DNA from: Acidimicrobiales bacterium
GTDB taxonomy: Bacteria; Actinomycetota; Acidimicrobiia; Acidimicrobiales; Bog-793
DNA: 64,000 nucleotides
Reading direction: 5' to 3'
Assembly: GCA_052146895.1 (NCBI GenBank)
Contig: JBKQLZ010000006.1
Location: forward strand, 8,507-72,506
Shown here: piece by piece, positions 1-64,000 of the stretch
Position numbering within the stretch: the stretch's first letter is position 1
Layout of the letters: each line of letters starts with the position of its first letter
The notes under the pieces: generated by a model
Told to the model about the DNA's origin: nothing
The model's input: the letters and a program-made list of their open reading frames with translations, nothing else
Databases searched by the model: none
Program-made: the position numbers and the translations under genes

Positions 1-2
1 GA

Positions 3-830
3 GTGCTGATCGTGGAGGACGCTGAATCGTTCGTCGAGGCACTCGTGGTGAGCTTGGAGCGCGAGGGCTTTGAGATCTCAGTCGCGAGGGATGGGGTCGA
101 GGCGCTCGAGCGCTTCGACGCGGACGCCCCCGACCTGGTCCTGCTCGATGTCATGTTGCCGAGGATGTCCGGCATCGACGTCTGTCGCGCCATCAGGGCC
201 CGCTCCGAGGTGCCAATCATCATGGTGACGGCGAAGTCGACGGAGCTCGACACTGTGGTCGGTCTCGAAGTCGGTGCAGACGACTACGTCTCGAAGCCGT
301 ACAGGCTCCGCGAGCTGGTGTCACGCATGCGGGCCGTGCTGCGCCGTCACGTTGCTGCGCAGAACACGACCGGGTCGATGCCCGTGTTGCCACTCGGCCG
401 TCCGCCCCAGAATGCAGCGCAAAGTGCACCGGCGCCGAGCACGACCGAGGACCTCGGGCGAGAGATCGCGCCCGGCAGCGGGGTGATGCTCGACCGCCTC
501 CGCGCTCTCGTCGGACAGGACGAGGTCCTGAAGGCCGGCGACGTCACCCTCGACGTCGGGCGCCACGAGTGCATCGTCCGCGGAGAAGAGGTCAAGCTGC
601 CTCTGAAGGAGTTCGAGCTCCTCGAGATCCTCCTCGCGAACGCCGGGCGGGTCGTGACACGCGACACCCTGATCGATCGCGTGTGGGGCCTCGACTATGT
701 CGGCGACACGAAGACCCTCGACGTGCACATCAAGCGGCTCCGCTCGCGGATCGAGCTCGACCCCTCCAACCCAGTGCTCATCACTACCATCCGGGGTGTC
801 GGTTACCGCTTAGAGACACCTCGGCGCTGA
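3..830 (+). CDS. OmpR/PhoB-family response regulator (5' end truncated by window edge) with an unusually long inter-domain linker
   Basis: Receiver domain motifs (LIVEDAESF, DLVLLDVMLPRMSG, VTAKS, DDYVSKPY). C-terminal winged helix (LPLKEFELLEILL, TLDVHIKRLRSRIE, IRGVGYRL). ORF is open to the window start. Confidence 0.9.
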   Translation: MLIVEDAESFVEALVVSLEREGFEISVARDGVEALERFDADAPDLVLLDVMLPRMSGIDVCRAIRARSEVPIIMVTAKSTELDTVVGLEVGADDYVSKPYRLRELVSRMRAVLRRHVAAQNTTGSMPVLPLGRPPQNAAQSAPAPSTTEDLGREIAPGSGVMLDRLRALVGQDEVLKAGDVTLDVGRHECIVRGEEVKLPLKEFELLEILLANAGRVVTRDTLIDRVWGLDYVGDTKTLDVHIKRLRSRIELDPSNPVLITTIRGVGYRLETPRR

Positions 831-851
831 CGCCGACACTCTCGAACAGAG

Positions 852-1757
852 ATGCCCGCGATCGAAGTCGATGACCTGCGCGTCCGCTACGGAGACCGCA
901 CTGCCGTCGACGGCATCAGCTTCGCGGTGGAGCCCGGCGAGGTCCTGGCCCTCCTCGGGCCTAACGGCGCCGGCAAGACGACCACCGTCGAGACGCTCGA
1001 GGGCTACCGGTCCCCCACCTCGGGTTCGGTCCGGGTGCTCGGGTGCGACCCGATACTCGAGCACCGGCAGCTCGTCTCGAGCATCGGGGTCGTTCTCCAG
1101 CGCGGCGGCGTCTACCCGGTCATGTCGCCGCACCGGGTTCTGAAGCTCTTCGCCTCCTACTACGAGGATCCGCGTAGTGCCACCGAGCTGCTGGACCTTC
1201 TCGGTCTGGACGAGGTCGCTGCGACGCCGTTCAAGCGCCTTTCCGGTGGCGAGCAACAGCGCCTGGCGCTCGCGCTCGCGCTCGTCGGGCGACCCCGCGT
1301 CTGCTTCCTCGACGAGCCGACCGCGGGAGTCGACCCCGCCGGCCGCATCGCGGTCCGCGACGTGATCGCGTCGATCCGAGGCGAGGGGGTCGCAGTACTC
1401 CTCACGAGTCACGAGCTCGACGAGGTCGAGCGCCTCGCCGATCGTGTCGTGATCATCGACCACGGGCATGTGCTCGCGGCTGGCGCTCCGGGGGAGGTGG
1501 GTGGGGGAGAGGAAGAGGTCCGTTTCTCCGTGGAAGGTGAGGTCGACGTCGCCAAGCTTGGCGCCGCCCTTGCCATGGAAGTGATCTCAGAAGGCCGTGG
1601 CCTCTACCGGTTGAGCGGGTCGCCCACCCCCGCTCTCGTTGCGCAGCTGACGGCGTTCCTCGCAGAGCGTGACCTCGCGCTCGGCGATCTCCGCATCGGC
1701 CGGGAGCGGTTGGAAGACGTCTTCTTGCGATTGATCAAGTCGGAGCCGGAGAAGTGA
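852..1757 (+). CDS. ABC transporter ATP-binding protein (ABC-2/DrrA-like exporter)
   Basis: Walker A GPNGAGKTTT, signature LSGGEQQRL, Walker B CFLDEPTAG, H-loop TSHE. 4-nt overlap with the downstream permease. Confidence 0.9.
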   Translation: MPAIEVDDLRVRYGDRTAVDGISFAVEPGEVLALLGPNGAGKTTTVETLEGYRSPTSGSVRVLGCDPILEHRQLVSSIGVVLQRGGVYPVMSPHRVLKLFASYYEDPRSATELLDLLGLDEVAATPFKRLSGGEQQRLALALALVGRPRVCFLDEPTAGVDPAGRIAVRDVIASIRGEGVAVLLTSHELDEVERLADRVVIIDHGHVLAAGAPGEVGGGEEEVRFSVEGEVDVAKLGAALAMEVISEGRGLYRLSGSPTPALVAQLTAFLAERDLALGDLRIGRERLEDVFLRLIKSEPEK

Positions 1758-2473
1758 GGGCGCTTCGTGCCCAGGTAGGGGCGGAGGTGCGGATGACGCT
1801 CGAGCGCGGCGAGACGCTGCTTGTCACCGTCGGGATCCCGGCTTTTCTGCTCGTGTTCTTCTCGCTCGTCCACGTGCTGCCGATCGGGACAAAGCATCCC
1901 GTCGACTTCCTCGCACCCGGGGTCCTCGGGTTGGCGGTCATGTCGACGGCGATGGTGTCGCTCGGGATCGCGACCGGTTTTGAGCGGAGCTACGGCGTGC
2001 TGAAGCGTCTCGGCTCCACCCCGCTCGGGCGGCAACGGCTGCTCCTCGCCAAAATCGCTGCCGTGCTCGTGGTCGAGGTCCTGCAGGTCATCGTGCTGGG
2101 CGCGATCGCTCTCGCCCTCGGCTGGCGCCCGCATGCTGCAGCAGGCTTCGCAGTTCTAGCCGAGCTACTCGCGACTTTCGGCTTCGCGGGCATCGGCCTC
2201 GCGATGGCTGGCGCGCTGAGAGCCGAGATCAACCTTGCTCTCGCCAATGCGACCTACATCATCCTGTTGCTCATCGGAGGGATCGTGTTCCCCCTCGACA
2301 AGCTGGGCGGGTTCGCCGCTTTCGCACGCCTCCTACCGACAGCCGCCCTGTCGGACGCCCTTCACCCGTCGCTCGGCCAAGGCGTCGCTCCTGGAGCCGA
2401 GGCATGGATCGTGCTCGCCGGATGGGCGATCGTCGCTCCGATCGTCGCGGCGTTTTCCTTCAGCTGGGAGTGA
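1754..2473 (+). CDS. ABC-2 type transporter permease
   Basis: About 6 predicted hydrophobic helices. Start codon overlaps the stop of the ATPase (GTGA). From memory, an ABC-2 pair next to ctaA/ctaB is also found in mycobacteria. Confidence 0.8.
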   Translation: MRALRAQVGAEVRMTLERGETLLVTVGIPAFLLVFFSLVHVLPIGTKHPVDFLAPGVLGLAVMSTAMVSLGIATGFERSYGVLKRLGSTPLGRQRLLLAKIAAVLVVEVLQVIVLGAIALALGWRPHAAAGFAVLAELLATFGFAGIGLAMAGALRAEINLALANATYIILLLIGGIVFPLDKLGGFAAFARLLPTAALSDALHPSLGQGVAPGAEAWIVLAGWAIVAPIVAAFSFSWE

Positions 2474-2488
2474 AGCGAGGCACTCGCG

Positions 2489-3478
2489 TCAGTGGTAACG
2501 GACGACGATGTCGATCGCCATGGCAGCGAAGATCGCCGTCACGTACGTGATCGAGTAGCCGAAGAGGCGCATGGCCGCCTTCGGGCTGCCGCCATCTGCC
2601 TTCAACCTGAAGGCGTCCACTAGGTAAAGAGCGCCGGCGGCGACGGCCACGCCCCAGTAGATCCAGCCCATGTGTGCGACGACGCCGAACAAGAACGACG
2701 TCGCGATTAGGGCCACCGAGTAGGCGATGATCTGGCGGGCAACCTTGTCGAATGACTCGACGACTGGGAGCATCGGGACCTCGGCCCGCTCGTAGTCCTC
2801 GCGGTACTTCACGGCGAGCGCCCAGAAGTGTGACGGCGTCCAGATCACGATGAGTGCGAAGAGGACGATCGCGGGCCACGCGAGATGATCGGTGACCGCA
2901 GTCCATCCCACGAGGACAGGAACGGCGCCGGCTGCGCCACCGATGACGATGTTCTGCTTCGAGCGCCGCTTCAGCCCGAGCGAGTAGACGAAGACATAGA
3001 AGAGCGCTGCCGAAAGGGCGAGGAAACCGGAGTAGAGGTTGACGAATGCGGCGAATGTCGCGAACGCCAGCACCTGGAGGGCGATGGCGAACACGAGGGC
3101 TTCGGTCGGTCCGACGATACCGGTGACAAGGGGCCGGTGACTTGTCCGCTTCATCACGGCGTCGATGTCGCGGTCGATGTACATGTTGACAGCGTTGGCG
3201 CCACCGGCAGAGAGGGTCCCGCCCACAAGAGTGGCGAGGATCAGCCAGCCCGACGGGATGCCTCGGCGGGCGACGAACATCGTGGGCACGGTCGTGACCA
3301 GCAGCAGTTCGATGATCCGAGGCTTCGTGAGCGCGATGAAGCCGCGCAGGCGTTCCACCTTCGCGGTTGATGCGGTGCGTGTGTCGGCGCGCGCCGTCAC
3401 TGGAGTGATCTGAGCCACTGAATCGCCAGTGTAGGACGGGAGGCGGTCCGGCGCCCAGTAAGGCAGCTTTCGCCCCAT
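2489..3478 (-). CDS. ctaB: Protoheme IX farnesyltransferase (heme O synthase)
   Basis: UbiA-family motifs: ALTKPRIIELLLVTT, NMYIDRDIDAVMKRT, polytopic membrane protein. Exact start uncertain. Confidence 0.9.
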   Translation of the reverse strand: MGRKLPYWAPDRLPSYTGDSVAQITPVTARADTRTASTAKVERLRGFIALTKPRIIELLLVTTVPTMFVARRGIPSGWLILATLVGGTLSAGGANAVNMYIDRDIDAVMKRTSHRPLVTGIVGPTEALVFAIALQVLAFATFAAFVNLYSGFLALSAALFYVFVYSLGLKRRSKQNIVIGGAAGAVPVLVGWTAVTDHLAWPAIVLFALIVIWTPSHFWALAVKYREDYERAEVPMLPVVESFDKVARQIIAYSVALIATSFLFGVVAHMGWIYWGVAVAAGALYLVDAFRLKADGGSPKAAMRLFGYSITYVTAIFAAMAIDIVVRYH

Positions 3479-3538
3479 CTCGCAGTCCGGGTCTTCCCAT
3501 CTCGCAGTCCGGGCGGCTCCGCTCTACCATCGTCAGAA

Positions 3539-4528
3539 ATGCGAGACCTACGTCGATTCTCCCTATCGCCAGAGACGGTGCGGAAGGTCGCGCTTAGCGT
3601 GGTGATCGCGTACGCCCTCCTCGTCGTTACGGGCGGCGCTGTCCGCTTGACCGGCTCAGGTCTCGGTTGCCCCGACTGGCCCTCGTGCTACCAGCATCGG
3701 CTGGTCGCAGCGCTCTCGTTCCACCCGTTGGTCGAGGACATCAATCGTTTCGCCACGATCGCCGTGAGTGTGTTGTCCATCGCCGCGTGCGTGATCGCGT
3801 TCCTGCGGTCTCCTCGCCGGAAGGACATCTCAATCCCGGCAATCGGGATCCTGGTAGGTCTCGTGGCACAGATCGTCCTCGGAGGCCTCGTCGTCCTGAC
3901 CAAGCTCAACCCTTACCTCGTCGCTCTCCACTTCCTCCTCACGCTTGCGGTTCTCGGCGTCGCGATCGCGTTCTACCACCGCGCTGGTGTCGCCGACAGC
4001 GCCGCTTCCTCGGCACCTGTACCGCTCGTCGCCTCGGATCTCCGTTGGCTCGTGCTCGTGATGATCGGATCGCTCGCCGTCATGACGACCCTCGGCACGC
4101 TCGTGACGGGCTCGGGGCCTCATGCCGGCGGGCCGGGGGCGCGACGGATCCCGATTGCGTTCCACTCGATCGCAGAAGTGCACAGCTCGATCGGCTGGCT
4201 CATCCTCGGACTAGCCGGCGCCAGCGTGTTCGCGTTCCACCACGCACAGGCACCCGAGCGGGTCCAGCGCCTGGTTCGCGGTTACTTCGAGCTCGTGGTC
4301 GTCCAGGGTGCCCTCGGATACACCCAGTACTTCCTGCACGACTCGCCGGCGGTAGTCGAATTTCACCTGGCAGGGGTAGCGGCGCTGTGGATCACGGCGA
4401 TCGGCTTGTACCTCAGCTTGCACGAGCATCCGGTGAACGTCGATGCTGCGCCTAGCTCCGGCACCGAGCCGCAGCAGGAGCCGCTGCTGACACCTGCGCC
4501 TGCGCCGGCGCCTGCGCCGGTTGGATAA
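3539..4528 (+). CDS. ctaA: Heme A synthase (COX15/CtaA family)
   Basis: [12 protein letters not shown] cysteine-pair motif, multiple TM helices with conserved His (HPLVED, ALHFLL, HSSIGW, EFHLAG). Divergent from ctaB. Confidence 0.8.
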
Positions 4529-4835
4529 GCAGGTGACCATCTTCGCCTCAACAGCTCCATCCGCGGTCCAGCGCCCGGAGACCGAGGAGTCCCTCCGCAC
4601 CGAGATGCCGTGGTTGGTGATCGTGTGGAACGATCCGATCAACCTGATGAGCTACGTGACCTTCGTCTTGCAGAAGCTCTTCGGCTACTCCCGGGAGAAA
4701 GCTCACCGGCTCATGATGGACGTGCACACGAAGGGCCGAGCCGTCGTCTCGAGCGGAGCGCGTGAGCGAGCCGAACTCGACGTTTCCAGGCTCCACCAGC
4801 ACGGGCTCTGGGCGACGATGGAGCAGAGCGGGTGA
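4521..4835 (+). CDS. clpS: ATP-dependent Clp protease adaptor ClpS
   Basis: Core [46 protein letters not shown] is a typical ClpS fold sequence. Start codon (TTG 4521 or GTG 4533) uncertain. Confidence 0.88.
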
Positions 4836-4839
4836 CCAG

Positions 4840-5436
4840 GTGATCCGGCGCCGGATCAAGCCGTTGCGTCGCGGGCAGGGCTGTCAGCTCAACTTGCCGC
4901 CGGAGGAACGGGAGCTGCTCAAGATCCTGCCAGTGGAGCTTGTAACGCTCATCAAAGGGCTAGATCCCGGCGCGACACCGCCTGAGAGCATAAGGCGGCT
5001 GTTCCCGCGTGCGTACGTCTCTGACGACGACGCCGAGCAGGCGTTCGCGGCCTCCACGCGTGCCGAGCTCTCGGAGCGGCACCAGCAGGCGCTGGCGACG
5101 CTCGCCGATACGGCTCACGCCACCGCGCTCGACGAGGAGCAGATGGCAGGTTGGATGACCGCACTGAACGACCTGCGCCTCTTCCTCGGTACCGTCCTCG
5201 GGGTCACCGACGACGAAGCGTGGGTCCCGAGTGGGCCACCCGACTCCGAAGTCGTGATCTACCACTACCTGACGATGCTGCAAGCGGAGCTGATCGACGT
5301 GATGGAGCAGTGGCTACCCGAACCCGTGCCAGGGGCAGACGATCTCGCTCCGGATGATCCCTGGGGCGAACCGCTGGGAGGCCTTCGCTGGGACGGCACC
5401 CCCCAGCCGGAGTGGCCGCCGCGCCCCGATCTGTGA
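4840..5436 (+). CDS. DUF2017-like protein (conserved ClpS neighbour in Actinobacteria)
   Basis: Acidic protein immediately after clpS. GTG at 4840 avoids the 74-nt overlap implied by the longest ORF (4762). Family assignment rests on synteny and recollection, not on a motif. Confidence 0.6.
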   Translation: MIRRRIKPLRRGQGCQLNLPPEERELLKILPVELVTLIKGLDPGATPPESIRRLFPRAYVSDDDAEQAFAASTRAELSERHQQALATLADTAHATALDEEQMAGWMTALNDLRLFLGTVLGVTDDEAWVPSGPPDSEVVIYHYLTMLQAELIDVMEQWLPEPVPGADDLAPDDPWGEPLGGLRWDGTPQPEWPPRPDL

Positions 5437-6854
5437 GCGGACCGATGGGCGAACCAGCTGGGTTGCCGCGGATTCTCACGATCATGGGATCGGGCGAGAC
5501 CGCCCCGACAATGGTGAAGGTTCACCGATCAGTGCTCGAGCGTCTCGGCCCACCGCCTGTGCCAGCCGTGCTCCTCGACACCCCGTTCGGGTTCCAGGAG
5601 AACGCCACCGAGCTCGCGCAGCGCGTCGTCAGCTACTTCGCCGAGAGCCTGAGAACGACGATAGAGGTGGCAAGCACCGCCGCTGCAGGTCTCGAGGGTG
5701 GTGCTAGGCCGATCGAGACGGGGGACGACCCGTTCGCGAGCGAGCGTGTCGTGACGAAGGTGCGCGACGCCCGGTACGTCTTCGCCGGACCCGGCTCACC
5801 GAGCTACGCGTTGCGCAAGTGGAAGGGGACGGTCGTGCCCTCGCTCCTCAAGGAGGCGCTGCGGCACGGGGGAGCGGTCACCTTCTCATCGGCAGCGGCG
5901 CTCACGCTCGGGATCAGTACCGTGCCGGTGTACGAGGTTTACAAGGTGGGCGAGGACCCCTTCTGGCTCGAGGGCCTCGATGTGCTGGGTGTCACCGGGC
6001 TCACTGCTGCCGTCATCCCCCACTACAACAATGCGGAGGGTGGGACGCACGACACGCGTTTCTGCTACCTGGGCGAGCGGCGCCTGGCGATGCTCGAGCC
6101 GGAGTTGCCCGAAGGAGCATTCGTGCTCGGGGTCGACGAGCACACTGCGATCGTTCTCGACCTTGACGAGCGCGTCGGGACGATCGCCGGCAACGGGGTC
6201 GTGACGGTTCGAGCTGCTGGTCGGTCGCGCACCTGGGCGACCGGCGAGACCGTGAGCTTCGACGAGCTGGCCTCCGCGGCCGCCGACCTGGCGCGCGGCG
6301 GTGGTAGTGCGGTCACGGCGGCCGGGGATGGGGGTGCGGACGGAGGCGGAGTGGCCGGCGCCGGATCTTCGTCTGACTCCCTCGATGGCGAGCCCGACGC
6401 TGCCCTGGCAGGCGGTGGCGGCAAACCGGGTGAGGACTACCAGGGTTCCCCGCTGCTCGGCGTCGTCCGAGAAAAGGAAGCCGGCTTCTCCGAGGCACTC
6501 GCGGCGCGCGACATGGCAGCGGCGGTGCAGGCGGTGCTGGAGCTCGAGGCCGATCTCACGGCGTGGTCACACGACATCCCGGCGGGCGACGCGCTCGACC
6601 GCGCGCATGCGAGCCTGCGATCGCTGATCGTGGCACTCGGACGAGCCGGAGAGGGCGGCATCCGTGACCCGCGCGAGGTTCTCGGTCCATTCGTCGAAGC
6701 GATGCTGGAGATGCGGCGTAAGGCGCGAGCTGATCGGCGTTTCGACGACGCCGACTCGATCCGCGGCCGTCTGAGCGAGCTGGGGGTAGAGGTGCGGGAC
6801 ACGGCCGAGGGGAGCGAGTGGCTGTTACTTGCGGACTCGTCGAGCTCGTCCTAG
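5433..6854 (+). CDS. Fusion protein: N-terminal S51/class-I-amidotransferase-like hydrolase domain, Gly/Ala-rich linker, C-terminal CysRS-like (DALR-2 plus C-terminal) region
   Basis: N-terminus RILTIMGSGETAP, YVFAGPGSPSY, VTFSSAAALTLG, IPHYNN resembles the peptidase E/cyanophycinase fold. The C-terminal MRRKARADRRFDDADSIRGRLSELGVEVRDTAEGSEWLL matches the conserved tail of cysteinyl-tRNA synthetases. GTG 5433 overlaps the upstream stop (GTGA). Confidence 0.7.
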   Translation: MSGPMGEPAGLPRILTIMGSGETAPTMVKVHRSVLERLGPPPVPAVLLDTPFGFQENATELAQRVVSYFAESLRTTIEVASTAAAGLEGGARPIETGDDPFASERVVTKVRDARYVFAGPGSPSYALRKWKGTVVPSLLKEALRHGGAVTFSSAAALTLGISTVPVYEVYKVGEDPFWLEGLDVLGVTGLTAAVIPHYNNAEGGTHDTRFCYLGERRLAMLEPELPEGAFVLGVDEHTAIVLDLDERVGTIAGNGVVTVRAAGRSRTWATGETVSFDELASAAADLARGGGSAVTAAGDGGADGGGVAGAGSSSDSLDGEPDAALAGGGGKPGEDYQGSPLLGVVREKEAGFSEALAARDMAAAVQAVLELEADLTAWSHDIPAGDALDRAHASLRSLIVALGRAGEGGIRDPREVLGPFVEAMLEMRRKARADRRFDDADSIRGRLSELGVEVRDTAEGSEWLLLADSSSSS

Positions 6855-6924
6855 GCAGGCGTCCGGACGCGGGACCGCTGGTTCCGGATCGACCTTTTGG
6901 CGCTGGTAGCCTCGATCGGCTCTG

Positions 6925-6997
6925 GCCCCCATCGTCTAGCGGCCTAGGACGCTGCCCTTTCAAGGCGGTAACACGGGTTCGAATCCCGTTGGGGGTG
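6925..6997 (+). tRNA. tRNA-Glu (anticodon TTC)
   Basis: Cloverleaf folded by hand: acceptor GCCCCCA/TGGGGGT, anticodon loop CTTTCAA, T-arm ACGGG-TTCGAAT-CCCGT. CCA is not encoded. Confidence 0.9.
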
Positions 6998-7018
6998 CTC
7001 ACCGTTGGGGGTGCTCAC
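6986..7018. repeat. Perfect tandem duplication (2 x 16 bp, ccgttgggggtgctca) of the tRNA-Glu 3' end
   Basis: 6986-7001 and 7002-7017 are identical. The first copy is the T-stem/acceptor 3' half of tRNA-Glu. Confidence 0.9.
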
Positions 7019-7071
7019 TGTCTTCCCTGATAGAGACGTTGTACCTCTTCGCTGATACTCAGCGTCTGCTG

Positions 7072-7320
7072 TCAGCTGACCTTTGCCTCGGAGACAACCC
7101 ACGAGACGCTGCGGCCAACCGCGGCGGCGTAACGGGCGAGCGTAGACAGCCGTACGTCGCGATCACCTTGTTCGATGCGAGCGACCACCGACTGAGAAGA
7201 ACCCATTCGCGCCGCCACGACCGTCTGGGACAGACCCTGAGTGCACGGAGTCGTCGAGCGTCCGCCGGCGACCAACTCCAGACAAGTAGGCCAGGAAAGC
7301 GCCGCGTCGCTGCCATCCAC
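7072..7320 (-). CDS. XRE-family helix-turn-helix transcriptional regulator (small)
   Basis: HTH segment GLSQTVVAARMGSSQSVVARIEQGDRDVRLSTLARYAAAVG. The N-terminal part of the 172-aa ORF is Arg-rich filler, so GTG at 7320 was taken as the start (uncertain). Confidence 0.6.
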   Translation of the reverse strand: MDGSDAALSWPTCLELVAGGRSTTPCTQGLSQTVVAARMGSSQSVVARIEQGDRDVRLSTLARYAAAVGRSVSWVVSEAKVS

Positions 7321-7447
7321 CCCAAGCGAAAAGGTCTTTCGACCCTGTAAGCTGCCAGGCTGCCCCTTTACGCTTCGGTTACGAACGGCGCGAGCAGTCC
7401 CTGCCACACAGGGATAGCCGGGTGGTCGAACGAGAGAGGAGCGGCGC

Positions 7448-8680
7448 GTGGCGCCTGAGGAAGCCGAGTCTCGTAGAGGCGAACGGCGAACCAGATGGGA
7501 GCAGTTTCTGTTCAGCTGGTTCGCCCTGCCCGGATCACTCCTCGCCGCCCTCCTTCTTGGCGCCCTCATGATGGTGCTGCTTAACGCCAACCCCCTGACC
7601 GGATATCACGCCCTGTTCGACGGCGCCTTCGTTGGGAACTACGCCCTGGGTGCCTCGGCGGTGAGGGCGGCTCCCCTCCTGCTCGTCGCCGTCGGAATCT
7701 GCATCTCGTTTCGTGCCAACCTGTTCAACATCGGCGGCGAGGGTCAGCTGGCGATGGGCGGCCTCGCCAGCGCGGCCACGGCACTGACGCTCCCCAACCT
7801 GCCGAGCATCGTGCTCATCCCTCTCGTGCTCCTCGCCGGCGCGGCCGCCGGTGCTATCTGGGGCGCCATTCCCGGCGCCTTCAAGGCCTATTACAACGTC
7901 AACGAGATCTTGAGCACGATCATGCTCAACCTCGTCGCCGTCCAGGTCATGAACTACCTCCTGGCGGGTCCCATGGTGGACACTACCCAGAACTCCACCT
8001 ACGGCCTCATCCCAGAAACGAGGCTCCTACCGCACAACTCGTGGTTGCCCATCCTCATCCGCGGAACCCAACTCCACCTCGGTGTCGCCATTGCCATCGT
8101 GATGGCGCTCGCCGCCTACGTGCTGCTCTGGCACACGAGCCTTGGCTTCAGGCTGCGCGCCGTCGGCTTGTCCCGTGAGGCGGCCACCTATGCCGGTATC
8201 AAGGTGCGGCGCACGCAAGTTCTGGCCATGACGCTCAGTGGGGCAATGTGCGGCCTCGGCGGTGCCCTGCTCGTCTTCGGAAGCATCTCGCACCGGATGG
8301 TGACCGACGGGAGCCTGACCGGCTTCACCGGATCTGACGGGTTCAACGGCATCGTCGTAGCGCTCTTCGGCGGGTTGAGCCCGCTCTGGAGCGTCCTCTC
8401 GGCCTTCCTCTTCGGCGGGTTGCTCACCGGCGGCGACGCCCTGCAAGTGGCAACGGGCGTACCGGCCGACATGGTGACCACCCTCGAGGGACTCGTGGTG
8501 ATCTTCGTCGTATCGCTCGAGTACGGGCGCCGACGCGCCCGAGTCGGCGCGCTGATCCCACGGACCACCAAGGCGACCGGTTCGCCACCGGGGGACGAGG
8601 CCGAGCGCAGCCTTGTCGCCGCCGGACACGTCGCCGGACGCGCTCCGAGCGACGCCGGGCAGACAGGGGGTGAGTCGTGA
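7448..8680 (+). CDS. ABC transporter permease (BMP/nucleoside-sugar type, YufP-like) with C-terminal cytoplasmic extension
   Basis: Polytopic membrane protein of the RbsC/BPD_transp_2 type (NIGGEGQ, multiple TM). First gene of a permease-permease-SBP-ATPase operon. Confidence 0.85.
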   Translation: MAPEEAESRRGERRTRWEQFLFSWFALPGSLLAALLLGALMMVLLNANPLTGYHALFDGAFVGNYALGASAVRAAPLLLVAVGICISFRANLFNIGGEGQLAMGGLASAATALTLPNLPSIVLIPLVLLAGAAAGAIWGAIPGAFKAYYNVNEILSTIMLNLVAVQVMNYLLAGPMVDTTQNSTYGLIPETRLLPHNSWLPILIRGTQLHLGVAIAIVMALAAYVLLWHTSLGFRLRAVGLSREAATYAGIKVRRTQVLAMTLSGAMCGLGGALLVFGSISHRMVTDGSLTGFTGSDGFNGIVVALFGGLSPLWSVLSAFLFGGLLTGGDALQVATGVPADMVTTLEGLVVIFVVSLEYGRRRARVGALIPRTTKATGSPPGDEAERSLVAAGHVAGRAPSDAGQTGGES

Positions 8681-9609
8681 GCCACTTCTTCACCTACGCC
8701 ATAATCACGGCCACTCTGGCGTCCGCCTTCGCCCTCGCCAGCCCATTTCTCGTGGCTGCTCTTGGTGAGACCATGGGGCAACGCAGCGGGGTCATCAACC
8801 TCGGTGTGGACGGGATCATGCTCCTGGCGGCCTTCGCTACCTACTACACGGCCCTTCAAACTGGCAGCCTTCTGTTCGGCATCCTCGCCGGTGCTGGCAC
8901 CGGGATGGTGATGGGCGTCGTCACGGCCTTCATGTCGGTCACCTTGAAGGCCCAGCAGGGCATCAGCGGAATCGGCGTCTACCTCTTCGGCCTCGGCCTG
9001 AGTGACCTGCTCTTCCTCAAGCTCGTGGGCACACCCCTGCCAATCTCCGAGCTGAGACCGCTCGACATTCCGCTTCTCGACCGCATACCGGCCATCGGGC
9101 CGATCCTCTTCGAGCAGACGATCCTCGTGTACCTGGCATTCCTCCTCGTCCCGGTGTTCACCTTCGTCCTCAACCGTACGACCTTCGGCCTCAAGATCCG
9201 CTCAGTCGGGGAGAACCCTGCGGCTGCCGACACCGTCGGCATCAGCGTGTCCCGCATACGTTGGTCGGCGGTCCTCATCGGCTGCACGATGGCCGGCCTC
9301 GCGGGAGCCACCCTCCTCCTCTACGACGGGATCTTCATGGAGAACCTCACCCAGAGCGAGGGCTTCATCGCCGTCGCGCTCGTCTACTTCGGCGCCTGGC
9401 GCCCTGCGGGCGTCATGGGGGGCTCCGTCCTCTACGGACTGGTGATCGCCGTCGTCCTCTCGTGGAAGTCGCTCGGCATCATCCCGCTCAGCGCGTCTGA
9501 CCTCGCCGCCACGGCGCCCGCCGTGGTCACGATCCTCGTCCTGTTGCTCGTGGCCCGCCGCTTCCGCCAGCCGGCCGCCCTGGGCAAGCCCTACGAGAGA
9601 GGAGCTTGA
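8677..9609 (+). CDS. ABC transporter permease (YufQ-like)
   Basis: Second polytopic permease (GVINLGVDGIM). Start overlaps the upstream stop by 4 nt. Confidence 0.85.
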   Translation: MSHFFTYAIITATLASAFALASPFLVAALGETMGQRSGVINLGVDGIMLLAAFATYYTALQTGSLLFGILAGAGTGMVMGVVTAFMSVTLKAQQGISGIGVYLFGLGLSDLLFLKLVGTPLPISELRPLDIPLLDRIPAIGPILFEQTILVYLAFLLVPVFTFVLNRTTFGLKIRSVGENPAAADTVGISVSRIRWSAVLIGCTMAGLAGATLLLYDGIFMENLTQSEGFIAVALVYFGAWRPAGVMGGSVLYGLVIAVVLSWKSLGIIPLSASDLAATAPAVVTILVLLLVARRFRQPAALGKPYERGA

Positions 9610-9721
9610 TCCCTTGACACGCCAGCATCCTCCCGACTCGAGGTTTGGCCCTAAGACGGCCGCAACTTGGAGAAACGCAGCTCGGATCCAACCAAATAGA
9701 GACAACCGAAAGGAGAACACA

Positions 9722-10741
9722 ATGCATGCACATCTGACCAAGAAGGTCGCTGTGCTGCTTGTTGCGCTCGGTTTGACGCTGGCCTCGGCGGCCTGCGGCA
9801 ACAGCAACTCAAGCAGCACGACGACTTCGTCCCCTTCCTCGTCCGGGCCAAAGGTCTTCAAGGTCGCCCTCGTCGCCCCGAGTGCCACGAATGACCTGGC
9901 TTTCACGGAGTCGATGTACAACGCCCTCGAGGGCCTGAAGAAGTCCGAGAACCTGCAGATCTCGGTGTCGGCCAACGAGTACGTGGTCTCCGACGCCGCC
10001 AACGTCATCCGACAGTACGCCGTCGACGGCTACAACCTCGTAATCGCCCACGGGTCTCAGTACGGCTCGACGATCGAGGCGCTGGCCCCTCAGTTCCCCA
10101 AGGTGTCCTTCGCCTGGGGCACGGCCGGCTCGACGTTCGGAATGCAGAATGTGTTCGCCTATGAGGCGAGCTCGAACGAGGGCGGCTACGTGCAGGGCTA
10201 CATGGCAGCCATGCTCAGCAAGTCACACGTGCTCGGAATCATCGGGCCAATCGAGACCGGCGACGCCAAGCTGTACGTCGACGGCTTTGTCGCCGGAGCG
10301 AAGGCGTACGACCCCACGATCACGGCCAACCCCGTCTACACAGGGTCGTTCAGCGACGACAGCCTGATGGACACTGCCGCCAAGACCTTCGTGTCCGACG
10401 GTGCCGATGTCCTCACGGGCAGCTCGCAGTCGGTTGTCGGAGCTATCGGCGTCGCGTCGGCCGATCACATCCCGTGGTTCAGCACGCAGTGGAGCCAGGC
10501 CACCCTCGCACCGACCGAAGTCGTGTCGGCGCAGGTGTACAACTGGACGCCCGTCCTGACTCAGATGATCACGGAGATCCGTGGGGGCAAGCTGGGCAAC
10601 GCCACTTACGTCATCGGGCTCGGCAACGCCGGCGAGAAGATCGTCTTCAACCCCGGTTTCCCGCTGCCCACATTTGTGAAGACCGAGGCGCAGAAGCTCA
10701 TCACGGAGATCACCAACGGGACCCTCACGGTTCCGCAGTGA
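9722..10741 (+). CDS. BMP-family ABC transporter substrate-binding lipoprotein
   Basis: Signal peptide plus lipobox (LTLASAAC), Ser/Thr linker, Bmp/PnrA-like body (KVALVAPSATNDLAFTES, GPIETGDAKLYVDGF). ATG at 9722 chosen over the longer ORF start. Confidence 0.85.
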   Translation: MHAHLTKKVAVLLVALGLTLASAACGNSNSSSTTTSSPSSSGPKVFKVALVAPSATNDLAFTESMYNALEGLKKSENLQISVSANEYVVSDAANVIRQYAVDGYNLVIAHGSQYGSTIEALAPQFPKVSFAWGTAGSTFGMQNVFAYEASSNEGGYVQGYMAAMLSKSHVLGIIGPIETGDAKLYVDGFVAGAKAYDPTITANPVYTGSFSDDSLMDTAAKTFVSDGADVLTGSSQSVVGAIGVASADHIPWFSTQWSQATLAPTEVVSAQVYNWTPVLTQMITEIRGGKLGNATYVIGLGNAGEKIVFNPGFPLPTFVKTEAQKLITEITNGTLTVPQ

Positions 10742-10770
10742 TCCGAGCGTGACAGGGTAACGAGGCCAAC

Positions 10771-12339
10771 GTGGTAGCCACCAGCCCTGCGAACAGAGCG
10801 ACGGCTGATCCGGGGGAGGCTCGACTCCTCCTCCGGATGAGCGGCATCACGAAGCGCTTTCCCGGCGTGCTCGCCAACGACGGCGTGGACTTCGACGTGC
10901 GCGCCGGAGAGGTGCACACGCTGTTCGGGGAAAACGGAGCCGGCAAGAGCACGCTCATGCGCGTCCTCTATGGCCTCTACCGTCCCGATTCCGGCGAGAT
11001 CCGCATCAAGGGCGACAGGGTGAACATCTCGTCGCCCGCGTACGCGATTCGCCACGGTATCGGAATGATCCACCAGCACTTCATGCTCGTGAACACCCTC
11101 ACGGTGGCCGAGAACGTCGCTCTCGGCCTTAAGTCCTCCCGGGGTCCGCTCACGGACCTGGACAAGGTGGCGCTGCGACTCGAGGAGCTGGGCAAGAGGC
11201 ACGGTCTCGAAGTGGACCCGCGGGCGCTCATCTGGCAGCTCTCGGTTGGGGAGCGCCAGCGGGTCGAGATCCTGAAGGCGCTCTACCGCGACGTCGACCT
11301 GCTCGTCCTCGACGAGCCCACCGCGGTCCTCACCCCCCACGAGGTCGACGACCTCTTCCAGGTCCTCCGCCAGCTCGCCGCGGGCGGGCGTGGGCTCGTC
11401 TTCATCTCCCACAAGGTGAACGAGGTGCTGGAGCTTTCCGACCGCATCACGGTTCTTCGAGCCGGCAGGCGGGTCGGTACCGTCTCACGGGCGGACGCCT
11501 CCCGAGACCGGCTCGTCGAGATGATGGTGGGGCACGACCTGGCCCCTGACGTTCGACCTGGCATGGCCGCCGCCGGCGAGAGACGCCTCGTCGTGACGGA
11601 CCTCAGGGTGATGGGGGACCGCGGCCAGGAAGCGGTGCGAGGGCTCGACCTCGAGGTCGACGCCGGCGAGATCGTCGGTATCGCCGGCGTGTCGGGCAAC
11701 GGCCAACGAGAGTTCGCCGAGGCCGTGGCGGGCATCCGTCCTCACGCCAGTGGATCCATCCTCCTCGGCGGCAGAGAGGTGGCGGGCGCCTCGGCGGCAA
11801 CCGTGCGCTCCGCCGGGCTTGCCTATGTCCCGGAAGAGCGCATGCGAGACGGGATCGTGCCCGATTTCACGGTCGCCGAGAACCTCCTGCTCGTTGACAA
11901 CCACGACCCGGCCTTCGCACGGCTCGGCTTCCTGCGCGCCCGGGCGATCCGGCGCCACTGCCAGGAGCTGGTCGACGACTTCGCCGTCAAGACGCCGAGC
12001 CTCGACACGCCCGCCCGGAACCTCTCGGGCGGCAACATCCAGAAGCTCATCATGGCCCGCGAGCTCTCCGGGCGCCCGCAAGCTCTGCTCGTAGCCCAGC
12101 CGACGCGGGGCATCGACGTCGGGTCCGCCCAGTACATCCACCAGCGCCTCGTAGAGCAGCGCGACGCCGGCACGGCCGTGCTGATCATCTCGGAGGACCT
12201 CGACGAGGTGATGTCGATCTCTGACCGGATCCTGGTGATGTACGAGGGCAAGATCATCGGTTCGGCCGACCCGCGTTCGACGACCCGCGAGGCCGTCGGG
12301 CTCATGATGGCAGGCGTCCGAGCAGCCGAGACGTCGTGA
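10771..12339 (+). CDS. ABC transporter ATP-binding protein with duplicated ATPase domains
   Basis: Two NBDs: GENGAGKST/LSVGERQRV/LVLDEPT and a second half with LSGGNIQKL/ISEDLDE. Start could be ATG 10837. Confidence 0.9.
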   Translation: MVATSPANRATADPGEARLLLRMSGITKRFPGVLANDGVDFDVRAGEVHTLFGENGAGKSTLMRVLYGLYRPDSGEIRIKGDRVNISSPAYAIRHGIGMIHQHFMLVNTLTVAENVALGLKSSRGPLTDLDKVALRLEELGKRHGLEVDPRALIWQLSVGERQRVEILKALYRDVDLLVLDEPTAVLTPHEVDDLFQVLRQLAAGGRGLVFISHKVNEVLELSDRITVLRAGRRVGTVSRADASRDRLVEMMVGHDLAPDVRPGMAAAGERRLVVTDLRVMGDRGQEAVRGLDLEVDAGEIVGIAGVSGNGQREFAEAVAGIRPHASGSILLGGREVAGASAATVRSAGLAYVPEERMRDGIVPDFTVAENLLLVDNHDPAFARLGFLRARAIRRHCQELVDDFAVKTPSLDTPARNLSGGNIQKLIMARELSGRPQALLVAQPTRGIDVGSAQYIHQRLVEQRDAGTAVLIISEDLDEVMSISDRILVMYEGKIIGSADPRSTTREAVGLMMAGVRAAETS

Positions 12340-12452
12340 ACAGAACTACTTTGAGGTCCACTTGGGCCGCGTGCTCAGCAGCTCGCCGGGACTACCGACC
12401 ACCGACATGAATGCGGCCTGATGGGCCGAGCAGTCCCGTGGGAAAGGACTCG

Positions 12453-13022
12453 ATGATGTCGTACATGATCCGACCCCTCGACGCCTCCACCTGGGATGCC
12501 TTCGCAGAGCTCGTCGAGCGCAACAACGGGATCTTCGGCGGGTGCTGGTGCATCGGTTACCACCCGGAGTGCGGCCAGAAGGGAATCAGCTATCGCGCGG
12601 TCAAGGAGGACCGGGTGCGGACGGGTCGTGCTCACGCCGCCCTCGTCATCGACGAGGACGGCGCCGCACAGGGCTGGTGCCAGTACGGAAGCCCCGAGGA
12701 ACTCCCGGGCATCAAGCACTTGCGCGAGTACGCCAAGGACGCACCGCCGCTTCCGGACTGGCGGATCACCTGCTTCTACGTCGACAAGCGACATCGGGGC
12801 CAGGGCATCGCGCGGGCGGCGTTGGAAGGAGCGCTCGACCAGATCGCCCATGCCGGCGGCGGCCTGGTCGAGGCCATCTCCGATGTGACCGCAGGCCGCG
12901 AGGCGCCGGGCCGGTTCCTGTTCAGCGCGACCGTCGAGCTCTTCGAGCAGTACGGATTCACCTCAGTCCGGCAGGTTGGCAAGCGCGCGTGGATCGTGAG
13001 CCGGATTGTTGATCCGGTGTAA
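12453..13022 (+). CDS. GNAT-family N-acetyltransferase
   Basis: Acetyl-CoA motif KRHRGQGIARAAL and an N-terminal FGGCWC motif. ATG 12453 is preceded by ggaaagga. Confidence 0.7.
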   Translation: MMSYMIRPLDASTWDAFAELVERNNGIFGGCWCIGYHPECGQKGISYRAVKEDRVRTGRAHAALVIDEDGAAQGWCQYGSPEELPGIKHLREYAKDAPPLPDWRITCFYVDKRHRGQGIARAALEGALDQIAHAGGGLVEAISDVTAGREAPGRFLFSATVELFEQYGFTSVRQVGKRAWIVSRIVDPV

Positions 13023-13084
13023 ACGTTGGCCGCAGGCCGCTACCAGCTGTTGCAACGATCGCTCTAATGCGCCCGGGTTGCCCT

Positions 13085-14677
13085 TCAAGCGACCATGGAG
13101 TCAGACGTTGCTGCGACGACCGCATTCCTGCCCTGGCGCTTGGCGACGAGAAGCCGCCCGTCCGCCGCGGTGAGCGCAGCCTGCCAGCCCTTCGCCGGAC
13201 CGCAGGCAACCCCGAGACTCACGGTTACGTGGATTTCCGGCGCGACGGTCGCCCAGTCGAAGCCGGAGACGGCGAGCCGCAACCGCTCGGCGAATCCCGC
13301 AGCAGCAGCCAGCCCGACGCCCGGCAACGCAACCACGAACTCATCCCCGCCGTAGCGGATGGCCAGCTGCCCGTGTCGTGTCTTGCTCGAGAAGAGGTGG
13401 CCGATCTGCTGTAGCACCGCATCGCCAATGTCGTGGCCGAACTCGTCGTTGATTTCCTTGAAGGAATCGATGTCGGCGATGACGCAGGCCACTTCGTCGT
13501 GCCGCCCCGCCTCTTCGTGGAGGAAGCGTTCGAGCAGCCGACGGTTGCCCATGCCCGTGAGGGCGTCCTCCTCAGCCGACCGCGTCGCTGCCGCCGCCTG
13601 AGTTTGCAAGTCCCTGTGGGCGCGCTCGATCTCGACGCTTGCCCAAACCTGCTGCACGAGCTGACCTGTCTGGCGCTGGTGTATCTGCCACATGTGTCTC
13701 TTGGCTTCTCGGGCGCTCGTTAGCGCGCCCGCAAGATCGCCGGCAGCCTCCTCGCACGCGGCCAACTCATCGAGCGCAAACATCAAGTCGTGCTCGTCTG
13801 CGCTCGCCTGGATGATCTGCACATCGCGGCGGGCGGCAACGAGGGCTTCCTCCACCCGGCCTGCCAGGCGGAGACATCGGGCCTCGACCCATGCGAGGTC
13901 GGCGCACGGAGTTGCGGTCGTGGTCGCGTCCGCCGCGCCTCGGAACTCGCCCAGCACCTGCAGCGCATCTTCTGCTCGGCCCATCTCGCACAGGACCTCC
14001 GCGAGCAGCCGGTAATTGCCGAGCCGAGGACTCGCCACCGCCGACTCCTCGAGGAGCAATCGCCGTGCGACCGCTTCGGCGCGTTCAAGACGGTCGGTGT
14101 CGATGCCCAAGTCGGACATCCCTTGCTGCTGGGAGGCAAGGAGCAACGCGTCAGCGATGTTGTACAACTCGCGGCAGACCCTCTCACCGTCACCTATGCG
14201 CTCGGCGGCAGCGAGCGAGTACTCGAACTGCTCAACAGCCCGGTCGTAGTCCAGGTAGTAGTAGCAGAAGATCCCGAGCCGGTTGGTGATCTCCATGCGG
14301 AGACGGTCATCTTTGACCGAGTCGAGGCCAAGGATGCTCTTTGTCACTAGTTCGGAGGCAAGCGAGACGTTGCCGAGCCGAGAGGCGTGGGCGGCACCAA
14401 GACTGGCCGCGTCGACGGCGAGCTCAACGTCGCCGGCTGTCTCGAAGAGAGTCATCGCCGCCGAGGCGTCCTCGCAGGCCCCGCTGTCGAGCGACTGGAA
14501 TGATCGCACTCGGGCCCGGCAGATGAGCAGCCGGGCTCGGTCGAGAGGAGCTGTGACCGACTCGAGCGCCTCCTTGATCTGCGGCAAGCACGCCTCGCAC
14601 TCCTCGGGAGTCGACGCGAGACGCGTACGCTCGAGCAACGCGTCGATCTCGACGGCCGGATGGCTCTTCTGATTCAC
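13085..14677 (-). CDS. Diguanylate cyclase: TPR-like helical N-terminal region plus GGDEF domain
   Basis: DALTGMGNRR, IADIDSFKEINDEFGHDIGD, RYGGDEF (intact active site). No RxxD I-site at the canonical position. Confidence 0.85.
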   Translation of the reverse strand: MNQKSHPAVEIDALLERTRLASTPEECEACLPQIKEALESVTAPLDRARLLICRARVRSFQSLDSGACEDASAAMTLFETAGDVELAVDAASLGAAHASRLGNVSLASELVTKSILGLDSVKDDRLRMEITNRLGIFCYYYLDYDRAVEQFEYSLAAAERIGDGERVCRELYNIADALLLASQQQGMSDLGIDTDRLERAEAVARRLLLEESAVASPRLGNYRLLAEVLCEMGRAEDALQVLGEFRGAADATTTATPCADLAWVEARCLRLAGRVEEALVAARRDVQIIQASADEHDLMFALDELAACEEAAGDLAGALTSAREAKRHMWQIHQRQTGQLVQQVWASVEIERAHRDLQTQAAAATRSAEEDALTGMGNRRLLERFLHEEAGRHDEVACVIADIDSFKEINDEFGHDIGDAVLQQIGHLFSSKTRHGQLAIRYGGDEFVVALPGVGLAAAAGFAERLRLAVSGFDWATVAPEIHVTVSLGVACGPAKGWQAALTAADGRLLVAKRQGRNAVVAATSDSMVA

Positions 14678-14779
14678 TGCTATATGTATCGGCTAATGCG
14701 GGTCGGATCCTGAGGCTGCGCCTCAGACGGGTTCGCCGTGGCAGGGTCGTCTCCACGTCACCCTTATCGTGGGAACCTG

Positions 14780-16249
14780 ATGTCCCCCGAGACACCCCGA
14801 ATCAGTCAGAAGGTCGCCGTCGGGGTTGTCTTCGTCGCCGCCATGTTCATGTCGATCATGGACACCACCATCGTGAACGTGGCCCTGCCCACCATCGGGC
14901 GGACATTTCACGTCGCCCCCACTGCTGTCAGTGCCGTCTCGATCTCGTTCCTCGTCAGCCTTGCAGTGTTCATCCCAGCATCAGGGTGGCTGGGTGACCG
15001 GCTCGGCGGCAAGCGTGTCCTGCTCACCGCCATTGTGATCTTCACGCTCGCATCGGCGCTCTGCGGGCTCGCACAGAACATGACCGAACTGGTGCTGTTC
15101 CGGATCCTCCAAGGTGTCGGTGGCGGCATGCTCGCCCCCGTGGGAATGGCAATGCTCTACCGGGTCTTCCCACCCGCTGAGCGAGTGCGTGCCGCGAGCA
15201 TCCTCACTACCCCGACTGCCCTCGCCCCCGCCCTCGGTCCGGTGCTCGGCGGCCTGCTCGTGTCCGACCTCTCGTGGCGCTGGGTCTTTTACGTCAACCT
15301 CCCCATCGGGTTCGCTGCGATCGTCTTCGGGGCCTTCTTCCTCGAGTCGGTGCCGGAGGCGAACCCCGGACGCTTCGACCTGCCGGGTTTCCTGCTCGCA
15401 GGTGGCGGTCTCGGCCTGCTCATGTACGGGGTCTCCGAGGGACCGAGCACCTCTTGGGTCGCCACCGATGTTCTCGGGACCATCGCAGCCGGCGCCCTCC
15501 TGCTTGGTTGGCTGGTCCGGTACGAGCTGCGCGCCCCCGAACCGCTCATTGACTTTCGCCTGCTGGGCAACGCGCTCTTCCGGGTTGGCACCGGGGCAAT
15601 CCTTCTCACCACAGGGGCCCTGATCGGAGTGCTCTACGTCATCACCCTCTTCTACCAAGACGGCCGGGGCATGTCCGCCCTCCAGGCGGGCCTCAGCACC
15701 TTCCCCGAGGCGCTCGGGGTGATGGTGGGAGCGCAGCTCGCGTCCCGGGTCATCTACCGGCGCCTCGGACCCCGGCGCCACGCCGCCATCGGGAACCTCG
15801 GCATCGCCGTGTTCGTCGCTCAGCTTGCCCTGGTGGGGGCACACACCAGCCTGTGGGTGCCGCGGCTCCTGCTCTTCGGGATGGGCCTCGCCCTGGGCCA
15901 GGTCTTCGTCCCCATCCAGGCGGCCTCCTTCGCCACCATCTCCCCGGCGGCCACCGGCCGAGCCTCCACGATGTTCAACGCCGTGCGACAGCTCGGTGGC
16001 GCCATCGGGGTCGCAGCGTTCAGCTCGGTGGTGGTGGCGGTCGGAGCGGTCCATCTCGTCGACCACCGGCCCATGGCCAATCTGGGCGCTTACCATGCCG
16101 CCTTCCTCACCGCCGCAGGCTTCGCCATCCTCGCGTCGCTCGCCAGCCTGAAGATCCGCGACGCCGACGCGGCATCCACAATGGTGAGCCGGCACCAGAT
16201 GTCGGCCGAGAGCGAAGCCGCACCGAAAGGGCTCGCCCTCGAGGGCTAG
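14780..16249 (+). CDS. MFS transporter, DHA2 (EmrB/QacA, 14-TMS) family
   Basis: MDTTIVNVALPTIG signature, GWLGDRLGGKR, about 14 hydrophobic segments. Confidence 0.85.
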   Translation: MSPETPRISQKVAVGVVFVAAMFMSIMDTTIVNVALPTIGRTFHVAPTAVSAVSISFLVSLAVFIPASGWLGDRLGGKRVLLTAIVIFTLASALCGLAQNMTELVLFRILQGVGGGMLAPVGMAMLYRVFPPAERVRAASILTTPTALAPALGPVLGGLLVSDLSWRWVFYVNLPIGFAAIVFGAFFLESVPEANPGRFDLPGFLLAGGGLGLLMYGVSEGPSTSWVATDVLGTIAAGALLLGWLVRYELRAPEPLIDFRLLGNALFRVGTGAILLTTGALIGVLYVITLFYQDGRGMSALQAGLSTFPEALGVMVGAQLASRVIYRRLGPRRHAAIGNLGIAVFVAQLALVGAHTSLWVPRLLLFGMGLALGQVFVPIQAASFATISPAATGRASTMFNAVRQLGGAIGVAAFSSVVVAVGAVHLVDHRPMANLGAYHAAFLTAAGFAILASLASLKIRDADAASTMVSRHQMSAESEAAPKGLALEG

Positions 16250-16269
16250 CGCCGCGACTCGCCACTGAC

Positions 16270-17109
16270 CTACGAGCGGCGGAGCTTCCAGACGGTGAGC
16301 GGTGCGAAGACCAGCAGGATCCCGACCGACCAGACAAGGGACGGCAACAGGTAGGCGCCGAGCGAGTGGCCGAGCAACAGCGAGCTCGCGTGCCCGCCGG
16401 TGAGAACGCGGACCGTGTTGGACATGTAGGTCAGCGGCTGGTGGTTGGCGAAGACCTGCATCCAGCTGGGCATGGTCGCGACCGGTACGTAGGCGCTCGA
16501 GACGAACGTGAGCGGGAAGACGAGGAACGACAAGCTTTGCGCCGCTTGCGGGCTGCCGGCAAGCAGTCCCAGCGCGAGGAAGAGCCAGCAGAAGACGAAT
16601 CCATAAAGGACGCACAGTCCGAACGCTGCTAAGGCTGCGACTACGCCATCGTGGATCCGGAAGCCTACGAGGAACCCGATGAGGGTTGTGACGCCCAGGC
16701 CCCACGTCACGAGCGCTGTGTCTGCGCTCACTCGCCCGCTGATGATCGAGAGGAGGCGGATGGGCAGGCTACGCAGACGGTCGAACAGCCCACCTTGCAG
16801 ATCCTCGGCGATGCCGGTTGCCGCGCCCATTCCCTGGAACAGGACACTCGTCACCACGAATCCCGGTACGAGGAAGTCCACGTAGGGCAGCAACCCGGTG
16901 TGCGCGACGGCGCCGCCGAAGACGTAGCGGAAGATCAGCAGGAACAAAGCCCCTTGTGCTGTGCCGGCAACGATCAACTGGGGCGATCGGACGAATTTCT
17001 TCACTGTCCGGGCCGAAATTTGCGACGATGCCACGAGGAATCGGGCACCGGTATTTTCAGCAGGTGGCTCCGGGGCCGCCGGGGTACGAGCGGCGGTGTC
17101 GATGCTCAC
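16270..17109 (-). CDS. ABC-2 transporter permease (DrrB-like)
   Basis: Six hydrophobic segments. Start overlaps the stop of the upstream ATPase by 4 nt. Confidence 0.8.
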   Translation of the reverse strand: MSIDTAARTPAAPEPPAENTGARFLVASSQISARTVKKFVRSPQLIVAGTAQGALFLLIFRYVFGGAVAHTGLLPYVDFLVPGFVVTSVLFQGMGAATGIAEDLQGGLFDRLRSLPIRLLSIISGRVSADTALVTWGLGVTTLIGFLVGFRIHDGVVAALAAFGLCVLYGFVFCWLFLALGLLAGSPQAAQSLSFLVFPLTFVSSAYVPVATMPSWMQVFANHQPLTYMSNTVRVLTGGHASSLLLGHSLGAYLLPSLVWSVGILLVFAPLTVWKLRRS

Positions 17110-18071
17110 GCGACCTCCTCCTTTTCTGATCTCGTCGTTGCGTGCCCGGTGAGGGTCAAGAAGACCTCGTCGAGAGTGGGTCGACGCAGTGTTATGTCCT
17201 CGACGGTGACGTTGGCCTCGTCGAGGGCGCGGACTACGACAGGCAGCAGCTGCGCACCGCCTGGCGCAGCGACCGAACAGCGATGGGTGGCTGGCTCCAT
17301 AGAGGGCTCGCCGGTACCGAGCTGCGAGAGCACGCTGGTGGCTTGCGCGAGGCTCCCGAGATCGCGGGTGTGAAGCTCGATCATGTCGGACCCGGCGCGG
17401 GTCTTGAGCTCGCCTGGTGTTCCCTCCGCGATCACTCGGCCTTTGTCGATGATGACGACGTAGGCCGCCAGTTGATCGGCTTCATCGAGGTACTGCGTCG
17501 TGAGCAGGATGTCGGTACCCGTACTACCCAAGTCCCGAATGGCATCCCACAGCTCGATACGGCTCCCCGGATCCAACCCGGTGGTTGGCTCGTCGAGGAG
17601 GAGCAGACGGGGCATGCCCACAAGGCTGGCCCCGAGATCGAGCCGGCGACGCATGCCGCCCGAGTAGGTGCGCACTTGGCGGTTGGCAGCGTCCGTGAGG
17701 CCGACCTGTTCGAGCACCGCCGCGGTGCTGATGCGTGCCTTCCGTGAGCTCTGTCCGTAAAGGCGAGCCACCATGTTCAGGTTCTCCCGACCTGTCATCA
17801 TCACCTCGACGGCGGCCGACTGGCCGGCCAAGCCGATAAGCCGACGAATGGCCATGGAATCGTGAATGACGTCGCGACCAGCCACGCGCAGTGAGCCGGC
17901 GCCAGGGCGCAGCAGGGTCGCCACAGTACGAATGAAGGTGGTCTTGCCGGCACCGTTCGGGCCGAGGATTGCCACCACTTGTCCGAACGGGAGGGTGAGG
18001 TTCAGCTCGTTCAGAGCCTGCACTTTCCCGAATCGCTTGCTGAGGCGTTCGGCCTCGATGAGGGCGGGCAT
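17106..18071 (-). CDS. ABC transporter ATP-binding protein (DrrA/daunorubicin-resistance-like)
   Basis: GPNGAGKTTFI, YSGGMRRRL, LLLLDEPTTGLD, TTQYLDEA. The ORF upstream of ATG 18071 (or 18089) is Arg/Ser filler. Confidence 0.9.
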   Translation of the reverse strand: MPALIEAERLSKRFGKVQALNELNLTLPFGQVVAILGPNGAGKTTFIRTVATLLRPGAGSLRVAGRDVIHDSMAIRRLIGLAGQSAAVEVMMTGRENLNMVARLYGQSSRKARISTAAVLEQVGLTDAANRQVRTYSGGMRRRLDLGASLVGMPRLLLLDEPTTGLDPGSRIELWDAIRDLGSTGTDILLTTQYLDEADQLAAYVVIIDKGRVIAEGTPGELKTRAGSDMIELHTRDLGSLAQATSVLSQLGTGEPSMEPATHRCSVAAPGGAQLLPVVVRALDEANVTVEDITLRRPTLDEVFLTLTGHATTRSEKEEVA

Positions 18072-18228
18072 GGGCGCACTCCGTTCCATTTGAGTGGGTG
18101 TGGTTCCAGGGCTCAATCGACGGAGGTCGCCTACGCTGCAGGTGCTGCCCGAGCGTTGGTCCTTCGCGGATCGATCTCGTGGTTTGACGGTTCCGGGGTC
18201 GCGTGGCTCAACACGCGGCCCCGGTTCG

Positions 18229-18867
18229 TCACTTCGGGTCGAACGAGAAGACCACCCCCTCCAAGGGAATAAGTCCCTCAGCGTGAAACGACTTCCACAT
18301 CTCGAGGCCGTCGAGGTCCCCGGAGGCAATTTCCTTGATGAGAGCGTTGACGAAGTGGAGCTCGGCTTGAATCTGCTGCTCCTCGTACTCGGCCTCGAGA
18401 CCAAAGAGCCGGGGCAAGCCCATATCAGTCGCGGCGCGAAGGCCGCCGCGAATCTGAGCCAGCTGGAGCCCGAGTGCGTCGGCCCGCGCCCGCAGCGCCA
18501 CGAGTGCGTCATCCGGCGTCAAGGCGGCAAGAAACGAGAGACCAGCCATGAACTGGGGGTACTCCTTGGTGGGCTGGCCGATGATCTCGGTCATCCAGTC
18601 GATCATCTCGCGGGCCCCCGCGTCGGTGATCTGGTAGATCGTCCGCTCGGGCCGCTTGCCCTCGCGCACCGTCTCGAGCGCCTCGATCAGGCCGCGCTTC
18701 TCCAAGGCTTCGACGACCGCGTACAGGGAGCCGTAATTGAGACGAACGCTCTCGTGCTTGGCACGCGCCCGCAGGGTCTGCGCCACCTCGTAGGGATGCA
18801 TCGGCTTCTCGTAGAGCGTGACGAGTACGGCCAGCGCGAGGGCGTTCGATCGGGCCTGTCGTGGCAC
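18229..18867 (-). CDS. PadR-family transcriptional regulator
   Basis: LALAVLVTLYEKPMHPYEV, YGSLYAVVEALEKRGLIEA, GKRPERTIYQITDAG. First gene of a padR-drrA-drrB-like operon. Confidence 0.85.
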   Translation of the reverse strand: MPRQARSNALALAVLVTLYEKPMHPYEVAQTLRARAKHESVRLNYGSLYAVVEALEKRGLIEALETVREGKRPERTIYQITDAGAREMIDWMTEIIGQPTKEYPQFMAGLSFLAALTPDDALVALRARADALGLQLAQIRGGLRAATDMGLPRLFGLEAEYEEQQIQAELHFVNALIKEIASGDLDGLEMWKSFHAEGLIPLEGVVFSFDPK

Positions 18868-18877
18868 GATTCCAGAA

Positions 18878-18893
18878 TACTCTATTTAGAGTA
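18878..18893. promoter_or_regulatory. Inverted repeat TACTCTA-tt-TAGAGTA, putative PadR operator
   Basis: Perfect 7-bp arms lie 11 nt upstream of the padR start, in a locally AT-richer stretch. Confidence 0.4.
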
Positions 18894-19065
18894 CCCGATC
18901 AATAGCATTCGCTTCAGATCATTGGCCGTCTAGCAGACGTCGACTGGGACCGCGATCCGCGGCCCATTCCGTCATCGCACAACGCGATGGGCAGTTATCG
19001 GCGCACTGGCAGCGCTTAAGCGCCGGGGAGAACCAGGCGGCGGCGGAGCCGCTGAGCAGCTCGGC

Positions 19066-19827
19066 CTAGCTCCGGACAGCCCCGCTCTGCGCATCGACGT
19101 CCCCGCTGTCGACGTCGCTGTGTGTCACGGAGAGATACGCAACCAGAGCAACGATCACGACGGTGAGCACGAGGCTTACCGGCCCGTTCCCGAAGTTGAG
19201 GCCGAGGGGGCGGGGCTTGTCCGCCCAGTCTGCGAACGATGCGCCGACAGGGCGAGTCAGGACGTACGCGATCCAGAAGGCAAGAATAGCGTTCAGGCGC
19301 AAGAGCCAGTAGGCGAGAGCCGGGAGAGCGAAGAGGCCGGCGAACATCACCCCGGACCAGAAGTAACCGAGGTGAAGAGTCGTCGCGGTCAAGTCGCCGG
19401 CTGCCGTCCCGAGCGCAAAGGCCGCCAGCACAGCCGCCCAGTAGAAGGCTTCCCGGCGTGGCGTGTAGATGCTGTGGATCGACAACGTCCTCTCGACTGC
19501 GTTCCACGCGACGAAGACGACAGCCAGCACTACGGCGAAGAACGCCGTCGACACGAAATAGGGGATTCCGAACTGCACGTGCAGGACGTCGGCGGACATG
19601 GTGCCAAAGACTGCGACCATCACAACCGCGAGCCAATAGATCCAAGGAACGTAGCGGTGCGCCGCGAACTGCAAGACGAGCGAGATAGCTAGCGCGATCC
19701 CTCCGAGCGCAACCGCCAGGGCCGGAGGGAACCGATGGACGAGGTAGTCCGAAGTCGCCTCGCCCATGGCGGTCGTCAGGACCTTGATGGTCCAGAAGTA
19801 GACAGTCAGCTGCGGTACTTTTCGCAC
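19066..19827 (-). CDS. Polytopic membrane protein with three internal repeats (COG4705-like, uncharacterised)
   Basis: Repeated motif FWTIKVLTTAMGEATSDYL / YWAAVLAAFALGTAAGDLT / FWIAYVLTRPVGASFADWA, about 8 TM segments. Confidence 0.65.
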   Translation of the reverse strand: MRKVPQLTVYFWTIKVLTTAMGEATSDYLVHRFPPALAVALGGIALAISLVLQFAAHRYVPWIYWLAVVMVAVFGTMSADVLHVQFGIPYFVSTAFFAVVLAVVFVAWNAVERTLSIHSIYTPRREAFYWAAVLAAFALGTAAGDLTATTLHLGYFWSGVMFAGLFALPALAYWLLRLNAILAFWIAYVLTRPVGASFADWADKPRPLGLNFGNGPVSLVLTVVIVALVAYLSVTHSDVDSGDVDAQSGAVRS

Positions 19828-19830
19828 GCT

Positions 19831-20331
19831 CTACTCGCCGTCGGGCGCCAGTCTCTCAGTGAATCGATGGATCTGCTGAGTGAGCTCGTGCACCTTCGTC
19901 GTGAGATCGGTATTCGACTGGAGCAGCTCGTCGATCTTCTTCGTCTCTTGGTAGTGGTGACTGGCGAGCATCTCGTCCCGGGTAGCCGCGCGGTTCTGGC
20001 TCATCATGATTATCGGAGCCTGCAGACCGGCGAGTGCCGACAGCACGAGGTTGAGCGCGATGTACGGATATGGGTCGAAGGCCCGGTGGTGCAAGACCTC
20101 GTGCAGCACGACCGTGTTGAACACGATCCAGAACGCCATGAGCCCGAGGAACAGGAAGATGAAGGGCCACGACCCACCGAAGCTCGCGACCCTGTCTGCC
20201 ACTCTCTCGCCCACGGTGCGCTCGTCGTGCGCTTCCTGCAGAGCGGGATGGTGGTGGCTGCGCGGATGAGCCCACGGAAACCAGCTGCTGCGATGCCAAT
20301 CCTTGCCCGTGACTCGTCCACTCTCTGTCAT
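19831..20331 (-). CDS. DUF1003-like membrane protein
   Basis: FGGSWPFIFLFLGLMAFWIVFN, DPYPYIALNLVLSALAGLQAPIIMMSQNR, C-terminal coiled coil. ATG 20331 chosen; upstream ORF part is filler. Confidence 0.7.
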   Translation of the reverse strand: MTESGRVTGKDWHRSSWFPWAHPRSHHHPALQEAHDERTVGERVADRVASFGGSWPFIFLFLGLMAFWIVFNTVVLHEVLHHRAFDPYPYIALNLVLSALAGLQAPIIMMSQNRAATRDEMLASHHYQETKKIDELLQSNTDLTTKVHELTQQIHRFTERLAPDGE

Positions 20332-20398
20332 CCGAAGTCTCCTCTCGCCGGGTTGAGCCCTAAGAGCATCGCGCCCGGACAGCCCGCAACTGATGTCT

Positions 20399-21007
20399 TC
20401 AGCGGCGCCCTCTTGCCGACTGGAACTCGCCCCTCGTCCCGTAGACGAGGCGCGCAGCCCACATCGGCAGCCTGTCCTTCGCGCGCCCAGCGATCTCCGA
20501 GGACGTCGTGCCCTGCGCGACAGCACGATCGAGTGCGAGAGCGGCGTCGTTGACGACTGCCGCCACGACGGCGTCGACGGAAACATTCTTGGCGGTGGCG
20601 GCCTCCGCAATCGAGCGGCCCTGCCGGAAGTCCCTGTGCAGCTCCGCCGCGCTCACGCCGATCAAGCCCGCAGCCACCTCGAAAGCCTGAGGGGCAAGTC
20701 CCCGGAGAAGTGGGCGAACAGGCCCCGGGGCGCCTGTGTAGTCGCGCCCTGCCCTGCCGGTGTCGCCAGCGCCCCTGTACCGCCCGCGTGCACGGGAGCT
20801 CGAGAGCAAGTAGGTGATCCGCAGCACCGCAGAAGCACCGATCAATCCACCGATGATCACGTCCCCCCGGAGAAGCAGGACGACGCTCAGGACAACGGCC
20901 AAAGTGACGATTGTCCAGCGAAGAGCCCTGAGCGAGCTGGTACGTCCTAGCACCGCCCTAACGGTAGTTCTGCCGGGCGACGAGCTCGGGGCAACCGCGT
21001 ACGGCAC
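20399..21007 (-). CDS. Hypothetical membrane protein
   Basis: Two N-terminal hydrophobic segments and a soluble Ala-rich C-terminal domain. No recognised motif. Confidence 0.45.
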   Translation of the reverse strand: MPYAVAPSSSPGRTTVRAVLGRTSSLRALRWTIVTLAVVLSVVLLLRGDVIIGGLIGASAVLRITYLLSSSRARGRYRGAGDTGRAGRDYTGAPGPVRPLLRGLAPQAFEVAAGLIGVSAAELHRDFRQGRSIAEAATAKNVSVDAVVAAVVNDAALALDRAVAQGTTSSEIAGRAKDRLPMWAARLVYGTRGEFQSARGRR

Positions 21008-21019
21008 GGCCCGTCTGAG

Positions 21020-21505
21020 CTACCAGAATCGGGCCTGGCCCGGGATGGTCTCGAGGTCCGCAAGGACGAGTTGGCGGTCCTCATCTTCAGCGATGCTCTC
21101 GACTGCCTCGAGGGCCTTCTCGGTCATCGCACGAGCGCCTTCGGTGTCGCCTGCGATTGCACATCCGCGAGCGAGGGCCTCGTAAGCGAATGCCAGGTCC
21201 CAGTCGGCGATCCCGTTCGCGACGCAGATGTCGAGCACTCGTTCGGCATGGTAGAGGCAGGGCTCGGGCCGACCGAGCAGGGCATATGCCCGAGAGCACT
21301 GCCATTCTCCGCGTGCGAAGTGCTCGGGCGATCCGACCTGGCCCCAGTGGTGGCGGGAAGCGTGAACCATGTGGAGCATGCGATCGTCGTCCTCGACACT
21401 GCGGTCTTGCCGATCCATCAGCTCCCAGGCCGAGTTGAACAGCGCGATCCCGATTCGGCGCTCGTCCTCGCTCGACAGCAGCTCGTCGGTCGATTCCTCC
21501 GTCAT
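21020..21505 (-). CDS. Hypothetical helical (TPR-like) protein, translationally coupled to the upstream GGDEF-EAL gene
   Basis: ATG 21505 overlaps the stop of the 21502-24078 gene (ATGA). Helical repeat composition; no catalytic motif seen. Confidence 0.6.
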   Translation of the reverse strand: MTEESTDELLSSEDERRIGIALFNSAWELMDRQDRSVEDDDRMLHMVHASRHHWGQVGSPEHFARGEWQCSRAYALLGRPEPCLYHAERVLDICVANGIADWDLAFAYEALARGCAIAGDTEGARAMTEKALEAVESIAEDEDRQLVLADLETIPGQARFW

Positions 21506-24078
21506 GACCGCCTCCCGTTCGCACCCTGGTGGCTCGCGCCCCACGCCGTCAGGTCATCTGCCCGCTGGGGCCGCGAGAATACGTATCCCTGCACGATCTT
21601 GCACCCGAGCTCAGCAACGACGTCGAGTTGCGCCTGGGTCTCGACGCCTTCGGCCACACACGTGAGGCCCATGGCCTTCGCGAGATCGACGACCGCACGC
21701 ACGATTGCCCGGCTCCGGGTGTGGTGAGCCGCACGCACGACGAAACTCTGATCGAGCTTCACCGTGTCCACCGGCAACTCCCGCAGATACCCGAGCGACG
21801 AGTACCCCGTGCCGAAGTCGTCGACAGCGAGACGCGAGCCGAGTTTGGCGAGGTCTCCGAGGCGATGGGCTGCCTCGATGGGGTCAGGCAGGATCCCTCG
21901 CTCGGTCACCTCGAACCCGAGCGTCTCAGCGTCGGCTCCCGTGAGGTCGATCACCTTGCGGATCTGGTCGACGAGGTCCCGCGATCCGAGCTGTGAGGGC
22001 GAGAGGTTCACCCAGACGACGATCCGATGAGCGCGGCCCTCGTTCCATTGCATGGCAACTTCGCAAGCCTGGGTCAACATGACTTCGAACACCTGCGAGA
22101 TCAGCCCTGCCTCTTCTGCGACGGGGATGAACGTCTCGGGCGAGATGGGCATGCCGCCAGACGAGCAACAGCGGGCCAACGCTTCAACCCCACTCACGAC
22201 AAGATCTGCGATCCGTACTTCCGGCTGGAACTCGGCCCACAGCTGTCCGGAGTCGAGCGCCTGCCGCAGGTCCCTCTCGACCGACACGCGCTCTTCGATC
22301 ACGTTGAGGAGTCGGTCGTCGAACGCCTCGACTCTCCCGCGGCCGCGCTCCTTCGCGTGGCACAGCGCCGCGTCCGCGTTGCGCACGAGTGCGTGCGGGT
22401 CCTCCGGGCGAGCCTCGGCAAAGGTGGCACCAGCGCTCGCTCCTATCGCGACCGTCTGGCCACGGATCTCATATGGCTCGGAGATGACGTCGAGCAAGGC
22501 GTGACCCGCGTCGACGAGCTCGCCGAGATTCCGGACGTCAGGCAGGAGGACGGTGAACTCGTCGCCCCCGAAACGCGCGACCACCGCCGGCTCCTGCACG
22601 TGCTCGACGAGACGCGCGGACACGGCGCGAAGCAACTCGTCGCCGAAGTCGTGACCGAGCGCATCGTTCACGAGCTTGAACCGATCAAGATCCACGAACA
22701 GCACGCCGAGACTGCCGTCTCCGTGAGCGAGCAGTCGCTCGGCGAAGTGCGCCCTGTTCGGCAGCTGCGTAAGTGGATCGTGGCTCGCGCGGAAGCGGAG
22801 GCCGCGAGTCTGCTCCTCCTGGTCGAGCGCAAGTGCGGCAAGTCGCGCAGCGACCGCTATCACCCTGATCTGGGCTTCTGACGGATCGCCCGGGATCCGG
22901 CGATACAGGTCGAGCGTGCCATGAGAACCGGAGCCCGCCATCGAGTTGACCGGCACCGACCAGCACGCTCGGTACCCGGCCTCGATGAGAGGAGCTCGAA
23001 TCTCCCCCCACGAGACGTTCTCCACGAGATCGCTCGTGAAGCGGGCGACGCCGAAGTGGGCTGTCGCTCCGCCGGCGGGTGACGTGGGCCCGATGGGAAG
23101 GCCCCGCAGGGCACTCGCCACGCCGGCTTCCAGGTGAGGAGCGACGAGCGGTGACAGGCTCTGGTGCTTCCGGTCTGCACGCATCAGGCAAGCGTGCGAG
23201 TCGGGGTCTCTCTGCTCGATCAGCCCCATCACGCCCTCGAGGACTTCCTCGAGTGGTGCTCCGTTGGCAAGCGTGTTGAGCACCCAGATCTGGTCACCCA
23301 GCACAGAGTGCTCGTCTGAGGGGTCGTGAGCCGCACGGATCACGAACGTGAGAGCCCCGATCTCCGGATCATGCAGGCGATTGTCGGGTTGCAGCTCGAA
23401 CAGGCGCGTCTCGCCCGTCCCGAGGTTCAGCCTCACAGGGAAGTACAGCGCTCGTCCGGGGCTGGACCGGACTGTCTCGAGCAGGGATGCGGATACCTCG
23501 ACCATCTCCGGTGGGACGAGATCGAGAACGGACGAGCCGAGCAGCGAGAGCGTCGAATGACCGAGCAATTCCTCGAATTCACGGCTGACCCACACGATCG
23601 AACTGGAATCGTCGAGGACCATCACTCCGATCGGGCGGCCCTCCGAATCGATCCGCAGCCGCTCCAATCGGGCGGAGAGCAGTTCCGCCACGGCGGCTGC
23701 TGCGTGTGCCAGCACCTCGCCGTCGGGATCGTTGCCGCGAAGCTCGCCTACGACGAGACCGTGGAGGACGACAGGGGCAGAGTGCGACTCGACTGCGTCA
23801 GGCTCGGGCGGCGAGTCTGGAGACTGCTCGGCGACGGACCGTGATCCTGCTACCAAGAGCCACAAGCTTCCATCGCGGATGAAGACGCCGACCGGTTCAT
23901 GAGTGGCCCGCGCTGCGAGGTCGGCTATGGCGTCGAGACCGGGGTCGGGACCGGGATCGAGGACACCAAGGGCGTGAAAGAACGCCCAGCGTGCGGGGGA
24001 TTCCCAGCACGCGTCAACCGCGGTCCCATCTGCCACCTTGCCCCCTTCCCTTGCCGGCGGCATCGGCTGCCAAAGCAT
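21502..24078 (-). CDS. Multidomain c-di-GMP signalling protein (N-terminal sensor/PAS/GAF-like regions, GGDEF, EAL)
   Basis: GGDEF: HDPLTQLPNR, DLDRFKLVNDALGHDFGD, RFGGDEF. EAL: QPEV, VEALAR, VNLS, EVTE, DDFGTGYSSL, KLDQSF, EGVET, QGY. Confidence 0.9.
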   Translation of the reverse strand: MLWQPMPPAREGGKVADGTAVDACWESPARWAFFHALGVLDPGPDPGLDAIADLAARATHEPVGVFIRDGSLWLLVAGSRSVAEQSPDSPPEPDAVESHSAPVVLHGLVVGELRGNDPDGEVLAHAAAAVAELLSARLERLRIDSEGRPIGVMVLDDSSSIVWVSREFEELLGHSTLSLLGSSVLDLVPPEMVEVSASLLETVRSSPGRALYFPVRLNLGTGETRLFELQPDNRLHDPEIGALTFVIRAAHDPSDEHSVLGDQIWVLNTLANGAPLEEVLEGVMGLIEQRDPDSHACLMRADRKHQSLSPLVAPHLEAGVASALRGLPIGPTSPAGGATAHFGVARFTSDLVENVSWGEIRAPLIEAGYRACWSVPVNSMAGSGSHGTLDLYRRIPGDPSEAQIRVIAVAARLAALALDQEEQTRGLRFRASHDPLTQLPNRAHFAERLLAHGDGSLGVLFVDLDRFKLVNDALGHDFGDELLRAVSARLVEHVQEPAVVARFGGDEFTVLLPDVRNLGELVDAGHALLDVISEPYEIRGQTVAIGASAGATFAEARPEDPHALVRNADAALCHAKERGRGRVEAFDDRLLNVIEERVSVERDLRQALDSGQLWAEFQPEVRIADLVVSGVEALARCCSSGGMPISPETFIPVAEEAGLISQVFEVMLTQACEVAMQWNEGRAHRIVVWVNLSPSQLGSRDLVDQIRKVIDLTGADAETLGFEVTERGILPDPIEAAHRLGDLAKLGSRLAVDDFGTGYSSLGYLRELPVDTVKLDQSFVVRAAHHTRSRAIVRAVVDLAKAMGLTCVAEGVETQAQLDVVAELGCKIVQGYVFSRPQRADDLTAWGASHQGANGRRS

Positions 24079-24303
24079 ACGACGGCTATCGATCTTGTAA
24101 CCGGTCCGTCATGAGCTCCAGTTGACTTGTCACGTGTCGCTCGTCAAGGATGGACCCTTCGTGGCACCGAGAGCTGCCACCTCAGAATCCGAGACGAGCA
24201 GGACTCGTCGGACTTCGGCAAATGGTCCGTTATCGCCTGGCCAGGCATGTGTCGGCTTGTGGCGATCAACCTGGGCACTGCCGTGTGGAGGCCAACCCAA
24301 CCA

Positions 24304-24807
24304 ATGCTTCAACCATGTCGCCGTGCCTTGGGGTCGCTCCTCGCCCTCACGCCAGCGCTTGCCGTCGCCACCTCGCTCGCTGGCGTGACCCCGGCACTCG
24401 CATCGACGCGGCCCGAGGCGAACAGCCACTGGACGACCTGCAACGACGACGCTGTCAAGTCAGCACCGAAGATCGTCTGGGAGCGGATCAAGGGTGCGAC
24501 CAGCGGCAGCAAGGGCATTCCCGCGAGCTTTTGGTCGAACAAGTCCTACAGGGGCGACATCGCGAAGATCGTCTGCTACGAGAGCACCTACGACTGGCAC
24601 GCAGTCGGCGCCGGGCAGTACGGCTGGTACCAGATGTCGCAGTCACTCATCGTCAACGAAGGCGTCACCTGGGACGACTACTGGGACGGCAGCAAGACTC
24701 AGGCTGCGGGCTGGTACCAGTGCGCCGCGGGCGAGCGCTACATCGTGGGCCGCTATAGCACGCCCGCCGCCGCCTGGAAGCACGAGAGGGATTACGGCTG
24801 GTATTGA
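24304..24807 (+). CDS. Secreted protein with lytic-transglycosylase-like motif
   Basis: Signal peptide LLALTPALAVATSLAGVTPALA|S. CYESTYDWHAVGAGQYGWYQMS resembles the E-S...G..Q motif of SLT-type muramidases. The longest ORF starts at 24127, but that N-terminus looks non-protein-like. Confidence 0.5.
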   Translation: MLQPCRRALGSLLALTPALAVATSLAGVTPALASTRPEANSHWTTCNDDAVKSAPKIVWERIKGATSGSKGIPASFWSNKSYRGDIAKIVCYESTYDWHAVGAGQYGWYQMSQSLIVNEGVTWDDYWDGSKTQAAGWYQCAAGERYIVGRYSTPAAAWKHERDYGWY

Positions 24808-24812
24808 GGCCG

Positions 24813-26042
24813 ATGCGCGAGACCGGAAGCGATCGAGGCGCACTCCTCGCGCAGCTGAGCGAGAGGCAGGCCCTCGAGCCGGACATCCATGGAGCGAAGC
24901 TTTTCGGCCTCGTCTACCCATCCGGTCGGCCCGACGTAGAAGAGCTGATCGAGACAGTCAACGCCCGGTACCTATTCGGCAACGCCCTGAACCCGTTCCG
25001 GTTCCCGGAGCTGGCTCAGATGGAACACGAGGTGGTCGACTCGGTCGCCTCCCTTCTCTCTCGCCCGGCAGGAGAGCAGCCGGCCGGAGCCATGACGTCC
25101 GGCGGTACCGAATCGATCCTCATGGCGATGCTCGCCCACCGCGAGCGGGCTCGGCGGCGCGGGATCGAGCGACCCGAGATCATCGTTCCGGCGTCGGCCC
25201 ATCCCGCTTATGCGAAAGCGGCGCACTACTTCGGCCTCGATCTCGTGCGTGTGCCGCTCGACGCGCAGTGGCGGGCGGACGCGAGCGCCGTTCGAGAGGC
25301 AATTACGGCGCGGACCGCGGTCGTGGTCGCGTCAGCCTTCTGTTATCCGTACGGCGTGATGGACCCGGTGGCGGAGATCGCCGATATTGCGGAGCAAGCC
25401 GGCGTGGGGTGCCACGTGGACGCGTGCATCGGCGCGTTCGTGCTCCCCTTCCTCGAGCGGCTCGGCCACGACGTGCCGAAGTTCGACTTCCGGGTGCCGG
25501 GCGTCACCACCATCTCGGCCGACGTGCACAAGTACGGCTACGTCCCGAAGGGCGCCTCGCTCGTGCTGCACAGGGCCGACGACTGGTTCGAGCTGCAGGG
25601 TTTCTTGTTCGACCAATGGGGAGCAGGGATCTACGGCTCCGCAGCGATCGCAGGCGCGCGACCGGCATCTCCCGTCGCGTGCAGCTGGGCCGTCATCAAC
25701 TACCTCGGGATCGAGGGTTACACCGAGATCGTGGCGGGGTTGATGGAAGTCGTGTCGAAGGTTCGGTCGGCCGTCGCCGAGATCGATGGGATCGAGCTCG
25801 TGGGTGACCCGATCGGCCCGGTGCTGGCTCTCCAGTCGGAGACTCTCGACCTCTACGCGGTTGCCGAGACGATGGAGCGCAGCGGTTGGTATCTCAACAA
25901 ACTCACGAGCCCGCGCGGCCTCCACCTCATGCTCTCGCCGGGCCACGCGGCCGTGGCCGACCAGCTCATCGCGGGTCTGATCGACGCCGTTCGCACTGCC
26001 GCCGACGCGCCGCCCCCGCAAGAGATCGTCAGGTACTCCTGA
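24813..26042 (+). CDS. PLP-dependent group II decarboxylase / sphingosine-1-phosphate-lyase-like enzyme
   Basis: SGGTESILMA, HVDACIGAF, TISADVHKYGYVPKGAS (PLP-lysine motif as in SPL/GAD enzymes). Confidence 0.8.
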   Translation: MRETGSDRGALLAQLSERQALEPDIHGAKLFGLVYPSGRPDVEELIETVNARYLFGNALNPFRFPELAQMEHEVVDSVASLLSRPAGEQPAGAMTSGGTESILMAMLAHRERARRRGIERPEIIVPASAHPAYAKAAHYFGLDLVRVPLDAQWRADASAVREAITARTAVVVASAFCYPYGVMDPVAEIADIAEQAGVGCHVDACIGAFVLPFLERLGHDVPKFDFRVPGVTTISADVHKYGYVPKGASLVLHRADDWFELQGFLFDQWGAGIYGSAAIAGARPASPVACSWAVINYLGIEGYTEIVAGLMEVVSKVRSAVAEIDGIELVGDPIGPVLALQSETLDLYAVAETMERSGWYLNKLTSPRGLHLMLSPGHAAVADQLIAGLIDAVRTAADAPPPQEIVRYS

Positions 26043-26075
26043 GGCCAGCCGACCGGTCGGCTCATCTGCTCTACC

Positions 26076-27707
26076 GTGTTGCACCTGATGCCGGCTCAAT
26101 GGAACTACGCAGACGTCTGGGAGCAGATCGCTGACCGCTTCGGCGACTCTCCCGCCCTTTTGCACGGCTCGACGACGCTCACCTGGCACGATCTCGACCG
26201 TCGTGCCGACGGGATCGCAGCTGTCCTGCTCGAGTCCGGCCTGCAGCGACAGGACAAGGTCGCTCAGTACTGCCGCAACCGTCCCGAGTACCTCGAGTCG
26301 ATGCTGGCGGCTTTCAAGGCGTCCCTCGTGCCAGTCAACACTAACTTCCGCTACGGCGACGAGGAGCTCGAGTACCTCTGGACAGACTCCGACACCGTTG
26401 CTGTCGTGTTCGACGCCGAGTTCACCGACACCTGTGACCGACTGCGTAAGACACTCCCAGCCATCAGGGCATGGATCCGCGTGTCCGAGCCGGGCGATGA
26501 CTGCCCTGACTGGGCGATCGCGTACCACGACGCGGCTGGGTCCGCCGCGGCCGACCACAGGACGAGGGCGCCCTGGGGGCGCTCCGGAGACGACCTGAAC
26601 CTGCTCTACACGGGCGGGACGACCGGCATGCCCAAAGGGGTCATGTGGCCCCAGCACGACTTCTTCCTGATGATCGAGCGCCAGTACGGCCGCATGCCGC
26701 CCGAGGAGGCCGATCTCGACGAATACCTCGGCCGGATCAACAAACCAGGTCCCCGCGTGCTCCCGGGCCCGCCCCTCATGCACGGCACTGCATGCTGGTT
26801 CGCGATGGCAGCGCTCTCGGCTGCGGGCTCGGTCGTCACCTTGACCAAGCCTCACTTCGACGCTGTCGAGCTCCTCGACACGGTTGTCGACCGGCAGGCC
26901 AAGGGTGTGTGCATCGTGGGCGACCCTTTCGCCAAGCCGATCCTCGCGGAGCTCGACGCCCATCCCGGTCGTTGGGATCTCGGGCACGTCCGGCTCATCA
27001 TGTCGTCGGGAGCGATGCTGTCGCGAGACAGCAAGGAGCGCTTGATCCGCCATGCGACGGGCGCCCGCGTCGTCGACGGCCTCGGCAGCTCGGAGTCAGG
27101 CTCGCTCGGAACTGCGGTCACGACGAGCCCTGACGAGGCAGCGACCGCCCGGTTCAAGCTCGGTGACAACGTGAGAGTCGTCGATGACAACGGTGAGGAC
27201 GTCGTGCCCGGCTCGGGCACATCAGGGCGCCTCGCAGTAGGCGGCCACCTACCTCTCGGCTACTACGGCGACCCCGAGAAGACGGCCTCGACGTTCGTCA
27301 CCATCGCCGGGCGTCGCTACGTCATCGCCGGCGACTGGGCGACGGTCGACCTGGACGGCACGATCACGCTCCTCGGCCGCGGCTCGGGCTGCATCAACAC
27401 GGCCGGGGAGAAGGTGTTCCCCGAAGAGGTCGAGGAGGTCCTGAAGCACGCGCTGGGCGTGCACGATGCATCGGTTGTGGGTGTGCCCGACGAGCGCTTC
27501 GGCGAGGCGGTCGTGGCGCTCGTGGAGTTGGATCCGGATTCGGCCTTCGACGAGCCGGCGCTCATCGCCCACTGCAAGTCACACCTGGCTTCGTACAAGG
27601 CGCCGAAGGCCGTAGTGCGCGTCCAGTCCGTCGCGCGCCACGCCAACGGCAAGATGGACTACCCCGCCATGAAAGAAGAGGCCCTCACTCGGCTCAAGCG
27701 GTCGTAG
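26076..27707 (+). CDS. AMP-dependent acyl-CoA synthetase/ligase (FadD-like)
   Basis: LLYTGGTTGMPKGVMW, GDWATVDLDGTITLLGRGSGCINTAGEKVFPEEVE, YKAPK. Confidence 0.9.
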   Translation: MLHLMPAQWNYADVWEQIADRFGDSPALLHGSTTLTWHDLDRRADGIAAVLLESGLQRQDKVAQYCRNRPEYLESMLAAFKASLVPVNTNFRYGDEELEYLWTDSDTVAVVFDAEFTDTCDRLRKTLPAIRAWIRVSEPGDDCPDWAIAYHDAAGSAAADHRTRAPWGRSGDDLNLLYTGGTTGMPKGVMWPQHDFFLMIERQYGRMPPEEADLDEYLGRINKPGPRVLPGPPLMHGTACWFAMAALSAAGSVVTLTKPHFDAVELLDTVVDRQAKGVCIVGDPFAKPILAELDAHPGRWDLGHVRLIMSSGAMLSRDSKERLIRHATGARVVDGLGSSESGSLGTAVTTSPDEAATARFKLGDNVRVVDDNGEDVVPGSGTSGRLAVGGHLPLGYYGDPEKTASTFVTIAGRRYVIAGDWATVDLDGTITLLGRGSGCINTAGEKVFPEEVEEVLKHALGVHDASVVGVPDERFGEAVVALVELDPDSAFDEPALIAHCKSHLASYKAPKAVVRVQSVARHANGKMDYPAMKEEALTRLKRS

Positions 27708-29169
27708 CGGCTTCCGATACCAACGCTGGCGCTTCGTCGGTGCCGAACCTCTGCGCGGTCCTCACCGCCGTGCCACGCGCCAAACGCGACGTCGTGATGA
27801 TGCCGAGGAGCAACACGAAGACGCCGCACGACGTGATCAACCACCATCCTGCGTGGGTCGCCTGCGGGAACCCACCAGAGACCGTGCCGTCGACGAGCCC
27901 GCTGGCAGCGAGCGCGCCCACGAGGGCGACCCCGAGCGACCCTCCGACCTGCCGGCTCGTCGACGCGACGGCGCTCGCGACGCCAGCCTGGCTCGCAGGC
28001 ATCCCGGATACTGCTGTGTTCGTGATGGGGGCGTTCACGACACCGAAGCCGATGCCAAAGATCACGTACGCTACGAAAAGGCGCGAGAAGGACGTCACCG
28101 GTGTGAGACCCGTTAGGAGGAAACTGCCGGCGGCGATGCCAATGCCTCCGACGCAGAGAGACGGCCTCGGGCCCGCCCGGCCGACGATGCGGCCCGAGAT
28201 CGGCGACATGAGGATCGTCATACCGGCCATCGGGAGCGTGTCGAGACCGGCGTGCAGGGCCGACAGGTGCCGCACCTCCTGTAGGTACAACGTGTTGAGG
28301 AACAAGAAGCCACTGAATCCGACGAATGAGGCGACAGCGATGAGAGTTGCGCCGGAGAACGGAGCGCTCTTGAAGAAGCGCACCTCGATCAACGGCTCCC
28401 GCCTCCTTCCCTCGTACGCGATGAGAGCCACGAGGCTCGCCGCAGAGACGGCGAACAGCGTCGCGATGAGTGGCGATCCCCAGCCGCGCCGAGGTCCCTC
28501 AATGATCCCGTACGTGAGCGTTGCGAGCAGCACGATCACGATGAGCTGGCCGACGGGATCGAGCCCGCGGGCTTTCGGCGCCCTCGACTCGCGCACGAAT
28601 GCAGCGGTCAGAATCACGGCGGCAACACCGACCGGGATGTTGACCCAGAAGATCGAGCGCCACCCGATCCCTTGCACGAGCACGCCGCCGAGGACGGGGC
28701 CGAGCGCCATGCTGACTCCGACGACAGCTCCCCATACACCGATCGCCTGCGCCCGCTCGCGAGGATCGTCGAAGGTGTTCCGGATGATCGACATGGCGAC
28801 AGGATTGAGCATGGACCCCCCGACGGCCTGCACCATCCGGAAGATCACGAGCCAGGTCAGGGTGGGTGCGAGACTGCACGCGAGGGATCCGAGAGTGAAC
28901 ACCACGAGACCGATCTGGAAGACCTTGCGACGACCGATCCGATCTGCCGTCGAACCGGCGAGCATGAGCAGGCTCGCAAGTACGAGCGTGTACGCATCTA
29001 CGGTCCACTGCAGTCCGGATACCTGCGCGTGAAGCTGCTTTCCAATCGACGGGAGCGCGACGTTGACGATCGTGTTGTCGAGCCCGACGATGAACAGGCT
29101 GAGGCAGCAGATCAGGAGAACGCCGAGACGGCGCGCCCGCGACAGTTCTCCCACCGCGTCGCGGGTCAC
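27694..29169 (-). CDS. MFS transporter, DHA2 family
   Basis: LDNTIVNVALPSIG, ADRIGRRK, about 14 TM segments. Confidence 0.85.
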   Translation of the reverse strand: MTRDAVGELSRARRLGVLLICCLSLFIVGLDNTIVNVALPSIGKQLHAQVSGLQWTVDAYTLVLASLLMLAGSTADRIGRRKVFQIGLVVFTLGSLACSLAPTLTWLVIFRMVQAVGGSMLNPVAMSIIRNTFDDPRERAQAIGVWGAVVGVSMALGPVLGGVLVQGIGWRSIFWVNIPVGVAAVILTAAFVRESRAPKARGLDPVGQLIVIVLLATLTYGIIEGPRRGWGSPLIATLFAVSAASLVALIAYEGRRREPLIEVRFFKSAPFSGATLIAVASFVGFSGFLFLNTLYLQEVRHLSALHAGLDTLPMAGMTILMSPISGRIVGRAGPRPSLCVGGIGIAAGSFLLTGLTPVTSFSRLFVAYVIFGIGFGVVNAPITNTAVSGMPASQAGVASAVASTSRQVGGSLGVALVGALAASGLVDGTVSGGFPQATHAGWWLITSCGVFVLLLGIITTSRLARGTAVRTAQRFGTDEAPALVSEAATTA

Positions 29170-29187
29170 CTAGCTGTTCTCGGCATA

Positions 29188-31044
29188 TTGGGCGTTCTGT
29201 CGGTCTGGATGTTCGCGCGTGTCTGGGTGACGGGAAGCCCTACGAGCACCCTCTTGTGCCAGTGCGGGGACCCGGGGCAGGCGGTCTGGTTCATGGCGTG
29301 GGTGCCGTACGCGATCACTCACGCTCACAATCCTCTCTTCACCAACCGGATGATCTCAGGACAAGGCGGTGCGAACCTGCTCGAGAGCACCTCGTACCTC
29401 CTGCCGTCATTTCTACTGTCGCCGATCACGTGGCTGTTCGGCGCGACCGCATCGTTCAACGTCGCCGAGACGATCGCACCGATCCTCTCGGGCTGGGCGA
29501 TGTACCTCGCCACAGTGCGCCTCACGACGCGGTGGCTGCCGAGAGCCGCAGCGGCGGTCTTCTGGGCTTTCTCGCCGCACATCGTCGGGTCCGAGGTGTA
29601 CGGGCATCTCAACTTCACGTGGATGTACTTCCCTCCGCTGTTCTTTCTCTGCGTTTACGAGCTCGCCGCGGGCAAGCGGCTCAAACCGGTGACGATCGGC
29701 CCGTTGCTCGGGGTGCTTGTCGTCGCGCAGTTCTTCACAGGCACCGAGCCTCTGTTGATCACGACGATTGTGGCAACGGTCGGACTTGCGTGCGCCTTGG
29801 CGATGGCACCGAAGGCAGCATGGGCCGAGCGCAAGCGGATCCTCACCGGTCTTGGCGTTGCCGTCGGTCTCGCCTTCGTGGTGCTCGCCTACCCGCTCTG
29901 GTACCTCACGAAAGGCCCTCGCCATGTGATCGGATCGCCCTGGCCGGCGATCAACAACCTCGGCAACCAGCTCTCGGCGATCGTCAAACCTGGGAACGGC
30001 GTTCACTCGGCGTCGGTCTTCACCGAGATCGGCGGCTACTACGGGCCCGCGGGGCCCTCCGGTGCTTACCTCGGCATCTGGCTCCTCGCCTTCCTCGCTG
30101 CGTCGCTACCGGTGTTCGTGATCCTCCGGCGGCGCATCGCCTTGCCGCTTCTCGTGAGCGGGGGGGTGAGCTGGTTGTGCTCGCTCGGTGCGTTTCTCAC
30201 CCCGATCTCGGCGAATTCCGTGCACTGGTGGCTGCCCTGGCGCTACATCAACTCCTGGCCACTAATCGACAAGATCGGACCGCAACGCTTCGCGTTCATG
30301 ACCGCCGCCTGCGCCATCTTGCTGTTCGCCCTAGCCCTCGACAGCTGGGTCACGGTGCTGACACCACCGGTCAGCCGGCTACGTCTTCATCCCCGCGCGC
30401 TCACGGCCGGTTCGAGCGTCATCATGTTGGCGATCGTCGCGGTCGTAGGGCTCCCGGTCGCCGAGAACTACACGTTCCCGCTCACGATGCTCTCGGAGCA
30501 GGTGCCGGCGTGGTTCCGCACCACCGCTCGGACACTTCCACCGCAGACCTCGATCCTCACCTATCCCTACGCTTCGTCCGCTGCGCCGGACGCGATGTAC
30601 TGGCAGGCGTATGACGGGTTAAGTTTTGCCCTCGTCGGCGGGCGGGCGCTCATCCCCGGCGCCGACGGGAAGCACTCCCAGCACGTCGACCCGTTGCGCG
30701 GGAGCTACGCGCTTTTGACAAACGACTCGTGGGGGATCAACGCGCCGCCGATGCCAACAAGGTCGGAGGTACAGGCGCTGAGGTCATCGCTGCACTCGTG
30801 GCAGGTCGACGTCGTCGTGGACGTCCCGGAAGGACGCGCACCCGCGTGGGCCCTGCTCCTGTTCTCCGAGGCGACCGGCAGGTTGCCGCAGTTCCAGCAC
30901 GGTGCCGCGGTCTGGACAGTTGCGCGGGAGGCGGCCGCCCCGGTGTGGCTCTCGGCCGGAGTGGCAAGGCACTGCATCATTCAGCTGCAGTCTCTTGCCG
31001 GTCTAGAGAACGCGGACGCTTGCCTGGCCGGTGACTTCGGCTAA
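29188..31044 (+). CDS. Large polytopic membrane protein with C-terminal extracytoplasmic domain (possible GT-C-fold glycosyltransferase; uncharacterised)
   Basis: About 12 hydrophobic segments. First loop CQCGDPGQAVWFMAWVPYAITHAHNPLFTNR. The ORF part upstream of 29188 overlaps the divergent MFS gene and is rejected. Start is TTG 29188 or ATG 29209. Confidence 0.65.
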   Translation: MGVLSVWMFARVWVTGSPTSTLLCQCGDPGQAVWFMAWVPYAITHAHNPLFTNRMISGQGGANLLESTSYLLPSFLLSPITWLFGATASFNVAETIAPILSGWAMYLATVRLTTRWLPRAAAAVFWAFSPHIVGSEVYGHLNFTWMYFPPLFFLCVYELAAGKRLKPVTIGPLLGVLVVAQFFTGTEPLLITTIVATVGLACALAMAPKAAWAERKRILTGLGVAVGLAFVVLAYPLWYLTKGPRHVIGSPWPAINNLGNQLSAIVKPGNGVHSASVFTEIGGYYGPAGPSGAYLGIWLLAFLAASLPVFVILRRRIALPLLVSGGVSWLCSLGAFLTPISANSVHWWLPWRYINSWPLIDKIGPQRFAFMTAACAILLFALALDSWVTVLTPPVSRLRLHPRALTAGSSVIMLAIVAVVGLPVAENYTFPLTMLSEQVPAWFRTTARTLPPQTSILTYPYASSAAPDAMYWQAYDGLSFALVGGRALIPGADGKHSQHVDPLRGSYALLTNDSWGINAPPMPTRSEVQALRSSLHSWQVDVVVDVPEGRAPAWALLLFSEATGRLPQFQHGAAVWTVAREAAAPVWLSAGVARHCIIQLQSLAGLENADACLAGDFG

Positions 31045-31671
31045 CTCCTGAGCAGGACGTCGTCGATAGGCGGGCGTCGCAAGGGCCACTTCGCACGCGT
31101 GATCCGCCACCTGCAGTCGATGCCCTCGTCACCCGGGGCTCTCGCGTCGGGATCGGCCGGTCGTTCCTCGATCAGCTCGAAGCCCAACCGGCGAGGAACC
31201 CCACCACTTCGGTGATTTGCCCGGTCGTGCCAGATCTCGACTGCATCGGTGCGCTCGTTCTGAAACGCGAACTCGGTCAGCAGATAGGACGCGAGCGTGG
31301 CGACGCCACGGCCGGTGAACGACCGGTGCACCCAGTAGCCGATCTCGAGCAGGCCCGGCTCGCGGCGCTGGTGGAGCCCCGCGCTCCCGGCCACAGCCCC
31401 GTCCACGAATACCCCAACGGTCCAGTCGGTGCCCTGCTTGGCTTCGCGGGCCCATCGCTCGATACGTATCACGCGGTCGTCGAAAGAGACCGGTTCGAGC
31501 GCGACCCACGGCATGAAGGGCCGGAGGTGATCGAGACTCTCCAAGATCGCGCGCTCGAAATCATCGACATCGTCGGTGTCCCATGACCGGAGAACGAGTG
31601 ACCCTGCACGGAGCTCTCCGGGGACAGCGAGCCGGATTGGCTTCAAGCCGTCGGTATTGCTCGGGTGACCC
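31041..31671 (-). CDS. GNAT-family N-acetyltransferase (RimJ/RimL-like)
   Basis: LVLRSWDTDDVDDF, IGYWVHRSFTGRGVATLA. Start uncertain (TTG 31671 or 31644). Confidence 0.75.
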
Positions 31672-31687
31672 AACCGATCCTCCCCGG

Positions 31688-32170
31688 TCAAGCGATTATC
31701 AGGAACAGAGCGGCCGGGATGCCGATGAGAAGAAACGCCATCTCGGCTCTCAGCGTGGCCTCCCACGTGCTCTTGTGCTCCATCTTCGAGTGCCAGGCCG
31801 CTATTGCTGAGACAGCCGGCCCTGCTACTCCGAGCAGTGCAAACATTCCCAGCCAGACAGGTCCGGTCGCATGATGAGTCTTCGCGTGAATGTCGTCGAG
31901 GGAGTCGGCGACCGAAGCGAGCACCTCGACGTAGAGACCGACAAGGATCACCGGAAGCAGCGCTATGGCTCCGAACGCTCCAGCCCTAGTCGGGCCTCGT
32001 TGCGCCTGCCCGGAGGCGACTGGCGCGGAGGACGGGGCACGTGAGGCAGCCACGGGTACATTCTCGCGTGAAGCGAGCAGCGCACGATCTCGGCCGCGTC
32101 CGCAGCACCAGCCGGGTCCGCACGATGCAAGTGACCGTCCACCGTCCCGCCCACCTGTCTGCCGACCCAC
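31688..32170 (-). CDS. Hypothetical small membrane protein (start probably internal to this ORF)
   Basis: The C-terminal about 100 aa contain three hydrophobic segments. The N-terminal about 60 aa are Arg/Gly filler. Confidence 0.3.
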   Translation of the reverse strand: MGRQTGGRDGGRSLASCGPGWCCGRGRDRALLASRENVPVAASRAPSSAPVASGQAQRGPTRAGAFGAIALLPVILVGLYVEVLASVADSLDDIHAKTHHATGPVWLGMFALLGVAGPAVSAIAAWHSKMEHKSTWEATLRAEMAFLLIGIPAALFLIIA

Positions 32171-32222
32171 CCTTCAGCCAGTAGGCTCTGCGAGCCGGGT
32201 GCCGGAAGGTGCTCGACGACTG

Positions 32223-32297
32223 GGACCTGTGGTGCAGCCTGGAGTGCACGCCGGCCTGTCAAGCCGGAGGTCGCGGGTTCAAATCCCGTCAGGTCCG
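32223..32297 (+). tRNA. tRNA-Asp (anticodon GTC)
   Basis: Acceptor GGACCTG/CAGGTCC, D-stem GTGC/GCAC, anticodon stem CCGGC/GCCGG with loop CTGTCAA, T-arm GCGGG-TTCAAAT-CCCGT. Confidence 0.9.
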
Positions 32298-32368
32298 CCC
32301 ATTCGTCGTCAGGTGCCCAGCTGACGAGCGCCTTTCTCATGACGCGGTACGCTCTCGGGCGACCACTA

Positions 32369-32441
32369 GGTCGGGTAGCTCAGTTGGTAGAGCGCGCGCC
32401 TGAAAAGCGCGAGGTCACCGGATCGATGCCGGTCCCGACCA
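32369..32441 (+). tRNA. tRNA-Phe (anticodon GAA); integration target of the adjacent islet
   Basis: Acceptor GGTCGGG/CCCGACC, D-arm GCTC-AGTTGGTA-GAGC, anticodon loop CTGAAAA, T-arm ACCGG-ATCGATG-CCGGT (unusual A at position 54). Confidence 0.85.
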
Positions 32442-32442
32442 C
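32397..32442. repeat. attL: 46-bp direct repeat (3' half of tRNA-Phe)
   Basis: cgcctgaaaagcgcgaggtcaccggatcgatgccggtcccgaccac is identical to 37703-37748. Confidence 0.9.
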
Positions 32443-32467
32443 ACAGGAAATAGCCATCTACCAGGTA

Positions 32468-32540
32468 TTTCGCGTCTAATTTTGTCGTTCGTCCAAGTGC
32501 TCGAAACAGGGCAGGACGCGCAAAAGACGCGAAAGACGCG
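32468..32540. promoter_or_regulatory. Cluster of AGACGCG(A/C)AA-type repeats inside the attL arm (putative integrase arm-type sites)
   Basis: Inverted copy atttcgcgtct (32468-32478). Direct copies ggacgcgcaaaagacgcgaaagacgcg (32514-32540). The same motif recurs at 37548-37585. Confidence 0.45.
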
Positions 32541-32676
32541 GCGTGACCCGCCTCAGCGAGGTTTCGGGGCAAACTGGTGGCAGCTGGCACCCTCGTGTGA
32601 GCCTCGGTCCAACGGACCCTCTCGTTCAGATCACTCCCCCGGCGTTTCGCGCCGTGGTTCATGGGAGGAGAGGCCG

Positions 32677-33831
32677 ATGGCCGAGCCAAAGCGACTTCCG
32701 AGCGGACGCTGGAAGGTCCGCTACCGGGACCCATTGGGGCGCCCGCGAAGCAAAGTGTGCAACACGAAGGGCGAGGCGCGCGCCTACGTCGAGGAGATCG
32801 GTCACGCCGCGCGTCATCGCGAATGGATTGCTCCCGAGCTCGGACGGATGCTCCTTGCCGACTGGGTCGCGAAGTACATGTCCACCGTCGTCCATCTCCG
32901 TCCGACGACGGTCTGCCTCTACGAGCGGGAGTTCGAGCACATCCTTCGACGCTTCGGTCAGACGCCACTGATCCAGCTCGAGCCGCTCGCAATCCAGGCG
33001 TGGCTCGCCGAGCTTCTCGCGGGCGACATGGCCGCTTCTTCGGTCCATCGAAAGTACCGACTGCTGCGCCGGACCCTCCAAGTAGCAGTGGAGAAGGGAG
33101 TCATTGCCAAGAACGCTTGCAACAGCGTCCAGCCGCCGCACGTGGAGCTGAACGAGATGCATTTCCTCCTTCCCGAGCAGGCCGTCGCACTCGCCGAGGC
33201 CATCGGCCCCTGGTACCGGACGTTCGTCTACACCGCGCTGGAGACGGGCATGCGCTGGAGCGAATTGGTCGGCCTTCGACGCTCCGGGGTCAACCTGTTG
33301 CATCGCAGCATCGCTGTCACCGAACAGCTCGTGTTCATCGCCGGCGACCCGACGACCGGACGAGAGAAGCGATGGGTTCGACAGCGACCGAAGACGCGGG
33401 CCGGTGTGCGATCGATCACCATCTCGCGCTTCCTCACCGAACGCCTGCAGGAGCAGCTCGCGGAGCGCTCCCAGCCGGGACAGGATGGACTGGTCTTCAC
33501 CAACCAGCGCGGTAACGCGATCGGTGGTTCGATCTTCAACAAGCGGCACTGGCAGGCCGCCCGAGCGGCCGTCGGAGTCCCTGACCTCCGCTTTCACGAC
33601 CTTCGCCACACGGCGGTCGCGCTGGCGATCGCCCAGGGCGCTCACCCGAAGGCGATCCAGCGGCGCATGGGTCACTCGACCATCAACATGACCCTTGATC
33701 GGTACGGCCACCTGTTCCCCGAGTTGGACGAGCAGATCGCCAAAGATTTGGACGGCGTTCTTCGCATTGCCTACTCGGCTCAACCGGATCGAAGTGCCGT
33801 CTCGACCCTCTCCCGAGCAAACGCTGAGTGA
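32677..33831 (+). CDS. Tyrosine-type site-specific recombinase (phage integrase family)
   Basis: N-terminal SAM-like domain (RLPSGRWKVRYRDPLGR), catalytic region GMRWSEL, HDLRHTAVALAI, HSTINMTLDRYGHL. RBS gggaggag upstream of ATG 32677. Confidence 0.9.
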   Translation: MAEPKRLPSGRWKVRYRDPLGRPRSKVCNTKGEARAYVEEIGHAARHREWIAPELGRMLLADWVAKYMSTVVHLRPTTVCLYEREFEHILRRFGQTPLIQLEPLAIQAWLAELLAGDMAASSVHRKYRLLRRTLQVAVEKGVIAKNACNSVQPPHVELNEMHFLLPEQAVALAEAIGPWYRTFVYTALETGMRWSELVGLRRSGVNLLHRSIAVTEQLVFIAGDPTTGREKRWVRQRPKTRAGVRSITISRFLTERLQEQLAERSQPGQDGLVFTNQRGNAIGGSIFNKRHWQAARAAVGVPDLRFHDLRHTAVALAIAQGAHPKAIQRRMGHSTINMTLDRYGHLFPELDEQIAKDLDGVLRIAYSAQPDRSAVSTLSRANAE

Positions 33832-33986
33832 GGTGCCGCGCTCCACTGGGCCGCTGAGCTAGAAGCTCGTGGCTTCCGCTCCAGGCCGACCGCCGAGGAA
33901 GCGTCGACCTTCAACAATAACGATCGGGGTAGCAACCCCGGCGAGGCCATCGAGCGCTTCTCGAGTCGCCGTCGTACGCTCAGACA

Positions 33987-34673
33987 ATGGCTCAGTCGCA
34001 GGTAGAGACACATACGGCGGCTGTGGTTGCGAGCGTGCGAGCGAAACTCGGTCGTCGAGCTACTTGGCCCAAGTTTCCGGGCGGCTACCCCGGCGACATC
34101 GAGAGCGCCCTCATTGATGCCGTCTTCTCCTCACGCTATGCATACGACACCACGTACGGCCGAGGTCTCGGACCGAAGATGGCCCTTTGGCGCCAAGGCC
34201 GCGTACGCGGAACGAACGATCCGTCTCTTGGGGCACTCATCAGAGATATCGCAGCTAACGGACCCGCGTCCTGGGCTACCGCACATTTCACGATGCATAT
34301 TTCGGGACGGGGTAAATCCAAGCGACTCAAAGCCGAAGTCGTATTCGAGGCGGCGCACGCCCTTCGATGGCAGGGGTTCGATGTCGCCGCGGATGTAACT
34401 CCTGCAAGGCTTTATGAATTCTTTGACATCTTGCAAGCAGTCGCCGGCATCGGCCTTCCGACGGCTCGATACATGTCAATGCTTCTTGGTTTCAAAGAAG
34501 TCAAGCCCGACCGGATGATCCACCGTTTTATCCACAGCTCTACCGGAGAATGGGTTGGTCACGCCAAAGCGATCGTAATAGCACGAATCACGACCCGATC
34601 CTCAGGGGAGGGCCGCTCGCGTGACGAAAGAAAGATCAGCGCGAATGCTGCGCTTAGGCGGCTCACCGGATGA
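33987..34673 (+). CDS. Hypothetical protein with helix-hairpin-helix (EndoIII/AlkA-like) motif
   Basis: VAGIGLPTARYMSMLLGFKEVKPDRMIHRFI parallels LPGVGRKTA...P.DTH..R of HhH-GPD glycosylases, with no Lys at the EndoIII position. Lower-GC gene inside the islet. Confidence 0.55.
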   Translation: MAQSQVETHTAAVVASVRAKLGRRATWPKFPGGYPGDIESALIDAVFSSRYAYDTTYGRGLGPKMALWRQGRVRGTNDPSLGALIRDIAANGPASWATAHFTMHISGRGKSKRLKAEVVFEAAHALRWQGFDVAADVTPARLYEFFDILQAVAGIGLPTARYMSMLLGFKEVKPDRMIHRFIHSSTGEWVGHAKAIVIARITTRSSGEGRSRDERKISANAALRRLTG

Positions 34674-34797
34674 CGCACGGCTCGCCAACAAGGAGTTCCA
34701 CGGAACCTCGTGGGCTCATCACAAGCATACGGTCGACAACCCGACATGAGGCGTCATTGCCGAGGGACGCGTCCCCGGCGCCGAGTAGAAATCAGCT

Positions 34798-35334
34798 GTG
34801 GAAGAACCTCTCCTGTATATCTTCGACGCCCTCAAGGTTCCCTATGGGCTGCTCTCATCGGAAGAATCGCGGATGCGGTCGGCGGCGTCTCAGCTACTGC
34901 GTCGAACTCCAGTAGCTGTGAACCTCCTGCGGATCGAGGAGGACCCAAAGAGTCAGATGACTGGCAAGCTGTGGGAAACGCTCGAGCCGATGTTGGACAT
35001 CGCCGAATGCGTAATCACCTCCGTCGCCGAGGCCCTGGGTGAAGGCGCGCTCGATCCACTCATCGGCGGTTACCCGAATCCGAATCGAGCTCGTCCCCTG
35101 GACTCATTGCCCGAGTTGCAGCAACGGATCATTGAAAGAGTCGGACCGGCGCCTGGTTGGGAAGAGGCTGTCGAAACTCTTGACGATCTCTTCAAAGAAG
35201 CCGAGCATGATCCGACTGTCCTGCCAGAGGGGCTGAAAGCTGGGCCGTGGCCGACCATGATCATGTGGCAACTCATCGCCGAACTTTGCCGTTTGGCTGA
35301 TCGTCCTGGCTGGCCGATAGCTGATAACAAGTAG
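34798..35334 (+). CDS. Hypothetical acidic helical protein (islet cargo)
   Basis: 178-aa ORF on the same strand as the HhH gene. No recognisable motif. Coding-like composition but lower GC than the host. Confidence 0.45.
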   Translation: MEEPLLYIFDALKVPYGLLSSEESRMRSAASQLLRRTPVAVNLLRIEEDPKSQMTGKLWETLEPMLDIAECVITSVAEALGEGALDPLIGGYPNPNRARPLDSLPELQQRIIERVGPAPGWEEAVETLDDLFKEAEHDPTVLPEGLKAGPWPTMIMWQLIAELCRLADRPGWPIADNK

Positions 35335-35429
35335 TGCCGCGACCGGTTACCTGCGCCGTGTGAGCAATGTCCAAGCCTGGCCCGACTCACGTTGGGCGTC
35401 ACGGGGCTCGCTTCCATTCACCTATCTGC

Positions 35430-36158
35430 TCAATTACGCAGTTGGGTCCTTCCTGAGGACCCGCGGCGGTGTAGCTGGGCCTCGATCCAGTGGCGAACGT
35501 CATGTTCGACCTCGTCCGCCGTGCGAGCGGCATCTATGACTGTGGCCGTCGGTATCTCGCTCGCGGCTGCCACCAGGGTGCTGTTGAATTCGACACACCA
35601 GTCGATGCGTGCAGCGCCTCGCCGAGGGTCGCGGCCGGTGCGGCGTGCGAGCAGCACGTCAGGTGGGCAGGTCAAGCACAAGAAATGCACCGAGTCGAAG
35701 TAGCTGAGGAGGTCTGCGTTCGCGAGTATCTGTTCAGGCAGCATGACAGCGAAGTACACGACTACGACGTCGTTCTGGGCGAGTTCGTGAGCGAGCCGCA
35801 TCCAGGTCCGCCAAAAGGCAGGGTAGTCATCGTTCGATGCGCTGATGAGGTCTGCACCGAGGATGTCAGTGTCGAGAAGAATCGCGCCGCGGATTGTTCC
35901 TGCGAGCCGAGCACAGAGCGTGGACTTGCCGATACCGGGGGTGCCGATGACGATCAGCAGGGGCGGCCGGATGAAAGGGCGCTCGTCGTCGCAATGCGGG
36001 CACCGCAGCACGCCGCCAACCGGGGGAATTTGATCGGGCCAGACGCTGTCAGGCAAGGCGAGCCCGCGTCCGCAGGCCTCACATGTGAATGGCACACCTC
36101 CATCATGTCGCCAAGACGAGGTCAGAGGCTGGCTCGCCACCCACTTCAAGCAGCGCAA
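35430..36158 (-). CDS. Zinc-ribbon plus P-loop NTPase/kinase-like protein (islet cargo)
   Basis: CEACG-x22-CPHCD zinc ribbon followed by Walker A GTPGIGKST, LLDTD, and hydrophobic Walker-B-like VVVVYF. Size and layout resemble small-molecule/nucleotide kinases. Confidence 0.65.
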   Translation of the reverse strand: MRCLKWVASQPLTSSWRHDGGVPFTCEACGRGLALPDSVWPDQIPPVGGVLRCPHCDDERPFIRPPLLIVIGTPGIGKSTLCARLAGTIRGAILLDTDILGADLISASNDDYPAFWRTWMRLAHELAQNDVVVVYFAVMLPEQILANADLLSYFDSVHFLCLTCPPDVLLARRTGRDPRRGAARIDWCVEFNSTLVAAASEIPTATVIDAARTADEVEHDVRHWIEAQLHRRGSSGRTQLRN

Positions 36159-36218
36159 ACATTGTCTGGCGCAGTACTAGCCGCCTTCGAGTTCCGACGC
36201 GGGCGTGCGAGGTAAGCG

Positions 36219-36710
36219 TTACTGGGCTGCCTCATCGACGTTAAGGACCCACGGCTGCGGCGCCGCGGTGACGGGATTCGTGTAGGTGAGGGTAAGAGTG
36301 AACGGCACGGTTTGCCCTGGTTGGACGTTATTCAGCTGGAAGTTGCCCGTGCCGTCGCCGAGCGCGTTGGCGTTGTTCTGGTCGCCAACGCTGACGATGT
36401 AGCTATTCGCGGTCTTGTCGCCGTTCGTCAAGGTCCCGCTGACGCTGGCCGCAAGTCCGCCGGCATTGAGGACAGCGCTGGTGAAGCGGATCGAGCAATT
36501 CGACAAGTTTCCTGCACACGGGCCTGTTGGGAGCGTCGTCGTGGTGGTAGTCGTCGCTGCGGTGGTAGTCGTCGCTGCTGTCGTAGTCGTGGCCTTCGGC
36601 ACGGTCGTCGTTGTCGGGGCGACCGATGTGGTGCCGCAGGCTCCCCCCAATATCGCTACGGCCGCGAGGCCGACCCACCCGGCGTACCTGCGAATTCGGA
36701 GGGAGACCAC
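36219..36710 (-). CDS. Thr-rich lipoprotein with C-terminal beta-rich domain (islet cargo)
   Basis: Signal plus lipobox AILGGAC and a poly-Thr/Ala linker that includes a perfect 18-bp tandem duplication (36543-36578). The C-terminal domain is rich in T/N/G/V. Confidence 0.6.
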   Translation of the reverse strand: MVSLRIRRYAGWVGLAAVAILGGACGTTSVAPTTTTVPKATTTTAATTTTAATTTTTTTLPTGPCAGNLSNCSIRFTSAVLNAGGLAASVSGTLTNGDKTANSYIVSVGDQNNANALGDGTGNFQLNNVQPGQTVPFTLTLTYTNPVTAAPQPWVLNVDEAAQ

Positions 36711-36813
36711 TTCTTCAGCAAACTACTCGGAGACACTCAGCCTGATTTCCAGCAGCCACCTGATGACGAGCGATTAGCCGACTTCCCTAAAACGCTGCCG
36801 GCTCGCGTCTCTC

Positions 36814-37173
36814 CTACGACGGGCGGCGCACCCTGACGAGATGGCCGCGAACAATGACAATGCAACCTCGGAACTCTTCGAGGTCGTGATGCGTCGTCAG
36901 CGAGGACAGCGTTGAGAGCACCGACGACACTGCCTGACTGTCGGGGCGCAGGACAACGATCCCACCATGCGATCCGGGCGGATAAGAGCGCACGTCCCCG
37001 AATCCGCGATCGAGGGTGACGAGCACTCGATCCTCTGAGCTGGCAGCCGCAAGAACTGCCGGGTCGTCGCGACCAGCGAGGCCTTCACCGATCACCGTCT
37101 CGACGTCATGGCCGATCTCCGTGAGGACCTGACCAGCGCTCGCCGGGAGGTTTTCGTCGAGCTTGACCTTCAC
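36814..37173 (-). CDS. DUF5615-family (PIN-like) putative toxin
   Basis: MKVKLDENLPASAGQVLTEIGHDVETV...DRVLVTLDRGF. 4-nt overlap with the upstream DUF433 gene. Confidence 0.8.
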   Translation of the reverse strand: MKVKLDENLPASAGQVLTEIGHDVETVIGEGLAGRDDPAVLAAASSEDRVLVTLDRGFGDVRSYPPGSHGGIVVLRPDSQAVSSVLSTLSSLTTHHDLEEFRGCIVIVRGHLVRVRRPS

Positions 37174-37412
37174 CCTTGGGTCGGGTCGAGCGGCATGATC
37201 TCGTCACGAGCGAGCGCCGCTGCGTAGGCGAGCGCGGCATGGACCACTCCTTGGGGCAAGGTCGGGTACTCCTTGCGCAACGCATCCTCGCTCATGCCTT
37301 CCGCCAAGCAATCCAGCACGACGGTCACCGGAACGCGGGTGCCACGGATCACCGCCTGGCCGTGCAGCACGGCCGGGTCCGATGTGATCAAGTCGAGAAG
37401 CTCCGTAGCCAT
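37170..37412 (-). CDS. DUF433-family putative antitoxin
   Basis: ITSDPAVLHGQAVIRGTRVPVTVVLDCLAEGMSEDALRKEYPTLPQGVVHAALAYAA. ATG at 37412. Confidence 0.8.
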   Translation of the reverse strand: MATELLDLITSDPAVLHGQAVIRGTRVPVTVVLDCLAEGMSEDALRKEYPTLPQGVVHAALAYAAALARDEIMPLDPTQG

Positions 37413-37547
37413 GTCACCATGATCGCGCCTGAGCGAGCACACTGCTCTGTCGTCGGCTCGTGCTAGTAAGGACGATCTCGACGCGGGCCGATGGCACCGC
37501 CGGCGAACGCCAAGCGGTCCGTACCGGTCGCAAAGCGCGGTCCAGAA

Positions 37548-37585
37548 GGACGCGGAAAAGACGCGCGAGGACGCGAAAAGACGCG
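37548..37585. promoter_or_regulatory. Cluster of GGACGCG/AAAAGACGCG repeats inside the attR arm (putative arm-type sites)
   Basis: ggacgcggaaaagacgcgcgaggacgcgaaaagacgcg shares its core with the 32514-32540 cluster. Confidence 0.45.
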
Positions 37586-37702
37586 AATTCGGCGATACTG
37601 GGCGCGACAGGGCAACACCGAACAACATAGAGAAAGTGACTCTGAACAGGGAGAACGTCGGCTGAGCAGGACGAACGTCCGTTCGGAATTGACCCCGGAT
37701 TA

Positions 37703-37748
37703 CGCCTGAAAAGCGCGAGGTCACCGGATCGATGCCGGTCCCGACCAC
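37703..37748. repeat. attR: 46-bp direct repeat identical to the tRNA-Phe 3' half
   Basis: Base-for-base identical to 32397-32442. Flanks diverge immediately on both sides. Confidence 0.9.
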
Positions 37749-37839
37749 TGAAAGGCCCTGGTAGGGCGGACACGCCAAGCCCATCTTTCGGCTGAGCGGT
37801 CGACCGTGCCCTCTACGTGCCTTTCGGCTGACCGCATGC

Positions 37840-38073
37840 TCAGCGCTCGCGAGCCAGCACGTCTTCGGAGTCGTAAGCGCCCTCGTGGCCCGCAGGACAC
37901 TCGAACAGCACCCCGAGCAGCACGACATGACCATCGCGGATCGACTCGAAATCCCAAACGTTCGGAAGCAGGAATTCCGTCAGGCAAACGGCGCAATGTA
38001 CCGCGGCTGTCGCAGACGTGTATTCCACCAGTTGCCTGACCCTCGGCTCTTCATTTGCGCGACGAGCGGGCAA
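37840..38073 (-). CDS. Hypothetical small protein
   Basis: 77-aa ORF in an otherwise unassigned gap just outside attR. One CxxC plus CPxxH. No motif recognised. Confidence 0.3.
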   Translation of the reverse strand: MPARRANEEPRVRQLVEYTSATAAVHCAVCLTEFLLPNVWDFESIRDGHVVLLGVLFECPAGHEGAYDSEDVLARER

Positions 38074-38196
38074 TGAAGTACCTGTTCACGGGGTACAGTC
38101 TGTGAAGCCCCCCTGAAGCGAGTGGTCATGGTGTTGCACATCTGTTGGGCTACAGGAATACGGGCTAACAGCCGCCTCTTGGAACAAGGCTGACTG

Positions 38197-40515
38197 GTGT
38201 CGAGCACCGCACTCGCGCAGACTCCCGGCGCGTCCACCACGCCGCTGTCCACGCGCCACCTGTGGACCGCCTACGCGATCCTCGCGACGCTCCTGCTCGC
38301 GTACATAGTCGCGCTGTTGATTCACCCCGCCTACGCGGGCGTCACGTCCATCAGCGGAGGATGGGGAGTCGACGGATTTGAGTTCGTCGTCGCGGCGCTT
38401 TGCCTTTCGAAAGCTCTCGTGGGCAAGGCTCACCCCCGGATGCCACTGTTCCTCGGGTGCGCGCTCGCCTCGTGGTGCGGCGGCGACATCGCGCTGACCA
38501 TCCAGTCGTTGGGCGGGAGGCAACCGTCCTCGCCATCGGTGGCGGACATTTTCTACCTCGGCTTCTATCCGCTTGCCTACATCGCGATCGTGCTGTTCAT
38601 GCGCGGGGAGCTGCGGCGGTTGACGGCGCCGAGTTGGCTCGATGGAGCAGTCGCCGGTCTCGGAGCGGCCGCAGTTTGCGCGGCATTCGCATTCCACAAC
38701 ATCATCCACTCAACAGGTGGGCACACACTGTCTGCCGCCGTCAACGTGGCGTATCCAATCGGTGACCTGCTGTTGCTCGCGCTCGTTGTCGGCGGCACGG
38801 CGGTCCTCCCGGGCCGGCGCCGCACTCCTTGGCTCCTCATCGCCGGCGCCTGCGCCTTGAACACCGTCGGCGACACCTTCAACTTGTTCTCCTCCACGAT
38901 CGGGTCGTCCCATGTCGGCACGCTCTTCGACACCGTGGCGTGGCCCGGCTCGTTCCTCCTCATGTCCATGGCGGTGTGGGTACGGCCTCGGGCGGCTAAT
39001 CCGCTTGCGCCGCAGAGGCCGGCGGGCTTCTTGCTACCGGGCATCGCGGCCGTGGCCGGTCTCGTCATCCTCTTCACGGGCACCTTGCACGGGTTGTCTC
39101 GCGTGTCGATCGGGCTCGCAACCGCGACGCTCGTGCTCGTCGGCCTCAGGTTGGCGTTGTCCGCCCGCGGCCTGAGGCTCCTCACCGAGCAACGGCACCG
39201 GCAGTCGATGACTGACGAGCTGACAGGGCTCGGCAACCGCAGGTACCTGTTCCACGTGCTCAACACATTCTTCTCCGACCTCGCCGATCCGTTGTTGCCG
39301 ACGCGGCAGCTCGCCTTCCTCTTCCTCGACCTCGACCATTTCAAGGCGATAAACGACTCCTTCGGTCATGCGGCCGGAGACAAGCTGCTGAGGCAGCTCG
39401 GACCGCGGCTTACGACGACGCTCCGGTCAACGGACGTCCTCGTGCGCCTCGGCGGCGATGAGTTCGCCGTCGTCCTCCTCAACGCTGACGCCGAGTACGC
39501 CACGCGCGTAGCCGAACGTCTCATGGCAGAATTCGCCCATCCATTCGTCCTCGACGTCGTGAGTGCGACCATCGGGGCGAGCATCGGGATAGCGATCGCA
39601 CCCCAGCACGCGAGCGACCCGGCCGGCGTCCTTCGTTGCGCCGACATCGCCATGTACCGGGCCAAGCTCGAGCAGAGCTCGATAGAGACCTACAACGAAG
39701 ACCTCGACGACGACGGCAACCTCTTGCGTCTTGCCGAGGAACTGCGCCTCGCGGTGCAAGAGAGGCAGTTCGTCCTCCACTACCAGCCTCAGCTCGACCT
39801 GCACACCGGCCAGTTCTCGGGCGTCGAGGCGCTACTGCGTTGGCCCCACCCGCGTCTCGGCCTGCTAGCGCCGCTCAAGTTCCTGCCGGTCGCCGAGGAA
39901 GCCGGCGTCATGCCTTCCCTCACGGCGCTCGTGCTCGACGACGCTCTCCGCCAGTGGGCGGAGTGGCGCGCCGCCGGCCACGACATCGACCTCGCGATCA
40001 ACGTCTCGCCGTCGAACCTCCTCGATGCCGGCTTCATGGGCTCGATCTCCGAGCGGCTCGAGACTCACCAACTTCCGCCGGCTCGACTCGTGATCGAGAT
40101 CACCGAGACGTGCATCATCACTGACTACGAGCGCTCGAGAGCGGTCATCGAGGAACTGAGAGATCTCGGCGTGATCGTCTCGATCGATGACTTCGGCGCC
40201 GGCTTCACCTCTCTCGCCTACCTGCGCGATCTCGCGGTCGGCGAGCTCAAGTTGGACCGGACGTTCGTGAGCGGTCTGCTCTCCGAGGACAAGGCGCGCG
40301 GGATCGACCTCATCCGGTCAACGATCGAGCTCGGCCACGCCCTCGGTCTACGTGTGGTCGCCGAGGGTGTGGAGGACTTGGCAACTCTCGAGGTGCTGGG
40401 GCAGATCGGCTGCGACATCGCCCAGGGCTACTTCATCTCCAAGCCACTGCCTGCCGACGAGCTCGTACTCCGCGCCGACATATCCGCAGAGGCAGAGGTG
40501 GTGCTCGGCAGCTGA
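38197..40515 (+). CDS. Membrane-anchored sensor with GGDEF and EAL domains
   Basis: About 9 N-terminal TM segments. GGDEF: DELTGLGNRR, DLDHFKAINDSFGHAAGD, RSTD I-site, RLGGDEF. EAL: QPQLD, VEALLRW, INVS, EITE, DDFGAGFTSL, KLDRTF, EGVED, QGY. Confidence 0.9.
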   Translation: MSSTALAQTPGASTTPLSTRHLWTAYAILATLLLAYIVALLIHPAYAGVTSISGGWGVDGFEFVVAALCLSKALVGKAHPRMPLFLGCALASWCGGDIALTIQSLGGRQPSSPSVADIFYLGFYPLAYIAIVLFMRGELRRLTAPSWLDGAVAGLGAAAVCAAFAFHNIIHSTGGHTLSAAVNVAYPIGDLLLLALVVGGTAVLPGRRRTPWLLIAGACALNTVGDTFNLFSSTIGSSHVGTLFDTVAWPGSFLLMSMAVWVRPRAANPLAPQRPAGFLLPGIAAVAGLVILFTGTLHGLSRVSIGLATATLVLVGLRLALSARGLRLLTEQRHRQSMTDELTGLGNRRYLFHVLNTFFSDLADPLLPTRQLAFLFLDLDHFKAINDSFGHAAGDKLLRQLGPRLTTTLRSTDVLVRLGGDEFAVVLLNADAEYATRVAERLMAEFAHPFVLDVVSATIGASIGIAIAPQHASDPAGVLRCADIAMYRAKLEQSSIETYNEDLDDDGNLLRLAEELRLAVQERQFVLHYQPQLDLHTGQFSGVEALLRWPHPRLGLLAPLKFLPVAEEAGVMPSLTALVLDDALRQWAEWRAAGHDIDLAINVSPSNLLDAGFMGSISERLETHQLPPARLVIEITETCIITDYERSRAVIEELRDLGVIVSIDDFGAGFTSLAYLRDLAVGELKLDRTFVSGLLSEDKARGIDLIRSTIELGHALGLRVVAEGVEDLATLEVLGQIGCDIAQGYFISKPLPADELVLRADISAEAEVVLGS

Positions 40516-40564
40516 GTGAGCGAGTGCGGGCGCGGACCCCCGCCGCGGCACTTAGGCTTCTGGC

Positions 40565-41779
40565 ATGAAGGACCTGACGGTCGTCGCCATCCCCTTTTAC
40601 TTCGGGAGCATGAGCGCCGAGTACCTCTGGATGCGCAAGAAGGCCGAGGAGGGGCTGACCGAGAGAAATGGGCGCGACATCTCGGCCGGCATGTACGAGC
40701 GGCAGGACACCATCGCCAGCCTCACCATGGGCGTGGGAAGCCTCATCCTGCCTCTTGCGGTTCCGCGCCTCTTGAGACCGCTCACGCCCGGCCGTGGGAA
40801 GTACGGCAAGGTGCTCCTGGTCACCGCAGCCGGTGCCGCCGCGCTCACGACACTTGCGGACCAGCTGGCGAAGATCGACGCGGCAGGGCACGCGGGGGAG
40901 GAGGCCGACGAGGAGGCTGGCGCCGAAGCCGACGAGGAGGCCGGCGCCGAAGCCACCGGGCGACGCCTTACAAGTACTCCCGATCGGCGGCGGCAGATCG
41001 GGGCCCTCGCCCGGCGGGTGGCGTCAGTCGGAGGCGTTACAGCGATAGTGGCCGGCGGTGTCGCCCTCACGACGGCGTGGGCGGATCGCACGACGATGAA
41101 GCGGCTCTGGAACGCTCGCTTCATTCCGGACCTCGGCAAGGGCCCGCTCGCGCTGGCGGCTGCGATCACAGGCTGGGACTTCATCTACTACTGGAACCAC
41201 CGCTCGATGCACGAGTGCCGGGCGCTCTGGGCAATCCACGTGGTCCACCACTCGAGTGAGCGCTACAACCTCTCGACAGCGCTGCGGCAACCCGTGGCGG
41301 ACGCCTTTGGTGCGTTCATCCCGTATTCACTCCTGGCGCTTTTCGGCATCCGGCCGGACCTCATCAACACTGCTCGAGGCGTGAACCTCCTCTACCAGTT
41401 CTGGATCCACACCGAGACAGTGGACTCCCTCGGCCCGGCCGAGCTCGCCCTCAACACGGCCTCTCACCACCGCGTGCACCACGGGAGCAACGGTCGCTAC
41501 CTCGACAAGAACCACGGCAGCATCCTCATCATCTGGGACCGGTTCTTCGGGACTTTCGAACCCGAGGACGAGCAGGTCCGTTACGGGCTCACGAAGAACC
41601 TGAACACGTTCAACCCCGTTGTAATCGCCACGCACGAGCACGTCGAGATGCTGAAGGACGTCGCTCGCTCGACGAACTGGCGAGACCGCCTCTCGTTCGT
41701 ACTCCGCGGCCCAGGTTGGGCCGGGCAGCGGAAGGCCGGGCTGACAGAGGAGCCAACTTCAGTCGAGGCAATGGCTTAA
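40565..41779 (+). CDS. Fatty acid hydroxylase/sterol desaturase-family membrane enzyme with an inserted acidic repeat region
   Basis: His boxes HRSMHE, HVVHHSSE, HHRVHHG. Insertion contains ADEEAGAE x2. Confidence 0.85.
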   Translation: MKDLTVVAIPFYFGSMSAEYLWMRKKAEEGLTERNGRDISAGMYERQDTIASLTMGVGSLILPLAVPRLLRPLTPGRGKYGKVLLVTAAGAAALTTLADQLAKIDAAGHAGEEADEEAGAEADEEAGAEATGRRLTSTPDRRRQIGALARRVASVGGVTAIVAGGVALTTAWADRTTMKRLWNARFIPDLGKGPLALAAAITGWDFIYYWNHRSMHECRALWAIHVVHHSSERYNLSTALRQPVADAFGAFIPYSLLALFGIRPDLINTARGVNLLYQFWIHTETVDSLGPAELALNTASHHRVHHGSNGRYLDKNHGSILIIWDRFFGTFEPEDEQVRYGLTKNLNTFNPVVIATHEHVEMLKDVARSTNWRDRLSFVLRGPGWAGQRKAGLTEEPTSVEAMA

Positions 41780-41827
41780 GTCGTTCGGACGAGATGCCGA
41801 TACATCCTGAGTGCCCCGAACGGGGTT

Positions 41828-41893
41828 CCCACGCGGAGAGCGGGGGATACCTCAAACCCTCGCGCGGTGACCCCCGCTCTCCACTGCGTGGGG
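41828..41893. terminator. Long imperfect GC-rich hairpin between convergent genes (possible bidirectional terminator)
   Basis: Left arm cccacgcggagagcggggg (41828-41846), 24-nt loop, right arm cccccgctctccactgcgtgggg (41871-41893). No T-tract. Confidence 0.35.
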
Positions 41894-41936
41894 AGGCCAT
41901 GCGCGGAGCCAAGGATCCAAACAACCAGCTCAGGAG

Positions 41937-43463
41937 CTACTTCGTCGTGCCCGCGAGCTCGAGACCGTCGGTGGGCGAGTTCGTGGGAGATTCCGTCGGC
42001 AAGTCCGTGGGCGAGTCCGTGAGGTTCGAGAGGGAAATCGGCACCTCGGTCGGGTAGTGGCCCGTGAGGCAAGCCCTGCAGTATCCCTGGCCCTCCTCGT
42101 CCGCCCCGACCGCGCTCATGAGGTTCGCGAGCGAGAGGTAGTCGAGAGAGTCCGCGCCGATGTGGGCGTTTACCTCCTCGACCGACATCCGGGCGGCGAT
42201 CAGCTCGTCGCGATCAGGTGTGTCGATGCCGTAGTAGCAGGGCCACTGGAAGGGCGGAGACGAGATCCGCAGGTGCACCTCGGCCGCGCCGGTGTCCCGC
42301 AGCATCTTGACGAGCTGGCGGGTGGTGGTGCCTCGCACGATCGAGTCGTCGACGACGATGAGACGCTTGCCGGCGATCGTGGCCCGGAGAGGATTGAGCT
42401 TGCGCCTCACCCCGAGTGCCCGCGCCTCTTGGGTCGGAGCGATGAACGTCCGCCCGATGTACCGGTTCTTCACGAGACCCTGACCGTAAGGCACGCCGCT
42501 CACCTCGGAGTATCCCTCCGCGGCGGTGACACCAGAGTCCGGCACGCCGATCACGAGATCTGCCTCGACCGGATGCTGGGTGGCGAGCAGCTCCCCCATC
42601 CGCCGGCGCACGGAGTACACCTCGCGGTTGCGCAGACGTGTGTCCGGCCGGGCGAAGTAGACGAACTCGAACACGCAGAGCCGGGCGTCCCGCGCCTCGC
42701 CGAAGGGCCAGAGCGACCGCGGCCCTGAGGCATCGATCACCACCATCTCCCCCGGCTCGATCTCCCGTACGAACTCGGCGCCGCAGACGTCGAGGGCCGG
42801 CGACTCCGAGGCGATGATCCACCCCGTCCGCAGCTCGCCCTCCACCTCGTAGTCGAGCCTTCCCAGGCACAGCGGTCGAAACCCATGCGGATCCCGCACC
42901 GCAATCAGATTCTCGGCATCGATCAACCCGAACGAGAACGCCCCCTCGATCCGCGGCAGGACGTCTTCGAGCGCTCTGAGCAACTGCTCGGCGGGGTAAT
43001 CCGCCACGATCCCGGACTCGTCGTCCAGCTCGGGCTCAGGCGCGAAATGTCGCGCGAGCAGCTCGGCCACGAGGTCGCTGTCCGAGGTGAGCACCCCGAG
43101 CATGCCCGCTTCCGCTGCGAGCTTCTCCGTGTTAGTGAGGTTGCCGTTGTGCCCGAGCGCGAAGCCCGCTGGACCGACAGAGCGGTAGACCGGCTGGGCG
43201 TTGTGCCAGGTGCTCGAGCCCGTCGTCGAGTACCGGGTGTGCCCGAGGGCGAGGTCTCCCTGCAGAGGCGAGAGGGTGCGCTCGTCGAACACGGCCGCGA
43301 CGAGCCCCATGTCCTTTGCCACCGTGATGGTGTCGCCGTCGCTCACGGCCATGCCGCAGGACTCCTGCCCGCGGTGCTGCAATGCGAACAACCCGTCGAA
43401 TGTGAGCTGGGCAACATGGGCACCCGGCGCATAGACGCCGAAGACCCCACACGCCTCCTTCAC
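41937..43463 (-). CDS. purF: Amidophosphoribosyltransferase
   Basis: N-terminal nucleophile context KEACGVFGV, LQHRGQESCGM, PRPP loop LIVVDDSIVRGTT, Fe-S cysteines CYYG and CRAC. GTG 43463 chosen; the upstream 164 aa of the ORF are not PurF-like. Confidence 0.9.
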   Translation of the reverse strand: MKEACGVFGVYAPGAHVAQLTFDGLFALQHRGQESCGMAVSDGDTITVAKDMGLVAAVFDERTLSPLQGDLALGHTRYSTTGSSTWHNAQPVYRSVGPAGFALGHNGNLTNTEKLAAEAGMLGVLTSDSDLVAELLARHFAPEPELDDESGIVADYPAEQLLRALEDVLPRIEGAFSFGLIDAENLIAVRDPHGFRPLCLGRLDYEVEGELRTGWIIASESPALDVCGAEFVREIEPGEMVVIDASGPRSLWPFGEARDARLCVFEFVYFARPDTRLRNREVYSVRRRMGELLATQHPVEADLVIGVPDSGVTAAEGYSEVSGVPYGQGLVKNRYIGRTFIAPTQEARALGVRRKLNPLRATIAGKRLIVVDDSIVRGTTTRQLVKMLRDTGAAEVHLRISSPPFQWPCYYGIDTPDRDELIAARMSVEEVNAHIGADSLDYLSLANLMSAVGADEEGQGYCRACLTGHYPTEVPISLSNLTDSPTDLPTESPTNSPTDGLELAGTTK

Positions 43464-43556
43464 GCGGCCATTCTGCCACCTTGCGTGTCCACATCGGGCC
43501 ACGATCACATACGCCCAGTACGCTGCGGCGGAGGCGGCGGCGGATAAGGAGAACCG

Positions 43557-44396
43557 GTGATCGATCTGCACACCCACTCGACTTGCTCGGACGGATCCGA
43601 CCCCCCGGGTCGGGTCGTGGAGCTCGCGGTCGCAGCTGGGTGCAGCGCGGTAGCCCTCACGGACCACGATGGCCTCTCGGGAATAGACGAGGCCCGCCGG
43701 GTTGCCGAGGACGCAAGGATCACGTTCGTCCCCGGTTGTGAGGTCTCCTGCAAGTTCTCGCCGGGGACGATGCACGTGCTCTGTTACTTCGCAGAGCCCG
43801 GCGAGGGGCCACTGCAGTCGCAGCTCGAACGTCTGCGGGACGACCGGGTCAACCGCAACGCTCGGCTCGTCGAACGACTGAACGAGCTCGGGATCGCGCT
43901 CACGCTCGAGGACGTCGAGGCTGAGACGGACGGCTCCACGCTCGGGCGGCCCCACTTCGCGGCGGCTCTTGTGAAGAAGGGAGTCGTCGAGAGCTACCAG
44001 GACGCCTTCGACAACCTGCTCGCCAAGGGTGGGCCTGCATATATCCCGAAGGCCTTCATCTCACCCGACACGACGATCGCGGCAGCTCACGGCTCGGGAG
44101 CGCTCGCCGTACTTGCCCACCCGCTCTCACTCGGGCTCGAGCCCGCGGAGCTCGAGCGCACCATCTCCGAGCTCGCCGAGGCCGGGCTCGCAGGTCTCGA
44201 GTGCTGGTACGGGCGCTACAGCACCGAGGAGCGCCACGGCCTCCTCGCGATCGCCAAGCGGTATCGCCTGGCGGCGACCGGCGGGTCAGACTTCCACGGG
44301 ACGTTCAAACCCGATCTCTCGGTCGGATCAGGCAAGGGGGACCTCGAAGTGCCCGACTCTGCACTGGAAGAACTCGTTGCGAGGCGGTCGTCATGA
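43557..44396 (+). CDS. PHP-domain metal-dependent phosphoesterase (TrpH/YciV-like)
   Basis: MIDLHTHSTCSDGS, ALTDHD, LAHP, GGSDFHG. Confidence 0.85.
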   Translation: MIDLHTHSTCSDGSDPPGRVVELAVAAGCSAVALTDHDGLSGIDEARRVAEDARITFVPGCEVSCKFSPGTMHVLCYFAEPGEGPLQSQLERLRDDRVNRNARLVERLNELGIALTLEDVEAETDGSTLGRPHFAAALVKKGVVESYQDAFDNLLAKGGPAYIPKAFISPDTTIAAAHGSGALAVLAHPLSLGLEPAELERTISELAEAGLAGLECWYGRYSTEERHGLLAIAKRYRLAATGGSDFHGTFKPDLSVGSGKGDLEVPDSALEELVARRSS

Positions 44397-46840
44397 TCGG
44401 CTCGCGCGTCGAGGCGGTCCTTGCCGAGCTCGACCTGGATGAGAAGATCCGGCTTCTCGCGGGGCGCGACTACTGGCACACGTACGAGATCGAGCGAGTC
44501 GGGCTCGAGTCCGTGCAGGTCTCAGACGGCCCGGTCGGGGTGAGGGGCGAGCGGACCGTCGGCACCGTCTCGATCTCGTTCCCCTGCGGTACCGCGATCG
44601 GAGCTACGTTCGACCCGGATGCGGCAGCTGACCTCGCGGACGCGCTCGCGGACGAGTGCTTCGACAAGGGCGCGCGAGTCCTTCTCGGCCCGACGATCAA
44701 CCTGCAACGGCACCCGCTCGGTGGCCGGCACTTCGAGTGCTATGCCGAGGACCCGATCCTCACGGCCGACCTTGCCGTCGCGTACGTGAAGGCACTGCAG
44801 TCACGGGGTGTCGCGGCGACGATCAAGCACTTCATCGCGAACGACTCGGAATTCGAGCGGCACACGATCAGCTCCGAAGTGGACGACCACGTGCTGCGAA
44901 CGCTCTACCTCGTGCCCTTCGAGGAGGCGGTCATCGAAGGTGGCGCCTGGGCGGTCATGTCCTCCTACAACCGGATCAACGGCACGTACGCCGCCGAGCA
45001 CGAGCCGCTGCTGCAAGGGGTGCTCCGGGACGAATGGTCCTTCGACGGCTTGGTGATGTCGGACTGGTTCGGCACACAGAGCACCGTGCCCTCTGCGCTC
45101 GCCGGCCTCAACCTCGAGATGCCCGGGCCGGCAATGCACTACGGCAAACGGCTCGCGGAAGCCGTTGCAGCTGGGGAGATCCCCGAGGCAGTCATAACCG
45201 AGAGAGCGCGGCGGGTCATCCAGCTCGCTGAGCGCACCGGTGCCCTCGGCTCTTCGGGCCGGACGGGCCGAGAACCGCGCCGCACGTTGGCAGAGCGCCG
45301 GGAGCTATCCCGCGAGCTGGCCACGCGCTCTTTCGTTCTCCTTCGCAACGAAGTTCCCGCCGGCACAGGCGGGGCGGCGCTGCCCCTCGACCTGCCCTCC
45401 GGCGCGGTGCTTGCCGTGATCGGCCCCAACGCCGCCATCACTGCGTCACAGGGCGGCGGAAGTGCACGCGTCAGCCCGGAGCACATCGTGTCGGTGCTCG
45501 ACGGATTGCGGGCGGCCTACTCGCCCCTCGGCGTCGAGGTGGCCCACGAGATCGGCTGCGTGACGTGGGCCGAGACACCCGACCTCGATGTTCCCGCACG
45601 CCTCGAGTACTTCGCTCTCGCAACTGATGGACCGCCCGGCGCGAGCTTCGAAGGACCCGTCCTCTACGACGAGTGGACCCCTCGCCCGCCGTTGCTGTGG
45701 CTCGGGCCACCGTTGCCACAGGTTCCCGAGCTCGGCTTCGGCGCGTTCGCCGTCCGGTGCTCCTCCGAGTTCACTCCCGAGCACACGGGAAGCTACGAGT
45801 TCTCGCTCGCCCAAGCCGGTACGGCCCGCTTGCTCATCGACGGCGAGTTGGTGGTGGAGGGGTCGGTCGAGAGGGGGAAGCGTTTCTTCGGGTTTGCTTC
45901 CGCCGAAGCCACCGGGTTCGTCGACCTCATCAGCGGCGAGAGCTGCGAGGTGCGCGTCGAGTACGAGGTGACTCCCGGGTCGCCCGTGGCGGGCGTCTTC
46001 ATCGGGGTCCGGCCCCCGCTGCCCGAAGCCGATGAGTTGATCGCGCGGGCGGTTGCCCTTGCCGAGCGGGCGGATGCCGTCGTGTGCGTGGTCGGGACGA
46101 CGCCTGAGTGGGAGACCGAGGGCCACGACCGCGAAGCGATGGACCTGCCGGGACGCCAGGACGACCTGGTGGCCGCGGTCTCCGAGGCCAACCCGAGGAC
46201 GATCGTGCTCGTGAACGCCGGTTCGCCGGTCACCATGGACTGGGCTCTTCTCCCCGCCGCGATACTGCAGATCTGGTTCGGTGGCGAGGCCGTCGGCACC
46301 GCGGTCGCTGACGTCCTGCTCGGCGCGAAGGAGCCGGGCGGGCGGCTGTCGCACACGGTGCCGGTGCATATCGAAGACTGCCCGGCGTTCCCGTACTACC
46401 CAGGCGCCGACGGCAAGGTGAGCTACGGCGAGGGTCTGCTCATCGGTCACCGTCACTACGCGACGACCGGGACCGTGCCCCGCTACTGGTTCGGCCACGG
46501 CCTCGGGTACACGAGCTTCGGTCTAGGGCACCCGGCGGTCGAGAGGCACCAAACTGGCGCTCGGGTCTCGGCGACCATCACCAACGAGGGCGCTCGCAAG
46601 GGCGCCGCCACACTTCAGGCATATGTGGCTCCCGTCGACCGGGCCGAGGGCGAGCCGGCTCTTCAGTATGTCGGTTCGTCCCGGCACGAGCTCGACGCCG
46701 GCGGGTCGGTGGGCGCTGTCATCGAGATATCGAGGCGGCGGCTCGGGCGGCTACACCCTGGCCGCTACCGGCTGCTGGTCGGTTGGAGCGCTGACCCCGC
46801 CACCCACGAGCTCGCAGGCGAGCTCAGGATCGAGGGGTGA
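44393..46840 (+). CDS. Glycoside hydrolase family 3 beta-glucosidase (with inserted PA14-like domain)
   Basis: GRDYWHT, KHFIANDSEFER, nucleophile motif GLVMSDWFG, C-terminal FGHGLGYT. ATG 44393 overlaps the PHP stop (ATGA). Confidence 0.9.
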   Translation: MIGSRVEAVLAELDLDEKIRLLAGRDYWHTYEIERVGLESVQVSDGPVGVRGERTVGTVSISFPCGTAIGATFDPDAAADLADALADECFDKGARVLLGPTINLQRHPLGGRHFECYAEDPILTADLAVAYVKALQSRGVAATIKHFIANDSEFERHTISSEVDDHVLRTLYLVPFEEAVIEGGAWAVMSSYNRINGTYAAEHEPLLQGVLRDEWSFDGLVMSDWFGTQSTVPSALAGLNLEMPGPAMHYGKRLAEAVAAGEIPEAVITERARRVIQLAERTGALGSSGRTGREPRRTLAERRELSRELATRSFVLLRNEVPAGTGGAALPLDLPSGAVLAVIGPNAAITASQGGGSARVSPEHIVSVLDGLRAAYSPLGVEVAHEIGCVTWAETPDLDVPARLEYFALATDGPPGASFEGPVLYDEWTPRPPLLWLGPPLPQVPELGFGAFAVRCSSEFTPEHTGSYEFSLAQAGTARLLIDGELVVEGSVERGKRFFGFASAEATGFVDLISGESCEVRVEYEVTPGSPVAGVFIGVRPPLPEADELIARAVALAERADAVVCVVGTTPEWETEGHDREAMDLPGRQDDLVAAVSEANPRTIVLVNAGSPVTMDWALLPAAILQIWFGGEAVGTAVADVLLGAKEPGGRLSHTVPVHIEDCPAFPYYPGADGKVSYGEGLLIGHRHYATTGTVPRYWFGHGLGYTSFGLGHPAVERHQTGARVSATITNEGARKGAATLQAYVAPVDRAEGEPALQYVGSSRHELDAGGSVGAVIEISRRRLGRLHPGRYRLLVGWSADPATHELAGELRIEG

Positions 46841-47267
46841 GGTCGAGATCGCGCGGCGGGTCCTGCGGAACCGTCCAGACGAGGAAGCCTTTGTCGAACT
46901 CTTCGTGGTACCTGTTCGTGGCCTCGACGACCGTCTCGAAGACGGCGTCGAAACGGTCCCAGTCCTCAGCCTCGACGACGCTTCGCAAGCTCGCCATCTC
47001 CTCGTCGATGAAGCGCAGCATCGAGGCGGTGTACTTCGGCCGGACGATCACCGCGCCCTTCATGATCTTGGTCGCCTCGGAGAGCTGATACCGGGCGAGC
47101 GGGCGGTTGCGCGCCTTGCCTGCGTGGTAGCACTTCCACATCCGGTCGGAGACCTCGACCATGAGGCGAGCCATTCCCGGCTGGATCCCCGCAAGCTCGT
47201 CGAGGGTGAGCTCCGCCTTCCCGTTGTCGACGATGTGGGTGTGATCGCTTGCCGGCTCTGTTGCCAT
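46824..47267 (-). CDS. Hypothetical protein
   Basis: 147-aa C-terminal part of a 324-aa ORF has normal protein composition. The upstream part is Arg/Gly filler. Converges on and overlaps the GH3 3' end by 17 nt. Confidence 0.5.
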   Translation of the reverse strand: MATEPASDHTHIVDNGKAELTLDELAGIQPGMARLMVEVSDRMWKCYHAGKARNRPLARYQLSEATKIMKGAVIVRPKYTASMLRFIDEEMASLRSVVEAEDWDRFDAVFETVVEATNRYHEEFDKGFLVWTVPQDPPRDLDLTPRS

Positions 47268-47296
47268 GGGCGAAAAGCTATCGAAGCGCGGCGGGC

Positions 47297-48523
47297 TCAC
47301 CCGCACCCGACGAGAGGAGCGAGCACGAGGAGCACTGCGAGCGCGGCGACTGCTGCGGGCATCACGACTCGCAGTCCCATGCGGAAGAACACCCCGGCTC
47401 TCACTGGGGCTCCGAGGCGGCGCATCGAGTCGACCCACAGGAGAGTCGAGAGTGAGCCCGTGATGAGCAGGCCGGGGCCGGCGTTGACGCCCAGGAGGAT
47501 TGGCCACAGCTGACACGATGCCCTGCCACCTGCGCCCGCGGCGGAAGGCAGCGCCACGAGCAGCGCTGGCAGGTTGTTCACGACGTTGGCACCGCCCGCG
47601 CTCGCAGCAGCCGCCCGCATCATGGCAAGCGGGCCGGAGCCGCCGAGGAGCGCGCTCAGGTCGACGCCCTCGACTGCGGCCGTGGCCAGCACGCCCAGTC
47701 CGGCGGCCACGAGCGCCGTCTCCCATGGGACGGATCGGAACGGGACGCTCCTCGAGGCGGCAACAAGGATGACGTCTGCACCAAGCGCCACCTCCCAAGC
47801 CCGCACGCCGATCGCAGGGCCCGCCAAGAAACCGGCGAGGACCAACGCGACCACGACCGACCCACCTAGGAGGACGCGACCGTCGCGGGCGGTCTTCCGG
47901 TCAGGCGGGGTCTCTGGTTCCTCGGCAGCCGGCAGGTCGCCCGCCGTTCGGGTCGCCGGCCGGTAGCACGAGTACCCGACTGCGCACGCGACCACAGCGG
48001 GGGCGCCGAGGTGCTCGAACCACTCGAGCGGGCCGATCCCGAACCTGGCGGTCGCGATCAGGTTGGTGAGGTTCGACACGGGCAAGAAGGACGACGCCAG
48101 CAAGGCGAGCACTACCGGTTGGAAGCAGACGAACCGACGAGGGAGCCCGTGGCGCGTCGCGATCCTGAAATAGAGCGGCGTGAGCAGCACGACGGCTGCG
48201 TCCAGATTCAAGACCGCAACCGTCCCCGTGCCTAGGAGCCACAGCCCGGGGATCAGCCAACGGCCGTTCCCGAAGCTATCGGCAAGCTGTTCGAAGTAAC
48301 CGAGGCGGTCGAGCAGCACCGCGAGCGGGATGGCGGTCAGCAAGAAGGCAAGCGGATCGAGGAGCGGGCTCACGGCGTGTCCTGTCTCGTGCCACGAGAC
48401 CAGTCCCGACACAACGGCAATGGCGACGCAGGCGACGGGCGCCGCAAAGGCGGGGATCCGTCTCGGTCTGAGCGTGGCGCCCGCGACTGCGACTAGGAGC
48501 AGAGCCAGCCGGGCGACCGTCAC
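47297..48523 (-). CDS. ArsB/NhaD-superfamily ion transporter permease
   Basis: About 11 TM segments, LNLDAAVVLLTPLY-type motif. GTG 48523 overlaps the stop of the upstream GNAT gene (GTGA). Confidence 0.7.
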   Translation of the reverse strand: MTVARLALLLVAVAGATLRPRRIPAFAAPVACVAIAVVSGLVSWHETGHAVSPLLDPLAFLLTAIPLAVLLDRLGYFEQLADSFGNGRWLIPGLWLLGTGTVAVLNLDAAVVLLTPLYFRIATRHGLPRRFVCFQPVVLALLASSFLPVSNLTNLIATARFGIGPLEWFEHLGAPAVVACAVGYSCYRPATRTAGDLPAAEEPETPPDRKTARDGRVLLGGSVVVALVLAGFLAGPAIGVRAWEVALGADVILVAASRSVPFRSVPWETALVAAGLGVLATAAVEGVDLSALLGGSGPLAMMRAAAASAGGANVVNNLPALLVALPSAAGAGGRASCQLWPILLGVNAGPGLLITGSLSTLLWVDSMRRLGAPVRAGVFFRMGLRVVMPAAVAALAVLLVLAPLVGCG

Positions 48524-48972
48524 GCGCCGTGAGGGCCCGGGAGCCAGCGATAGGTGACCCAGCCATCGACCGGTCGAGCACCGAGAGAGTCGTAAAAGCC
48601 AGCTGCGTCCGTGTTCCAAGTGAGAACGTTCCACTCGACTCGCCCACTCGTCAGCCCCCGGAGCGCGTCGAGCAACGCTCGGCCGTACCCGGCGCCGCGA
48701 TGATCCGGCCGCACGAAGAGATCCTCGAGCCACAGCCCCGACGTACCAAGGAACGTCGAGAAACTCTCGAAGTACAACGCGAACCCCGCCACCTCACCAT
48801 CGTCGGTCTCGGCGAGCAGAACGCTCGGCACTGCGCCGTCCCCGAAGAGTGCCTCCTGCAGCCCCGCTTCTTCCCAGACCACCTCGTGCGCAAGGTGCTC
48901 GTACTCGGCCAGCTCGCGAATCAGGCTCGCGACGACATGGGCGTCGGCGGGCTCTGCTCGGCGTATCGGCAT
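48520..48972 (-). CDS. GNAT-family N-acetyltransferase
   Basis: IRRAEPADA, LEDLFVRPDHRGAGYGRALL, FYDSLGA. Confidence 0.85.
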   Translation of the reverse strand: MPIRRAEPADAHVVASLIRELAEYEHLAHEVVWEEAGLQEALFGDGAVPSVLLAETDDGEVAGFALYFESFSTFLGTSGLWLEDLFVRPDHRGAGYGRALLDALRGLTSGRVEWNVLTWNTDAAGFYDSLGARPVDGWVTYRWLPGPHGA

Positions 48973-49049
48973 GGAGCAAGACTAGGAACAGCGGCGAGAC
49001 TCGCGCTACGCGTTGACTGCTCTGCGGGCGGTTGCTAGACACCCTTGTC

Positions 49050-52000
49050 ATGAAGCTCTCTCGAGTAATAGCCGGTGCCCTACCGCTGTTCGCCATCTTG
49101 CCAGCGAGCGCTGCGCTCGCGGCTTCCGCGAGCACCTACGGGAACCGCCTCGCAGAGATCGCCGCTCGACCGAGCTTGCCTGCGCACACCGTCATGATCG
49201 GGAACGTCCGGACGTCGATGGAGATCTCCGGCGCGCTCGGCCTTCGCTCGCGAGATCAAACGGGCCTCGCCCGCTTCCTAGCCGAGGTGACGGACCGGAC
49301 CTCGCCGGAGTTCCACCAGTACCTGACGAGGAGCGAGTTCGCGAACCGCTTCGGCGCCTCGGAATCAGCTGTCAGCGCAGTGACACGAGTGCTTCGGTCC
49401 GACGGGTTGCACCCGGCCGTGTCGTCGAACAGGATCCTCGTCACCTTCCATGGGGACGCCGCGAACATCGAGAGGGCGTTTCGGACGGGGTTGGCTGATT
49501 TTCGTTTCTCCAATGGGCGCACCGGTTGGGGCACGACGTCAGCGGCTCGCTTGCCTGCGGGGATCGCCCGCAGCGTGTCGGGTGTCGTAGGGCTCGATGA
49601 CCTCGTGCACATGTCGAGCGGCATCGAGAAGGCGCCCCGCGTGGCGCGTGGGGCCGTAAAGGCGTCAGCGCTCCCGAAAGCTTCTCCCGGAGCGCCGTCG
49701 GCGTGCGGCAGCGCCAACGCGCAGGCGGACTACGGCGGCGTGACCGCTGATCAGCTCGCGCACGCTTATGGCGTGGACGGGCTCTACGCGACCGGTGACC
49801 TCGGCGGGGGCCAGACAGTCGACATCTTCGAGCTCGAGCCCTTCTTGATGAGCGACATAGCCGCCTACGACAAGTGCTACTTCGGGACGAGCGAGACCAA
49901 CAGCACCCACGTCTCGGTCACCGAGGTCGACGGGGGCGCCGGTACAGGTCCGGGCTTTGGCGAGGCGGCACTTGACGTCGAGGACGTGTCGACGATCGCG
50001 CCAGACGCCGAGATACACGTGTACGAAGGCCCGAACACGACGTTCGGTTCGCTGGACGCCTACAACGCCATCGCGACCGCGGACAACGCCCGCGTCGTCA
50101 GCACGAGCTGGGGCCTGTGCGAGTCGGCGTTCCAGTCGGGCTCCCCCGGGACTCAGGAAGTGGAGAGCGAGATATTCGCCGAGACCGCGGCGCAGGGTCA
50201 GTCCGTCTTCGCCGCCGCCGGCGACGACGGCTCCGACGACTGTGCCAACCAGGCGCCTACGCCTGTCGCCAACGAGCTCTCGGCAGATGACCCAGGCACC
50301 CAGCCCTACGTCACCTCGGTCGGTGGCACCACCTTCACCGACATCACCGAGCCCCCCACAGAGCAGGTCTGGAACGACGGCAACGACTGGGGCGCAGGTG
50401 GCGGCGGCATCTCCGACACCTGGGCCGAGCCGTCCTGGCAGGCCGAGGCCACAGTGGCTGGGATCGCGAACGGTGCGGGGACCGGTGAGCAGCCGTGCTC
50501 TGACGACCCGAGCGGCGTGGGCACGGCCTACAACCTGGCAGGTGTCGACACGACGTTGCCATCCGGCACCCCGTGCCGGATGGTTCCCGACGTGACGGCG
50601 CTGGCGGACGAGTTCACCGGGATCACGTCGTACTGGGACGGCGAGATGAGCACGGTCGGTGGGACGTCGTCGTCGACGCCCCTGTGGGCTGCGATGACAG
50701 CCGACATGGATGCTTCGTCGTTTTGCGATGGGACGACGTTGGGTTTCGTGAGCCCGTTGCTGTACGACGTCGCTTCTTCCAGCACGTCTGACTACGCGCA
50801 CGCCTTCAACGACATCACTGTCGGCAACAACGACAGCCTCGGTGTGGGCGACGGGACCGACTTCCCGGCTGGGACCGGGTATGACCTCGCCTCAGGGCTG
50901 GGCTCGCCGAAGATCACCAACCCCGACGGTGACCCCGGCTTGGCGCAACAGGCGTGTGCGATGGTGCAGGACTCGAGCAACCCGCCGATCGTCTCTACTG
51001 TCTCCCCCTCCTCAGGGACGAACCAGGGCGGCACGAGCGTGACGATCACAGGCAACAACTTCGGCACAGCAGCTGGTGGCGTCTATGTCGGGACTCAGGC
51101 GGCGACGGTGGTCAGCTGGTCGTCGACCTCGATCTCGATCGTCACGCCGACCTACAACGCCCCACAGGGGACGGTGCTGCCGGCAGGAGGCACCGCACCC
51201 GTGACCGTCGTGACGACAGACCCCGAACGATCGAGCTCACTCAACCCCACGAACAGCGTCTTCCACTATCTCGGTTATGCCGGCGGGACCACGCCGGTGG
51301 TCGACTACGTCGGCCCGACCGCGGGTAACGCCGCTGGTGGGTACGCAGTGGACATCGTCGGCTCAGGCTTCACAGGCGCCACGAGGGTCACCTTCGGCGG
51401 CGTGGAGGCCACGAGCCAGATCGACGTGAACGACAGCAACATCACCGCGACCGTCCCGGCTGAGACCGGGGCAACGGCGTGCGCGTTCCCGAGCAACAGC
51501 TCGGTCTGCCAAGTCGAGGTGCGGGTGACCACTCCTGCCGGTACCTCGGCCGAGGACACGATCCTTCCCTCTTACTCGGGCGCGATCGAATTCGAGCCGG
51601 ACGAGGTCATCTACTACACACCGGGCACTGAGGTCGTCGCTGCTGCGTCCGAGTTCGACTACGCCCCGACTCCCGACGTGACCTCGGTCACACCCAAGTA
51701 CGGTGCCGAAGAGGGTGGATCGACCGAGGACATCCACGGGACGGGATTCAACGTCCTCACGTACTTCTGGACGGATTTCGGGCCGGTCGGTCCGCAGTCG
51801 AGTCAGGACTTCTTCAACCTGTCGATCACGCCGACCGACCTGTTCATCGTCAACAGCGGTGACGAGTTCCTCTCGGGACCGACGACAGAGCCCCTGGCTC
51901 AAGCGGTCACCATCGTCACCGCCGGAGGCCCTTACCTCGTCCCGAGCGACTTGTTCGCCCTGGCGGGACGGCCGACTGTGACAAGCCTTTCCACCCATGT

Positions 52001-52850
52001 CGGGACGACCGAAGGAGGCGGCACCCTCACGCTCGCGGGCCACGGTTTCATGGCAGTCGAAGACGTCGTATTCGTCGACGACAACTCGGGATTCGGAGCG
52101 ACCGAATCGACCGCCTTCCTAACCCAGACCGACACCACGTTGAAGATCGTGCTCCCAGGCAACCTGCCGGGGGCCACGAACTTGGTCGCCTGCACCGAGA
52201 CGGGATGTAGCAGCGAGAACTCGAGCCTGGACTCGTTCGTCTTCGGCTATCCCGGTGCTCCCGTGATCTCGAAGATCTCCCCACCGTCCGGTCCAGCCGC
52301 TGGAAGCGCGTCGCTCAAGGACGGCGTCGAAATCTCCGGCACTTTGCTCGATTCTCCGGTCGCCGTGAAGTTCGGCAACACGGAAGCCACCGTCTTCGAG
52401 AACACGGGCGCCGTACCCGGAGGTGGGAACGCGTACGAGATCCTCGTCGAGGCCCCGCCGGGCAAGGCGGGCACGACGGTGACGGTCGCAGTCGAGACTG
52501 CCGGCGGAGAGGCCACCGGTCACGGGTTCAGCAACACGAAGAGCTACACCTACAAGAAGAGCGCTCCTAGCGCTCCGACGTCGGTGACAGCGAAGGGTGG
52601 GAAGAAGGCGATCAGCTCGTCTTGGACGACGCCTTCATCGAACGGCGGCTCGCCGATCACCGGCTACAAGGTCGAGCTGCTCTTGAAGGGCGACTTCCGC
52701 AAGCCCGCTCAGAAAGTGACGGTCTCGGCGTCCACTCACTCCTACGCCTTCACGGCGGTGGCGCCGGGGAAGTACACGGTCGCCGTGGCTGCCGTGAGCG
52801 CTCTCGGGACCGGCTACTTCGCAAGCTCGGCAGTGGTCGCAGCTACTTGA
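49050..52850 (+). CDS. Secreted sedolisin (peptidase S53) with pro-domain, five IPT/TIG-like repeats and a C-terminal fibronectin type III domain
   Basis: Signal peptide MKLSRVIAGALPLFAILPASAALAASA. S53 motifs GEAALDVEDV, STSWG, GGTSSSTPLWA. Repeats begin PIVSTVSPSSG, PVVDYVGPTAG, PDVTSVTPKYG, PTVTSLSTHVG, PVISKISPPSG. FN3: SAPTSVTAKGG...GGSPITGYKV. Confidence 0.85.
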   Translation: MKLSRVIAGALPLFAILPASAALAASASTYGNRLAEIAARPSLPAHTVMIGNVRTSMEISGALGLRSRDQTGLARFLAEVTDRTSPEFHQYLTRSEFANRFGASESAVSAVTRVLRSDGLHPAVSSNRILVTFHGDAANIERAFRTGLADFRFSNGRTGWGTTSAARLPAGIARSVSGVVGLDDLVHMSSGIEKAPRVARGAVKASALPKASPGAPSACGSANAQADYGGVTADQLAHAYGVDGLYATGDLGGGQTVDIFELEPFLMSDIAAYDKCYFGTSETNSTHVSVTEVDGGAGTGPGFGEAALDVEDVSTIAPDAEIHVYEGPNTTFGSLDAYNAIATADNARVVSTSWGLCESAFQSGSPGTQEVESEIFAETAAQGQSVFAAAGDDGSDDCANQAPTPVANELSADDPGTQPYVTSVGGTTFTDITEPPTEQVWNDGNDWGAGGGGISDTWAEPSWQAEATVAGIANGAGTGEQPCSDDPSGVGTAYNLAGVDTTLPSGTPCRMVPDVTALADEFTGITSYWDGEMSTVGGTSSSTPLWAAMTADMDASSFCDGTTLGFVSPLLYDVASSSTSDYAHAFNDITVGNNDSLGVGDGTDFPAGTGYDLASGLGSPKITNPDGDPGLAQQACAMVQDSSNPPIVSTVSPSSGTNQGGTSVTITGNNFGTAAGGVYVGTQAATVVSWSSTSISIVTPTYNAPQGTVLPAGGTAPVTVVTTDPERSSSLNPTNSVFHYLGYAGGTTPVVDYVGPTAGNAAGGYAVDIVGSGFTGATRVTFGGVEATSQIDVNDSNITATVPAETGATACAFPSNSSVCQVEVRVTTPAGTSAEDTILPSYSGAIEFEPDEVIYYTPGTEVVAAASEFDYAPTPDVTSVTPKYGAEEGGSTEDIHGTGFNVLTYFWTDFGPVGPQSSQDFFNLSITPTDLFIVNSGDEFLSGPTTEPLAQAVTIVTAGGPYLVPSDLFALAGRPTVTSLSTHVGTTEGGGTLTLAGHGFMAVEDVVFVDDNSGFGATESTAFLTQTDTTLKIVLPGNLPGATNLVACTETGCSSENSSLDSFVFGYPGAPVISKISPPSGPAAGSASLKDGVEISGTLLDSPVAVKFGNTEATVFENTGAVPGGGNAYEILVEAPPGKAGTTVTVAVETAGGEATGHGFSNTKSYTYKKSAPSAPTSVTAKGGKKAISSSWTTPSSNGGSPITGYKVELLLKGDFRKPAQKVTVSASTHSYAFTAVAPGKYTVAVAAVSALGTGYFASSAVVAAT

Positions 52851-52864
52851 AGCGGTCGCGCTCT

Positions 52865-52883
52865 GCCCGGCTCAACACCGGGC
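52865..52883 (+). terminator. Short GC hairpin after the S53 gene
   Basis: gcccgg-ctcaaca-ccgggc lies 15 nt after the stop. Weak (6-bp stem, no T-tract). Confidence 0.3.
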
Positions 52884-53073
52884 TCTGGCGCGGCGAGGTA
52901 CGCTTGCGCCCGTGGTTGACCGACTGACTCAGCGATTTGCATGCCTCCCGGCCCATCCTTGGCTGCCGGGGGACGCTTCGACGCAGTAAGTCGGCGACTC
53001 CGCTCAGGCGAGCTCTCGGGCCGGGAGGGTTTCCCCCACCCAAGTCCAGCCCACCTGAGAGCAAGGAGTCACC

Positions 53074-54255
53074 ATGTCTGTTTCACCGTCTGTTTCACCG
53101 TCATACCTCACGCCTGACCAGCTGCGGCGTGACCAGGCAATTCGCGACCTGTCAGATCCGGCCCATGGCGCCCACGCGCTCCAGCTGCTCGTCGAGAGCG
53201 CCGTGGAGCGGCTCGTGAACGCCTGGAACTGCCAAGTCCGCTGGTGCCGCGGGCCCCGGGTGGTGCCCGTGGCGGACAACTACGACCGGCTGGGTTTCGC
53301 AGCTGACGCGATAAGTCGCGAGACCCGTTACACGCGCTACGTCGACCCGGGTCACGTGCTGCGTAGCCACTCGAGTGCGATGGTCCCTCGAGCGCTGCGC
53401 GAGCTCGCCGCCTCGCCCTTCGACGACGTCCTGCTCACCTGCCCTGGCATCGTCTTCCGCCGGGACGCCATCGGCTGGCAGCACACCGGCACGCCGCAGC
53501 AGCTCGACCTCTGGCGGATCACCCGGGAGCCGATGGGGGACGGTGACATGGACGACATGATCTCGTCTCTTCTCCAAGTGCTCGCTCCGGGCCGCGTTCA
53601 TCGAGAGGAGGCACGGGTGCATCCGTACACCCTCAACGGTCGCCAGATCGACGTCTTGTGGGACGACCGCTGGGTGGAGGTGTGGGAATGCGGAATTGCA
53701 CACCCAGCCGTCCTCGAAGCCGCCGGCCTCGCGGGTTGGCACGGGCTCGCCCTCGGGATGGGCCTCGATCGGCTCCTAATGCTGACCAAGGGCATTCCCG
53801 ACATCCGGCTCCTCCGCTCGACCGACCCGCGAGTGAGCCGTCAGATGCTCGATCTCTCCCCGTACCGACCGGTGTCCTCGATGCCGCCGGTCAAGCGTGA
53901 CCTGTCCATCGCCGTCGCTGCGGACGAGGACGAGGAGACCCTTGGTGACCGAGTCCGCGACGCGCTCGGCGACGATGCCTCCAGCGTCGAAGAGGTAGCT
54001 GTCCTCTCAGCCACGCCGTACTGCGATCTGGCTCAGCCGGCACGCGCGCGCCTCGGGGCGCTCCCCGGGCAGAAGAACGTTCTTGTCCGGGTGGTGCTGC
54101 GTGCTCTGACCGATACGCTCACCGACGGTCGGGCAAACGAACTGAGAGACCGTGTCTACGCGGCGCTACATCAAGGCGCGGCTTTCCAGTGGGCCGTCAC
54201 CCACGCAGCGACCGAGCCTCACTCAGCCGGCCGGGAACCTAGCCTTGAGCTGTGA
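53074..54255 (+). CDS. PheS-like class II aminoacyl-tRNA-synthetase core fused to an FDX-ACB (ferredoxin-fold anticodon-binding) domain; paralogue of unknown function
   Basis: Motif 2-like CPGIVFRRDAIGWQHTGTPQQLDLW and motif 3-like GLALGMGLDRLLMLTKGIPDIRLLRS. The C-terminus (PVSSMPPVKRDLSIAV...VLVRVVLRAL) resembles an FDX-ACB fold. No PheS N-terminal coiled coil and no pheT nearby. Strong RBS aaggag. Confidence 0.75.
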   Translation: MSVSPSVSPSYLTPDQLRRDQAIRDLSDPAHGAHALQLLVESAVERLVNAWNCQVRWCRGPRVVPVADNYDRLGFAADAISRETRYTRYVDPGHVLRSHSSAMVPRALRELAASPFDDVLLTCPGIVFRRDAIGWQHTGTPQQLDLWRITREPMGDGDMDDMISSLLQVLAPGRVHREEARVHPYTLNGRQIDVLWDDRWVEVWECGIAHPAVLEAAGLAGWHGLALGMGLDRLLMLTKGIPDIRLLRSTDPRVSRQMLDLSPYRPVSSMPPVKRDLSIAVAADEDEETLGDRVRDALGDDASSVEEVAVLSATPYCDLAQPARARLGALPGQKNVLVRVVLRALTDTLTDGRANELRDRVYAALHQGAAFQWAVTHAATEPHSAGREPSLEL

Positions 54256-54827
54256 CACCTCCGAACGAAGTGATCCTCGACTCTCTACAAAGACGCCTAC
54301 GTGCGATGCACTCGCTCTGGTACGAGGCAGTCGACACAATGGACGCCGAGCAGGTCAACCATGTGGAGCGTGAGCCGGTCCTCCCGATCGCGTTCTCGCT
54401 GTTCCACCTCGCGCAGATCGAGGACGGCTCGGTCACGATGCTCGGCGGGCCGCCCCTCGTCTACGACCAAGCCTGGGCGGATCGGATGGGCCTCGCCATC
54501 GCCGATCACGGCAAGCACCGCACCGTCGAGGAGATGGTGGGCCAGCGGATCGGCAACTACGAAGGCTTCCGCGAGTACCAGCGGCTCGTCTTCGACAAGA
54601 CGGAGGCCTGGTTGAGCTCGGTCGACCCCGAGTCGCTGACCGACGTCGTTGTCGCTCGCCCCTTCCCGCCGCAGATCGCGTCCACGTTCAGCGCGCGGGT
54701 TGCGGGGGACGAAGGGATCACCCGCCTCGATGGAATCGAATGCTGGATCTATCAGCACGGCCTGCGCCACATGGGAGAGATCGAGCATGCCCGAGCGCTC
54801 GTCGGATTGCAGGGCATGACGTCCTGA
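54252..54827 (+). CDS. DinB-family (DinB_2/YfiT-like) protein
   Basis: Four-helix-bundle pattern with His residues (LWYEAV...NHVE...FHLAQIEDG...YQHGLRHMGEIEH). GTG 54252 overlaps the upstream stop (GTGA). Confidence 0.7.
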   Translation: MTPPNEVILDSLQRRLRAMHSLWYEAVDTMDAEQVNHVEREPVLPIAFSLFHLAQIEDGSVTMLGGPPLVYDQAWADRMGLAIADHGKHRTVEEMVGQRIGNYEGFREYQRLVFDKTEAWLSSVDPESLTDVVVARPFPPQIASTFSARVAGDEGITRLDGIECWIYQHGLRHMGEIEHARALVGLQGMTS

Positions 54828-54870
54828 GGATTGACCCATTGGCGCCTGGTAGATAGGTACGGTTTAGGTC

Positions 54871-55278
54871 ATGGCGAACAGGCGCAGGCGAAGCACGTCG
54901 GGCCGCCCGGCGGTGATCGCGCTCCTCGTCTGTATCGGCTTGGTTATCGGGCTCGCTGCGGCATTTGCAGCCAACAAGTCCCAATCGAGCGCTCCGCCAT
55001 CTCCCGTCACCGCGAAAGCGGTCGTCGTGGCAACCCTCAAGCCGGACGTATCGAGCGCGGAGGCGACCGCGATGTCCAACCATTACCTGACTTTTGCGGG
55101 CGTCGCCGCTGTGCAGGCAGTGGGCACTTCCTCCGAGGAGTTCTTCATGGCCCAAACTGCGACGACCTTGCAGATCGATGCCGTCGAGTCCGCTCTGCAA
55201 TTCGATCCGTCGGTCGCTCACGTGAGCCTCGAAGGCCCGAGGACATGCGAGAAGACCTGCCTCCGAAGTAGCCGATGA
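54871..55278 (+). CDS. Membrane-anchored hypothetical protein (FtsX-extracellular-domain-like alpha/beta module)
   Basis: Arg-rich N-terminus, one TM (VIALLVCIGLVIGLAAAFAA), then VVVATLKPDVSSAEATAMSNHYLTFAGVAAVQAV. Confidence 0.45.
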   Translation: MANRRRRSTSGRPAVIALLVCIGLVIGLAAAFAANKSQSSAPPSPVTAKAVVVATLKPDVSSAEATAMSNHYLTFAGVAAVQAVGTSSEEFFMAQTATTLQIDAVESALQFDPSVAHVSLEGPRTCEKTCLRSSR

Positions 55279-55751
55279 CGACCGAGAGGATCCGGTCTCG
55301 GCCACTCCAGGTACTCGCGGCTATCTGGATCGCCCTGTCCCTCATCCCGATAGGGATCTGTGTCAACGCCATGATCGGCGCGACGGCGGCGGTGACGCTC
55401 GTAGCGCTCTCAGTGCTGGCTGTGAACGTCATCATCGGGATCGTTCTCGTCCGGCTCGCCCGCACTGGAATCGATCTCGACTCGAGAGGCGTCGTCGTGA
55501 GGAACCTGATGCAGACCGAGCGCGTGCGCTGGGCGGAGATCTCGGGCGTCGGGCGCGACAGGGTCGAGGGCTTGCCAGAGGCGGCTCGTTCCGACCAGCC
55601 CGTCCGGATCCACCGGTATGCCGGGTCGGACGTCGTCGTGGGTGGTCTCCTCGTCACGAAGTCGGAGAAGAGCCGACGCGCCATCGAGGCGCTCGTGGTC
55701 TACCTGAACCAGCGACTCGAAGCGTCTCGCTCCGCCCTCGGGCCGACGTGA
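55275..55751 (+). CDS. Membrane protein with bacterial PH-like domain
   Basis: Two TM segments followed by GIDLDSRGVVVRNLMQTERVRWAEISGV. ATGA overlap with the upstream gene. Confidence 0.5.
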   Translation: MTTERIRSRPLQVLAAIWIALSLIPIGICVNAMIGATAAVTLVALSVLAVNVIIGIVLVRLARTGIDLDSRGVVVRNLMQTERVRWAEISGVGRDRVEGLPEAARSDQPVRIHRYAGSDVVVGGLLVTKSEKSRRAIEALVVYLNQRLEASRSALGPT

Positions 55752-55755
55752 GCCA

Positions 55756-56577
55756 TTAGGTGATCGCAGCCTCGTCGGGGCACGCCGTCGTCGACGAAGC
55801 GCTCGTGGTAGTCGTCGTCGTATCCGCGTTCGGCAGATAGATGGTGGTGCGCCAGGTGGAGATCTGGTTGCCCGAGTACCCGGCCGTGCGGGGCCCCGTC
55901 TGGAACCCGACAGAGATGTTGACGCTGTCGATGTCGAACAAGGCGCAGGCAGGCACCGTGCCGTTGTCACTACCGCTGGCTCCGAGTTGGTTCCCGAGCG
56001 AGTCGAAGTACTCGAACGAGTAGGTGTTCGTACTCGTCACGTTTGTTGGAGCGATCGAGTCTGTCGCCTCGATCGTGGAAGATTTACCGGACGGATTGGT
56101 CACGACGACGGCGAACACCCACGGATTGTGCCCCGTTGGAGGCGTGCCGCAAGAGGGGACTTTGCTGACGAGCGAGCCGAAGCAGGCCGTGAGCGTATCT
56201 GTCTCCGCTGCACCGTACGTGCCGGGGTAGGTGGTGCCGGCAATGGTTCCCGTGTTGTCGTCGATGCCCGAGTACGTGGTCATCGTGAAAGACGTTGCGC
56301 CTGCTGCCGTCAGACCTACGGCCGCGTGGAGGAAGGGCGTCACGGCTTCGGACGCGATCTGTTCCTGCTGAAGCGAGTACTCCGTCCCGAGCACCGAGGA
56401 CGACGACTTCTCGAGCAGGACAACCGCAGCTGCGCTGAGAGCCATGATGATCGAGATCACGAGGAGCGTGACGAGCATCTCAGTCAGCGAGAAGCCGCTG
56501 TCGTCGCCTACTGCGCGCTTGCGGGTGGCTGCCAGCGCGATCCGAAACGGAGCTCGGACGGTGCCTTGACGATGCAT
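55756..56577 (-). CDS. Type IV pilin-like protein (prepilin N-terminal cleavage/methylation domain), 273 aa
   Basis: Class III signal: basic leader, G|FSLTEMLVTLLVISIIMAL with Glu at +5. Ser/Thr/Gly-rich extracellular part. RBS gaggcgggag before ATG 56577. Confidence 0.75.
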   Translation of the reverse strand: MHRQGTVRAPFRIALAATRKRAVGDDSGFSLTEMLVTLLVISIIMALSAAAVVLLEKSSSSVLGTEYSLQQEQIASEAVTPFLHAAVGLTAAGATSFTMTTYSGIDDNTGTIAGTTYPGTYGAAETDTLTACFGSLVSKVPSCGTPPTGHNPWVFAVVVTNPSGKSSTIEATDSIAPTNVTSTNTYSFEYFDSLGNQLGASGSDNGTVPACALFDIDSVNISVGFQTGPRTAGYSGNQISTWRTTIYLPNADTTTTTTSASSTTACPDEAAIT

Positions 56578-56588
56578 GCTCCCGCCTC

Positions 56589-59066
56589 TCAGCTTGCGTT
56601 CGAGCACTTAGGTGTCGTGCTCGCCGACAGGTTTACGCCACCGCAGTTGACCCAGCCTGCTGGGAACCAGTTGTCTGCGGACGCCGTGACGGCATCTGGT
56701 GGTGCCAGATAAGCGAGGCGAGTGTCATAAGTGAACTGTTTTGTATATCCAGTGACACCACTGTTGGCGAAAGGCCCTCGATACTCGGCTACGTCGGAAC
56801 CGTTGAGGTACATACCACCCAACTGAGCCCCCACGTTGTAATTCTGGATCCCGAACGAGCCGTTGAGCGCAATTAACAGTGCGTCTACGACAGCCCCTGT
56901 ACCAACCGTTCCGGTGTCACACGTCGGCGTAACATCGGCCATGGTGTCGGTTGCGGTCGTGCCGTTGTTCGCACACTGGGAGTCGTTCGTACAGGTCTCG
57001 CTCGTGCCGGAGCCTGAACAGGTGCCAGCCTGCACGGGGTGCGAGAACAGAATGTCGCCGTTGGCGTACAGCCCGAGCAGGTCGGGCGTGGTCTCGCTCG
57101 CGCATGCTGCAGGCAGCCCGTTGAGCGGGCTCTGAAGCGTCCCGCCGGTGTCAGCGCAGCTGTATGTCAGGTCCCGGGTGATGTAGATGTTGTTGTCCGC
57201 ACCGATTGTCAGCTCGCCGTTGAGCTCTCCCTCCACGAACAGTGTCCCGCCAGTGCAATCCGAACTGTCCGGCAGCGCTGTGGGCTGCTCCGGGTTCAAG
57301 AAGCATGTCGTGCCTGCTCCGGTATTGCCGTCGGTCGGGGAGACAGACGAGGCGGAGTTGAGCGTGTCCAGTGTCGTCGGGCTCCAGTAGTTCGGGTCGG
57401 TAGTGCTCGATGGGACATTCTGCACGTAGACGACTCCGTCGGTGGGCATGGGAATGTCCGTGATCAACGGGTTCGTCGGTGAGAACGTACCGTTGCCGCC
57501 ACAGTGGGTCCCCGCGCCGGAGTAGTCGGTCTTCTTGGAGAGGGGGCTCCAGACGTCCATGTATTCGGCGCCTGCCTTATACACGAGCTCGATCATCGTC
57601 GGTCCGGTGTAGAGGCACCCGAACGTGGGGGTCGTGGCGCTGTTCACACCGTCAGCCCAGCCCTCCAACGCGTCATCGAACTGTGGAAGTACTTCGTTCT
57701 GGTCGAGCTGCACAGGGCCGTGCGCGAGCGCGGGTACTCCCGCGCCCGAGCCGGTGCAGTTGATCTGGTCGATCGTGAACCCCGCGGGCACCCACTCTCC
57801 CGCCTCGGCTCCGGTTCCCTTCTCGCTTCCAGGCCACTCGTACTTGAAAGCGATGTCGTTGGGCGTCGAAGTCAGGAGCGAGTACGGCGACCCGTTGAAC
57901 GCCGGGTCTCCGCCCGCGTCGCACATGTGGAGCTCGTCCTTGCTGAAAACGGGCCCGGAAAAGCTCTCGCCACCGATGAAGTCGTAAGGGGTGGCGCACG
58001 GAGAGGCGGGAATCGTCAAGGTCTCGCTCTCACCCGTTGCGGGTGTGAAGGTGTACGTCAAGGCAGCTTGCGTGAAGCCCGCGGACTCGGTCGACGGGTT
58101 GCCGGTTCCCCCGGAGAGCTTGTTGGCGGCTGGAGGAATCCCGTAATACGGGCCGTAGTACGGGTACTGGTACGAGAAGTCCGTCTGCCCGGCGATGGCG
58201 GCCGATGGCGACTGACTGCCGAGAGAGTCGATGAAGTTGTTCTCCTGATAGCCCTCGTAGCCGCACAGCGCCGTATTGAGATAGACGTTGTCCACCGTCA
58301 CCGGCACATCCGCGTCGCTCGTGTAGGTGTAGTTGATGAGCACTTGCGATTCTGGAGACGAGCTCGTCGTAGTGACGCCGTTGTCGGTGAGCGACTCGCT
58401 CACGTTGGGATCGGCGATCGCTGTCGAGCTAGAGGTGGTGGCGGGGTAGCTCGGATCGAGCACCTCGGTGTCGGAGTAATACGCGTTCTGCAGGTAGGTC
58501 GAGTACTTCTTGAAGGCGATCACTGCCGATTCGAAAATGTAGTGTTTCGCGATCCCGGCGCGCCCGGTGATCGTCGCCAGCACCTCGTTCGGGAACGTGT
58601 CGGCAGCCGCGGTGCTCCCGAGGAAGCTTGAGTTCGCCTGAACGTGGAATGCCTCGCACGGGGTGGTGCATTGCTGCCCGGCCGAACCTTGGACACAGAT
58701 CTGCTCCCACCCGTTACCCGCCGCATCGGCACAGAGTCCCCCGGAGATCGTGTTGGTGCCCATGGAGGGGTTGGCGGGGTCGACCGGGTCGGTCGTGCCG
58801 TACGTGTAGTAGGTGGGGTCGTGGTTCAGGTCGTTGCGGTAGTTCTGGACGCCCGCCTCGAGAGCCGCGTATGCCGCGTGCTCGGAACTGGCGACGCTCA
58901 CGAAGGGCAGCTCCTGAGTGACCGATGCGACTAGGCCGGCACCAAGGGAAGCGAGCAAGAACACGACAACCAGTACGAGCAGGAGAGCCTGGCCTCCCTC
59001 GCCCCGGTCACGGATGACCGCGTGCCGAACTCGCTTAAAGGCCTTAACTGTGATCAAGCGACTCAT
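56589..59066 (-). CDS. Very large (about 825 aa) pilus-associated protein with PilX-N/TadG-like hydrophobic N-terminus lacking Glu+5
   Basis: RDRGEGGQALLLVLVVVFLLASLGAGL N-terminus, then an 800-aa T/S/G/N/Y-rich, Cys-containing extracellular region. Sits between two prepilin genes. RBS gagggag before ATG 59066. Confidence 0.65.
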   Translation of the reverse strand: MSRLITVKAFKRVRHAVIRDRGEGGQALLLVLVVVFLLASLGAGLVASVTQELPFVSVASSEHAAYAALEAGVQNYRNDLNHDPTYYTYGTTDPVDPANPSMGTNTISGGLCADAAGNGWEQICVQGSAGQQCTTPCEAFHVQANSSFLGSTAAADTFPNEVLATITGRAGIAKHYIFESAVIAFKKYSTYLQNAYYSDTEVLDPSYPATTSSSTAIADPNVSESLTDNGVTTTSSSPESQVLINYTYTSDADVPVTVDNVYLNTALCGYEGYQENNFIDSLGSQSPSAAIAGQTDFSYQYPYYGPYYGIPPAANKLSGGTGNPSTESAGFTQAALTYTFTPATGESETLTIPASPCATPYDFIGGESFSGPVFSKDELHMCDAGGDPAFNGSPYSLLTSTPNDIAFKYEWPGSEKGTGAEAGEWVPAGFTIDQINCTGSGAGVPALAHGPVQLDQNEVLPQFDDALEGWADGVNSATTPTFGCLYTGPTMIELVYKAGAEYMDVWSPLSKKTDYSGAGTHCGGNGTFSPTNPLITDIPMPTDGVVYVQNVPSSTTDPNYWSPTTLDTLNSASSVSPTDGNTGAGTTCFLNPEQPTALPDSSDCTGGTLFVEGELNGELTIGADNNIYITRDLTYSCADTGGTLQSPLNGLPAACASETTPDLLGLYANGDILFSHPVQAGTCSGSGTSETCTNDSQCANNGTTATDTMADVTPTCDTGTVGTGAVVDALLIALNGSFGIQNYNVGAQLGGMYLNGSDVAEYRGPFANSGVTGYTKQFTYDTRLAYLAPPDAVTASADNWFPAGWVNCGGVNLSASTTPKCSNAS

Positions 59067-59091
59067 CTTCTGCTCCCTCGGGCAGGTCCCA

Positions 59092-60717
59092 CTAGGTAAC
59101 CGTGACACTGGCGGCTCCGGTGGTCCACGTCCCTACGCTCGAGGCGCAGTTGGTGATCGGAGCATCGGACTGGGGTATCTCCGAACTCGAGTAACAGACT
59201 CCGAATGGCGTGACCCATATGTACTGGGCCGCACCGCTGAGGGTCGCGGTGCCGACCGGAGACAGTGCGTACTCACCGAGAGGCAGGCCGACGTTGAAGG
59301 CCACTGGCGACGCCGACTTCGTACACCCGGTCGGATCGGTATAGGCGGCAGACGAGCCGTCCACCTCTGTGAACGTGAGGCCACTCATCACATGAGTGAT
59401 GGCAGAACAGGTGACGGTGATCTGGGCGTAGTACAGCTGAATCGTCAACGTTGGCTCGGTCGTGTTGGCAGATGATTGCGTCGACAGCGGGATCGGCGGC
59501 GTTACCGACGTTGGTTGCGTGAATGAGCCGGTGTAGTAGTACGCCACCGGAGTGGTAGCGGACGAGAGCGCCAGAGGGTTGGATTCGTTCTCGTCGCCGG
59601 CATACACCGGTGAGTAACCGTCCGAATAGGGATAGAGATAGAGATCCCCTCCGGCGGACGTCGAGTACGTTGCCGCCGCGTCGCCGAGCGGGCACGTGGC
59701 ATTCACGGAGTTGCACTGGAGATGTTCGTTCTCAACGCCGACGCGCACGTACGGTGGTTCCCAAACCGGTGATTTTGCGGCGCCCGGGCTCGCTCCACCG
59801 CTCGGGTATCGATACGTGGCGAACGAGACCGGAACGGTCGCGGCATCTGCGAGATAGAAGGGGTTGACAACGGTGACGCTGCCGGCGGTGACTGTGATTC
59901 CTGTCTGGGTCGGGAGGCCCGGTGCGCCTGCCTCGCCGCCGTTCTCGTCGAAGTCGACAATGGCAGGGCTGGTGCTCGTGCACTGACCGGCCACGGCACC
60001 GGGGGAGGAGCAGTAGGCCACGGTGACTTGGTAACTCCAGCCGGCGGCGGCGTCGAGATTCTGAAACACAGCGCAACCAAGAGCATTGGTGTCCTCGAGC
60101 TCCGAGATCGTCTCCCCGGTTGGGACGGAGGGCTGAGCTGAAGTCTCGGTCCAAGTGCCGGTTGCCTGGAACCAGACGTTGTCAACAGTGTCGAGGGTCG
60201 TGTTCAGGTTGTCGACGGGGACCGCGATCTCACCACCGTTCAGCGTCAGGTTCCCAGAACCTTGTGCCGCCGGCGCGAGCTCGGTCGTGAGCGACACCGG
60301 GCCGCCCGAGACAGCGGTGTTCTGCCCCGCTCCGCCGCCCTCGCCGTGCCAGTAAACCTTGGCCGTCACAAAGTAGATCTCTTGGCTCTCGCCAGAACCA
60401 GCAGGCTCCAAGCAAGGCGACACGCCTGTCACGGAGTTGTTGATGGTCACGGTGAGTGCTGACGTGAAGACTGTCTGCCCAATCGTGACGCGGCCGTTCA
60501 CGGTAGCGCTCGTGTTGGGGTTGAACGACTGGTTCTGTGCCAGCAACTCCTCGTTCTCGAGCACCTGAGTCGCGACGTCGTCGGCTTCAGTCTGGAGGTG
60601 GCTGTAGCTCGCGGTCCGGTTGGTGTTGATGAGAATGAGCGCGGTCGGCAGCGAGGTGATGGTGAGAAGAACGACGGCCACAATGACCTCGACGAGGCTG
60701 AAGCCGACGTCCGACAT
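59092..60717 (-). CDS. Type IV pilin-like protein, unusually large (541 aa)
   Basis: Short leader MSDVG|FSLVEVIVAVVLLTITSL with Glu+5. Long Cys-containing extracellular region. Confidence 0.75.
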   Translation of the reverse strand: MSDVGFSLVEVIVAVVLLTITSLPTALILINTNRTASYSHLQTEADDVATQVLENEELLAQNQSFNPNTSATVNGRVTIGQTVFTSALTVTINNSVTGVSPCLEPAGSGESQEIYFVTAKVYWHGEGGGAGQNTAVSGGPVSLTTELAPAAQGSGNLTLNGGEIAVPVDNLNTTLDTVDNVWFQATGTWTETSAQPSVPTGETISELEDTNALGCAVFQNLDAAAGWSYQVTVAYCSSPGAVAGQCTSTSPAIVDFDENGGEAGAPGLPTQTGITVTAGSVTVVNPFYLADAATVPVSFATYRYPSGGASPGAAKSPVWEPPYVRVGVENEHLQCNSVNATCPLGDAAATYSTSAGGDLYLYPYSDGYSPVYAGDENESNPLALSSATTPVAYYYTGSFTQPTSVTPPIPLSTQSSANTTEPTLTIQLYYAQITVTCSAITHVMSGLTFTEVDGSSAAYTDPTGCTKSASPVAFNVGLPLGEYALSPVGTATLSGAAQYIWVTPFGVCYSSSEIPQSDAPITNCASSVGTWTTGAASVTVT

Positions 60718-60941
60718 CTCCCGCACTCGTAGGCGTCGCAAAGTCACCTCAGCTATACGGTGCAGCACAAGAAACGGTCGTTGCACAGTCACTCATAGTA
60801 GTACTACGAACACGGCACGCGCGAGTCAGCGTAATCCGATAACACGAGACTACATAAGAACACACCAGACGCCCTCGCCTCAACACCTCGGCTACGACGC
60901 GAGCTTAGGGCCCTCGGGCGCGAGGTGATAGGACAGGCGAC

Positions 60942-61742
60942 TTGAGGACTCCGGTCGTCCACGAGTTCGTAATCGTCATGAGTGCGCTGTTCGGTCTCGT
61001 CATCGGATCGTTCCTCTCCGTGGTCACCTCGCGAGTGCCGCGCGGCGAGTCGATCGTCCACCCCAATTCCCATTGCCCGAAGTGCGGGAGCGAGATCCAG
61101 CCTTACGACAACATCCCTCTGTTGTCTTACGCCGTCCTCGGTGGGCGGTGCCGCTCATGTTCGGTCCACATCCCGTGGCGCTACCCGCTGCTCGAGGCGA
61201 CCACGGGCGCCTGCTTCGCGATGATCGCCTGGCGAGTCGGTTCAGCTTGGACCATCCCGCCCTTTTGCGTACTGGCAGCCGGCCTGATCGCGGTGTCGGT
61301 CATCGACATCGACCACATGAGGGTGCCGTCGGCTGTGCTCTTCGTCACCGGCGGAATCGCCGCACCCCTTCTTCTCGTCGCGTCGGTGGAGACTCGAACG
61401 ATCGGACACCTTCTATATGGGTTGCTGGCCGGTGTCGCGGCGTTCGCGCTGATGTTCGGCATCCGCGAGGCCTACCGGTCGGGACTCGGTTACGGCGACG
61501 TGAAGCTCGTCGCGCTCGATTCCTTCTTTCTCGGTTCGCTCGACACGCGGGGCGCAGGTCTTGCGATCGCGGGCGTCGCTCTGTTGCTAGGCGTCATCCT
61601 TGCCGGGGCCTTCTCGCTCGTGCTCGTCTCGAAGGGCACCGCGAGCGGAAAGACGAGACTCCCTTTCGCGCCGTTCCTTTCGGCGGGCGCCCTCACAGCA
61701 GTGTGCTTCGGGCCTGCAATAGTCAGGGTCTGGATCGGATGA
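60942..61742 (+). CDS. pilD: Prepilin peptidase (A24 family, PilD-like)
   Basis: N-terminal Zn-ribbon CPKCGSEI...CRSC, catalytic Asp motifs VIDIDHMRVP and GLGYGDVKL, 6-8 TM segments. Start may be ATG 60978. Confidence 0.9.
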   Translation: MRTPVVHEFVIVMSALFGLVIGSFLSVVTSRVPRGESIVHPNSHCPKCGSEIQPYDNIPLLSYAVLGGRCRSCSVHIPWRYPLLEATTGACFAMIAWRVGSAWTIPPFCVLAAGLIAVSVIDIDHMRVPSAVLFVTGGIAAPLLLVASVETRTIGHLLYGLLAGVAAFALMFGIREAYRSGLGYGDVKLVALDSFFLGSLDTRGAGLAIAGVALLLGVILAGAFSLVLVSKGTASGKTRLPFAPFLSAGALTAVCFGPAIVRVWIG

Positions 61743-61834
61743 GCGCCGCCCGATGGCGGACTCCGACGCTGTCATATGTACTGCTACCGTCAGCTCATGA
61801 CCCAGGCTGAGCGCACAGCCTTCCGACGCGCCCG

Positions 61835-63724
61835 ATGCTCTCTCGAGCGCAACCGATGAGCTCGGGCACGACCGGAGACGCGAGCGGCACGGGGATCGTG
61901 CTGCCGGAGGCGCCGGCGCGGCCGCCTCGTCTCGGGTCCGCAGTCCCTGTCGACGCGGGCATCGAGCCGGTCAAACCGGCGAGCGCGCTCGCCTTGTTCG
62001 CTGGTCTCGCCGCTGCGGCTCTGACTGTCGTGGCTGACCCGCAAGTCGGATCCGACACCTTCACACCGAAGTACCTCGTCATGCTGCTCATCGCGGCGGT
62101 CGGGGTCGTGCCGCTCTACCGCCTCGCCAGGTCCGGCCCGCTGCGGGTTCCCGCTCGCTTCGGTGTGGCGTTCCTACTTGTGGCGTTCCTGGCCGCATTG
62201 AGTTCGGCGGTGCCGGTCGAGGGTTTCTTCGGGACTTACCTGTGGGGCACGGGCTGGTTCTTCTGGATGGCCTGTGTCGGGGGTTGGGCGATCGGGGCGA
62301 CGCTCGACGAGCACGGCCGCGTCATCTTGATCCGCGGGCTGGTCGGCGGTGTGCTTGCGAACGCGCTCCTCGGCATCGTCCAGGTCTACGGAACCAGGCT
62401 CGACCCCACCTTTTTCACTGCGGGACTGCTCCAGACCTTCGACGGTCAGGCTGACGGGTTCCTCGGTAACCCGATTCACCTCGAAGCGCTCCTCATGGGT
62501 GGCCTGGCGCTCGTGCTGGGTCGGGCTTGCCGGAAGCCCTGGCCCTGGGCGCTCTGGACGGGCGTCATCGCCTTGGCGCTCGAGATGTCCGCAGAGCGCT
62601 TTGCTGCGCTCTTGTTCATACCGCTCGTGGCCTACGCCATATGGCGGTACCCGTGGCGGCGCGTCCTCATCTACGCCGGGTCCATCGCCGTTGGCTACGT
62701 CGTCGGGGACCGCACCGGCTCGCTCAGCGTCGTCAACAGGGCCACAGACCTCGCGTCCTCGAGAACCACCGGCGGGCTACGGCTTGCGATCTGGAAGGTG
62801 GCGCTGAAGGCCGACCTGCATCGACCGCTGCTCGGTTACGGCCCGGGCCAGTTCCTCCACGCGACGTCGGCGAGGATCCCGACGTCCCTCGCGGCGCAGC
62901 TCGGACCGGGCAGATACTTCACTGACGCCCACGACATATTGATCGAGGTGATGACGACGACAGGTGTCCTCGGCCTGTTGGCCATTGCAGGGCTGGTTGC
63001 CACCTCGGTGCGAGGCGCCCGCGGCGCCCTCCTCGGCTTTGCCGCCTTGACTCTCGCCGTACGTCTCATCGAACCGCTCAACGTCGGGACGGACCCGATC
63101 GCGTTCATGGCCCTCGGCGGCGCCGCCGGATCCTTCGTGTGGGACAAGGGGCGAGAGCTCGAGCCGGAGAACATCGCCGCTCGAGTGGTGACAGCCGTTT
63201 GCGTGCTCGCGGCGTTCCTTCTCGGAGCATCGCTCGTCGTCGGCGACTCCTATCTCTACGAGGGTGAGCTTCACTACTCCATTGCGGACGCGCAGACCGC
63301 GAGTCGCCTTCTTCCGGAATGGCCCGACTCAGCGTCGGATCTCGCCCGCGTGTACGCCTACAACAGCATCGTCCACCCCGGGAAGGGCTGGCTCTTCAAG
63401 GCCCGCGCGGCGGAGCTCGCGGCTATCGGACGGGAGCCGACGAATCAGGGGTACTGGTCCGATCTCGGCGACGCTGATCTCGACCTTCACCATATAAGGA
63501 GCGCGATCTACGACTTCGACCGCGCACTAGTCCTCGCACCCTACGAGGACCAGGCTCTTTCCGGACTGGCGACGATCGCGATCAGGCGCCATCAGTACGA
63601 GACCGCCTTCACCGAGGAGCAGCTGGTCTACTCGCTCTACCCGACGCACCAAGAGCTCACGCAGCTTCACGAGATCGAGGCTGATCTTCACCGTTCGAGC
63701 CACAGCAGTCCCGCTTCGCCCTAG
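61835..63724 (+). CDS. O-antigen-ligase-family (Wzy_C) polytopic membrane protein with C-terminal TPR-like domain
   Basis: About 12 TM segments, PLLGYGPGQF and AHDILIEVMTTTGVLGLL motifs typical of WaaL/PglL/TfpO-type enzymes. C-terminal soluble helical repeats. Confidence 0.7.
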   Translation: MLSRAQPMSSGTTGDASGTGIVLPEAPARPPRLGSAVPVDAGIEPVKPASALALFAGLAAAALTVVADPQVGSDTFTPKYLVMLLIAAVGVVPLYRLARSGPLRVPARFGVAFLLVAFLAALSSAVPVEGFFGTYLWGTGWFFWMACVGGWAIGATLDEHGRVILIRGLVGGVLANALLGIVQVYGTRLDPTFFTAGLLQTFDGQADGFLGNPIHLEALLMGGLALVLGRACRKPWPWALWTGVIALALEMSAERFAALLFIPLVAYAIWRYPWRRVLIYAGSIAVGYVVGDRTGSLSVVNRATDLASSRTTGGLRLAIWKVALKADLHRPLLGYGPGQFLHATSARIPTSLAAQLGPGRYFTDAHDILIEVMTTTGVLGLLAIAGLVATSVRGARGALLGFAALTLAVRLIEPLNVGTDPIAFMALGGAAGSFVWDKGRELEPENIAARVVTAVCVLAAFLLGASLVVGDSYLYEGELHYSIADAQTASRLLPEWPDSASDLARVYAYNSIVHPGKGWLFKARAAELAAIGREPTNQGYWSDLGDADLDLHHIRSAIYDFDRALVLAPYEDQALSGLATIAIRRHQYETAFTEEQLVYSLYPTHQELTQLHEIEADLHRSSHSSPASP

Positions 63725-64000
63725 AGCAGCTTTGCGCGCGGAGGCGCCGACCACGTAGAGTGGTCACCAAGGAGGGGGATCTTGATGAACGAGAGTTCTC
63801 GTTTCCCCTCCATGTGCGCGCCTGAGCTGGGGTCTTTCCTCACCGACAGCGGCAGAAATCTCACCGATCGCGGTAAAAATTCGCGCTAGGGGTCGCCACA
63901 GCACCACTCTTCGTGTTATATTGACAACTGCTGGATTCCCGCACGCTCACCAAGCACATGCGAGGGTCTGCTCAAGGAAGTCCAGTATTCATTGACGACA

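Follow-up and report, generated by a model that had tools for sequence, protein, structure and literature searches.

A 5,306-bp non-autonomous islet at a tRNA-Phe gene of an uncultured Acidimicrobiales bacterium

The tRNA-Phe(GAA) gene of this Acidimicrobiales genome is followed, several kilobases downstream, by a second copy of its own 3' end, which raises the question of whether the intervening DNA was inserted there, by what means, and how much mobility it retains. The locus was examined within the window, i.e., the whole 64-kb stretch of DNA that was analysed. The 46-bp direct repeat described in an earlier note, which was made from the sequence alone, is perfect (46/46 identical), comprises the 3' 46 bp of tRNA-Phe and recurs at a spacing of 5306 bp (Table 1); by hand estimate, chance alone would give ~1e-19 exact repeats of 46 nt in a 64-kb sequence. 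The flanks diverge immediately outside the repeat on both sides, as had been noted: GCGCG precedes the copy at 32397 and GATTA the copy at 37703, and they are followed by ACAGG and TGAAA, respectively. The 5,306-bp segment is a genuine islet in a tRNA gene, non-autonomous and with exact limits, and it is a clean but ordinary representative of a type of genomic island that is very common.

The insertion is evident from relatives with an uninterrupted site. The earlier note had named an empty site as a check, and two Acidimicrobiaceae genomes (L011 and L013, with ~86% and ~77% nucleotide identity) carry tRNA-Phe fused directly to the homologue of the sequence from 37749 onward. The L011 flanks are 86–95% identical to the window, and the relatives differ from it by a precise 5,306-bp indel delimited by the repeat. 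It could instead be supposed that nothing was inserted, and that the repeat arose as an error of assembly, or when the tRNA 3' end was duplicated locally, near a recombinase that has nothing to do with it. Apart from the origin of the sequence in a metagenome assembly, nothing speaks for this explanation. Both attL and attR were recovered at ≥99.9% identity in three independent assemblies (GCA_052148255.1, GCA_052915825.1, and GCA_052916085.1), and the repeat is therefore not an artefact, an outcome that the earlier note had listed as fatal to its proposal. Together with the exact indel with the repeat at its limits and the tRNA-Phe specificity of the integrase clade described below, this leaves the non-insertion explanation effectively refuted already.

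Every same-species contig examined has an occupied site. The attR core of one strain (L008) contains a single substitution, as expected because the displaced copy is not under selection. A contig of 5,371 bp (L003), close in length to the 5,306-bp unit, was considered as a circular excised element and rejected, since, from tRNA-Asp on, BLAST aligned it collinearly with the integrated element. Contig starts also fall inside the core at 32413 and 32418; mixed alleles were rejected as the explanation of the Logan contig starts at 32413, where the break fits a k-1 = 30 nt overlap on the 46-bp repeat if a k=31 assembly is assumed. The exact attP junction (8 + 46 + 8 nt) gave 0 matches in JGI metagenome contigs, which is a weak negative as this collection probably does not include the source samples.

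The base composition of the islet is also distinct. Windowed G+C and tetranucleotide analyses, both proposed beforehand, gave 62.3% G+C for the whole islet against 65.9 ± 1.3% in other 5.3-kb windows, the lowest value of 97, and only 4/97 windows had a tetranucleotide distance as large. The AT-richer cargo reported earlier is real (59.6% G+C at 33832–35429, with GC3 of 0.60–0.63 there vs 0.79–0.84 in flanking genes), but it is a modest deviation and affects two genes only.

Table 1. Features of the islet and its insertion site (positions in the window).
Feature	Position	Strand	Evidence or remark
tRNA-Asp	32223-32299		just 5' of tRNA-Phe
tRNA-Phe(GAA), intact	32369-32441/2	+	ARAGORN; Rfam RF00005, 67.8 bits
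tRNA-proximal repeat copy	32397..32442	+	identical to attB of empty-site relatives L011, L013
Left cluster, three A(A/G)GACGCG octamers (32513, 32524, 32533), between core and int	32513..32540	+	putative arm-type Int sites
Tyrosine integrase, 384 aa, reading away from tRNA	32677..33831	+	PF00589 Phage_integrase 1.3e-21; SAM-like domains
p228, rare family, putative Ogg/HhH-GPD-like fold, C-terminus divergent in islet copy	33987..34673	+	18 homologues only
p178, helical ORFan	34798..35334	+	13 relatives among 1.84 billion representatives
Zinc-ribbon + P-loop predicted (nucleotide) kinase, 221 aa as called	35430..36095	-	AAA_33 1.6e-6; PDB 2bdt 6.6e-6
Secreted or lipoprotein-like protein, 163 aa, Thr-rich linker	36219..36710	-	ORF translation; weak FxLYD-domain match 0.005
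DUF5615 (PIN-like) putative toxin	36814..37173	-	PF18480 3.8e-19, profile positions 1-107 of 110; PIN_10 5e-4
DUF433 (COG2442) putative antitoxin	37170..37412	-	PF04255 2.3e-20; gene call in L001
Right cluster, four A(A/G)GACGCG octamers (37547, 37558, 37568, 37578)	37547..37585	+	putative arm-type sites
attR core = displaced tRNA-Phe 3' fragment	37703..37748	+	second copy of 46-bp repeat

The gene next to tRNA-Phe encodes an intact tyrosine integrase. In addition to its Pfam match, it matches the PHROGs integrase family phrog_1 (1.5e-69), is ~30% identical to actinophage integrases, and contains the full catalytic set R193, K239, H307-x-x-R310, H333, and Y343, none of which varies within its clade; this substantiates the earlier recognition of a recombinase from its HxxR and catalytic Tyr motifs. 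XerC/XerD and integron models score it far under their cut-offs (e.g., 71.8 vs 335 bits). Residues 1–70 gave no Pfam match to an arm-binding N-terminal domain; residues 1–58 are highly conserved in the clade, and relatives carry the precomputed label PF26003 Integrase_N_phage. The likeness to Lambda/L5-type heterobivalent actinophage integrases extends to the arrangement of a SAM-like core-binding domain with a catalytic domain and to clustered repeats on both arms; the islet differs in having no phage genes or Xis, and its arm-binding domain and arm sites are putative.

The integrase clade is specific for tRNA-Phe, and its cargo is variable. In all six loci fetched (five distinct elements, integrases 69–92% identical), the integrase adjoins tRNA-Phe; it lies ~200–250 bp 3' of the tRNA gene in the same orientation in L014–L017 and L019, and the L018 contig starts within the att core. 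Among the close relatives at tRNA-Phe, with integrases 67–92% identical, cargo differs from element to element. L018 and the islet have the integrase gene and the TA module in common at 92% nucleotide identity and differ in the middle, and in L019 a protein that matches TIR weakly takes the place of the islet cargo. At its right end, L018 has >1.1 kb of additional DNA absent from the islet, including a frameshifted HTH-like ORF; when stitched, this ORF gave a non-significant match to HTH_17 (E = 0.12), which is suggestive at best. No attR was detectable in L014 within 11 kb, and the L015 and L019 contigs end too early to include one. Integrases 47–49% identical (L104, L105, and L106) sit at tRNA-Cys, where HTH_17 occurs in 3/3 elements, TrwC in two (L104 and L105), and the DUF433/DUF5615 pair in one. 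In a scan of metagenome contigs with the integrase-clade alignment, for which two generic motifs were chosen, the matches listed were all ≤41% identical.

Clusters of A(A/G)GACGCG octamers lie just inside both ends of the islet with a spacing of ~10 bp, and they probably serve as arm-type sites for the integrase. Across the whole window, the octamer shows no enrichment (15 found vs 12.2 expected), and only its clustering is unusual. The left cluster occurs in the same place in relatives, with three copies each in L018 and L019, two each in L015 and L016, and one in L014; it is thus kept down to integrases 69% identical, in a comparison that covers the left side, as no relative's attR was captured.

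The integrase is the sole mobility function found. Searches with Pfam, PHROGs, NCBIfam, and PADLOC revealed no excisionase, replication, capsid, or transfer gene in the islet, in agreement with the earlier note. HTH_17, Xis, AlpA, or another directionality factor (RDF) had no match in the islet or the 64-kb window, and tblastn with the HTH_17 proteins of L104–L106 found nothing in either. The seven islet genes include no Rep and no conjugation genes (FtsK/Tra-like, T4SS), which mark an ICE or AICE, and no relaxase, which marks an IME. Together with the empty sites and the tRNA-Phe relatives with other cargo, these results support the earlier description of a minimal, non-autonomous integrative element with cargo and a TA pair. 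Small size and an integrase at one end would also suit a phage satellite, PICI-like or 'minimalist', that is induced and packaged by a helper phage, and small integrase-only elements by tRNA genes coexist with PICI-like ones elsewhere (Hackl et al., bioRxiv 10.1101/2020.12.28.424599). However, capsid, terminase, primase or rep, interference, and AlpA/Xis genes are all missing, and PHROGs returned the integrase plus P-loop noise only. A scan of IMG/VR viral contigs found no close integrase relative, and the fuller relatives contain relaxases rather than phage genes, so that a satellite origin appears very improbable.

Comparison with described elements places the islet among tDNA islands, which, together with their class A sublocation, have been described and are listed by the thousand in Islander (Hudson, Lau & Williams 2015, PMC4383910). 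As in those islands, an intact tRNA gene at one end is paired with a displaced 3' fragment at the other, the block of identity begins in the anticodon stem, a tyrosine integrase that is neither Xer nor integron type lies beside the tRNA gene, and relatives have the uninterrupted site. At 5.3 kb, the islet is far smaller than the sizes at which islands are reported to peak (13.6 and 39.9 kb; PMC4383910), and it has no excisionase or other mobility gene. The actinobacterial IMEs L104–L106 have in common with it a homologous integrase, a tRNA-gene target, and DUF433/DUF5615 or other TA modules; they differ in being at tRNA-Cys with an excisionase-like gene, and in two cases a relaxase, whereas the islet is at tRNA-Phe with neither. 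Tycheposons and 'cryptic' integrase-only elements of Prochlorococcus are likewise small elements that sit at tRNA genes and shuttle varying cargo, with a tyrosine recombinase that faces inward from one end, and in about half of the elements of the Prochlorococcus survey the sole hallmark is an integrase or excisionase (Hackl et al., bioRxiv 10.1101/2020.12.28.424599). The islet belongs to another phylum and presumably another integrase lineage, without a replication module or any sign of vesicle or virion packaging.

The cargo consists largely of rare or poorly characterised proteins. The p228 model (AF2 pLDDT 84.6) tentatively resembles DNA glycosylases: the top Foldseek matches listed are almost all OGG1, plus S. 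pombe Mag1 and an archaeal Ogg (E ~2e-3, TM ~0.5), and PADLOC reported OGG at 0.007. A profile search of the PDB gave a weak match to archaeal Ogg (0.025) that aligns the G-I-G hairpin and the invariant D175. Pfam HhH-GPD was detected in 0/18 family members, and a residue other than Lys occupies the position of the Schiff-base Lys. The islet copy lacks the conserved family motif LDHAIW; a simple frameshift was rejected as the cause of its odd C-terminus, as the motif is absent in all three frames. A conserved partner gene was rejected as well, since the genes upstream of p228 at L020 and at L021 bear no relation to one another; p178 homologues are absent from both loci. The p178 protein gave no match in Pfam or in the fold search (AF2 pLDDT 76.8). 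The kinase ORF reaches on to 36158, and the protein has >230 homologues, of which the 120 listed are 60–84% identical and bear JGI names such as 'broad-specificity NMP kinase' or 'predicted kinase'.

The TA pair proposed earlier is present as adjacent DUF433 and DUF5615 genes that overlap by 4 nt and encode a putative antitoxin and toxin. This arrangement, with the DUF433/COG2442 gene upstream of and overlapping a PIN-like gene, is that of PIN-COG2442 (VapBC10-like) type II TA systems (PMC3834315; Makarova 2009, PMC2701414), of which one pair, VapBC10, is proven (PMC3834315). The putative toxin of the islet differs from that class in being DUF5615 (PIN_10-like) rather than a canonical VapC, and no paper that treats DUF5615 and DUF433 jointly turned up in a literature search.

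Site-specific recombination at tRNA-Phe by the islet's own integrase is the likely route of entry. The tyrosine integrase would have catalysed recombination between the attP of the element and tRNA-Phe as attB, with the crossover most likely in the anticodon-loop region, as in the anticodon-centred class A of Islander, because the 46 identical base pairs start within the anticodon stem. The element brings its own 3' half of the tRNA in place of the displaced one, which keeps the tRNA gene intact. The arm-type octamers may let the integrase build an intasome, as lambda-type heterobivalent integrases do. The islet is part of an Acidimicrobiia integrase lineage in which the fuller members are integrative mobilizable elements with an HTH_17 excisionase-like gene and TrwC; the islet copy retains only the integrase gene, att sites, the putative DUF433/DUF5615 addiction module, which may stabilise it, and swappable cargo. 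Self-transfer is not possible, and excision would need a directionality factor in trans, presumably from a helper, or be inefficient.

How far this reduction has gone bears on whether the islet still moves. It may be an immobilised remnant, the stump of a decayed IME or prophage that lost its excisionase, relaxase, and oriT, is fixed in the species and kept by the TA module, and no longer excises. The missing RDF, relaxase, and replication genes agree with this, as do the HTH_17 and TrwC of fuller relatives, the extra right-end DNA of L018 with its frameshifted HTH-like ORF, the loss of the C-terminal motif from p228, the occupied state of all same-species contigs, and the onset of attR drift in L008. 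Additionally, the integrase of L014 sits at tRNA-Phe without a detectable attR, indicating that decay occurs among tRNA-Phe integrase elements. However, the integrase of the islet is full-length with all catalytic residues, the repeats are still identical in this genome, octamer clusters are kept on both arms, and L018 has no significant match to HTH_17. Relatives with integrases 87–92% identical hold different cargo, which implies recent turnover. Immobilisation is thus a serious, if somewhat doubtful, possibility. A more far-reaching suggestion, which we regard as unlikely, is that the islet represents a still-active, undescribed Acidimicrobiia family of tiny excisionase-less tRNA-Phe cassettes with constant int, att, and TA parts and a swapped 2–3 kb middle enriched in new anti-phage genes.

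The islet leaves the current understanding of genomic islands unchallenged, and its value lies mainly in annotation, as it defines an exact 5,306-bp horizontally acquired segment in poorly studied, uncultured Acidimicrobiales known from peat and soil metagenomes. It also marks a usable attB/attP/Int set, and its compact integration module of integrase, 46-bp core, and octamer arms, apparently specific for tRNA-Phe, might become a genetic tool for Actinomycetota. The rare proteins of the variable middle, including the 18-member Ogg-like family, the 13-member helical ORFan, and the weak-TIR-match protein of the sister element, are plausible new defence genes. The Ogg-like family of the islet and the L019 protein would be the examples of an anti-phage middle segment, and an active cassette family of this type would parallel, in actinobacteria, the cryptic integrase-only elements found beside tycheposons.

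A 5.3-kb stretch of foreign DNA is bounded on one side by a complete tRNA-Phe gene and on the other by a displaced duplicate of the gene's last 46 bp. It carries the gene for a tyrosine integrase that appears intact and belongs to a clade specific for tRNA-Phe. The direct repeat (32397–32442 and 37703–37748; 46 nt, 100% identity, repeat finder) has a start-to-start spacing of 5,306 bp, and by our estimate a 46-mer would recur exactly in 64 kb about 1e-19 times by chance. Read by eye, the repeat starts on the 5' side of the anticodon stem (...GAGCGCG / CGCCTGAAAAGCGCG...) and ends with the discriminator base of tRNA-Phe plus one nucleotide, and the flanks differ right outside it (left, GCGCG versus GATTA; right, ACAGG versus TGAAA). 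An earlier note had placed a 46-bp repeat of the 3' part of tRNA-Phe at these coordinates, where the repeat finder also locates it, with ARAGORN and Rfam both placing the tRNA gene there; the doubt that it might be an assembly artefact is ruled out, as both junctions recur in independent assemblies of the same organism. These contigs were fetched by exact-protein look-up and came from three independent NCBI assemblies (GCA_052148255.1, GCA_052915825.1 and GCA_052916085.1, used for the junction check) and several Logan assemblies. At 99.993% identity, a single 33-kb contig (L001) covers the entire islet together with attL and attR. L008 starts at the core and continues 12 kb past attR, and two more contigs (L003 and L010) cover one junction each. 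The attR of L008 (5286–5331) carries a single A-to-T substitution (CCCGACCAC to CCCGTCCAC), as expected of a displaced tRNA fragment free of selection, so the repeat is not perfect in all strains. As a separate observation, L003 (GCA_052916085.1) matches the window at 99.96% identity over tRNA-Asp, tRNA-Phe and the islet, and its positions 1–137, upstream of tRNA-Asp, have no match in the window or the other loci; the contig is either rearranged here or chimeric at its end.

The site is empty in relatives. Syntenic loci from species-representative genomes were fetched with a lineage-specific 611-aa membrane protein (29209–31044, 1.3 kb upstream). In the closest relative (L011, Acidimicrobiaceae MAG palsa_601; flanking DNA 86–95% identical), the alignment reaches the end of tRNA-Phe and passes directly into the homologue of window 37749–38039. 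The more distant L013 (~77% identical) shows tRNA-Phe followed by the homologue of 37749–37769 and, about 250 bp further on, a GGDEF-EAL gene whose counterpart starts at 38197 in the window. The 46-bp core is identical in both. The direct joining of tRNA-Phe to the homologue of 37749, which the earlier note had proposed to look for, was thus found twice, and, compared with the two nearest species sampled, the 5,306 bp between the repeats are a discrete insertion. About 300 bp downstream of its empty attB, L011 also holds an extra 2.36 kb (13439–15796, flanked by the counterparts of window 38039 and 38068), with ORFs that, judged by translation alone, would encode an ECF-sigma-like protein (277 aa), a Ser/Thr/Gly-rich protein (344 aa) and a secreted protein (173 aa). 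The contigs of GCA_052148255.1 break at window 38020, where L001 ends and L009 starts, and together with the extra DNA this looks like a second variable spot beside the tRNA, downstream of attB.

The integrase is the sole mobility gene found in the islet. It scores far under the XerC/XerD and integron cut-offs, and its residues R193, K239, H307/R310, H333 and Y343 are invariant among 15 clade members. The zinc-ribbon P-loop protein has more than 230 homologues, with 60–84% identity among the 120 matches listed. The DUF433 and DUF5615 genes overlap by 4 nt; a PIN-COG2442(DUF433) pair has been established by experiment as a toxin-antitoxin (TA) system in Synechocystis (PMC3834315), a precedent that makes a putative TA pair a reasonable prediction here. 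Searches of the islet with Pfam, PHROGs, NCBIfam and PADLOC gave no excisionase, replication protein, relaxase, capsid or terminase. Its sole intergenic ORF of excisionase-coding length (37491–37709) has no family match, and HTH_17 proteins of related elements used as tblastn queries matched neither the islet nor the rest of the 64-kb window. The claims that excisionase, replication, capsid and transfer genes are absent and that the cargo is AT-richer than the host are both borne out: G+C is 59.6% at 33832–35429, with GC3 of 0.60–0.63 versus 0.79–0.84 in flanking host genes, and the p228 and p178 genes account for the dip, the integrase and TA genes being host-like in composition. The whole islet (62.3% G+C) falls beneath all 97 non-overlapping 5.3-kb windows of the region, and a tetranucleotide distance as large as its own occurs in 4 of the 97.

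Features of the islet, its target and neighbouring tRNA genes and a compositionally deviant region of the window
Feature	Coordinates	Strand	Details
tRNA-Asp	32223–32299	+	ARAGORN
tRNA-Phe(GAA)	32369–32442	+	ARAGORN; Rfam 67.8 bits over 32369–32441
Tyrosine integrase (int), 384 aa	32677–33831	+	Phage_integrase 1.3e-21; two SAM-like N-terminal domains; phrog_1 1.5e-69
p228, Ogg-like fold (activity uncertain)	33987–34673	+	No Pfam match
p178, helical ORFan	34798–35334	+	No Pfam match
Zinc-ribbon P-loop protein	35430–36095	-	Homologues labelled predicted or NMP kinases; nearest structure 2bdt
Secreted Thr-rich protein, 163 aa	36219–36710	-	Weak FxLYD match only
DUF5615, PIN-like	36814–37173	-	3.8e-19
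DUF433	37170–37412	-	2.3e-20
Prepilin-like N_methyl protein	55756–56607	-	
Two large ORFs	56589–59108 and 59092–60792	-	No Pfam match
Prepilin peptidase A24	60942–61742	+	
Wzy_C protein	61835–63724	+	

Short repeats beside both att cores are putative arm-type integrase-binding sites, judging from their placement and conservation. Three copies of the octamer A(A/G)GACGCG lie between the core and int (32513, 32524, 32533), and four more precede attR by about 120–155 bp (37547, 37558, 37568, 37578); all seven copies are on the + strand with a spacing of about one helical turn, and both clusters lie within ~160 bp of an att core. Across the window the octamer shows no enrichment (15 matches versus 12.2 expected); our simple Poisson estimate is that chance would give three same-strand copies within 30 bp about 1e-4 times per window. 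Among loci of integrase relatives, the left cluster recurs at the same position with three copies in L018 and L019, two in L015 and L016 and a single octamer in L014, and is therefore conserved down to integrases 69% identical. The strong conservation of the first 58 integrase residues in the clade and precomputed PF26003 labels on integrase relatives suggest an N-terminal arm-binding domain; a Pfam search of this segment itself gave no match.

A homologue search with the integrase gave 1,905 proteins at E ≤ 1e-20, and the context of five close ones (69–92% identical) was examined in six loci. In five of these (L014, L015, L016, L017 and L019), tRNA-Phe(GAA) lies ~200–250 bp upstream of the integrase in the same orientation, usually preceded by tRNA-Asp; the contig of the sixth (L018) begins inside the core. 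Cargo differs at each locus: L015 carries two hydrolase-cyclase proteins, and L019 (integrase 92% identical) a 188-aa protein and a 457-aa protein (2419–3792, -) with weak TIR and CAP12-Pycsar TIR matches (8e-5). In L018 (integrase 87% identical), the int and DUF5615/DUF433 regions match the islet at 92% nucleotide identity, and the middle 2.1 kb is unrelated, with two unrelated 212-aa ORFans (1400–3500) between the int and TA backbone that it shares with the islet. More than 1.1 kb of additional DNA lies beyond DUF433 in L018, including a frameshifted ORF of excisionase-like look (non-significant HTH_17 match, E = 0.12). No attR is detectable within 11 kb in L014, which indicates decay of some copies. 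Three distant integrases (L104, L105 and L106; 47–49% identical) all adjoin tRNA-Cys(GCA) instead of the tRNA-Phe of the close relatives, indicating a switch of tRNA target within the lineage. All three have an HTH_17 excisionase-like gene, which sits immediately ahead of int in L105 and L106 and at another place in the element in L104. A TrwC relaxase is present as well in L104 and L105, and L106 has a DUF433/DUF5615 pair together with an AbiEii gene. A search of IMG/VR viral contigs gave no close relative, and the best annotated phage integrases reach only ~30% identity. Taken together, the comparisons point to an integrase lineage from integrative mobilizable elements that has changed its tRNA target; its tRNA-Phe branch includes pared-down islets that swap cargo.

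Knowledge of tDNA islands (PMC4383910) suggests that Int would have recombined a circular, attP-bearing form with the tRNA gene. Because the identity block begins in the anticodon stem, crossover was most likely in the anticodon-loop region, i.e., Islander class A, to which about half of mapped islands belong (PMC4383910). The element's copy of the 3' half would have restored the tRNA gene, the octamer clusters would organise the intasome, and the DUF433/DUF5615 pair would penalise loss of the element. Lacking relaxase, replication and packaging genes, the islet is unable to move between cells by itself, and lacking a directionality factor, it should excise inefficiently or need a factor from another element. 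With the empty site, the tRNA-Phe clade and int as the only mobility gene found, the earlier reading of a minimal non-autonomous integrative element holds, and we regard such an integrated islet as very probable. Given this islet, the chances that it is still excisable and that it is an immobilised remnant are about equal. Activity is favoured by an intact integrase, perfect repeats, the presence of both arm clusters and the recent exchange of cargo between backbones that are nearly identical; the missing Xis, an apparently damaged p228, the occupied site in every same-species contig and one drifting attR speak for fixation, as does the failure to find the attP junction (...CCCCGGATTA-46-bp core-ACAGGAAATAGCC..., the repaired attB being ...GGTAGAGCGCG-core-TGAAAGGCCCTGG...) in the searchable metagenome contigs.

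In kind, the non-autonomous islet of this uncultured Acidimicrobiales bacterium is a textbook tDNA genomic island of the Islander type: the tDNA is intact and a fragment of it is displaced, the integrase inside is not of the Xer kind, and the site is empty in related genomes. Its 5.3 kb is small against the Islander size peaks of 13.6 and 39.9 kb (PMC4383910). It would work like a lambda/L5-type integration module, with membership of the heterobivalent class only partly supported, and is functionally like the integrase-only 'cryptic' elements beside tycheposons at Prochlorococcus tRNA genes (bioRxiv 10.1101/2020.12.28.424599). ICE/AICE, strict-sense IME, prophage and PICI-like satellite were rejected, as their defining genes were sought in the islet and are absent. 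Its value lies in a compact integration module, evidence for cargo swapping and rare cargo proteins.

Only 18 proteins make up the p228 family in a search of 5.8 billion clusters. An AlphaFold model based on the family alignment (mean pLDDT 84.6) matched almost exclusively HhH-GPD DNA glycosylases among the top Foldseek matches listed, including human and mouse OGG1, S. pombe Mag1 and archaeal Ogg, at moderate strength (E ~2e-3, TM ~0.5). Archaeal 8-oxoguanine glycosylases ranked first when the family profile was compared with PDB sequences (E = 0.025), the same alignment pairing the family's G-I-G hairpin and invariant Asp175 with the glycosylase HhH and catalytic Asp; the PADLOC OGG model gave 0.007. 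No family member reached the Pfam HhH-GPD models, and the residue at the Schiff-base lysine position is not lysine. The last ~35 residues (34590–34673) are unlike the conserved C-terminal helix of the family, whose LDHAIW motif is absent from every frame of the window copy, so this copy may be damaged; a deletion or recombination junction inside the cargo is suggested at this point. A homologue 41% identical to p228 (L020, 8001–8687) is surrounded by a NikA-like protein, large TPR/AAA_16 proteins, an AbiEii toxin and DUF2637, in what looks like a mobile or defence-type neighbourhood. For the second cargo protein, p178, a set of 1.84 billion representative proteins yielded 13 relatives. The protein is helical by structure prediction, and its fold search matched no solved fold.

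Elsewhere in the window, the most deviant 5-kb composition (tetranucleotide distance 0.236, G+C 62.3%) falls at ~55000–61800, perhaps another acquired region. In tblastn, the C-terminal region of the integrase weakly matches 13388–13504 (-; 38% over 39 aa, E 0.008), which suggests a further tyrosine recombinase, possibly Xer-type. A 393-aa protein at 53074–54255 (+) combines tRNA-synt_2d (PheRS type, class II core; 1.3e-28) and FDX-ACB (8e-6) in a single chain, a layout more reminiscent of the monomeric PheRS of mitochondria than of the alpha2-beta2 enzyme of bacteria.

Follow-up and report, generated by a model that had tools for sequence, protein, structure and literature searches.

We report that the 5.3-kb islet lying at a tRNA-Phe gene of the window (the whole 64,000-nucleotide stretch of an Acidimicrobiales contig analysed here) is a mobile island of the tRNA-Phe-integrative type. 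We lean towards reading its cargo as a mosaic whose four genes, p1 to p4, were acquired independently of one another, with p1 representing a rare family of defence-type glycosylases and the copy in the window probably inactive. The islet is bounded on both sides by a perfect 46-nt direct repeat derived from the 3′ end of the tRNA gene and carries its own integrase (Table 1). At the opposite end the DUF433 and DUF5615 genes are adjacent and overlap by 4 bp, the arrangement of a toxin–antitoxin pair. The first-pass annotation had described a small tRNA-borne islet with an integrase and a toxin–antitoxin pair, and the tRNA-Phe gene, the 46-nt repeats and the Pfam matches bear this out; the four cargo open reading frames (ORFs) that it listed are likewise all present, at the coordinates and on the strands given. 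Scanning the islet for promoters and terminators returned nothing above chance expectation.

Table 1 Features of the islet, in window coordinates.
Feature	Coordinates	Strand	Basis
tRNA-Phe (GAA), integration target	32369..32442	+	ARAGORN
attL core, left 46-nt direct repeat (3′ 46 nt of tRNA-Phe)	32397-32442	+	repeat search
Tyrosine integrase of the islet	32677..33831	+	Pfam Phage_integrase 1.3e-21, SAM-like N-terminal domains
p1 (ACLPQS_16050), 228 aa, HhH-GPD-fold OGG2/Dag-like glycosylase-family protein (predicted)	33987..34673	+	family alignment, profile vs PDB, AlphaFold/Foldseek
HhH hairpin and KPD catalytic-Asp segment of p1 (G154 to F181)	34446..34529	+	family alignment, profile vs PDB
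p2 (ACLPQS_16055), 178 aa, acidic all-helical protein	34798..35334	+	homologue search, alignment, AlphaFold
p3 (ACLPQS_16060), zinc ribbon and P-loop AAA_33-type kinase	35430..36158	-	Pfam AAA_33 1.6e-6
p4, probable lipoprotein, Thr-rich linker, weak FxLYD-like C-terminal domain	36219..36710	-	sequence
DUF5615 (PIN-like) toxin	36814..37173	-	Pfam 3.8e-19
DUF433 antitoxin	37170..37412	-	Pfam 1.8e-20; start re-checked
attR core, right 46-nt direct repeat copy	37703..37748	+	100% identical to tRNA-Phe 3′ end

The p1 family is very rare, with 18 protein clusters among 5.8 billion, and belongs to Actinomycetota. An HhH motif had been proposed for the C-terminal half of p1 (GIGLPTARYMSMLLGFKEVKPDRMIHRF; Table 1), and the proposal holds up in the family alignment, the profile comparison and the structure search. 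All 18 members share G154, Y162, L166, G168, K173, D175 and F181, so the motif goes beyond a chance match, and p1 has the HhH-GPD order of a hairpin followed by an Asp (G154-I-G ... K173-P-D175). When a family profile was compared with the PDB, the HhH stretch aligned to OGG2, EndoIII and AlkA; the OGG2 structures 9o02/9o00 (E 0.025–0.03) and 3fhg ranked first, followed by 3-methyladenine glycosylase, EndoIII and AlkA. The AlphaFold model of p1 has a mean pLDDT of 84.6, and its best 50 PDB matches in Foldseek are all HhH-GPD glycosylases (OGG1, Mag1, MjaOgg), with a TM-score of ~0.5 and E 2e-3. The family is thus predicted to have a two-domain, all-helical HhH-GPD glycosylase fold, the structural match being moderate. 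Other comparisons gave little: a Pfam scan of p1 and a search of the p1 sequence alone against PDB sequences had no match, Pfam HhH-GPD matched 0 of the 18 members (two weak HHH_5 matches, E 0.1, were the only ones), and there was no p1 match in the phage collection. Viral contigs contained one relative, in a restriction-modification context.

The 8-oxoguanine glycosylases OGG2/AGOG and Cap11, an OGG-like protein of type IV CBASS, are the nearest relatives of the p1 family. OGG2/AGOG proteins (MjaOgg 3KNT, SsoOgg 3FHG, 9O00) provide the best profile-to-sequence PDB matches, are of similar size, and share with the family both the HhH hairpin followed by the catalytic Asp and a DxxxW motif near the C terminus. 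The E-values are, however, just 0.03–0.25, and the family has neither the catalytic Lys of the hairpin nor a conserved C-terminal Lys; where OGG2 has its catalytic Lys (in GLGMKEA), window p1 has Pro and the other members have Ala, Thr or Pro. Moreover, p1-family genes are accessory and island-borne, whereas OGG2/AGOG are core repair genes. Cap11, represented by the PADLOC OGG model, is the sole defence-database model touched by the family: it was matched by 11 of the 18 members (best E 5e-5) and marginally by window p1 (E 0.007). Both are OGG-like and recruited to defence loci, but no CD-NTase, Cap9 (QueC) or Cap10 (TGT) adjoins any p1-family member seen, a QatC-type gene occurs in one locus alone (L014), and neither the window nor any related locus whose neighbours were examined contains the CD-NTase/Cap9/Cap10 operon of type IV CBASS. 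The sequence similarity that connects the family with known glycosylases is weak throughout, with E-values from 0.007 to 5e-5.

The window copy departs from its family at the C terminus. Homology with the other members runs up to residue 200 (about nt 34586), and the ~28 residues beyond it show no relation to theirs. All members but the window copy (17 of 18, those at 25–27% identity included) have the segment LDHAIW, which holds the DxxxW motif; the window copy in consequence does not have the C-terminal Asp-x3-Trp of OGG2/AGOG. As LDHAIW is encoded in no reading frame and in no other place in the window, a frameshift in p1 was ruled out; window p1 has lost its base-recognition motif at about nt 34587. 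In OGG2 (Asp194/Trp198) and AGOG (Asp218/Trp222) the corresponding residues bind the flipped base and stack against it, and OGG2 truncated at its C terminus no longer excises (PMC3397491); defence by Dag1 requires both D184 and W188 (bioRxiv 10.1101/2025.10.29.685425).

Because this conserved motif is lost, the window copy is probably inactive, a decaying remnant. That it might still work as a single-gene defence glycosylase, with a replaced C-terminal helix that changes rather than abolishes substrate recognition, seems unlikely to us, even though 5 contigs carry it as an unbroken, identical ORF, the HhH hairpin, K115, K173 and D175 are kept, and Dag-type glycosylases act as single genes. A C-terminal helix is indeed still predicted by AlphaFold (residues 210–227), but at a pLDDT of 50–59 and without an Asp/Trp pair, and the retention of the motif in all other members, the loss of activity of Dag1 and OGG2 when equivalent residues are removed, and the visible decay of other family copies (L016 is interrupted, L030 is split into three coding sequences) all weigh against such a working enzyme. 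The truncated form, being identical on its five contigs, is kept stably in the population, where it could still have a function, old or newly gained.

The p1 family is strongly associated with defence islands, judged from raw counts over ~17 distinct loci with no formal control for background. At least 12 of these ~17 loci have recognised defence genes or PADLOC candidates no more than 8 kb from the p1 relative, so that the defence context suggested earlier for the HhH protein is supported at the level of the family. The neighbours include AbiEii (L001), McrBC and GmrSD together with an overlapping Exo_endo_phos gene (L002), BrxL (L003), Shedu (L008), a NACHT protein (L012), PDC-S14 (L013), the QueC-like QatC (L014), an McrB-like ATPase with methylases (L019), type III restriction-modification-like genes (L029), Gabija (L030) and AbiE (L031); no recognised defence gene was seen near the p1 relative in L011, L015, L017 or L018. 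In four separate places (L001, L006/L007, L008 and L012) a PDC-S54 nuclease gene (E 4e-83) stands directly upstream of the p1 relative with a 3-nt spacer, and in one place an ExoIII/APE-family gene lies downstream. The upstream gene of L003 was considered as a further PDC-S54 partner and rejected, as it is just 23% identical and resembles a tyrosine recombinase. PADLOC lists PDC-S54 as a single-protein candidate, and our literature search for PDC-S54 found no paper.

These neighbourhoods also bear on the idea that the family comprises repair, regulatory or counter-defence enzymes carried by mobile elements, which might, for example, remove base adducts or deazaguanine conjugates, a role proposed for Cap11, or protect incoming element DNA. 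We regard this as quite unlikely. The weak sequence link to the Cap11-type OGG model would fit it, Cap11 having been proposed as a negative regulator, as would the one relative near a QatC (QueC-like) gene, another on a plasmid of Gordonia, where it lies with small genes upstream of the MobF relaxase, and the frequent adjacency of relatives to integrases. Against this, no locus has a CD-NTase or TGT partner, defence genes, and not genes for conjugation or replication, make up the overwhelming share of the neighbours, and tight operon coupling with PDC-S54 or an ExoIII-family gene better fits an attack on DNA.

Whether the four cargo genes form one module was judged by co-occurrence, with all four proteins compared by tblastn against the fetched loci (~30 related regions drawn from metagenomes, genomes and plasmids). 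No p2, p3 or p4 relative was found in the loci with p1 relatives, either by tblastn (L001–L019) or from annotated features instead of tblastn (L029–L031); by tblastn, loci with p2 relatives had no p1, p3 or p4, and loci with p3 relatives had no p1, p2 or p4. The candidate four-gene (or two-gene) defence module put forward in the first-pass annotation, for which co-occurrence outside this genome had been named in advance as a test, therefore failed that test in every locus searched by tblastn. Nor did the PADLOC check of the four proteins yield a confident match (best 0.007 for p1/OGG and 0.002 for p3/mad8), and scans with Pfam, NCBIfam, PHROGs and PADLOC gave, beyond AAA_33 in p3, just P-loop noise and sub-threshold matches of p1, p2 and p4. 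The proposed profile and Foldseek analysis was productive for p1 (a glycosylase fold) and p3 (a kinase), while p2 was left without a structural neighbour.

Composition tells a similar story. GC3 is 0.60 for p1, 0.63 for p2, 0.72 for p3, 0.78 for p4 and 0.79 for the integrase, against 0.82–0.88 in the host flanks, and the segment 35332-36181, which includes p3 and starts exactly at the p2 stop codon, is a discrete block with 87% DNA identity to L024. The GC3 differences and this block argue for separate acquisitions. GC3 is unusually low in both p1 and p2, and a joint arrival of these two is possible.

The p2 protein is, as described earlier, acidic, helical and free of recognisable motifs: it has 30 Asp+Glu against 17 Lys+Arg, is all-helical in its AlphaFold model (pLDDT 76.8), and has no structural neighbour in the PDB or BFVD. 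A first search returned just the window protein, as for an ORFan, a status dismissed once exhaustive HMMER over 1.84 billion representatives gave 11 true homologues at 32–47% identity. The family had no PADLOC match and one weak, sub-threshold Pfam HAMP match in 1 of 12 members; a profile match to Aer2 HAMP domains (5e-6) was set aside since just that one member backs it in Pfam. No relatives were found in the metagenome scan, the viral contigs or the phage and plasmid collections. In the family contexts read (three, one of them uninformative), p2 relatives lie directly after an integrase or tRNA end without a glycosylase. It is a small family of helical proteins at island edges.

The p3 family is, by comparison, large, with at least 238 clusters at 60–82% identity. 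The likely start of p3 is the GTG at 36095, which gives 221 aa, the same as the NCBI call. Both the zinc ribbon and the kinase-like P-loop noted at first reading are present, although the two cysteine pairs are 23 rather than 22 residues apart; the Walker A motif is GTPGIGKST and the AAA_33 score is 28.9 bits against a cut-off of 27. The family profile matched BH3686 (2bdt) with E 4.6e-9 over 130 residues, and also PSTK. With the BH3686-like/AAA_33 kinases (PDB 2BDT) p3 shares the arrangement of Walker A, Asp and lid, and it differs from them in its extra N-terminal CxxC...CxxC zinc ribbon and in its genomic context of integrases and transposases, which p3 relatives adjoin. The best PADLOC match, to mad8 (E 0.002), covers the P-loop alone, viral contigs gave just remote P-loop matches, and the metagenome scan gave one 2-kb locus. 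No link of p3 to defence was seen; it is a widespread zinc-ribbon P-loop kinase cassette near mobile-element genes. For p4, a signal peptide with a Cys and then a Thr-rich linker agree with the original call of a Thr-rich lipoprotein. It matches NCBIfam FxLYD_dom below the cut-off (E 0.005), had no match in the PDB or plasmids, has no relatives beside those of p1, p2 or p3, and shows no link to defence.

On this evidence we consider it highly improbable that the four genes, or p1 and p2 with or without p3, constitute a new multi-gene anti-phage system in which an NTPase or kinase would partner a glycosylase that marks the invading DNA. The genes do sit side by side on a small tRNA-borne islet with a toxin–antitoxin pair, p1 and p2 point the same way with 124 bp between them and are alike in their atypically low GC3, and the families of both are found in defence-rich islands. 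Yet the genes co-occur in no fetched locus, the gene after the closest p1 relative (L003, 60% identity) is an unrelated one of 385 aa, p2 relatives stand at their integrase or tRNA ends with no glycosylase, p3 is a DNA block of its own, and window p1 is without the base-recognition motif. Read as a mosaic, the islet is unsuitable for cloning as a four-gene system.

In context and fold, the p1 family matches the single-gene defence glycosylases Dag1–Dag17 (Getz et al., bioRxiv 10.1101/2025.10.29.685425), a group marked by defence against phages whose DNA is modified (7-deazaguanine). Both are ~200–230 aa and mostly encoded by single genes, with an HhH glycosylase fold missed by ordinary sequence searches, and both occur on mobile elements, in defence islands and in regions of lower GC (for p1, the GC3 contrast with the flanks given above). 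Intact members share with Dag1 the C-terminal Asp-x3-Trp beside the flipped base (D184/W188), which window p1 is missing. The p1 family differs in belonging to Actinomycetota, and it is likened to Dag by fold, context and motif description rather than by sequence comparison. Bifunctional Dag1 needs the HhH lysine (K118), whereas the p1 family does not have it, and a p1 subclade, unlike Dag, is operon-coupled to the PD-(D/E)XK nuclease PDC-S54. Brig1/Brig2 would follow a common logic with the p1 family, that of a lone glycosylase excising modified phage bases (Nature 2024, PMC11078745), but have the UDG fold rather than the HhH fold.

These parallels suggest how intact members may act. Their C-terminal DxxxW would provide a pocket for a modified or non-canonical purine flipped out of invading DNA, and the invariant Asp after the HhH hairpin would serve to cut its glycosidic bond. 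Because the HhH lysine is absent, these proteins are expected to be monofunctional and to leave abasic sites, which could then be cut by host AP endonucleases or by a coupled nuclease, namely the upstream PDC-S54 protein or the downstream ExoIII/APE-family protein. The window copy probably recombined at about nt 34587, losing the DxxxW helix. A bolder version, which we hold to be very unlikely as a whole, is that the family forms a new Actinomycetota branch of glycosylase immunity in which a lysine-less OGG2-like enzyme and a PDC-S54 or ExoIII-family nuclease carry out two-step, modification-dependent restriction, and that truncated p1 and GC-poor p2 reached the islet jointly, as a pair not seen before, with p2 substituting for, or regulating, the function lost from the C terminus.

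Without its base-recognition motif, window p1 is a poor candidate for testing, and the intact relatives P0002, P0013 and the L012 operon are better ones. If intact p1-family members prove active, they would extend glycosylase-based anti-phage defence, so far represented by Brig and Dag, mostly from Proteobacteria, to Actinomycetota, and would indicate a coupled glycosylase–nuclease design with PDC-S54.

The islet, an integrative element at tRNA-Phe, has its 5.3-kb size set by a pair of 46-nt direct repeats with seven genes in between, among them the four cargo ORFs p1–p4. Its GC content is 62%, against 65.5% for the whole window. In the annotation of the host, an Acidimicrobiales MAG, p1, p2 and p3 appear as hypothetical proteins with successive locus tags. 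The tRNA-Phe stands in tandem with a tRNA-Asp; of the two, the islet duplicates the tRNA-Phe 3′ end alone. A 19-nt motif, AGGACGCG(C/G)AAAAGACGCG, has one copy some 70 nt in from the left end and two tandem copies some 120–150 nt in from the right end, and these copies are candidate arm-type integrase binding sites. The ORFs and motifs of the first-pass annotation were correctly described, save for small details in p3. The zinc ribbon is present with 23 rather than 22 residues between its cysteine pairs, and the ORF is present but probably starts at 36095; this start is uncertain, with 36158 as the alternative, because the frame stays open upstream of the usual MPFTCE start of the family (36095–36158) and the extended translation is conserved in metagenome contig L024, at 81% identity across its full length of 242 residues.

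Positions of the features discussed, in the window or within the fetched loci (L-handles)
Sequence	Feature	Position	Strand	Remark
Window	tRNA-Asp and tRNA-Phe	32223–32442		tandem
Window	tRNA-Phe	32369–32442		ARAGORN
Window	46-nt direct repeat	32397–32442; 37703–37748		perfect; first copy is tRNA-Phe 3′ end
Window	19-nt motif	32513–32531; 37547–37565; 37568–37585		
Window	Tyrosine integrase	32677–33831		Phage_integrase, 1e-21
Window	p1	33987–34673	+	
Window	p2	34798–35334	+	
Window	p3	35430–36158	−	
Window	p4	36219–36710	−	
Window	p3 block	35332–36181		87% DNA identity to L024
Window	DUF433/DUF5615 toxin–antitoxin pair	37412–36814	−	overlapping genes
L001	PDC-S54 and glycosylase-family pair	6708–8687		
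L006	PDC-S54 and glycosylase-family pair	3297–5276		
L008	PDC-S54 and glycosylase-family pair	5132–7240		
L012	PDC-S54 and glycosylase-family pair	6555–8684		
L002	Glycosylase-family gene	7457–8146		
L002	Neighbourhood of glycosylase-family and Exo_endo_phos genes	3823–10886		glycosylase-family gene between McrBC and GmrSD-type gene
L014	p1 relative, UDG-like gene, QatC	4349–7731		
L016	p1-family copy	7971–8554		
L030	p1-family copy	6965–7722		
L022	Island edge with p2 relative	1–1463		directly after integrase; then FRG, Metallophos/HATPase, HepT-MNT genes
L023	Island edge with p2 relative	1–714		directly after apparent tRNA 3′ end (translation RGFDSRRPL); then TIR protein, Shedu, integrase, excisionase

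The four cargo genes had been proposed to form a novel defence-type module, to be refuted if they did not co-occur in other genomes. Relatives of p1 were sampled as 18 protein clusters (ten loci by contig look-up, a further nine out of species-representative genomes, one viral contig and two plasmids), those of p2 as 11 homologues, detected by exhaustive search alone (three loci), and those of p3 as at least 238 clusters (six loci). The module proposal fails, because a tblastn search that took each islet protein as query and covered p1 loci L001–L019 and the p2 and p3 loci found none with relatives of two of p1–p4. GC3 composition points to separate acquisition of the cargo genes (p1 0.60, p2 0.63, p3 0.72 and p4 0.78, with 0.79 for the integrase and 0.82–0.88 for flanking host genes). 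In addition, the first position of the p3 block shared with L024 is exactly the p2 stop codon, which suggests a sharp recombination joint there. The islet overall is an ordinary mosaic, and p2, p3 and p4 are unrelated passengers. Of the defence reading, what holds is the defence flavour of the p1 family.

p1 had no match in Pfam, NCBIfam or PHROGs, and in PADLOC, a database of defence-gene models, it gave a marginal match to the OGG model (0.007), which was touched by 11 of the 18 family members (best 5e-5). We take this model to be of the Cap11 type, because Cap11 is an OGG-like accessory protein of type IV CBASS (10.1101/2025.04.06.647259). The best PDB matches of the family profile were the OGG2-type 8-oxoguanine glycosylases 9o02 and 9o00 (E 0.025–0.03) and 3fhg, followed by 3-methyladenine glycosylase, EndoIII and AlkA. 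The top 50 PDB matches of the p1 AlphaFold model (pLDDT 84.6, pTM 0.75) were exclusively HhH-GPD glycosylases (OGG1, Mag1, MjaOgg) at TM-scores of about 0.5. Residues invariant across the 18-sequence alignment (G154, Y162, L166, G168, K173, D175 and F181) make up the HhH hairpin and the Asp after it. The family, if active, should be monofunctional, because Pro, Ala or Thr replaces the aligned catalytic Lys of OGG2 (GLGMKEA).

All p1 relatives in named genomes and plasmids are from Actinomycetota. Of about 17 distinct loci, at least 12 have a recognised defence gene or a PADLOC candidate no more than 8 kb from the p1 relative. These neighbours include AbiEii and STAND/TPR ATPases (L001), McrBC and GmrSD (L002), a BrxL-like protein with a Schlafen domain and a GIY-YIG-like gene (L003), Shedu (L008), a NACHT protein (L012), PDC-S14 and VapBC (L013), QatC and a UDG-like gene (L014), a McrB-like ATPase and two methylases (L019), a type III restriction-modification-like Mod/Res pair (L029), Gabija (L030) and AbiEi/AbiEii (L031). 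At four separate sites (L001, L006/L007, L008 and L012), a gene for a 429–479-aa protein with a D...ECK PD-(D/E)XK motif and a full-length match to the PADLOC candidate PDC-S54 (E 4e-83) lies directly upstream of the glycosylase-like gene, with a 3-nt spacer between the two. In L002, the glycosylase-family gene overlaps a downstream gene of the Exo_endo_phos family, which includes the ExoIII/APE AP endonucleases. Both pairs look like operons. The L002 pair looks like a base-excision-repair-style combination of glycosylase and AP endonuclease in a type IV restriction neighbourhood, and PDC-S54, a single-protein candidate in PADLOC, may really be a two-gene system. Such pairing is as expected for a two-step attack on DNA, in which a lysine-less glycosylase would act and a coupled nuclease would follow. 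Separately, the distant family member in L014 adjoins QatC (QueC-like, E 2e-58) and a gene resembling the UDG superfamily (E 3.5e-4, short of the Pfam cut-off), a gene set reminiscent of how QueC and OGG are paired in type IV CBASS and of the 7-deazaguanine link of the Dag glycosylases.

A C-terminal LDHAIW motif (or LEHAIW, LDHAMW, LDHNVW) is found in 17 of the 18 sequences of the family, even where identity falls to 25–27%; the sole exception is the window protein. Its similarity to P0002, the closest relative (60% identity; L003), ends at nt 34586 (residue 200) and is followed by ITTRSSGEGRSRDERKISANAALRRLTG, unrelated to the family; the motif was not found in other p1 frames or elsewhere in the 64-kb window. 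It aligns with the DxxxW of OGG2, equivalent to Asp194/Trp198 and Asp218/Trp222 in OGG2 and AGOG, where the Asp corresponds structurally to Gln315 of OGG1, a residue that forms a hydrogen bond with N1 of the flipped base, and where the Trp stacks on this base; C-terminal truncation of OGG2 abolishes 8-oxoG excision (PMC3397491). In Dag1, D184A and W188A abolish defence (10.1101/2025.10.29.685425). Because the motif is missing and the equivalent residues are needed in OGG2 and Dag1, we infer that window p1 is an inactive remnant, probably a dead copy. The truncated form is nonetheless identical on five contigs, so some residual or altered function is conceivable. Decay seems to be frequent in the family: the L016 copy is interrupted and adjoins an integrase, and in L030, a plasmid of Mycobacterium lentiflavum, the copy is broken up into three short annotated CDSs beside the Gabija system.

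The p2 family is real but small, with homologues at 32–47% identity and conserved ALGVPxGLL, RxAAAQLLRRTP and GxLDPxIGGYP motifs. AlphaFold predicts a helical bundle (pLDDT 76.8), for which no structural neighbour was found in PDB or BFVD; the family had no PADLOC match, and its sole Pfam match was a weak, sub-threshold HAMP in 1 of 12 members. The family profile (residues ~73–135) also matches the poly-HAMP protein Aer2 (4i3m, E 5e-6), although p2 is small and soluble. In both informative contexts (L022 and L023), p2 relatives lie right at the border of defence-laden integrative islands, and p2 could just as well serve as a backbone, accessory or counter-defence gene as in defence. p3 is one of a large set of closely similar kinases (60–82% identity) that combine a zinc ribbon with a P-loop, the nearest solved structures being BH3686 (2bdt, 4.6e-9), PSTK and UMP-CMP kinases. 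Its relatives adjoin integrases, transposases, a SAM methyltransferase or BFN nuclease, and recognised defence genes were never seen beside them in the p3 loci examined. p4 is a Thr-rich, probable lipoprotein with a sub-threshold FxLYD-like match, and no relatives were found in PDB and plasmid collections.

In function, the nearest counterparts of the p1 family are the Dag glycosylases; in structure and sequence they are OGG2 and Cap11. Dag1–Dag17 are single-gene HhH-fold defence glycosylases against phages with 7-deazaguanine DNA, invisible to sequence searches and located in mobile, GC-poor regions (10.1101/2025.10.29.685425); in context and fold, the p1 family fits this picture. The family falls outside OGG2, lacking the HhH Lys, and outside Cap11, lacking CBASS partners. 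As judged from profiles and modelled structure, it comprises further putative HhH-fold glycosylase-type proteins carried in defence islands, a kind already known; nuclease coupling in the p1 family is possibly a new twist. For the window there remains a probably dead copy from a gene family that is of interest, though it has precedents, accompanied by three unrelated passengers.

Follow-up and report, generated by a model that had tools for sequence, protein, structure and literature searches.

The 64-kb window, by which we mean the whole stretch of DNA that was analyzed, carries a gene for a PheS-related "mystery ligase" (srmL), a gene of the DinB_2 superfamily, and two small ORFs (ORF3 and ORF4). 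The locus comprises the following features.

52895..53073, plus strand: upstream region that travels with srmL and includes its Shine-Dalgarno sequence (blastn against the related locus L101)
53074..54255, plus strand: srmL, encoding the PheS-related "mystery ligase", 393 amino acids, ATG start (ORF list; NCBIfam NF051887)
53076..53102, plus strand: 12-bp tandem duplication encoding SVSPSVSP (TRF, period 12, 2.2 copies, 100% match)
53140..53859, plus strand: class IIc catalytic module, residues 23-262 (Pfam, split-domain NCBIfam scan, mapping to Mycobacterium tuberculosis PheS)
53446-53514, plus strand: motif 2, GIVFRRDAIGWQHTGTPQQLDLW, residues 125-147
53755-53814, plus strand: motif 3, GMGLDRLLMLTKGIPDIRLL, residues 228-247
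53860..54177, plus strand: FDX-ACB (PheT B8-like) domain, residues 263-368 (Pfam, profile matches, AF2, Foldseek)
54178..54255, plus strand: C-terminal tail, residues 369-393 and stop codon, lineage-specific and outside the NF051887 model
54252..54827, plus strand: DinB_2-superfamily gene, 191 amino acids from GTG 54252, with alternative starts at GTG 54270 and ATG 54306
54871..55278, plus strand: ORF3, 135 amino acids, with an N-terminal hydrophobic anchor, traveling with the DinB-like gene (ORF list)
55275..55751, plus strand: ORF4, 158 amino acids, containing a pair of hydrophobic segments and a region with weak bacterial PH-like similarity (ORF list)

Reading of the sequence reveals a well-matching Shine-Dalgarno element, AAGGAG, at 53063-53068 upstream of srmL, whose product is 100% identical to NCBI entry MGO9557649.1 from an Acidimicrobiales MAG. 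The segment 52895-54176, which starts 179 nt before the srmL ATG, is collinear with positions 7830-9115 of L101 at 75.6% identity (blastn). Rfam reports no family in the srmL upstream region and in the whole window just three tRNAs, located elsewhere; consensus scans around srmL, which covered promoters and terminators, matched nothing. The tandem duplication that the initial annotation had placed at the start of the gene is real and also present in a sister MAG. The SVSPSVSP sequence that it encodes belongs to a non-conserved N-terminal tail, with low pLDDT values for residues 1-10 and a family profile match that starts at residue 23. The C-terminal tail (residues 369-393, pLDDT 30-60) makes up most of an 88-nt indel junction at 54177-54264. 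Further downstream, the two small proteins are present up to position 55751 as annotated, co-oriented and each with a hydrophobic N-terminal segment, and their genes overlap by an ATGA on the same strand. ORF3 has no family match above threshold in Pfam or NCBIfam, and ORF4 has weak bPH_6 and DUF6585 matches below the gathering scores. PADLOC returned no defense-system match for srmL, the DinB-like gene, ORF3 or ORF4.

Family membership and domain architecture

We compared the window protein to profiles of known aaRS families. It matches the NCBIfam model NF051887, "PheS-related mystery ligase SrmL", with 496.7 bits (cutoff 300, E = 3.4e-149), the match spanning model positions 1-349 of 349 and residues 23-368 of the protein. 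The family name suggested in the initial annotation is thus correct, and the cutoff is passed by a wide margin. The protein falls below the cutoffs of both the bacterial PheS model TIGR00468 (84.1 bits, cutoff 237.45) and the mitochondrial PheRS model TIGR00469 (106.8 bits, cutoff 258.35). These scores, together with the presence of relatives on plasmids, a mobile island and a phage, argue against a housekeeping PheRS. A UniRef relative bears the same SrmL name, and diverse members, plasmid and phage copies included, also pass NF051887. The family comprises about 234 clusters at 50% identity (E ≤ 1e-30); our literature searches on SrmL, PheRS paralogues and bacterial monomeric PheRS returned no paper on it. 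The window protein agrees with the other NF051887 members in length class, in its two domains and in its signature residues (Asp145, Trp147, His183, Tyr185, Glu205 and the RDxS strand, all present). It differs from them in its own duplicated SVSP N-terminal tail and in a unique 25-residue C-terminal tail at the indel junction, and it carries Gln142 where 52/56 members have a His. The window gene is a new, ordinary member of an already-named, unexplained family.

Both class II motif strings quoted in the initial annotation occur in the srmL translation, and Pfam tRNA-synt_2d scores 100.5 bits. The Pfam FDX-ACB match to the C-terminal domain (26.6 bits) lies under the gathering score of 31.1; the fold is supported by an AF2 model and Foldseek, with pLDDT values >90 in the domain. 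Scanned alone, this domain scores 20.2 bits with pheT_bact versus 9.9 bits with pheS_mito, and its profile match corresponds to residues 691-787 of Pseudomonas aeruginosa PheT. The final AF2 model (pLDDT 94.5, pTM 0.90) was built on a diverse 56-sequence alignment and replaced an earlier model from 43 close homologues (pLDDT 74.9, with segments 62-103 and 128-138 <50). In Foldseek comparisons, the model aligns with human mitochondrial PheRS (PDB 3CMQ) over both domains (TM 0.74/0.72, rmsd 4.2 Å, 418 columns), and with bacterial PheS alpha chains over only about 230-260 columns. It resembles the closed 3CMQ structure (TM 0.74) more than the open 3TUP structure (TM 0.57). The proposed mitochondrial PheRS-like arrangement of a catalytic core and a C-terminal FDX-ACB domain is therefore borne out by AF2 and Foldseek. 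The N-terminal coiled coil is absent, as annotated, because the alignment to M. tuberculosis PheS starts only at about PheS residue 104. No pheT is found next to srmL, and neither pheT nor a second PheS-like ORF lies anywhere in the 64-kb window; a pheT partner is likewise missing beside every family member examined. SrmL is a single-chain class IIc PheS-type module fused to a PheT-B8-type domain, without a beta subunit or an editing domain.

Mitochondrial PheRS (human FARS2, PDB 3CMQ and 3TUP) likewise combines a PheS module and a PheT-B8 domain in one chain without an editing domain, but shares only 21-22% identity with SrmL. Its ring pocket is still the Phe/Phe pair of bacteria, and the Phe that stacks on the adenine is also kept, whereas SrmL has His/Tyr/Glu and mostly Pro at these positions. 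By profile scores, gammaproteobacterial PheS and mitochondrial PheRS are equally close to the SrmL catalytic core. Since the C-terminal domain is nearer to bacterial PheT and the core no nearer to mitochondrial PheRS, the fusion may have arisen independently. A special kinship between SrmL and mitochondrial PheRS is not supported by the profile scores. The class IIc core is homologous to that of bacterial PheS (M. tuberculosis 7DAW, Acinetobacter baumannii 6P8T), with which SrmL shares the LR(S/T)(H/Q)(S/T)S motif and recognizable motifs 2 and 3, and it largely keeps the PheS contacts to ATP and to the alpha-amino and carboxylate groups. Unlike bacterial PheS, SrmL has no N-terminal coiled coil, does not conserve the HPAR 3'-end gate, and has replaced the ring-binding residues. 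SepRS and PylRS provide precedents for a PheRS-type core that has gained a new amino acid specificity. Both match SrmL weakly (38.8 bits for SepRS, 33.9 bits for PylRS) and are far more distant than PheS.

Active site and tRNA contacts

We mapped the SrmL active site by HMMER alignment to 7daw_A and from there onto the ligand contacts reported for M. tuberculosis PheRS (PMC8136816), and counted residues in 56 SrmL sequences reaching down to about 30% identity. Arg129 of motif 2, Arg233 of motif 3 and Gly207 are invariant (56/56 each); the motif arginines are thus intact and not degenerate. His137 and Gln143 are kept in 51/56 sequences and Glu202 in 46/56, with Asp131 falling in the same range of 46-51/56, and position 99 is His or Gln. 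The adenylate-forming residues are held across 30-70% identity, which indicates purifying selection on the active site. From these alignments, SrmL appears to be catalytically intact. Two positions vary: the adenine-stacking Phe213 of PheS is a Pro in 46/56 members, and a Mg-ligand position (191) is a Gln in 22/56.

The amino acid pocket departs from that of PheS. Recognition of the ring by two phenylalanines (Phe255 and Phe257 in M. tuberculosis, Phe258 and Phe260 in Thermus thermophilus) is absent from SrmL, where His183 and Tyr185 take their places and Glu205 replaces Gly282. Asp145 replaces Glu217 and Trp147 replaces Leu219. These substitutions are conserved, Asp145 and Trp147 in 55/56, Tyr185 in 54/56, Glu205 in 53/56 and His183 in 49/56 members. 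Ala226 and Thr186, the equivalents of Escherichia coli A294 and T251, are retained, and Val286 is Ala, Ile or Val across the family. We infer that the pocket has been remodeled and is probably more polar than that of PheS, its geometry being read from the alignment alone.

We also compared the residues that contact tRNA. A conserved RDLS strand in the C-terminal domain (Arg275 in 49/56, Asp276 in 45/56 and Ser278 in 53/56 sequences) aligns to the M. tuberculosis beta-subunit strand that carries Asp745 and Ser747, which contact A35-A37. SrmL does not keep the residues with which PheS holds the tRNA 3' end, His152 being variable and Asp159 replaced by Tyr or His. The PheT residues Asp778, Phe780 and Arg830, which read G34, have no conserved counterpart in SrmL, in a stretch where the alignment is uncertain; tRNA, and tRNA-Phe especially, is thus only a candidate acceptor. 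Across the loci examined, no dedicated tRNA gene recurs in linkage with srmL, a difference from PylRS, which adjoins its dedicated tRNA gene. A linkage of srmL to tRNA-Sec is limited to one clade and does not occur in the window.

The DinB-like neighbor and the spread of srmL

The initial annotation had assigned the downstream neighbor to the DinB_2 superfamily, and Pfam agrees, with DinB_2 scoring 26.4 bits, just over the GA of 24.8. The mycothiol S-transferase model NF047843 (MST_Rv0443) scores 36.8 bits and its cutoff of 170 is missed. The protein is probably a DinB-superfamily member, for which a role as mycothiol transferase is only a candidate. The GTGA by which srmL was said to overlap this gene is present at 54252-54255; the DinB-like gene has three candidate starts. 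Deposited gene calls begin it at ATG 54306 (173 amino acids). Conservation of protein sequence upstream of this ATG in two relatives favors GTG 54252 or GTG 54270, which would place the start 0-15 nt from the srmL stop.

The contact between the two genes had suggested a two-enzyme pathway, in which SrmL would feed a translationally coupled, mycothiol-type thiol transferase. Besides the touching or overlapping reading frames and the weak similarity of the neighbor to mycothiol transferase, one other locus (L003) has a DinB-superfamily gene, of the MST family, adjoining srmL. That gene converges on srmL across a gap of 243 nt. A downstream gene could be called in 58 loci besides the window, and in none of them is srmL adjoined by a DinB-superfamily gene in the same orientation. 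A homologue of the window's own DinB-like gene occurs in 1/80 SrmL loci, namely L101. There, next to an SrmL that is 78% identical to ours, the DinB homologue (86% identical) is followed directly by the homologues of ORF3 (68%) and ORF4 (65%). This conserved trio, which has a ribosome-binding site of its own and follows a sulfatase gene, lies 5 kb from srmL, beyond four other genes, and forms a separate unit. The 88 nt at 54177-54264 of the window have no homology to L101 by blastn, and the plasmid, island and phage copies of srmL have no DinB gene beside them. Judged by these sequence comparisons, the contact in the window is best described as a lineage-specific indel junction that probably carries no functional meaning. 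The DinB-like gene is not part of an SrmL unit. The proposed functional pairing is contradicted by an adjacency that other loci do not conserve, the idea of a thiol or small-molecule ligase that rested on it falls with it, and the two-enzyme pathway is largely refuted by comparative genomics.

We next turned to the neighborhoods of the family as a whole. All-against-all clustering of flanking ORFs yielded no conserved srmL neighbor in 79 loci, the most widespread cluster reaching 14/79, and the neighborhoods of five distant members consist of short contigs or of genes without Pfam matches. srmL is found alone on plasmids, one plasmid allele being WP_005882727.1, to which WP_108871145.1 is related. 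It is also solitary in a widespread mobile island, where an efflux gene of the Cmx type adjoins it (the island is indexed in 147 collection blocks), and in a 635-kb phage, the one megaphage copy recovered by tblastn against GenBank phages. Two single-protein scans of viral contigs returned no SrmL. The distribution is patchy, with transfer across phyla, and SrmL appears to spread between bacteria alone, as a single gene. In being an extra, patchily distributed aaRS-type gene that crosses phyla and is carried by plasmids and a resistance-type island, SrmL resembles the mobile resistant aaRS paralogues such as mupirocin-resistant IleRS (PMC5388404). Those paralogues, however, score as the canonical enzyme and have its orthologous function, whereas SrmL does not.

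Proposed function and alternatives

The reading that we favor, with about even confidence, is that SrmL may be a self-sufficient, monomeric ligase of class IIc whose substrate is an aromatic amino acid, which it would activate and then probably attach to tRNA. SrmL would bind ATP and an alpha-amino acid and form an aminoacyl-adenylate, a step proposed from sequence only. The amino acid would be aromatic and Phe-like, and would be read by the polar pocket of His183, Tyr185, Glu205, Asp145 and Trp147; SrmL may accordingly differ from PheRS in how it tells Phe and its analogues apart, or favor a polar-substituted aromatic amino acid. The C-terminal domain would then swing from a closed to an open state, a movement known from mitochondrial PheRS, and the 3' end of a tRNA would receive the aminoacyl group. 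Transfer to tRNA is suggested because SrmL has kept a conserved B8-type domain together with its RDLS strand. That SrmL needs no dedicated partner protein would explain why the gene travels singly with plasmids, islands and a huge phage. We further raise the rather doubtful proposition that SrmL represents a fourth functional class IIc lineage beside PheRS, PylRS and SepRS, a mobile and partner-free enzyme that either charges a tRNA with a non-canonical, polar-substituted aromatic amino acid or acts as an analogue- or inhibitor-proof PheRS passed on horizontally as a single-gene trait, huge phages included.

An alternative that we regard as possible, though not probable, is that SrmL is a second active monomeric PheRS, which joins Phe to tRNA-Phe and serves either as a reserve copy or as an enzyme insensitive to inhibitors or analogues, comparable to the mobile resistance paralogues IleRS2 and TrpRS2. 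Its two domains are those of mitochondrial PheRS, an active PheRS (PMC3275996), and the retained Ala226 and Thr186 would suit such an activity. A polar residue, a Tyr and another polar residue at positions 183, 185 and 205 parallel Asn410, Tyr412 and Asn434 of the Phe-specific human cytosolic PheRS; the same comparison fails at Val286, where the Ala, Ile or Val of SrmL does not supply the compensating Phe438 of the cytosolic enzyme, and PheRS has nothing that corresponds to Glu205, Asp145 and Trp147, which are nearly invariant in SrmL. The plasmids, the efflux genes of the island and the huge phage fit the well-documented horizontal acquisition of resistant aaRS paralogues (PMC5388404), but SrmL loci carry no linked natural PheRS inhibitor. 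The equivalog cutoffs are missed widely (84 versus 237 and 107 versus 258), and neither the residues that read G34 nor those of the 3'-end gate are conserved. This last finding would also suit an enzyme whose adenylate goes not to tRNA but to another acceptor, for instance a small molecule or the side chain of a protein, with the FDX-ACB domain serving as a lid or protein-binding module. EpmA/PoxA, MshC and AsnA are precedents for such a ligase, the model is closed with its C-terminal domain over the active site, and the curators' name, "mystery ligase", makes no claim of tRNA charging. We nevertheless consider it unlikely: the whole family conserves an RNA-binding B8-type domain with its RDLS strand, no acceptor protein or biosynthetic gene is a conserved neighbor, and solitary horizontal spread implies an acceptor that is available universally.

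Could SrmL instead have lost its catalysis and serve in regulation or as a structural component, as a pseudo-synthetase comparable to HisZ or to the catalytic-like module of PheT? The frequent loss of the adenine-stacking Phe to Pro and the Gln at Mg-ligand position 191 point in this direction, but the arginines of motifs 2 and 3 are invariant, and Asp131, His137, Gln143 and Glu202 persist in 46-51/56 sequences, so that we hold this reading to be very improbable. A pathway shared with the DinB-like protein is, given the loci described above, the least credible of the explanations considered. Against these alternatives, our preferred reading remains a ligase for an aromatic amino acid with tRNA as the probable acceptor. 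The conserved active-site signature, which is not that of PheRS, and the horizontal transfer together suggest a self-contained, selectable activity on universal substrates.

For the window itself the result is more modest: its gene is an ordinary SrmL member, and the DinB coupling is a local accident of an indel. A review of PheRS (PMC3275996) states that, among synthetases with a class II catalytic module, mitochondrial PheRS is the only one known to be monomeric. SrmL is a sizeable bacterial family with an architecture that the literature describes as unique to organelles, and a bacterial family that joins the catalytic module to a B8 domain would, if true, bear on the origin of mitochondrial PheRS. 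Knowing the substrates of SrmL could uncover an aminoacylation specificity or a mechanism of resistance that is new, or hint at how the organellar PheRS arose.

Family assignment and predicted architecture of SrmL

We compared the srmL product with protein family profiles and known structures. The gene comprises the following features:

53063-53068, + strand: AAGGAG Shine-Dalgarno sequence of srmL, read in the sequence
53074..54255, + strand: srmL (ORF list), ATG start, 393 aa
53076-53102, + strand: 12-bp tandem duplication (TRF: period 12, 2.2 copies, 100% match)
53497-53499, + strand: codon of residue 142, equivalent to M. tuberculosis PheS His214 beside the adenine pocket

The protein matches the whole NF051887 model ('PheS-related mystery ligase SrmL') with 496.7 bits (cutoff 300, E = 3.4e-149), and the family name given in the initial annotation applies, membership being practically certain. 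The models for pheS_mito (106.8 bits versus a cutoff of 258), pheS (84.1 versus 237) and archaeal-type alpha PheRS (51 versus 350) stay below their cutoffs. Pfam tRNA-synt_2d reaches 100.5 bits, and FDX-ACB is sub-threshold (26.6 bits versus 31.1). An Acidimicrobiales MAG encodes a 100% identical 'hypothetical protein', UniRef uses the name SrmL for one relative, and JGI labels relatives 'phenylalanyl-tRNA synthetase alpha chain'. Our literature search for SrmL or 'mystery ligase' found no paper naming either. As NCBI already catalogues and names SrmL, leaving the function of the family unexplained, the new locus represents a further member of a known family.

The motif strings quoted initially are present in the translation (residues 125-147 and 228-247), and TRF confirms the tandem duplication. 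It is located within a non-conserved N-terminal tail, which has low model confidence and lies outside the family model. The SrmL protein of a sister MAG shares the MSVSPSVSPS start.

A first structural model built from close homologues was mediocre; a second, using 56 sequences down to ~30% identity, reached a pLDDT of 94.5 and a pTM of 0.90. In the PDB, Foldseek matched human mitochondrial PheRS in its closed state best (3CMQ: TM 0.74/0.72, rmsd 4.2 Å, 418 columns, 21% identity) and the open tRNA-bound state 3TUP more poorly (TM 0.57); with bacterial PheS alpha chains, the alignment is limited to the catalytic core (~230-260 columns). The 3CMQ match covers both domains and therefore bears out the monomeric, mitochondrial-PheRS-like architecture claimed earlier: a single SrmL chain is predicted to combine a PheS catalytic module with a domain of the PheT-B8 type, and to have neither coiled coil nor editing domain. 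A review (PMC3275996) ascribes this chimera to mitochondrial PheRS alone and knows no other monomeric synthetase with a class II catalytic module. Model and profile scores gave no sign of a special kinship between the two. The catalytic half alone scores 87.9 bits with pheS_mito versus 85.7 with pheS, and the C-terminal domain alone 20.2 bits with bacterial pheT versus 9.9 with pheS_mito. The SrmL family profile yields 150.7 bits on A. baumannii PheS from the core alone, and 157.6 bits on mitochondrial PheRS from both domains.

Active site and possible RNA handling

SrmL residues were mapped to M. tuberculosis PheS by a HMMER alignment to 7daw_A, with ligand contacts taken from PMC8136816. Residues were counted over 56 diverse members, and a 73-sequence set agreed.

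Active-site residues of M. tuberculosis PheS and their SrmL counterparts
Kept
Arg201: Arg129, motif 2, 56/56
Arg312: Arg233, motif 3, 56/56
Gly284: Gly207, pocket glycine, 56/56
Asp203: Asp131, adenine N6, 47/56
His209: His137, adenine sandwich, 51/56
Gln215: Gln143, carboxylate and amino group, 51/56
Glu279: Glu202, Mg/ribose, 46/56
His175: His99, amino group, His 31/56, Gln 22/56
Thr258: Thr186, ring contact, 47/56
Ala305 (E. coli A294): Ala226, ring contact, 48/56
Changed
Phe255: His183, 49/56
Phe257: Tyr185, 54/56
Gly282: Glu205, 53/56
Glu217: Asp145, 55/56
Leu219: Trp147, 55/56
Phe213 (adenine stacking): Pro141, 46/56; Phe in 4/56
Val286: Ala, Ile or Val, variable

Since the motif 2 and 3 arginines are kept, as are most contacts to ATP and the amino acid, the degeneration of these motifs that the initial annotation had named as speaking against a ligase is not seen, Arg129 and Arg233 being invariant. 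The sequence suggests that SrmL is catalytically active in adenylate formation and under purifying selection. The changes are family-specific and conserved among the 56 members, save at the variable Val286 position. Residue 142, His in 52/56 members, is Gln in the window protein and also in P0271 and P0002, the two relatives closest to it.

Judged from the alignment, the side-chain pocket differs from those of bacterial and mitochondrial PheRS. Human cytosolic PheRS has Asn/Tyr/Asn at the positions of His183/Tyr185/Glu205 but has a compensating Phe438 where M. tuberculosis PheS has Val286. SrmL lacks such compensation, and a differently tuned aromatic specificity is therefore the more natural reading than Phe as substrate.

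In the C-terminal domain, Arg275-Asp276-Leu277-Ser278 is conserved (Arg 49/56, Asp 45/56, Ser 53/56) and is the counterpart of the PheT strand whose residues Asp745 and Ser747 make contact with A35-A37. We found no conserved counterpart of the G34-reading PheT residues Asp778, Phe780 and Arg830; Ser/x/Thr and a family-specific insertion occupy these positions, in a stretch where the alignment is uncertain. The '3'-end gate' of PheS is not conserved (His152 is variable, Asp159 is replaced by Tyr or His), and basic residues are common in this region (Arg82, Arg85, Arg88, Arg130). With the RDLS strand kept and the G34 and gate residues not, an RNA acceptor is plausible, and tRNA-Phe specifically is not supported.

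Among the loci examined, no tRNA gene was consistently linked to SrmL. The window contains:

6925-6998: tRNA-Glu(TTC)
32223-32299: tRNA-Asp(GTC)
32369-32442: tRNA-Phe(GAA), 20 kb from srmL and unlinked

In one clade of actinomycete MAGs, SrmL is followed at a distance of 0.2-4 kb by a tRNA-Sec gene (anticodon TCA), as seen at seven loci (L008 7988-8081; L012 2575-2668; L013 6710-6803; L015 10124-10219; L017 8242-8335; L060 8977-9070; L066 8539-8618). Of these, L008 and L017 were inspected, and in both the tRNA gene adjoins a gene for a class II synthetase of the Asp/Asn/Lys type (436-457 aa); L012 has SelB in addition. Neither the window nor other clades show this arrangement, which thus may be inherited synteny only.

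The DinB-like gene and its surroundings

Downstream of srmL we located:

54252..54827, + strand: DinB-like gene, GTGA overlap with the srmL stop
54871-55278, + strand: ORF3 (ORF list)
55275-55751, + strand: ORF4, overlapping ORF3 by ATGA

The two small genes reported to follow the DinB-like gene are indeed found on the same strand. The GTGA overlap is present in the sequence, but a start at GTG 54252 is unproven, GTG 54270 being an alternative. Deposited calls in three contigs start at ATG 54306, giving 173 aa. The stretch before this ATG reads EVILDSLQRRLRA in the window versus ELILDSLRRRMKA in relatives, and the residues between GTG and ATG (14 before the ATG) show protein-level conservation with conservative changes in two relatives, which indicates an upstream start, at GTG 54252 or GTG 54270. 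In one relative, the annotated gene starts with MTTDELILDSL and has an AAAGGAG site. Depending on the start, srmL and the DinB-like gene would be 0-15 nt apart.

A homologue of the window DinB-like protein occurs at 1/80 genomic SrmL loci, and there 5 kb downstream. A 78% identical relative, L101 (SrmL 79%), has a backbone collinear with the window; two sulfatase genes, a Polyketide_cyc2 gene and a 213-aa ORF fill the ~5 kb between SrmL and the conserved trio of DinB (86%), ORF3 (68%) and ORF4 (65%). In blastn, homology breaks at W 54176 and W 54265 (window positions), and the 88 nt between hold only the unique, low-confidence C-terminal tail of SrmL and the first DinB-like codons. The adjacency is a lineage-specific indel junction. 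The sole other DinB-superfamily neighbour is a convergent MST-family gene across a 243-nt gap (L003), and the next genes downstream, considered at 58 loci, form a patchwork (Glyoxalase_4 8, MobA-like 6, FdhD 3, DSBA 2, others). Co-transcription in the window organism is possible, but the proposed functional coupling finds no comparative support, and we rejected DinB as a partner of SrmL.

In further actinobacterial clades, SrmL is directly followed by a recurring co-oriented ORF, of 280 aa at L028, L032, L037, L039, L042 and L056 (gap 10-11 nt, 39 nt in L042) and of 273 aa at L027 and L052. Taken over all loci, the family counts of 6 and 3 suggest that these may be MobA-like NTP transferase and FdhD genes, both tied to molybdenum cofactor/formate dehydrogenase.

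Relative to L101, the window has two insertions just upstream of SrmL (48987-52894 and 47308-48531), one with a gene for a 1272-aa sedolisin-like secreted peptidase (49032-52850; Pro-kumamolisin activation and TIG), the other with an ArsB/CitMHS-type transporter gene; this region is an indel hot spot. Immediately downstream, positions 55756-63724 hold a gene cluster on both strands that resembles a locus for type IV pili or pseudopili: it encodes pilin-like proteins (N_methyl), a prepilin peptidase of the A24 type, a Wzy_C-type protein and two large proteins lacking annotation.

Distribution and possible function of SrmL

An exhaustive representative search returned 234 clusters (50% identity) at E ≤ 1e-30, with full-length members reaching ~30% identity and including low-GC organisms. 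Six diverse representatives, two plasmid copies and one phage copy passed the SrmL cutoff. Hosts include Acidimicrobiia, Streptosporangiaceae, Micrococcaceae, Propionibacteriales, a myxobacterium and an Azotobacter plasmid. The myxobacterial and gammaproteobacterial plasmid copies (L070, Labilithrix luteola chromosome; L091, Azotobacter chroococcum plasmid, flanked by IS630, IS3, HNH and VapC/Phd genes) are 49-54% identical to the window protein and indicate cross-phylum transfer. The 634,780-bp 'uncultured phage' LR745206.1 encodes a full-length SrmL (L092 12001-13080; NF051887 423 bits), 37% identical to the window protein, with no tRNA gene within 12 kb on either side.

One allele (near-identical copies, cluster ≥90% identity, 'MULTISPECIES [Bacteria]') has spread recently: it occurs in records of Brevibacterium, Glutamicibacter, Tessaracoccus, Leucobacter and Streptomyces. 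The collection indexes it in 147 blocks, and it rides in a conserved mobile island (L090, Glutamicibacter plasmid pGnB68, and L093-L100). The island runs from an IS element/integrase through a Cmx-type MFS exporter, a small ORF, SrmL, convergent DUF1772 and NmrA genes, an AraC regulator and further genes to an MFS/TetR pair. SrmL here sits just downstream of the Cmx/CmrA-type chloramphenicol efflux gene, across the small ORF. Two contigs of MFD05377.bin.2.113 (L016, L020) each carry SrmL with the same neighbours, which reflects either a duplication or heterogeneous strains in that bin. The patchy plasmid, island and phage distribution excludes a vertically inherited housekeeping role, and implies that the SrmL activity works alone on universally available substrates.

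We propose that monomeric SrmL would use ATP to activate an aromatic amino acid resembling Phe, then transfer the aminoacyl group to tRNA, opening from a closed state in the manner of mitochondrial PheRS. Catalytic competence is predicted at the sequence level, the amino acid and acceptor we infer, and we give this reading an about even chance. A plain auxiliary or resistant PheRS would agree with the kept ring contacts and less well with the altered pocket, and seems unlikely. Transfer to a non-tRNA acceptor, compatible with the diverged gate and less so with the kept RDLS strand, is quite improbable. An inactive pseudo-synthetase might account for the replaced adenine-stacking Phe213 and not for the invariant arginines; we consider it very improbable. 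A DinB-coupled thiol pathway, suggested by gene adjacency in the window and opposed by the neighbourhoods elsewhere, is scarcely credible.

New here are the residue-level signature of the family, a confident predicted mitochondrial-PheRS-like model, evidence of horizontal mobility (plasmids, Cmx-type island, megaphage) and the demonstration that the DinB coupling in the window is accidental. The window locus itself adds little past membership; it is the SrmL family that merits biochemistry.
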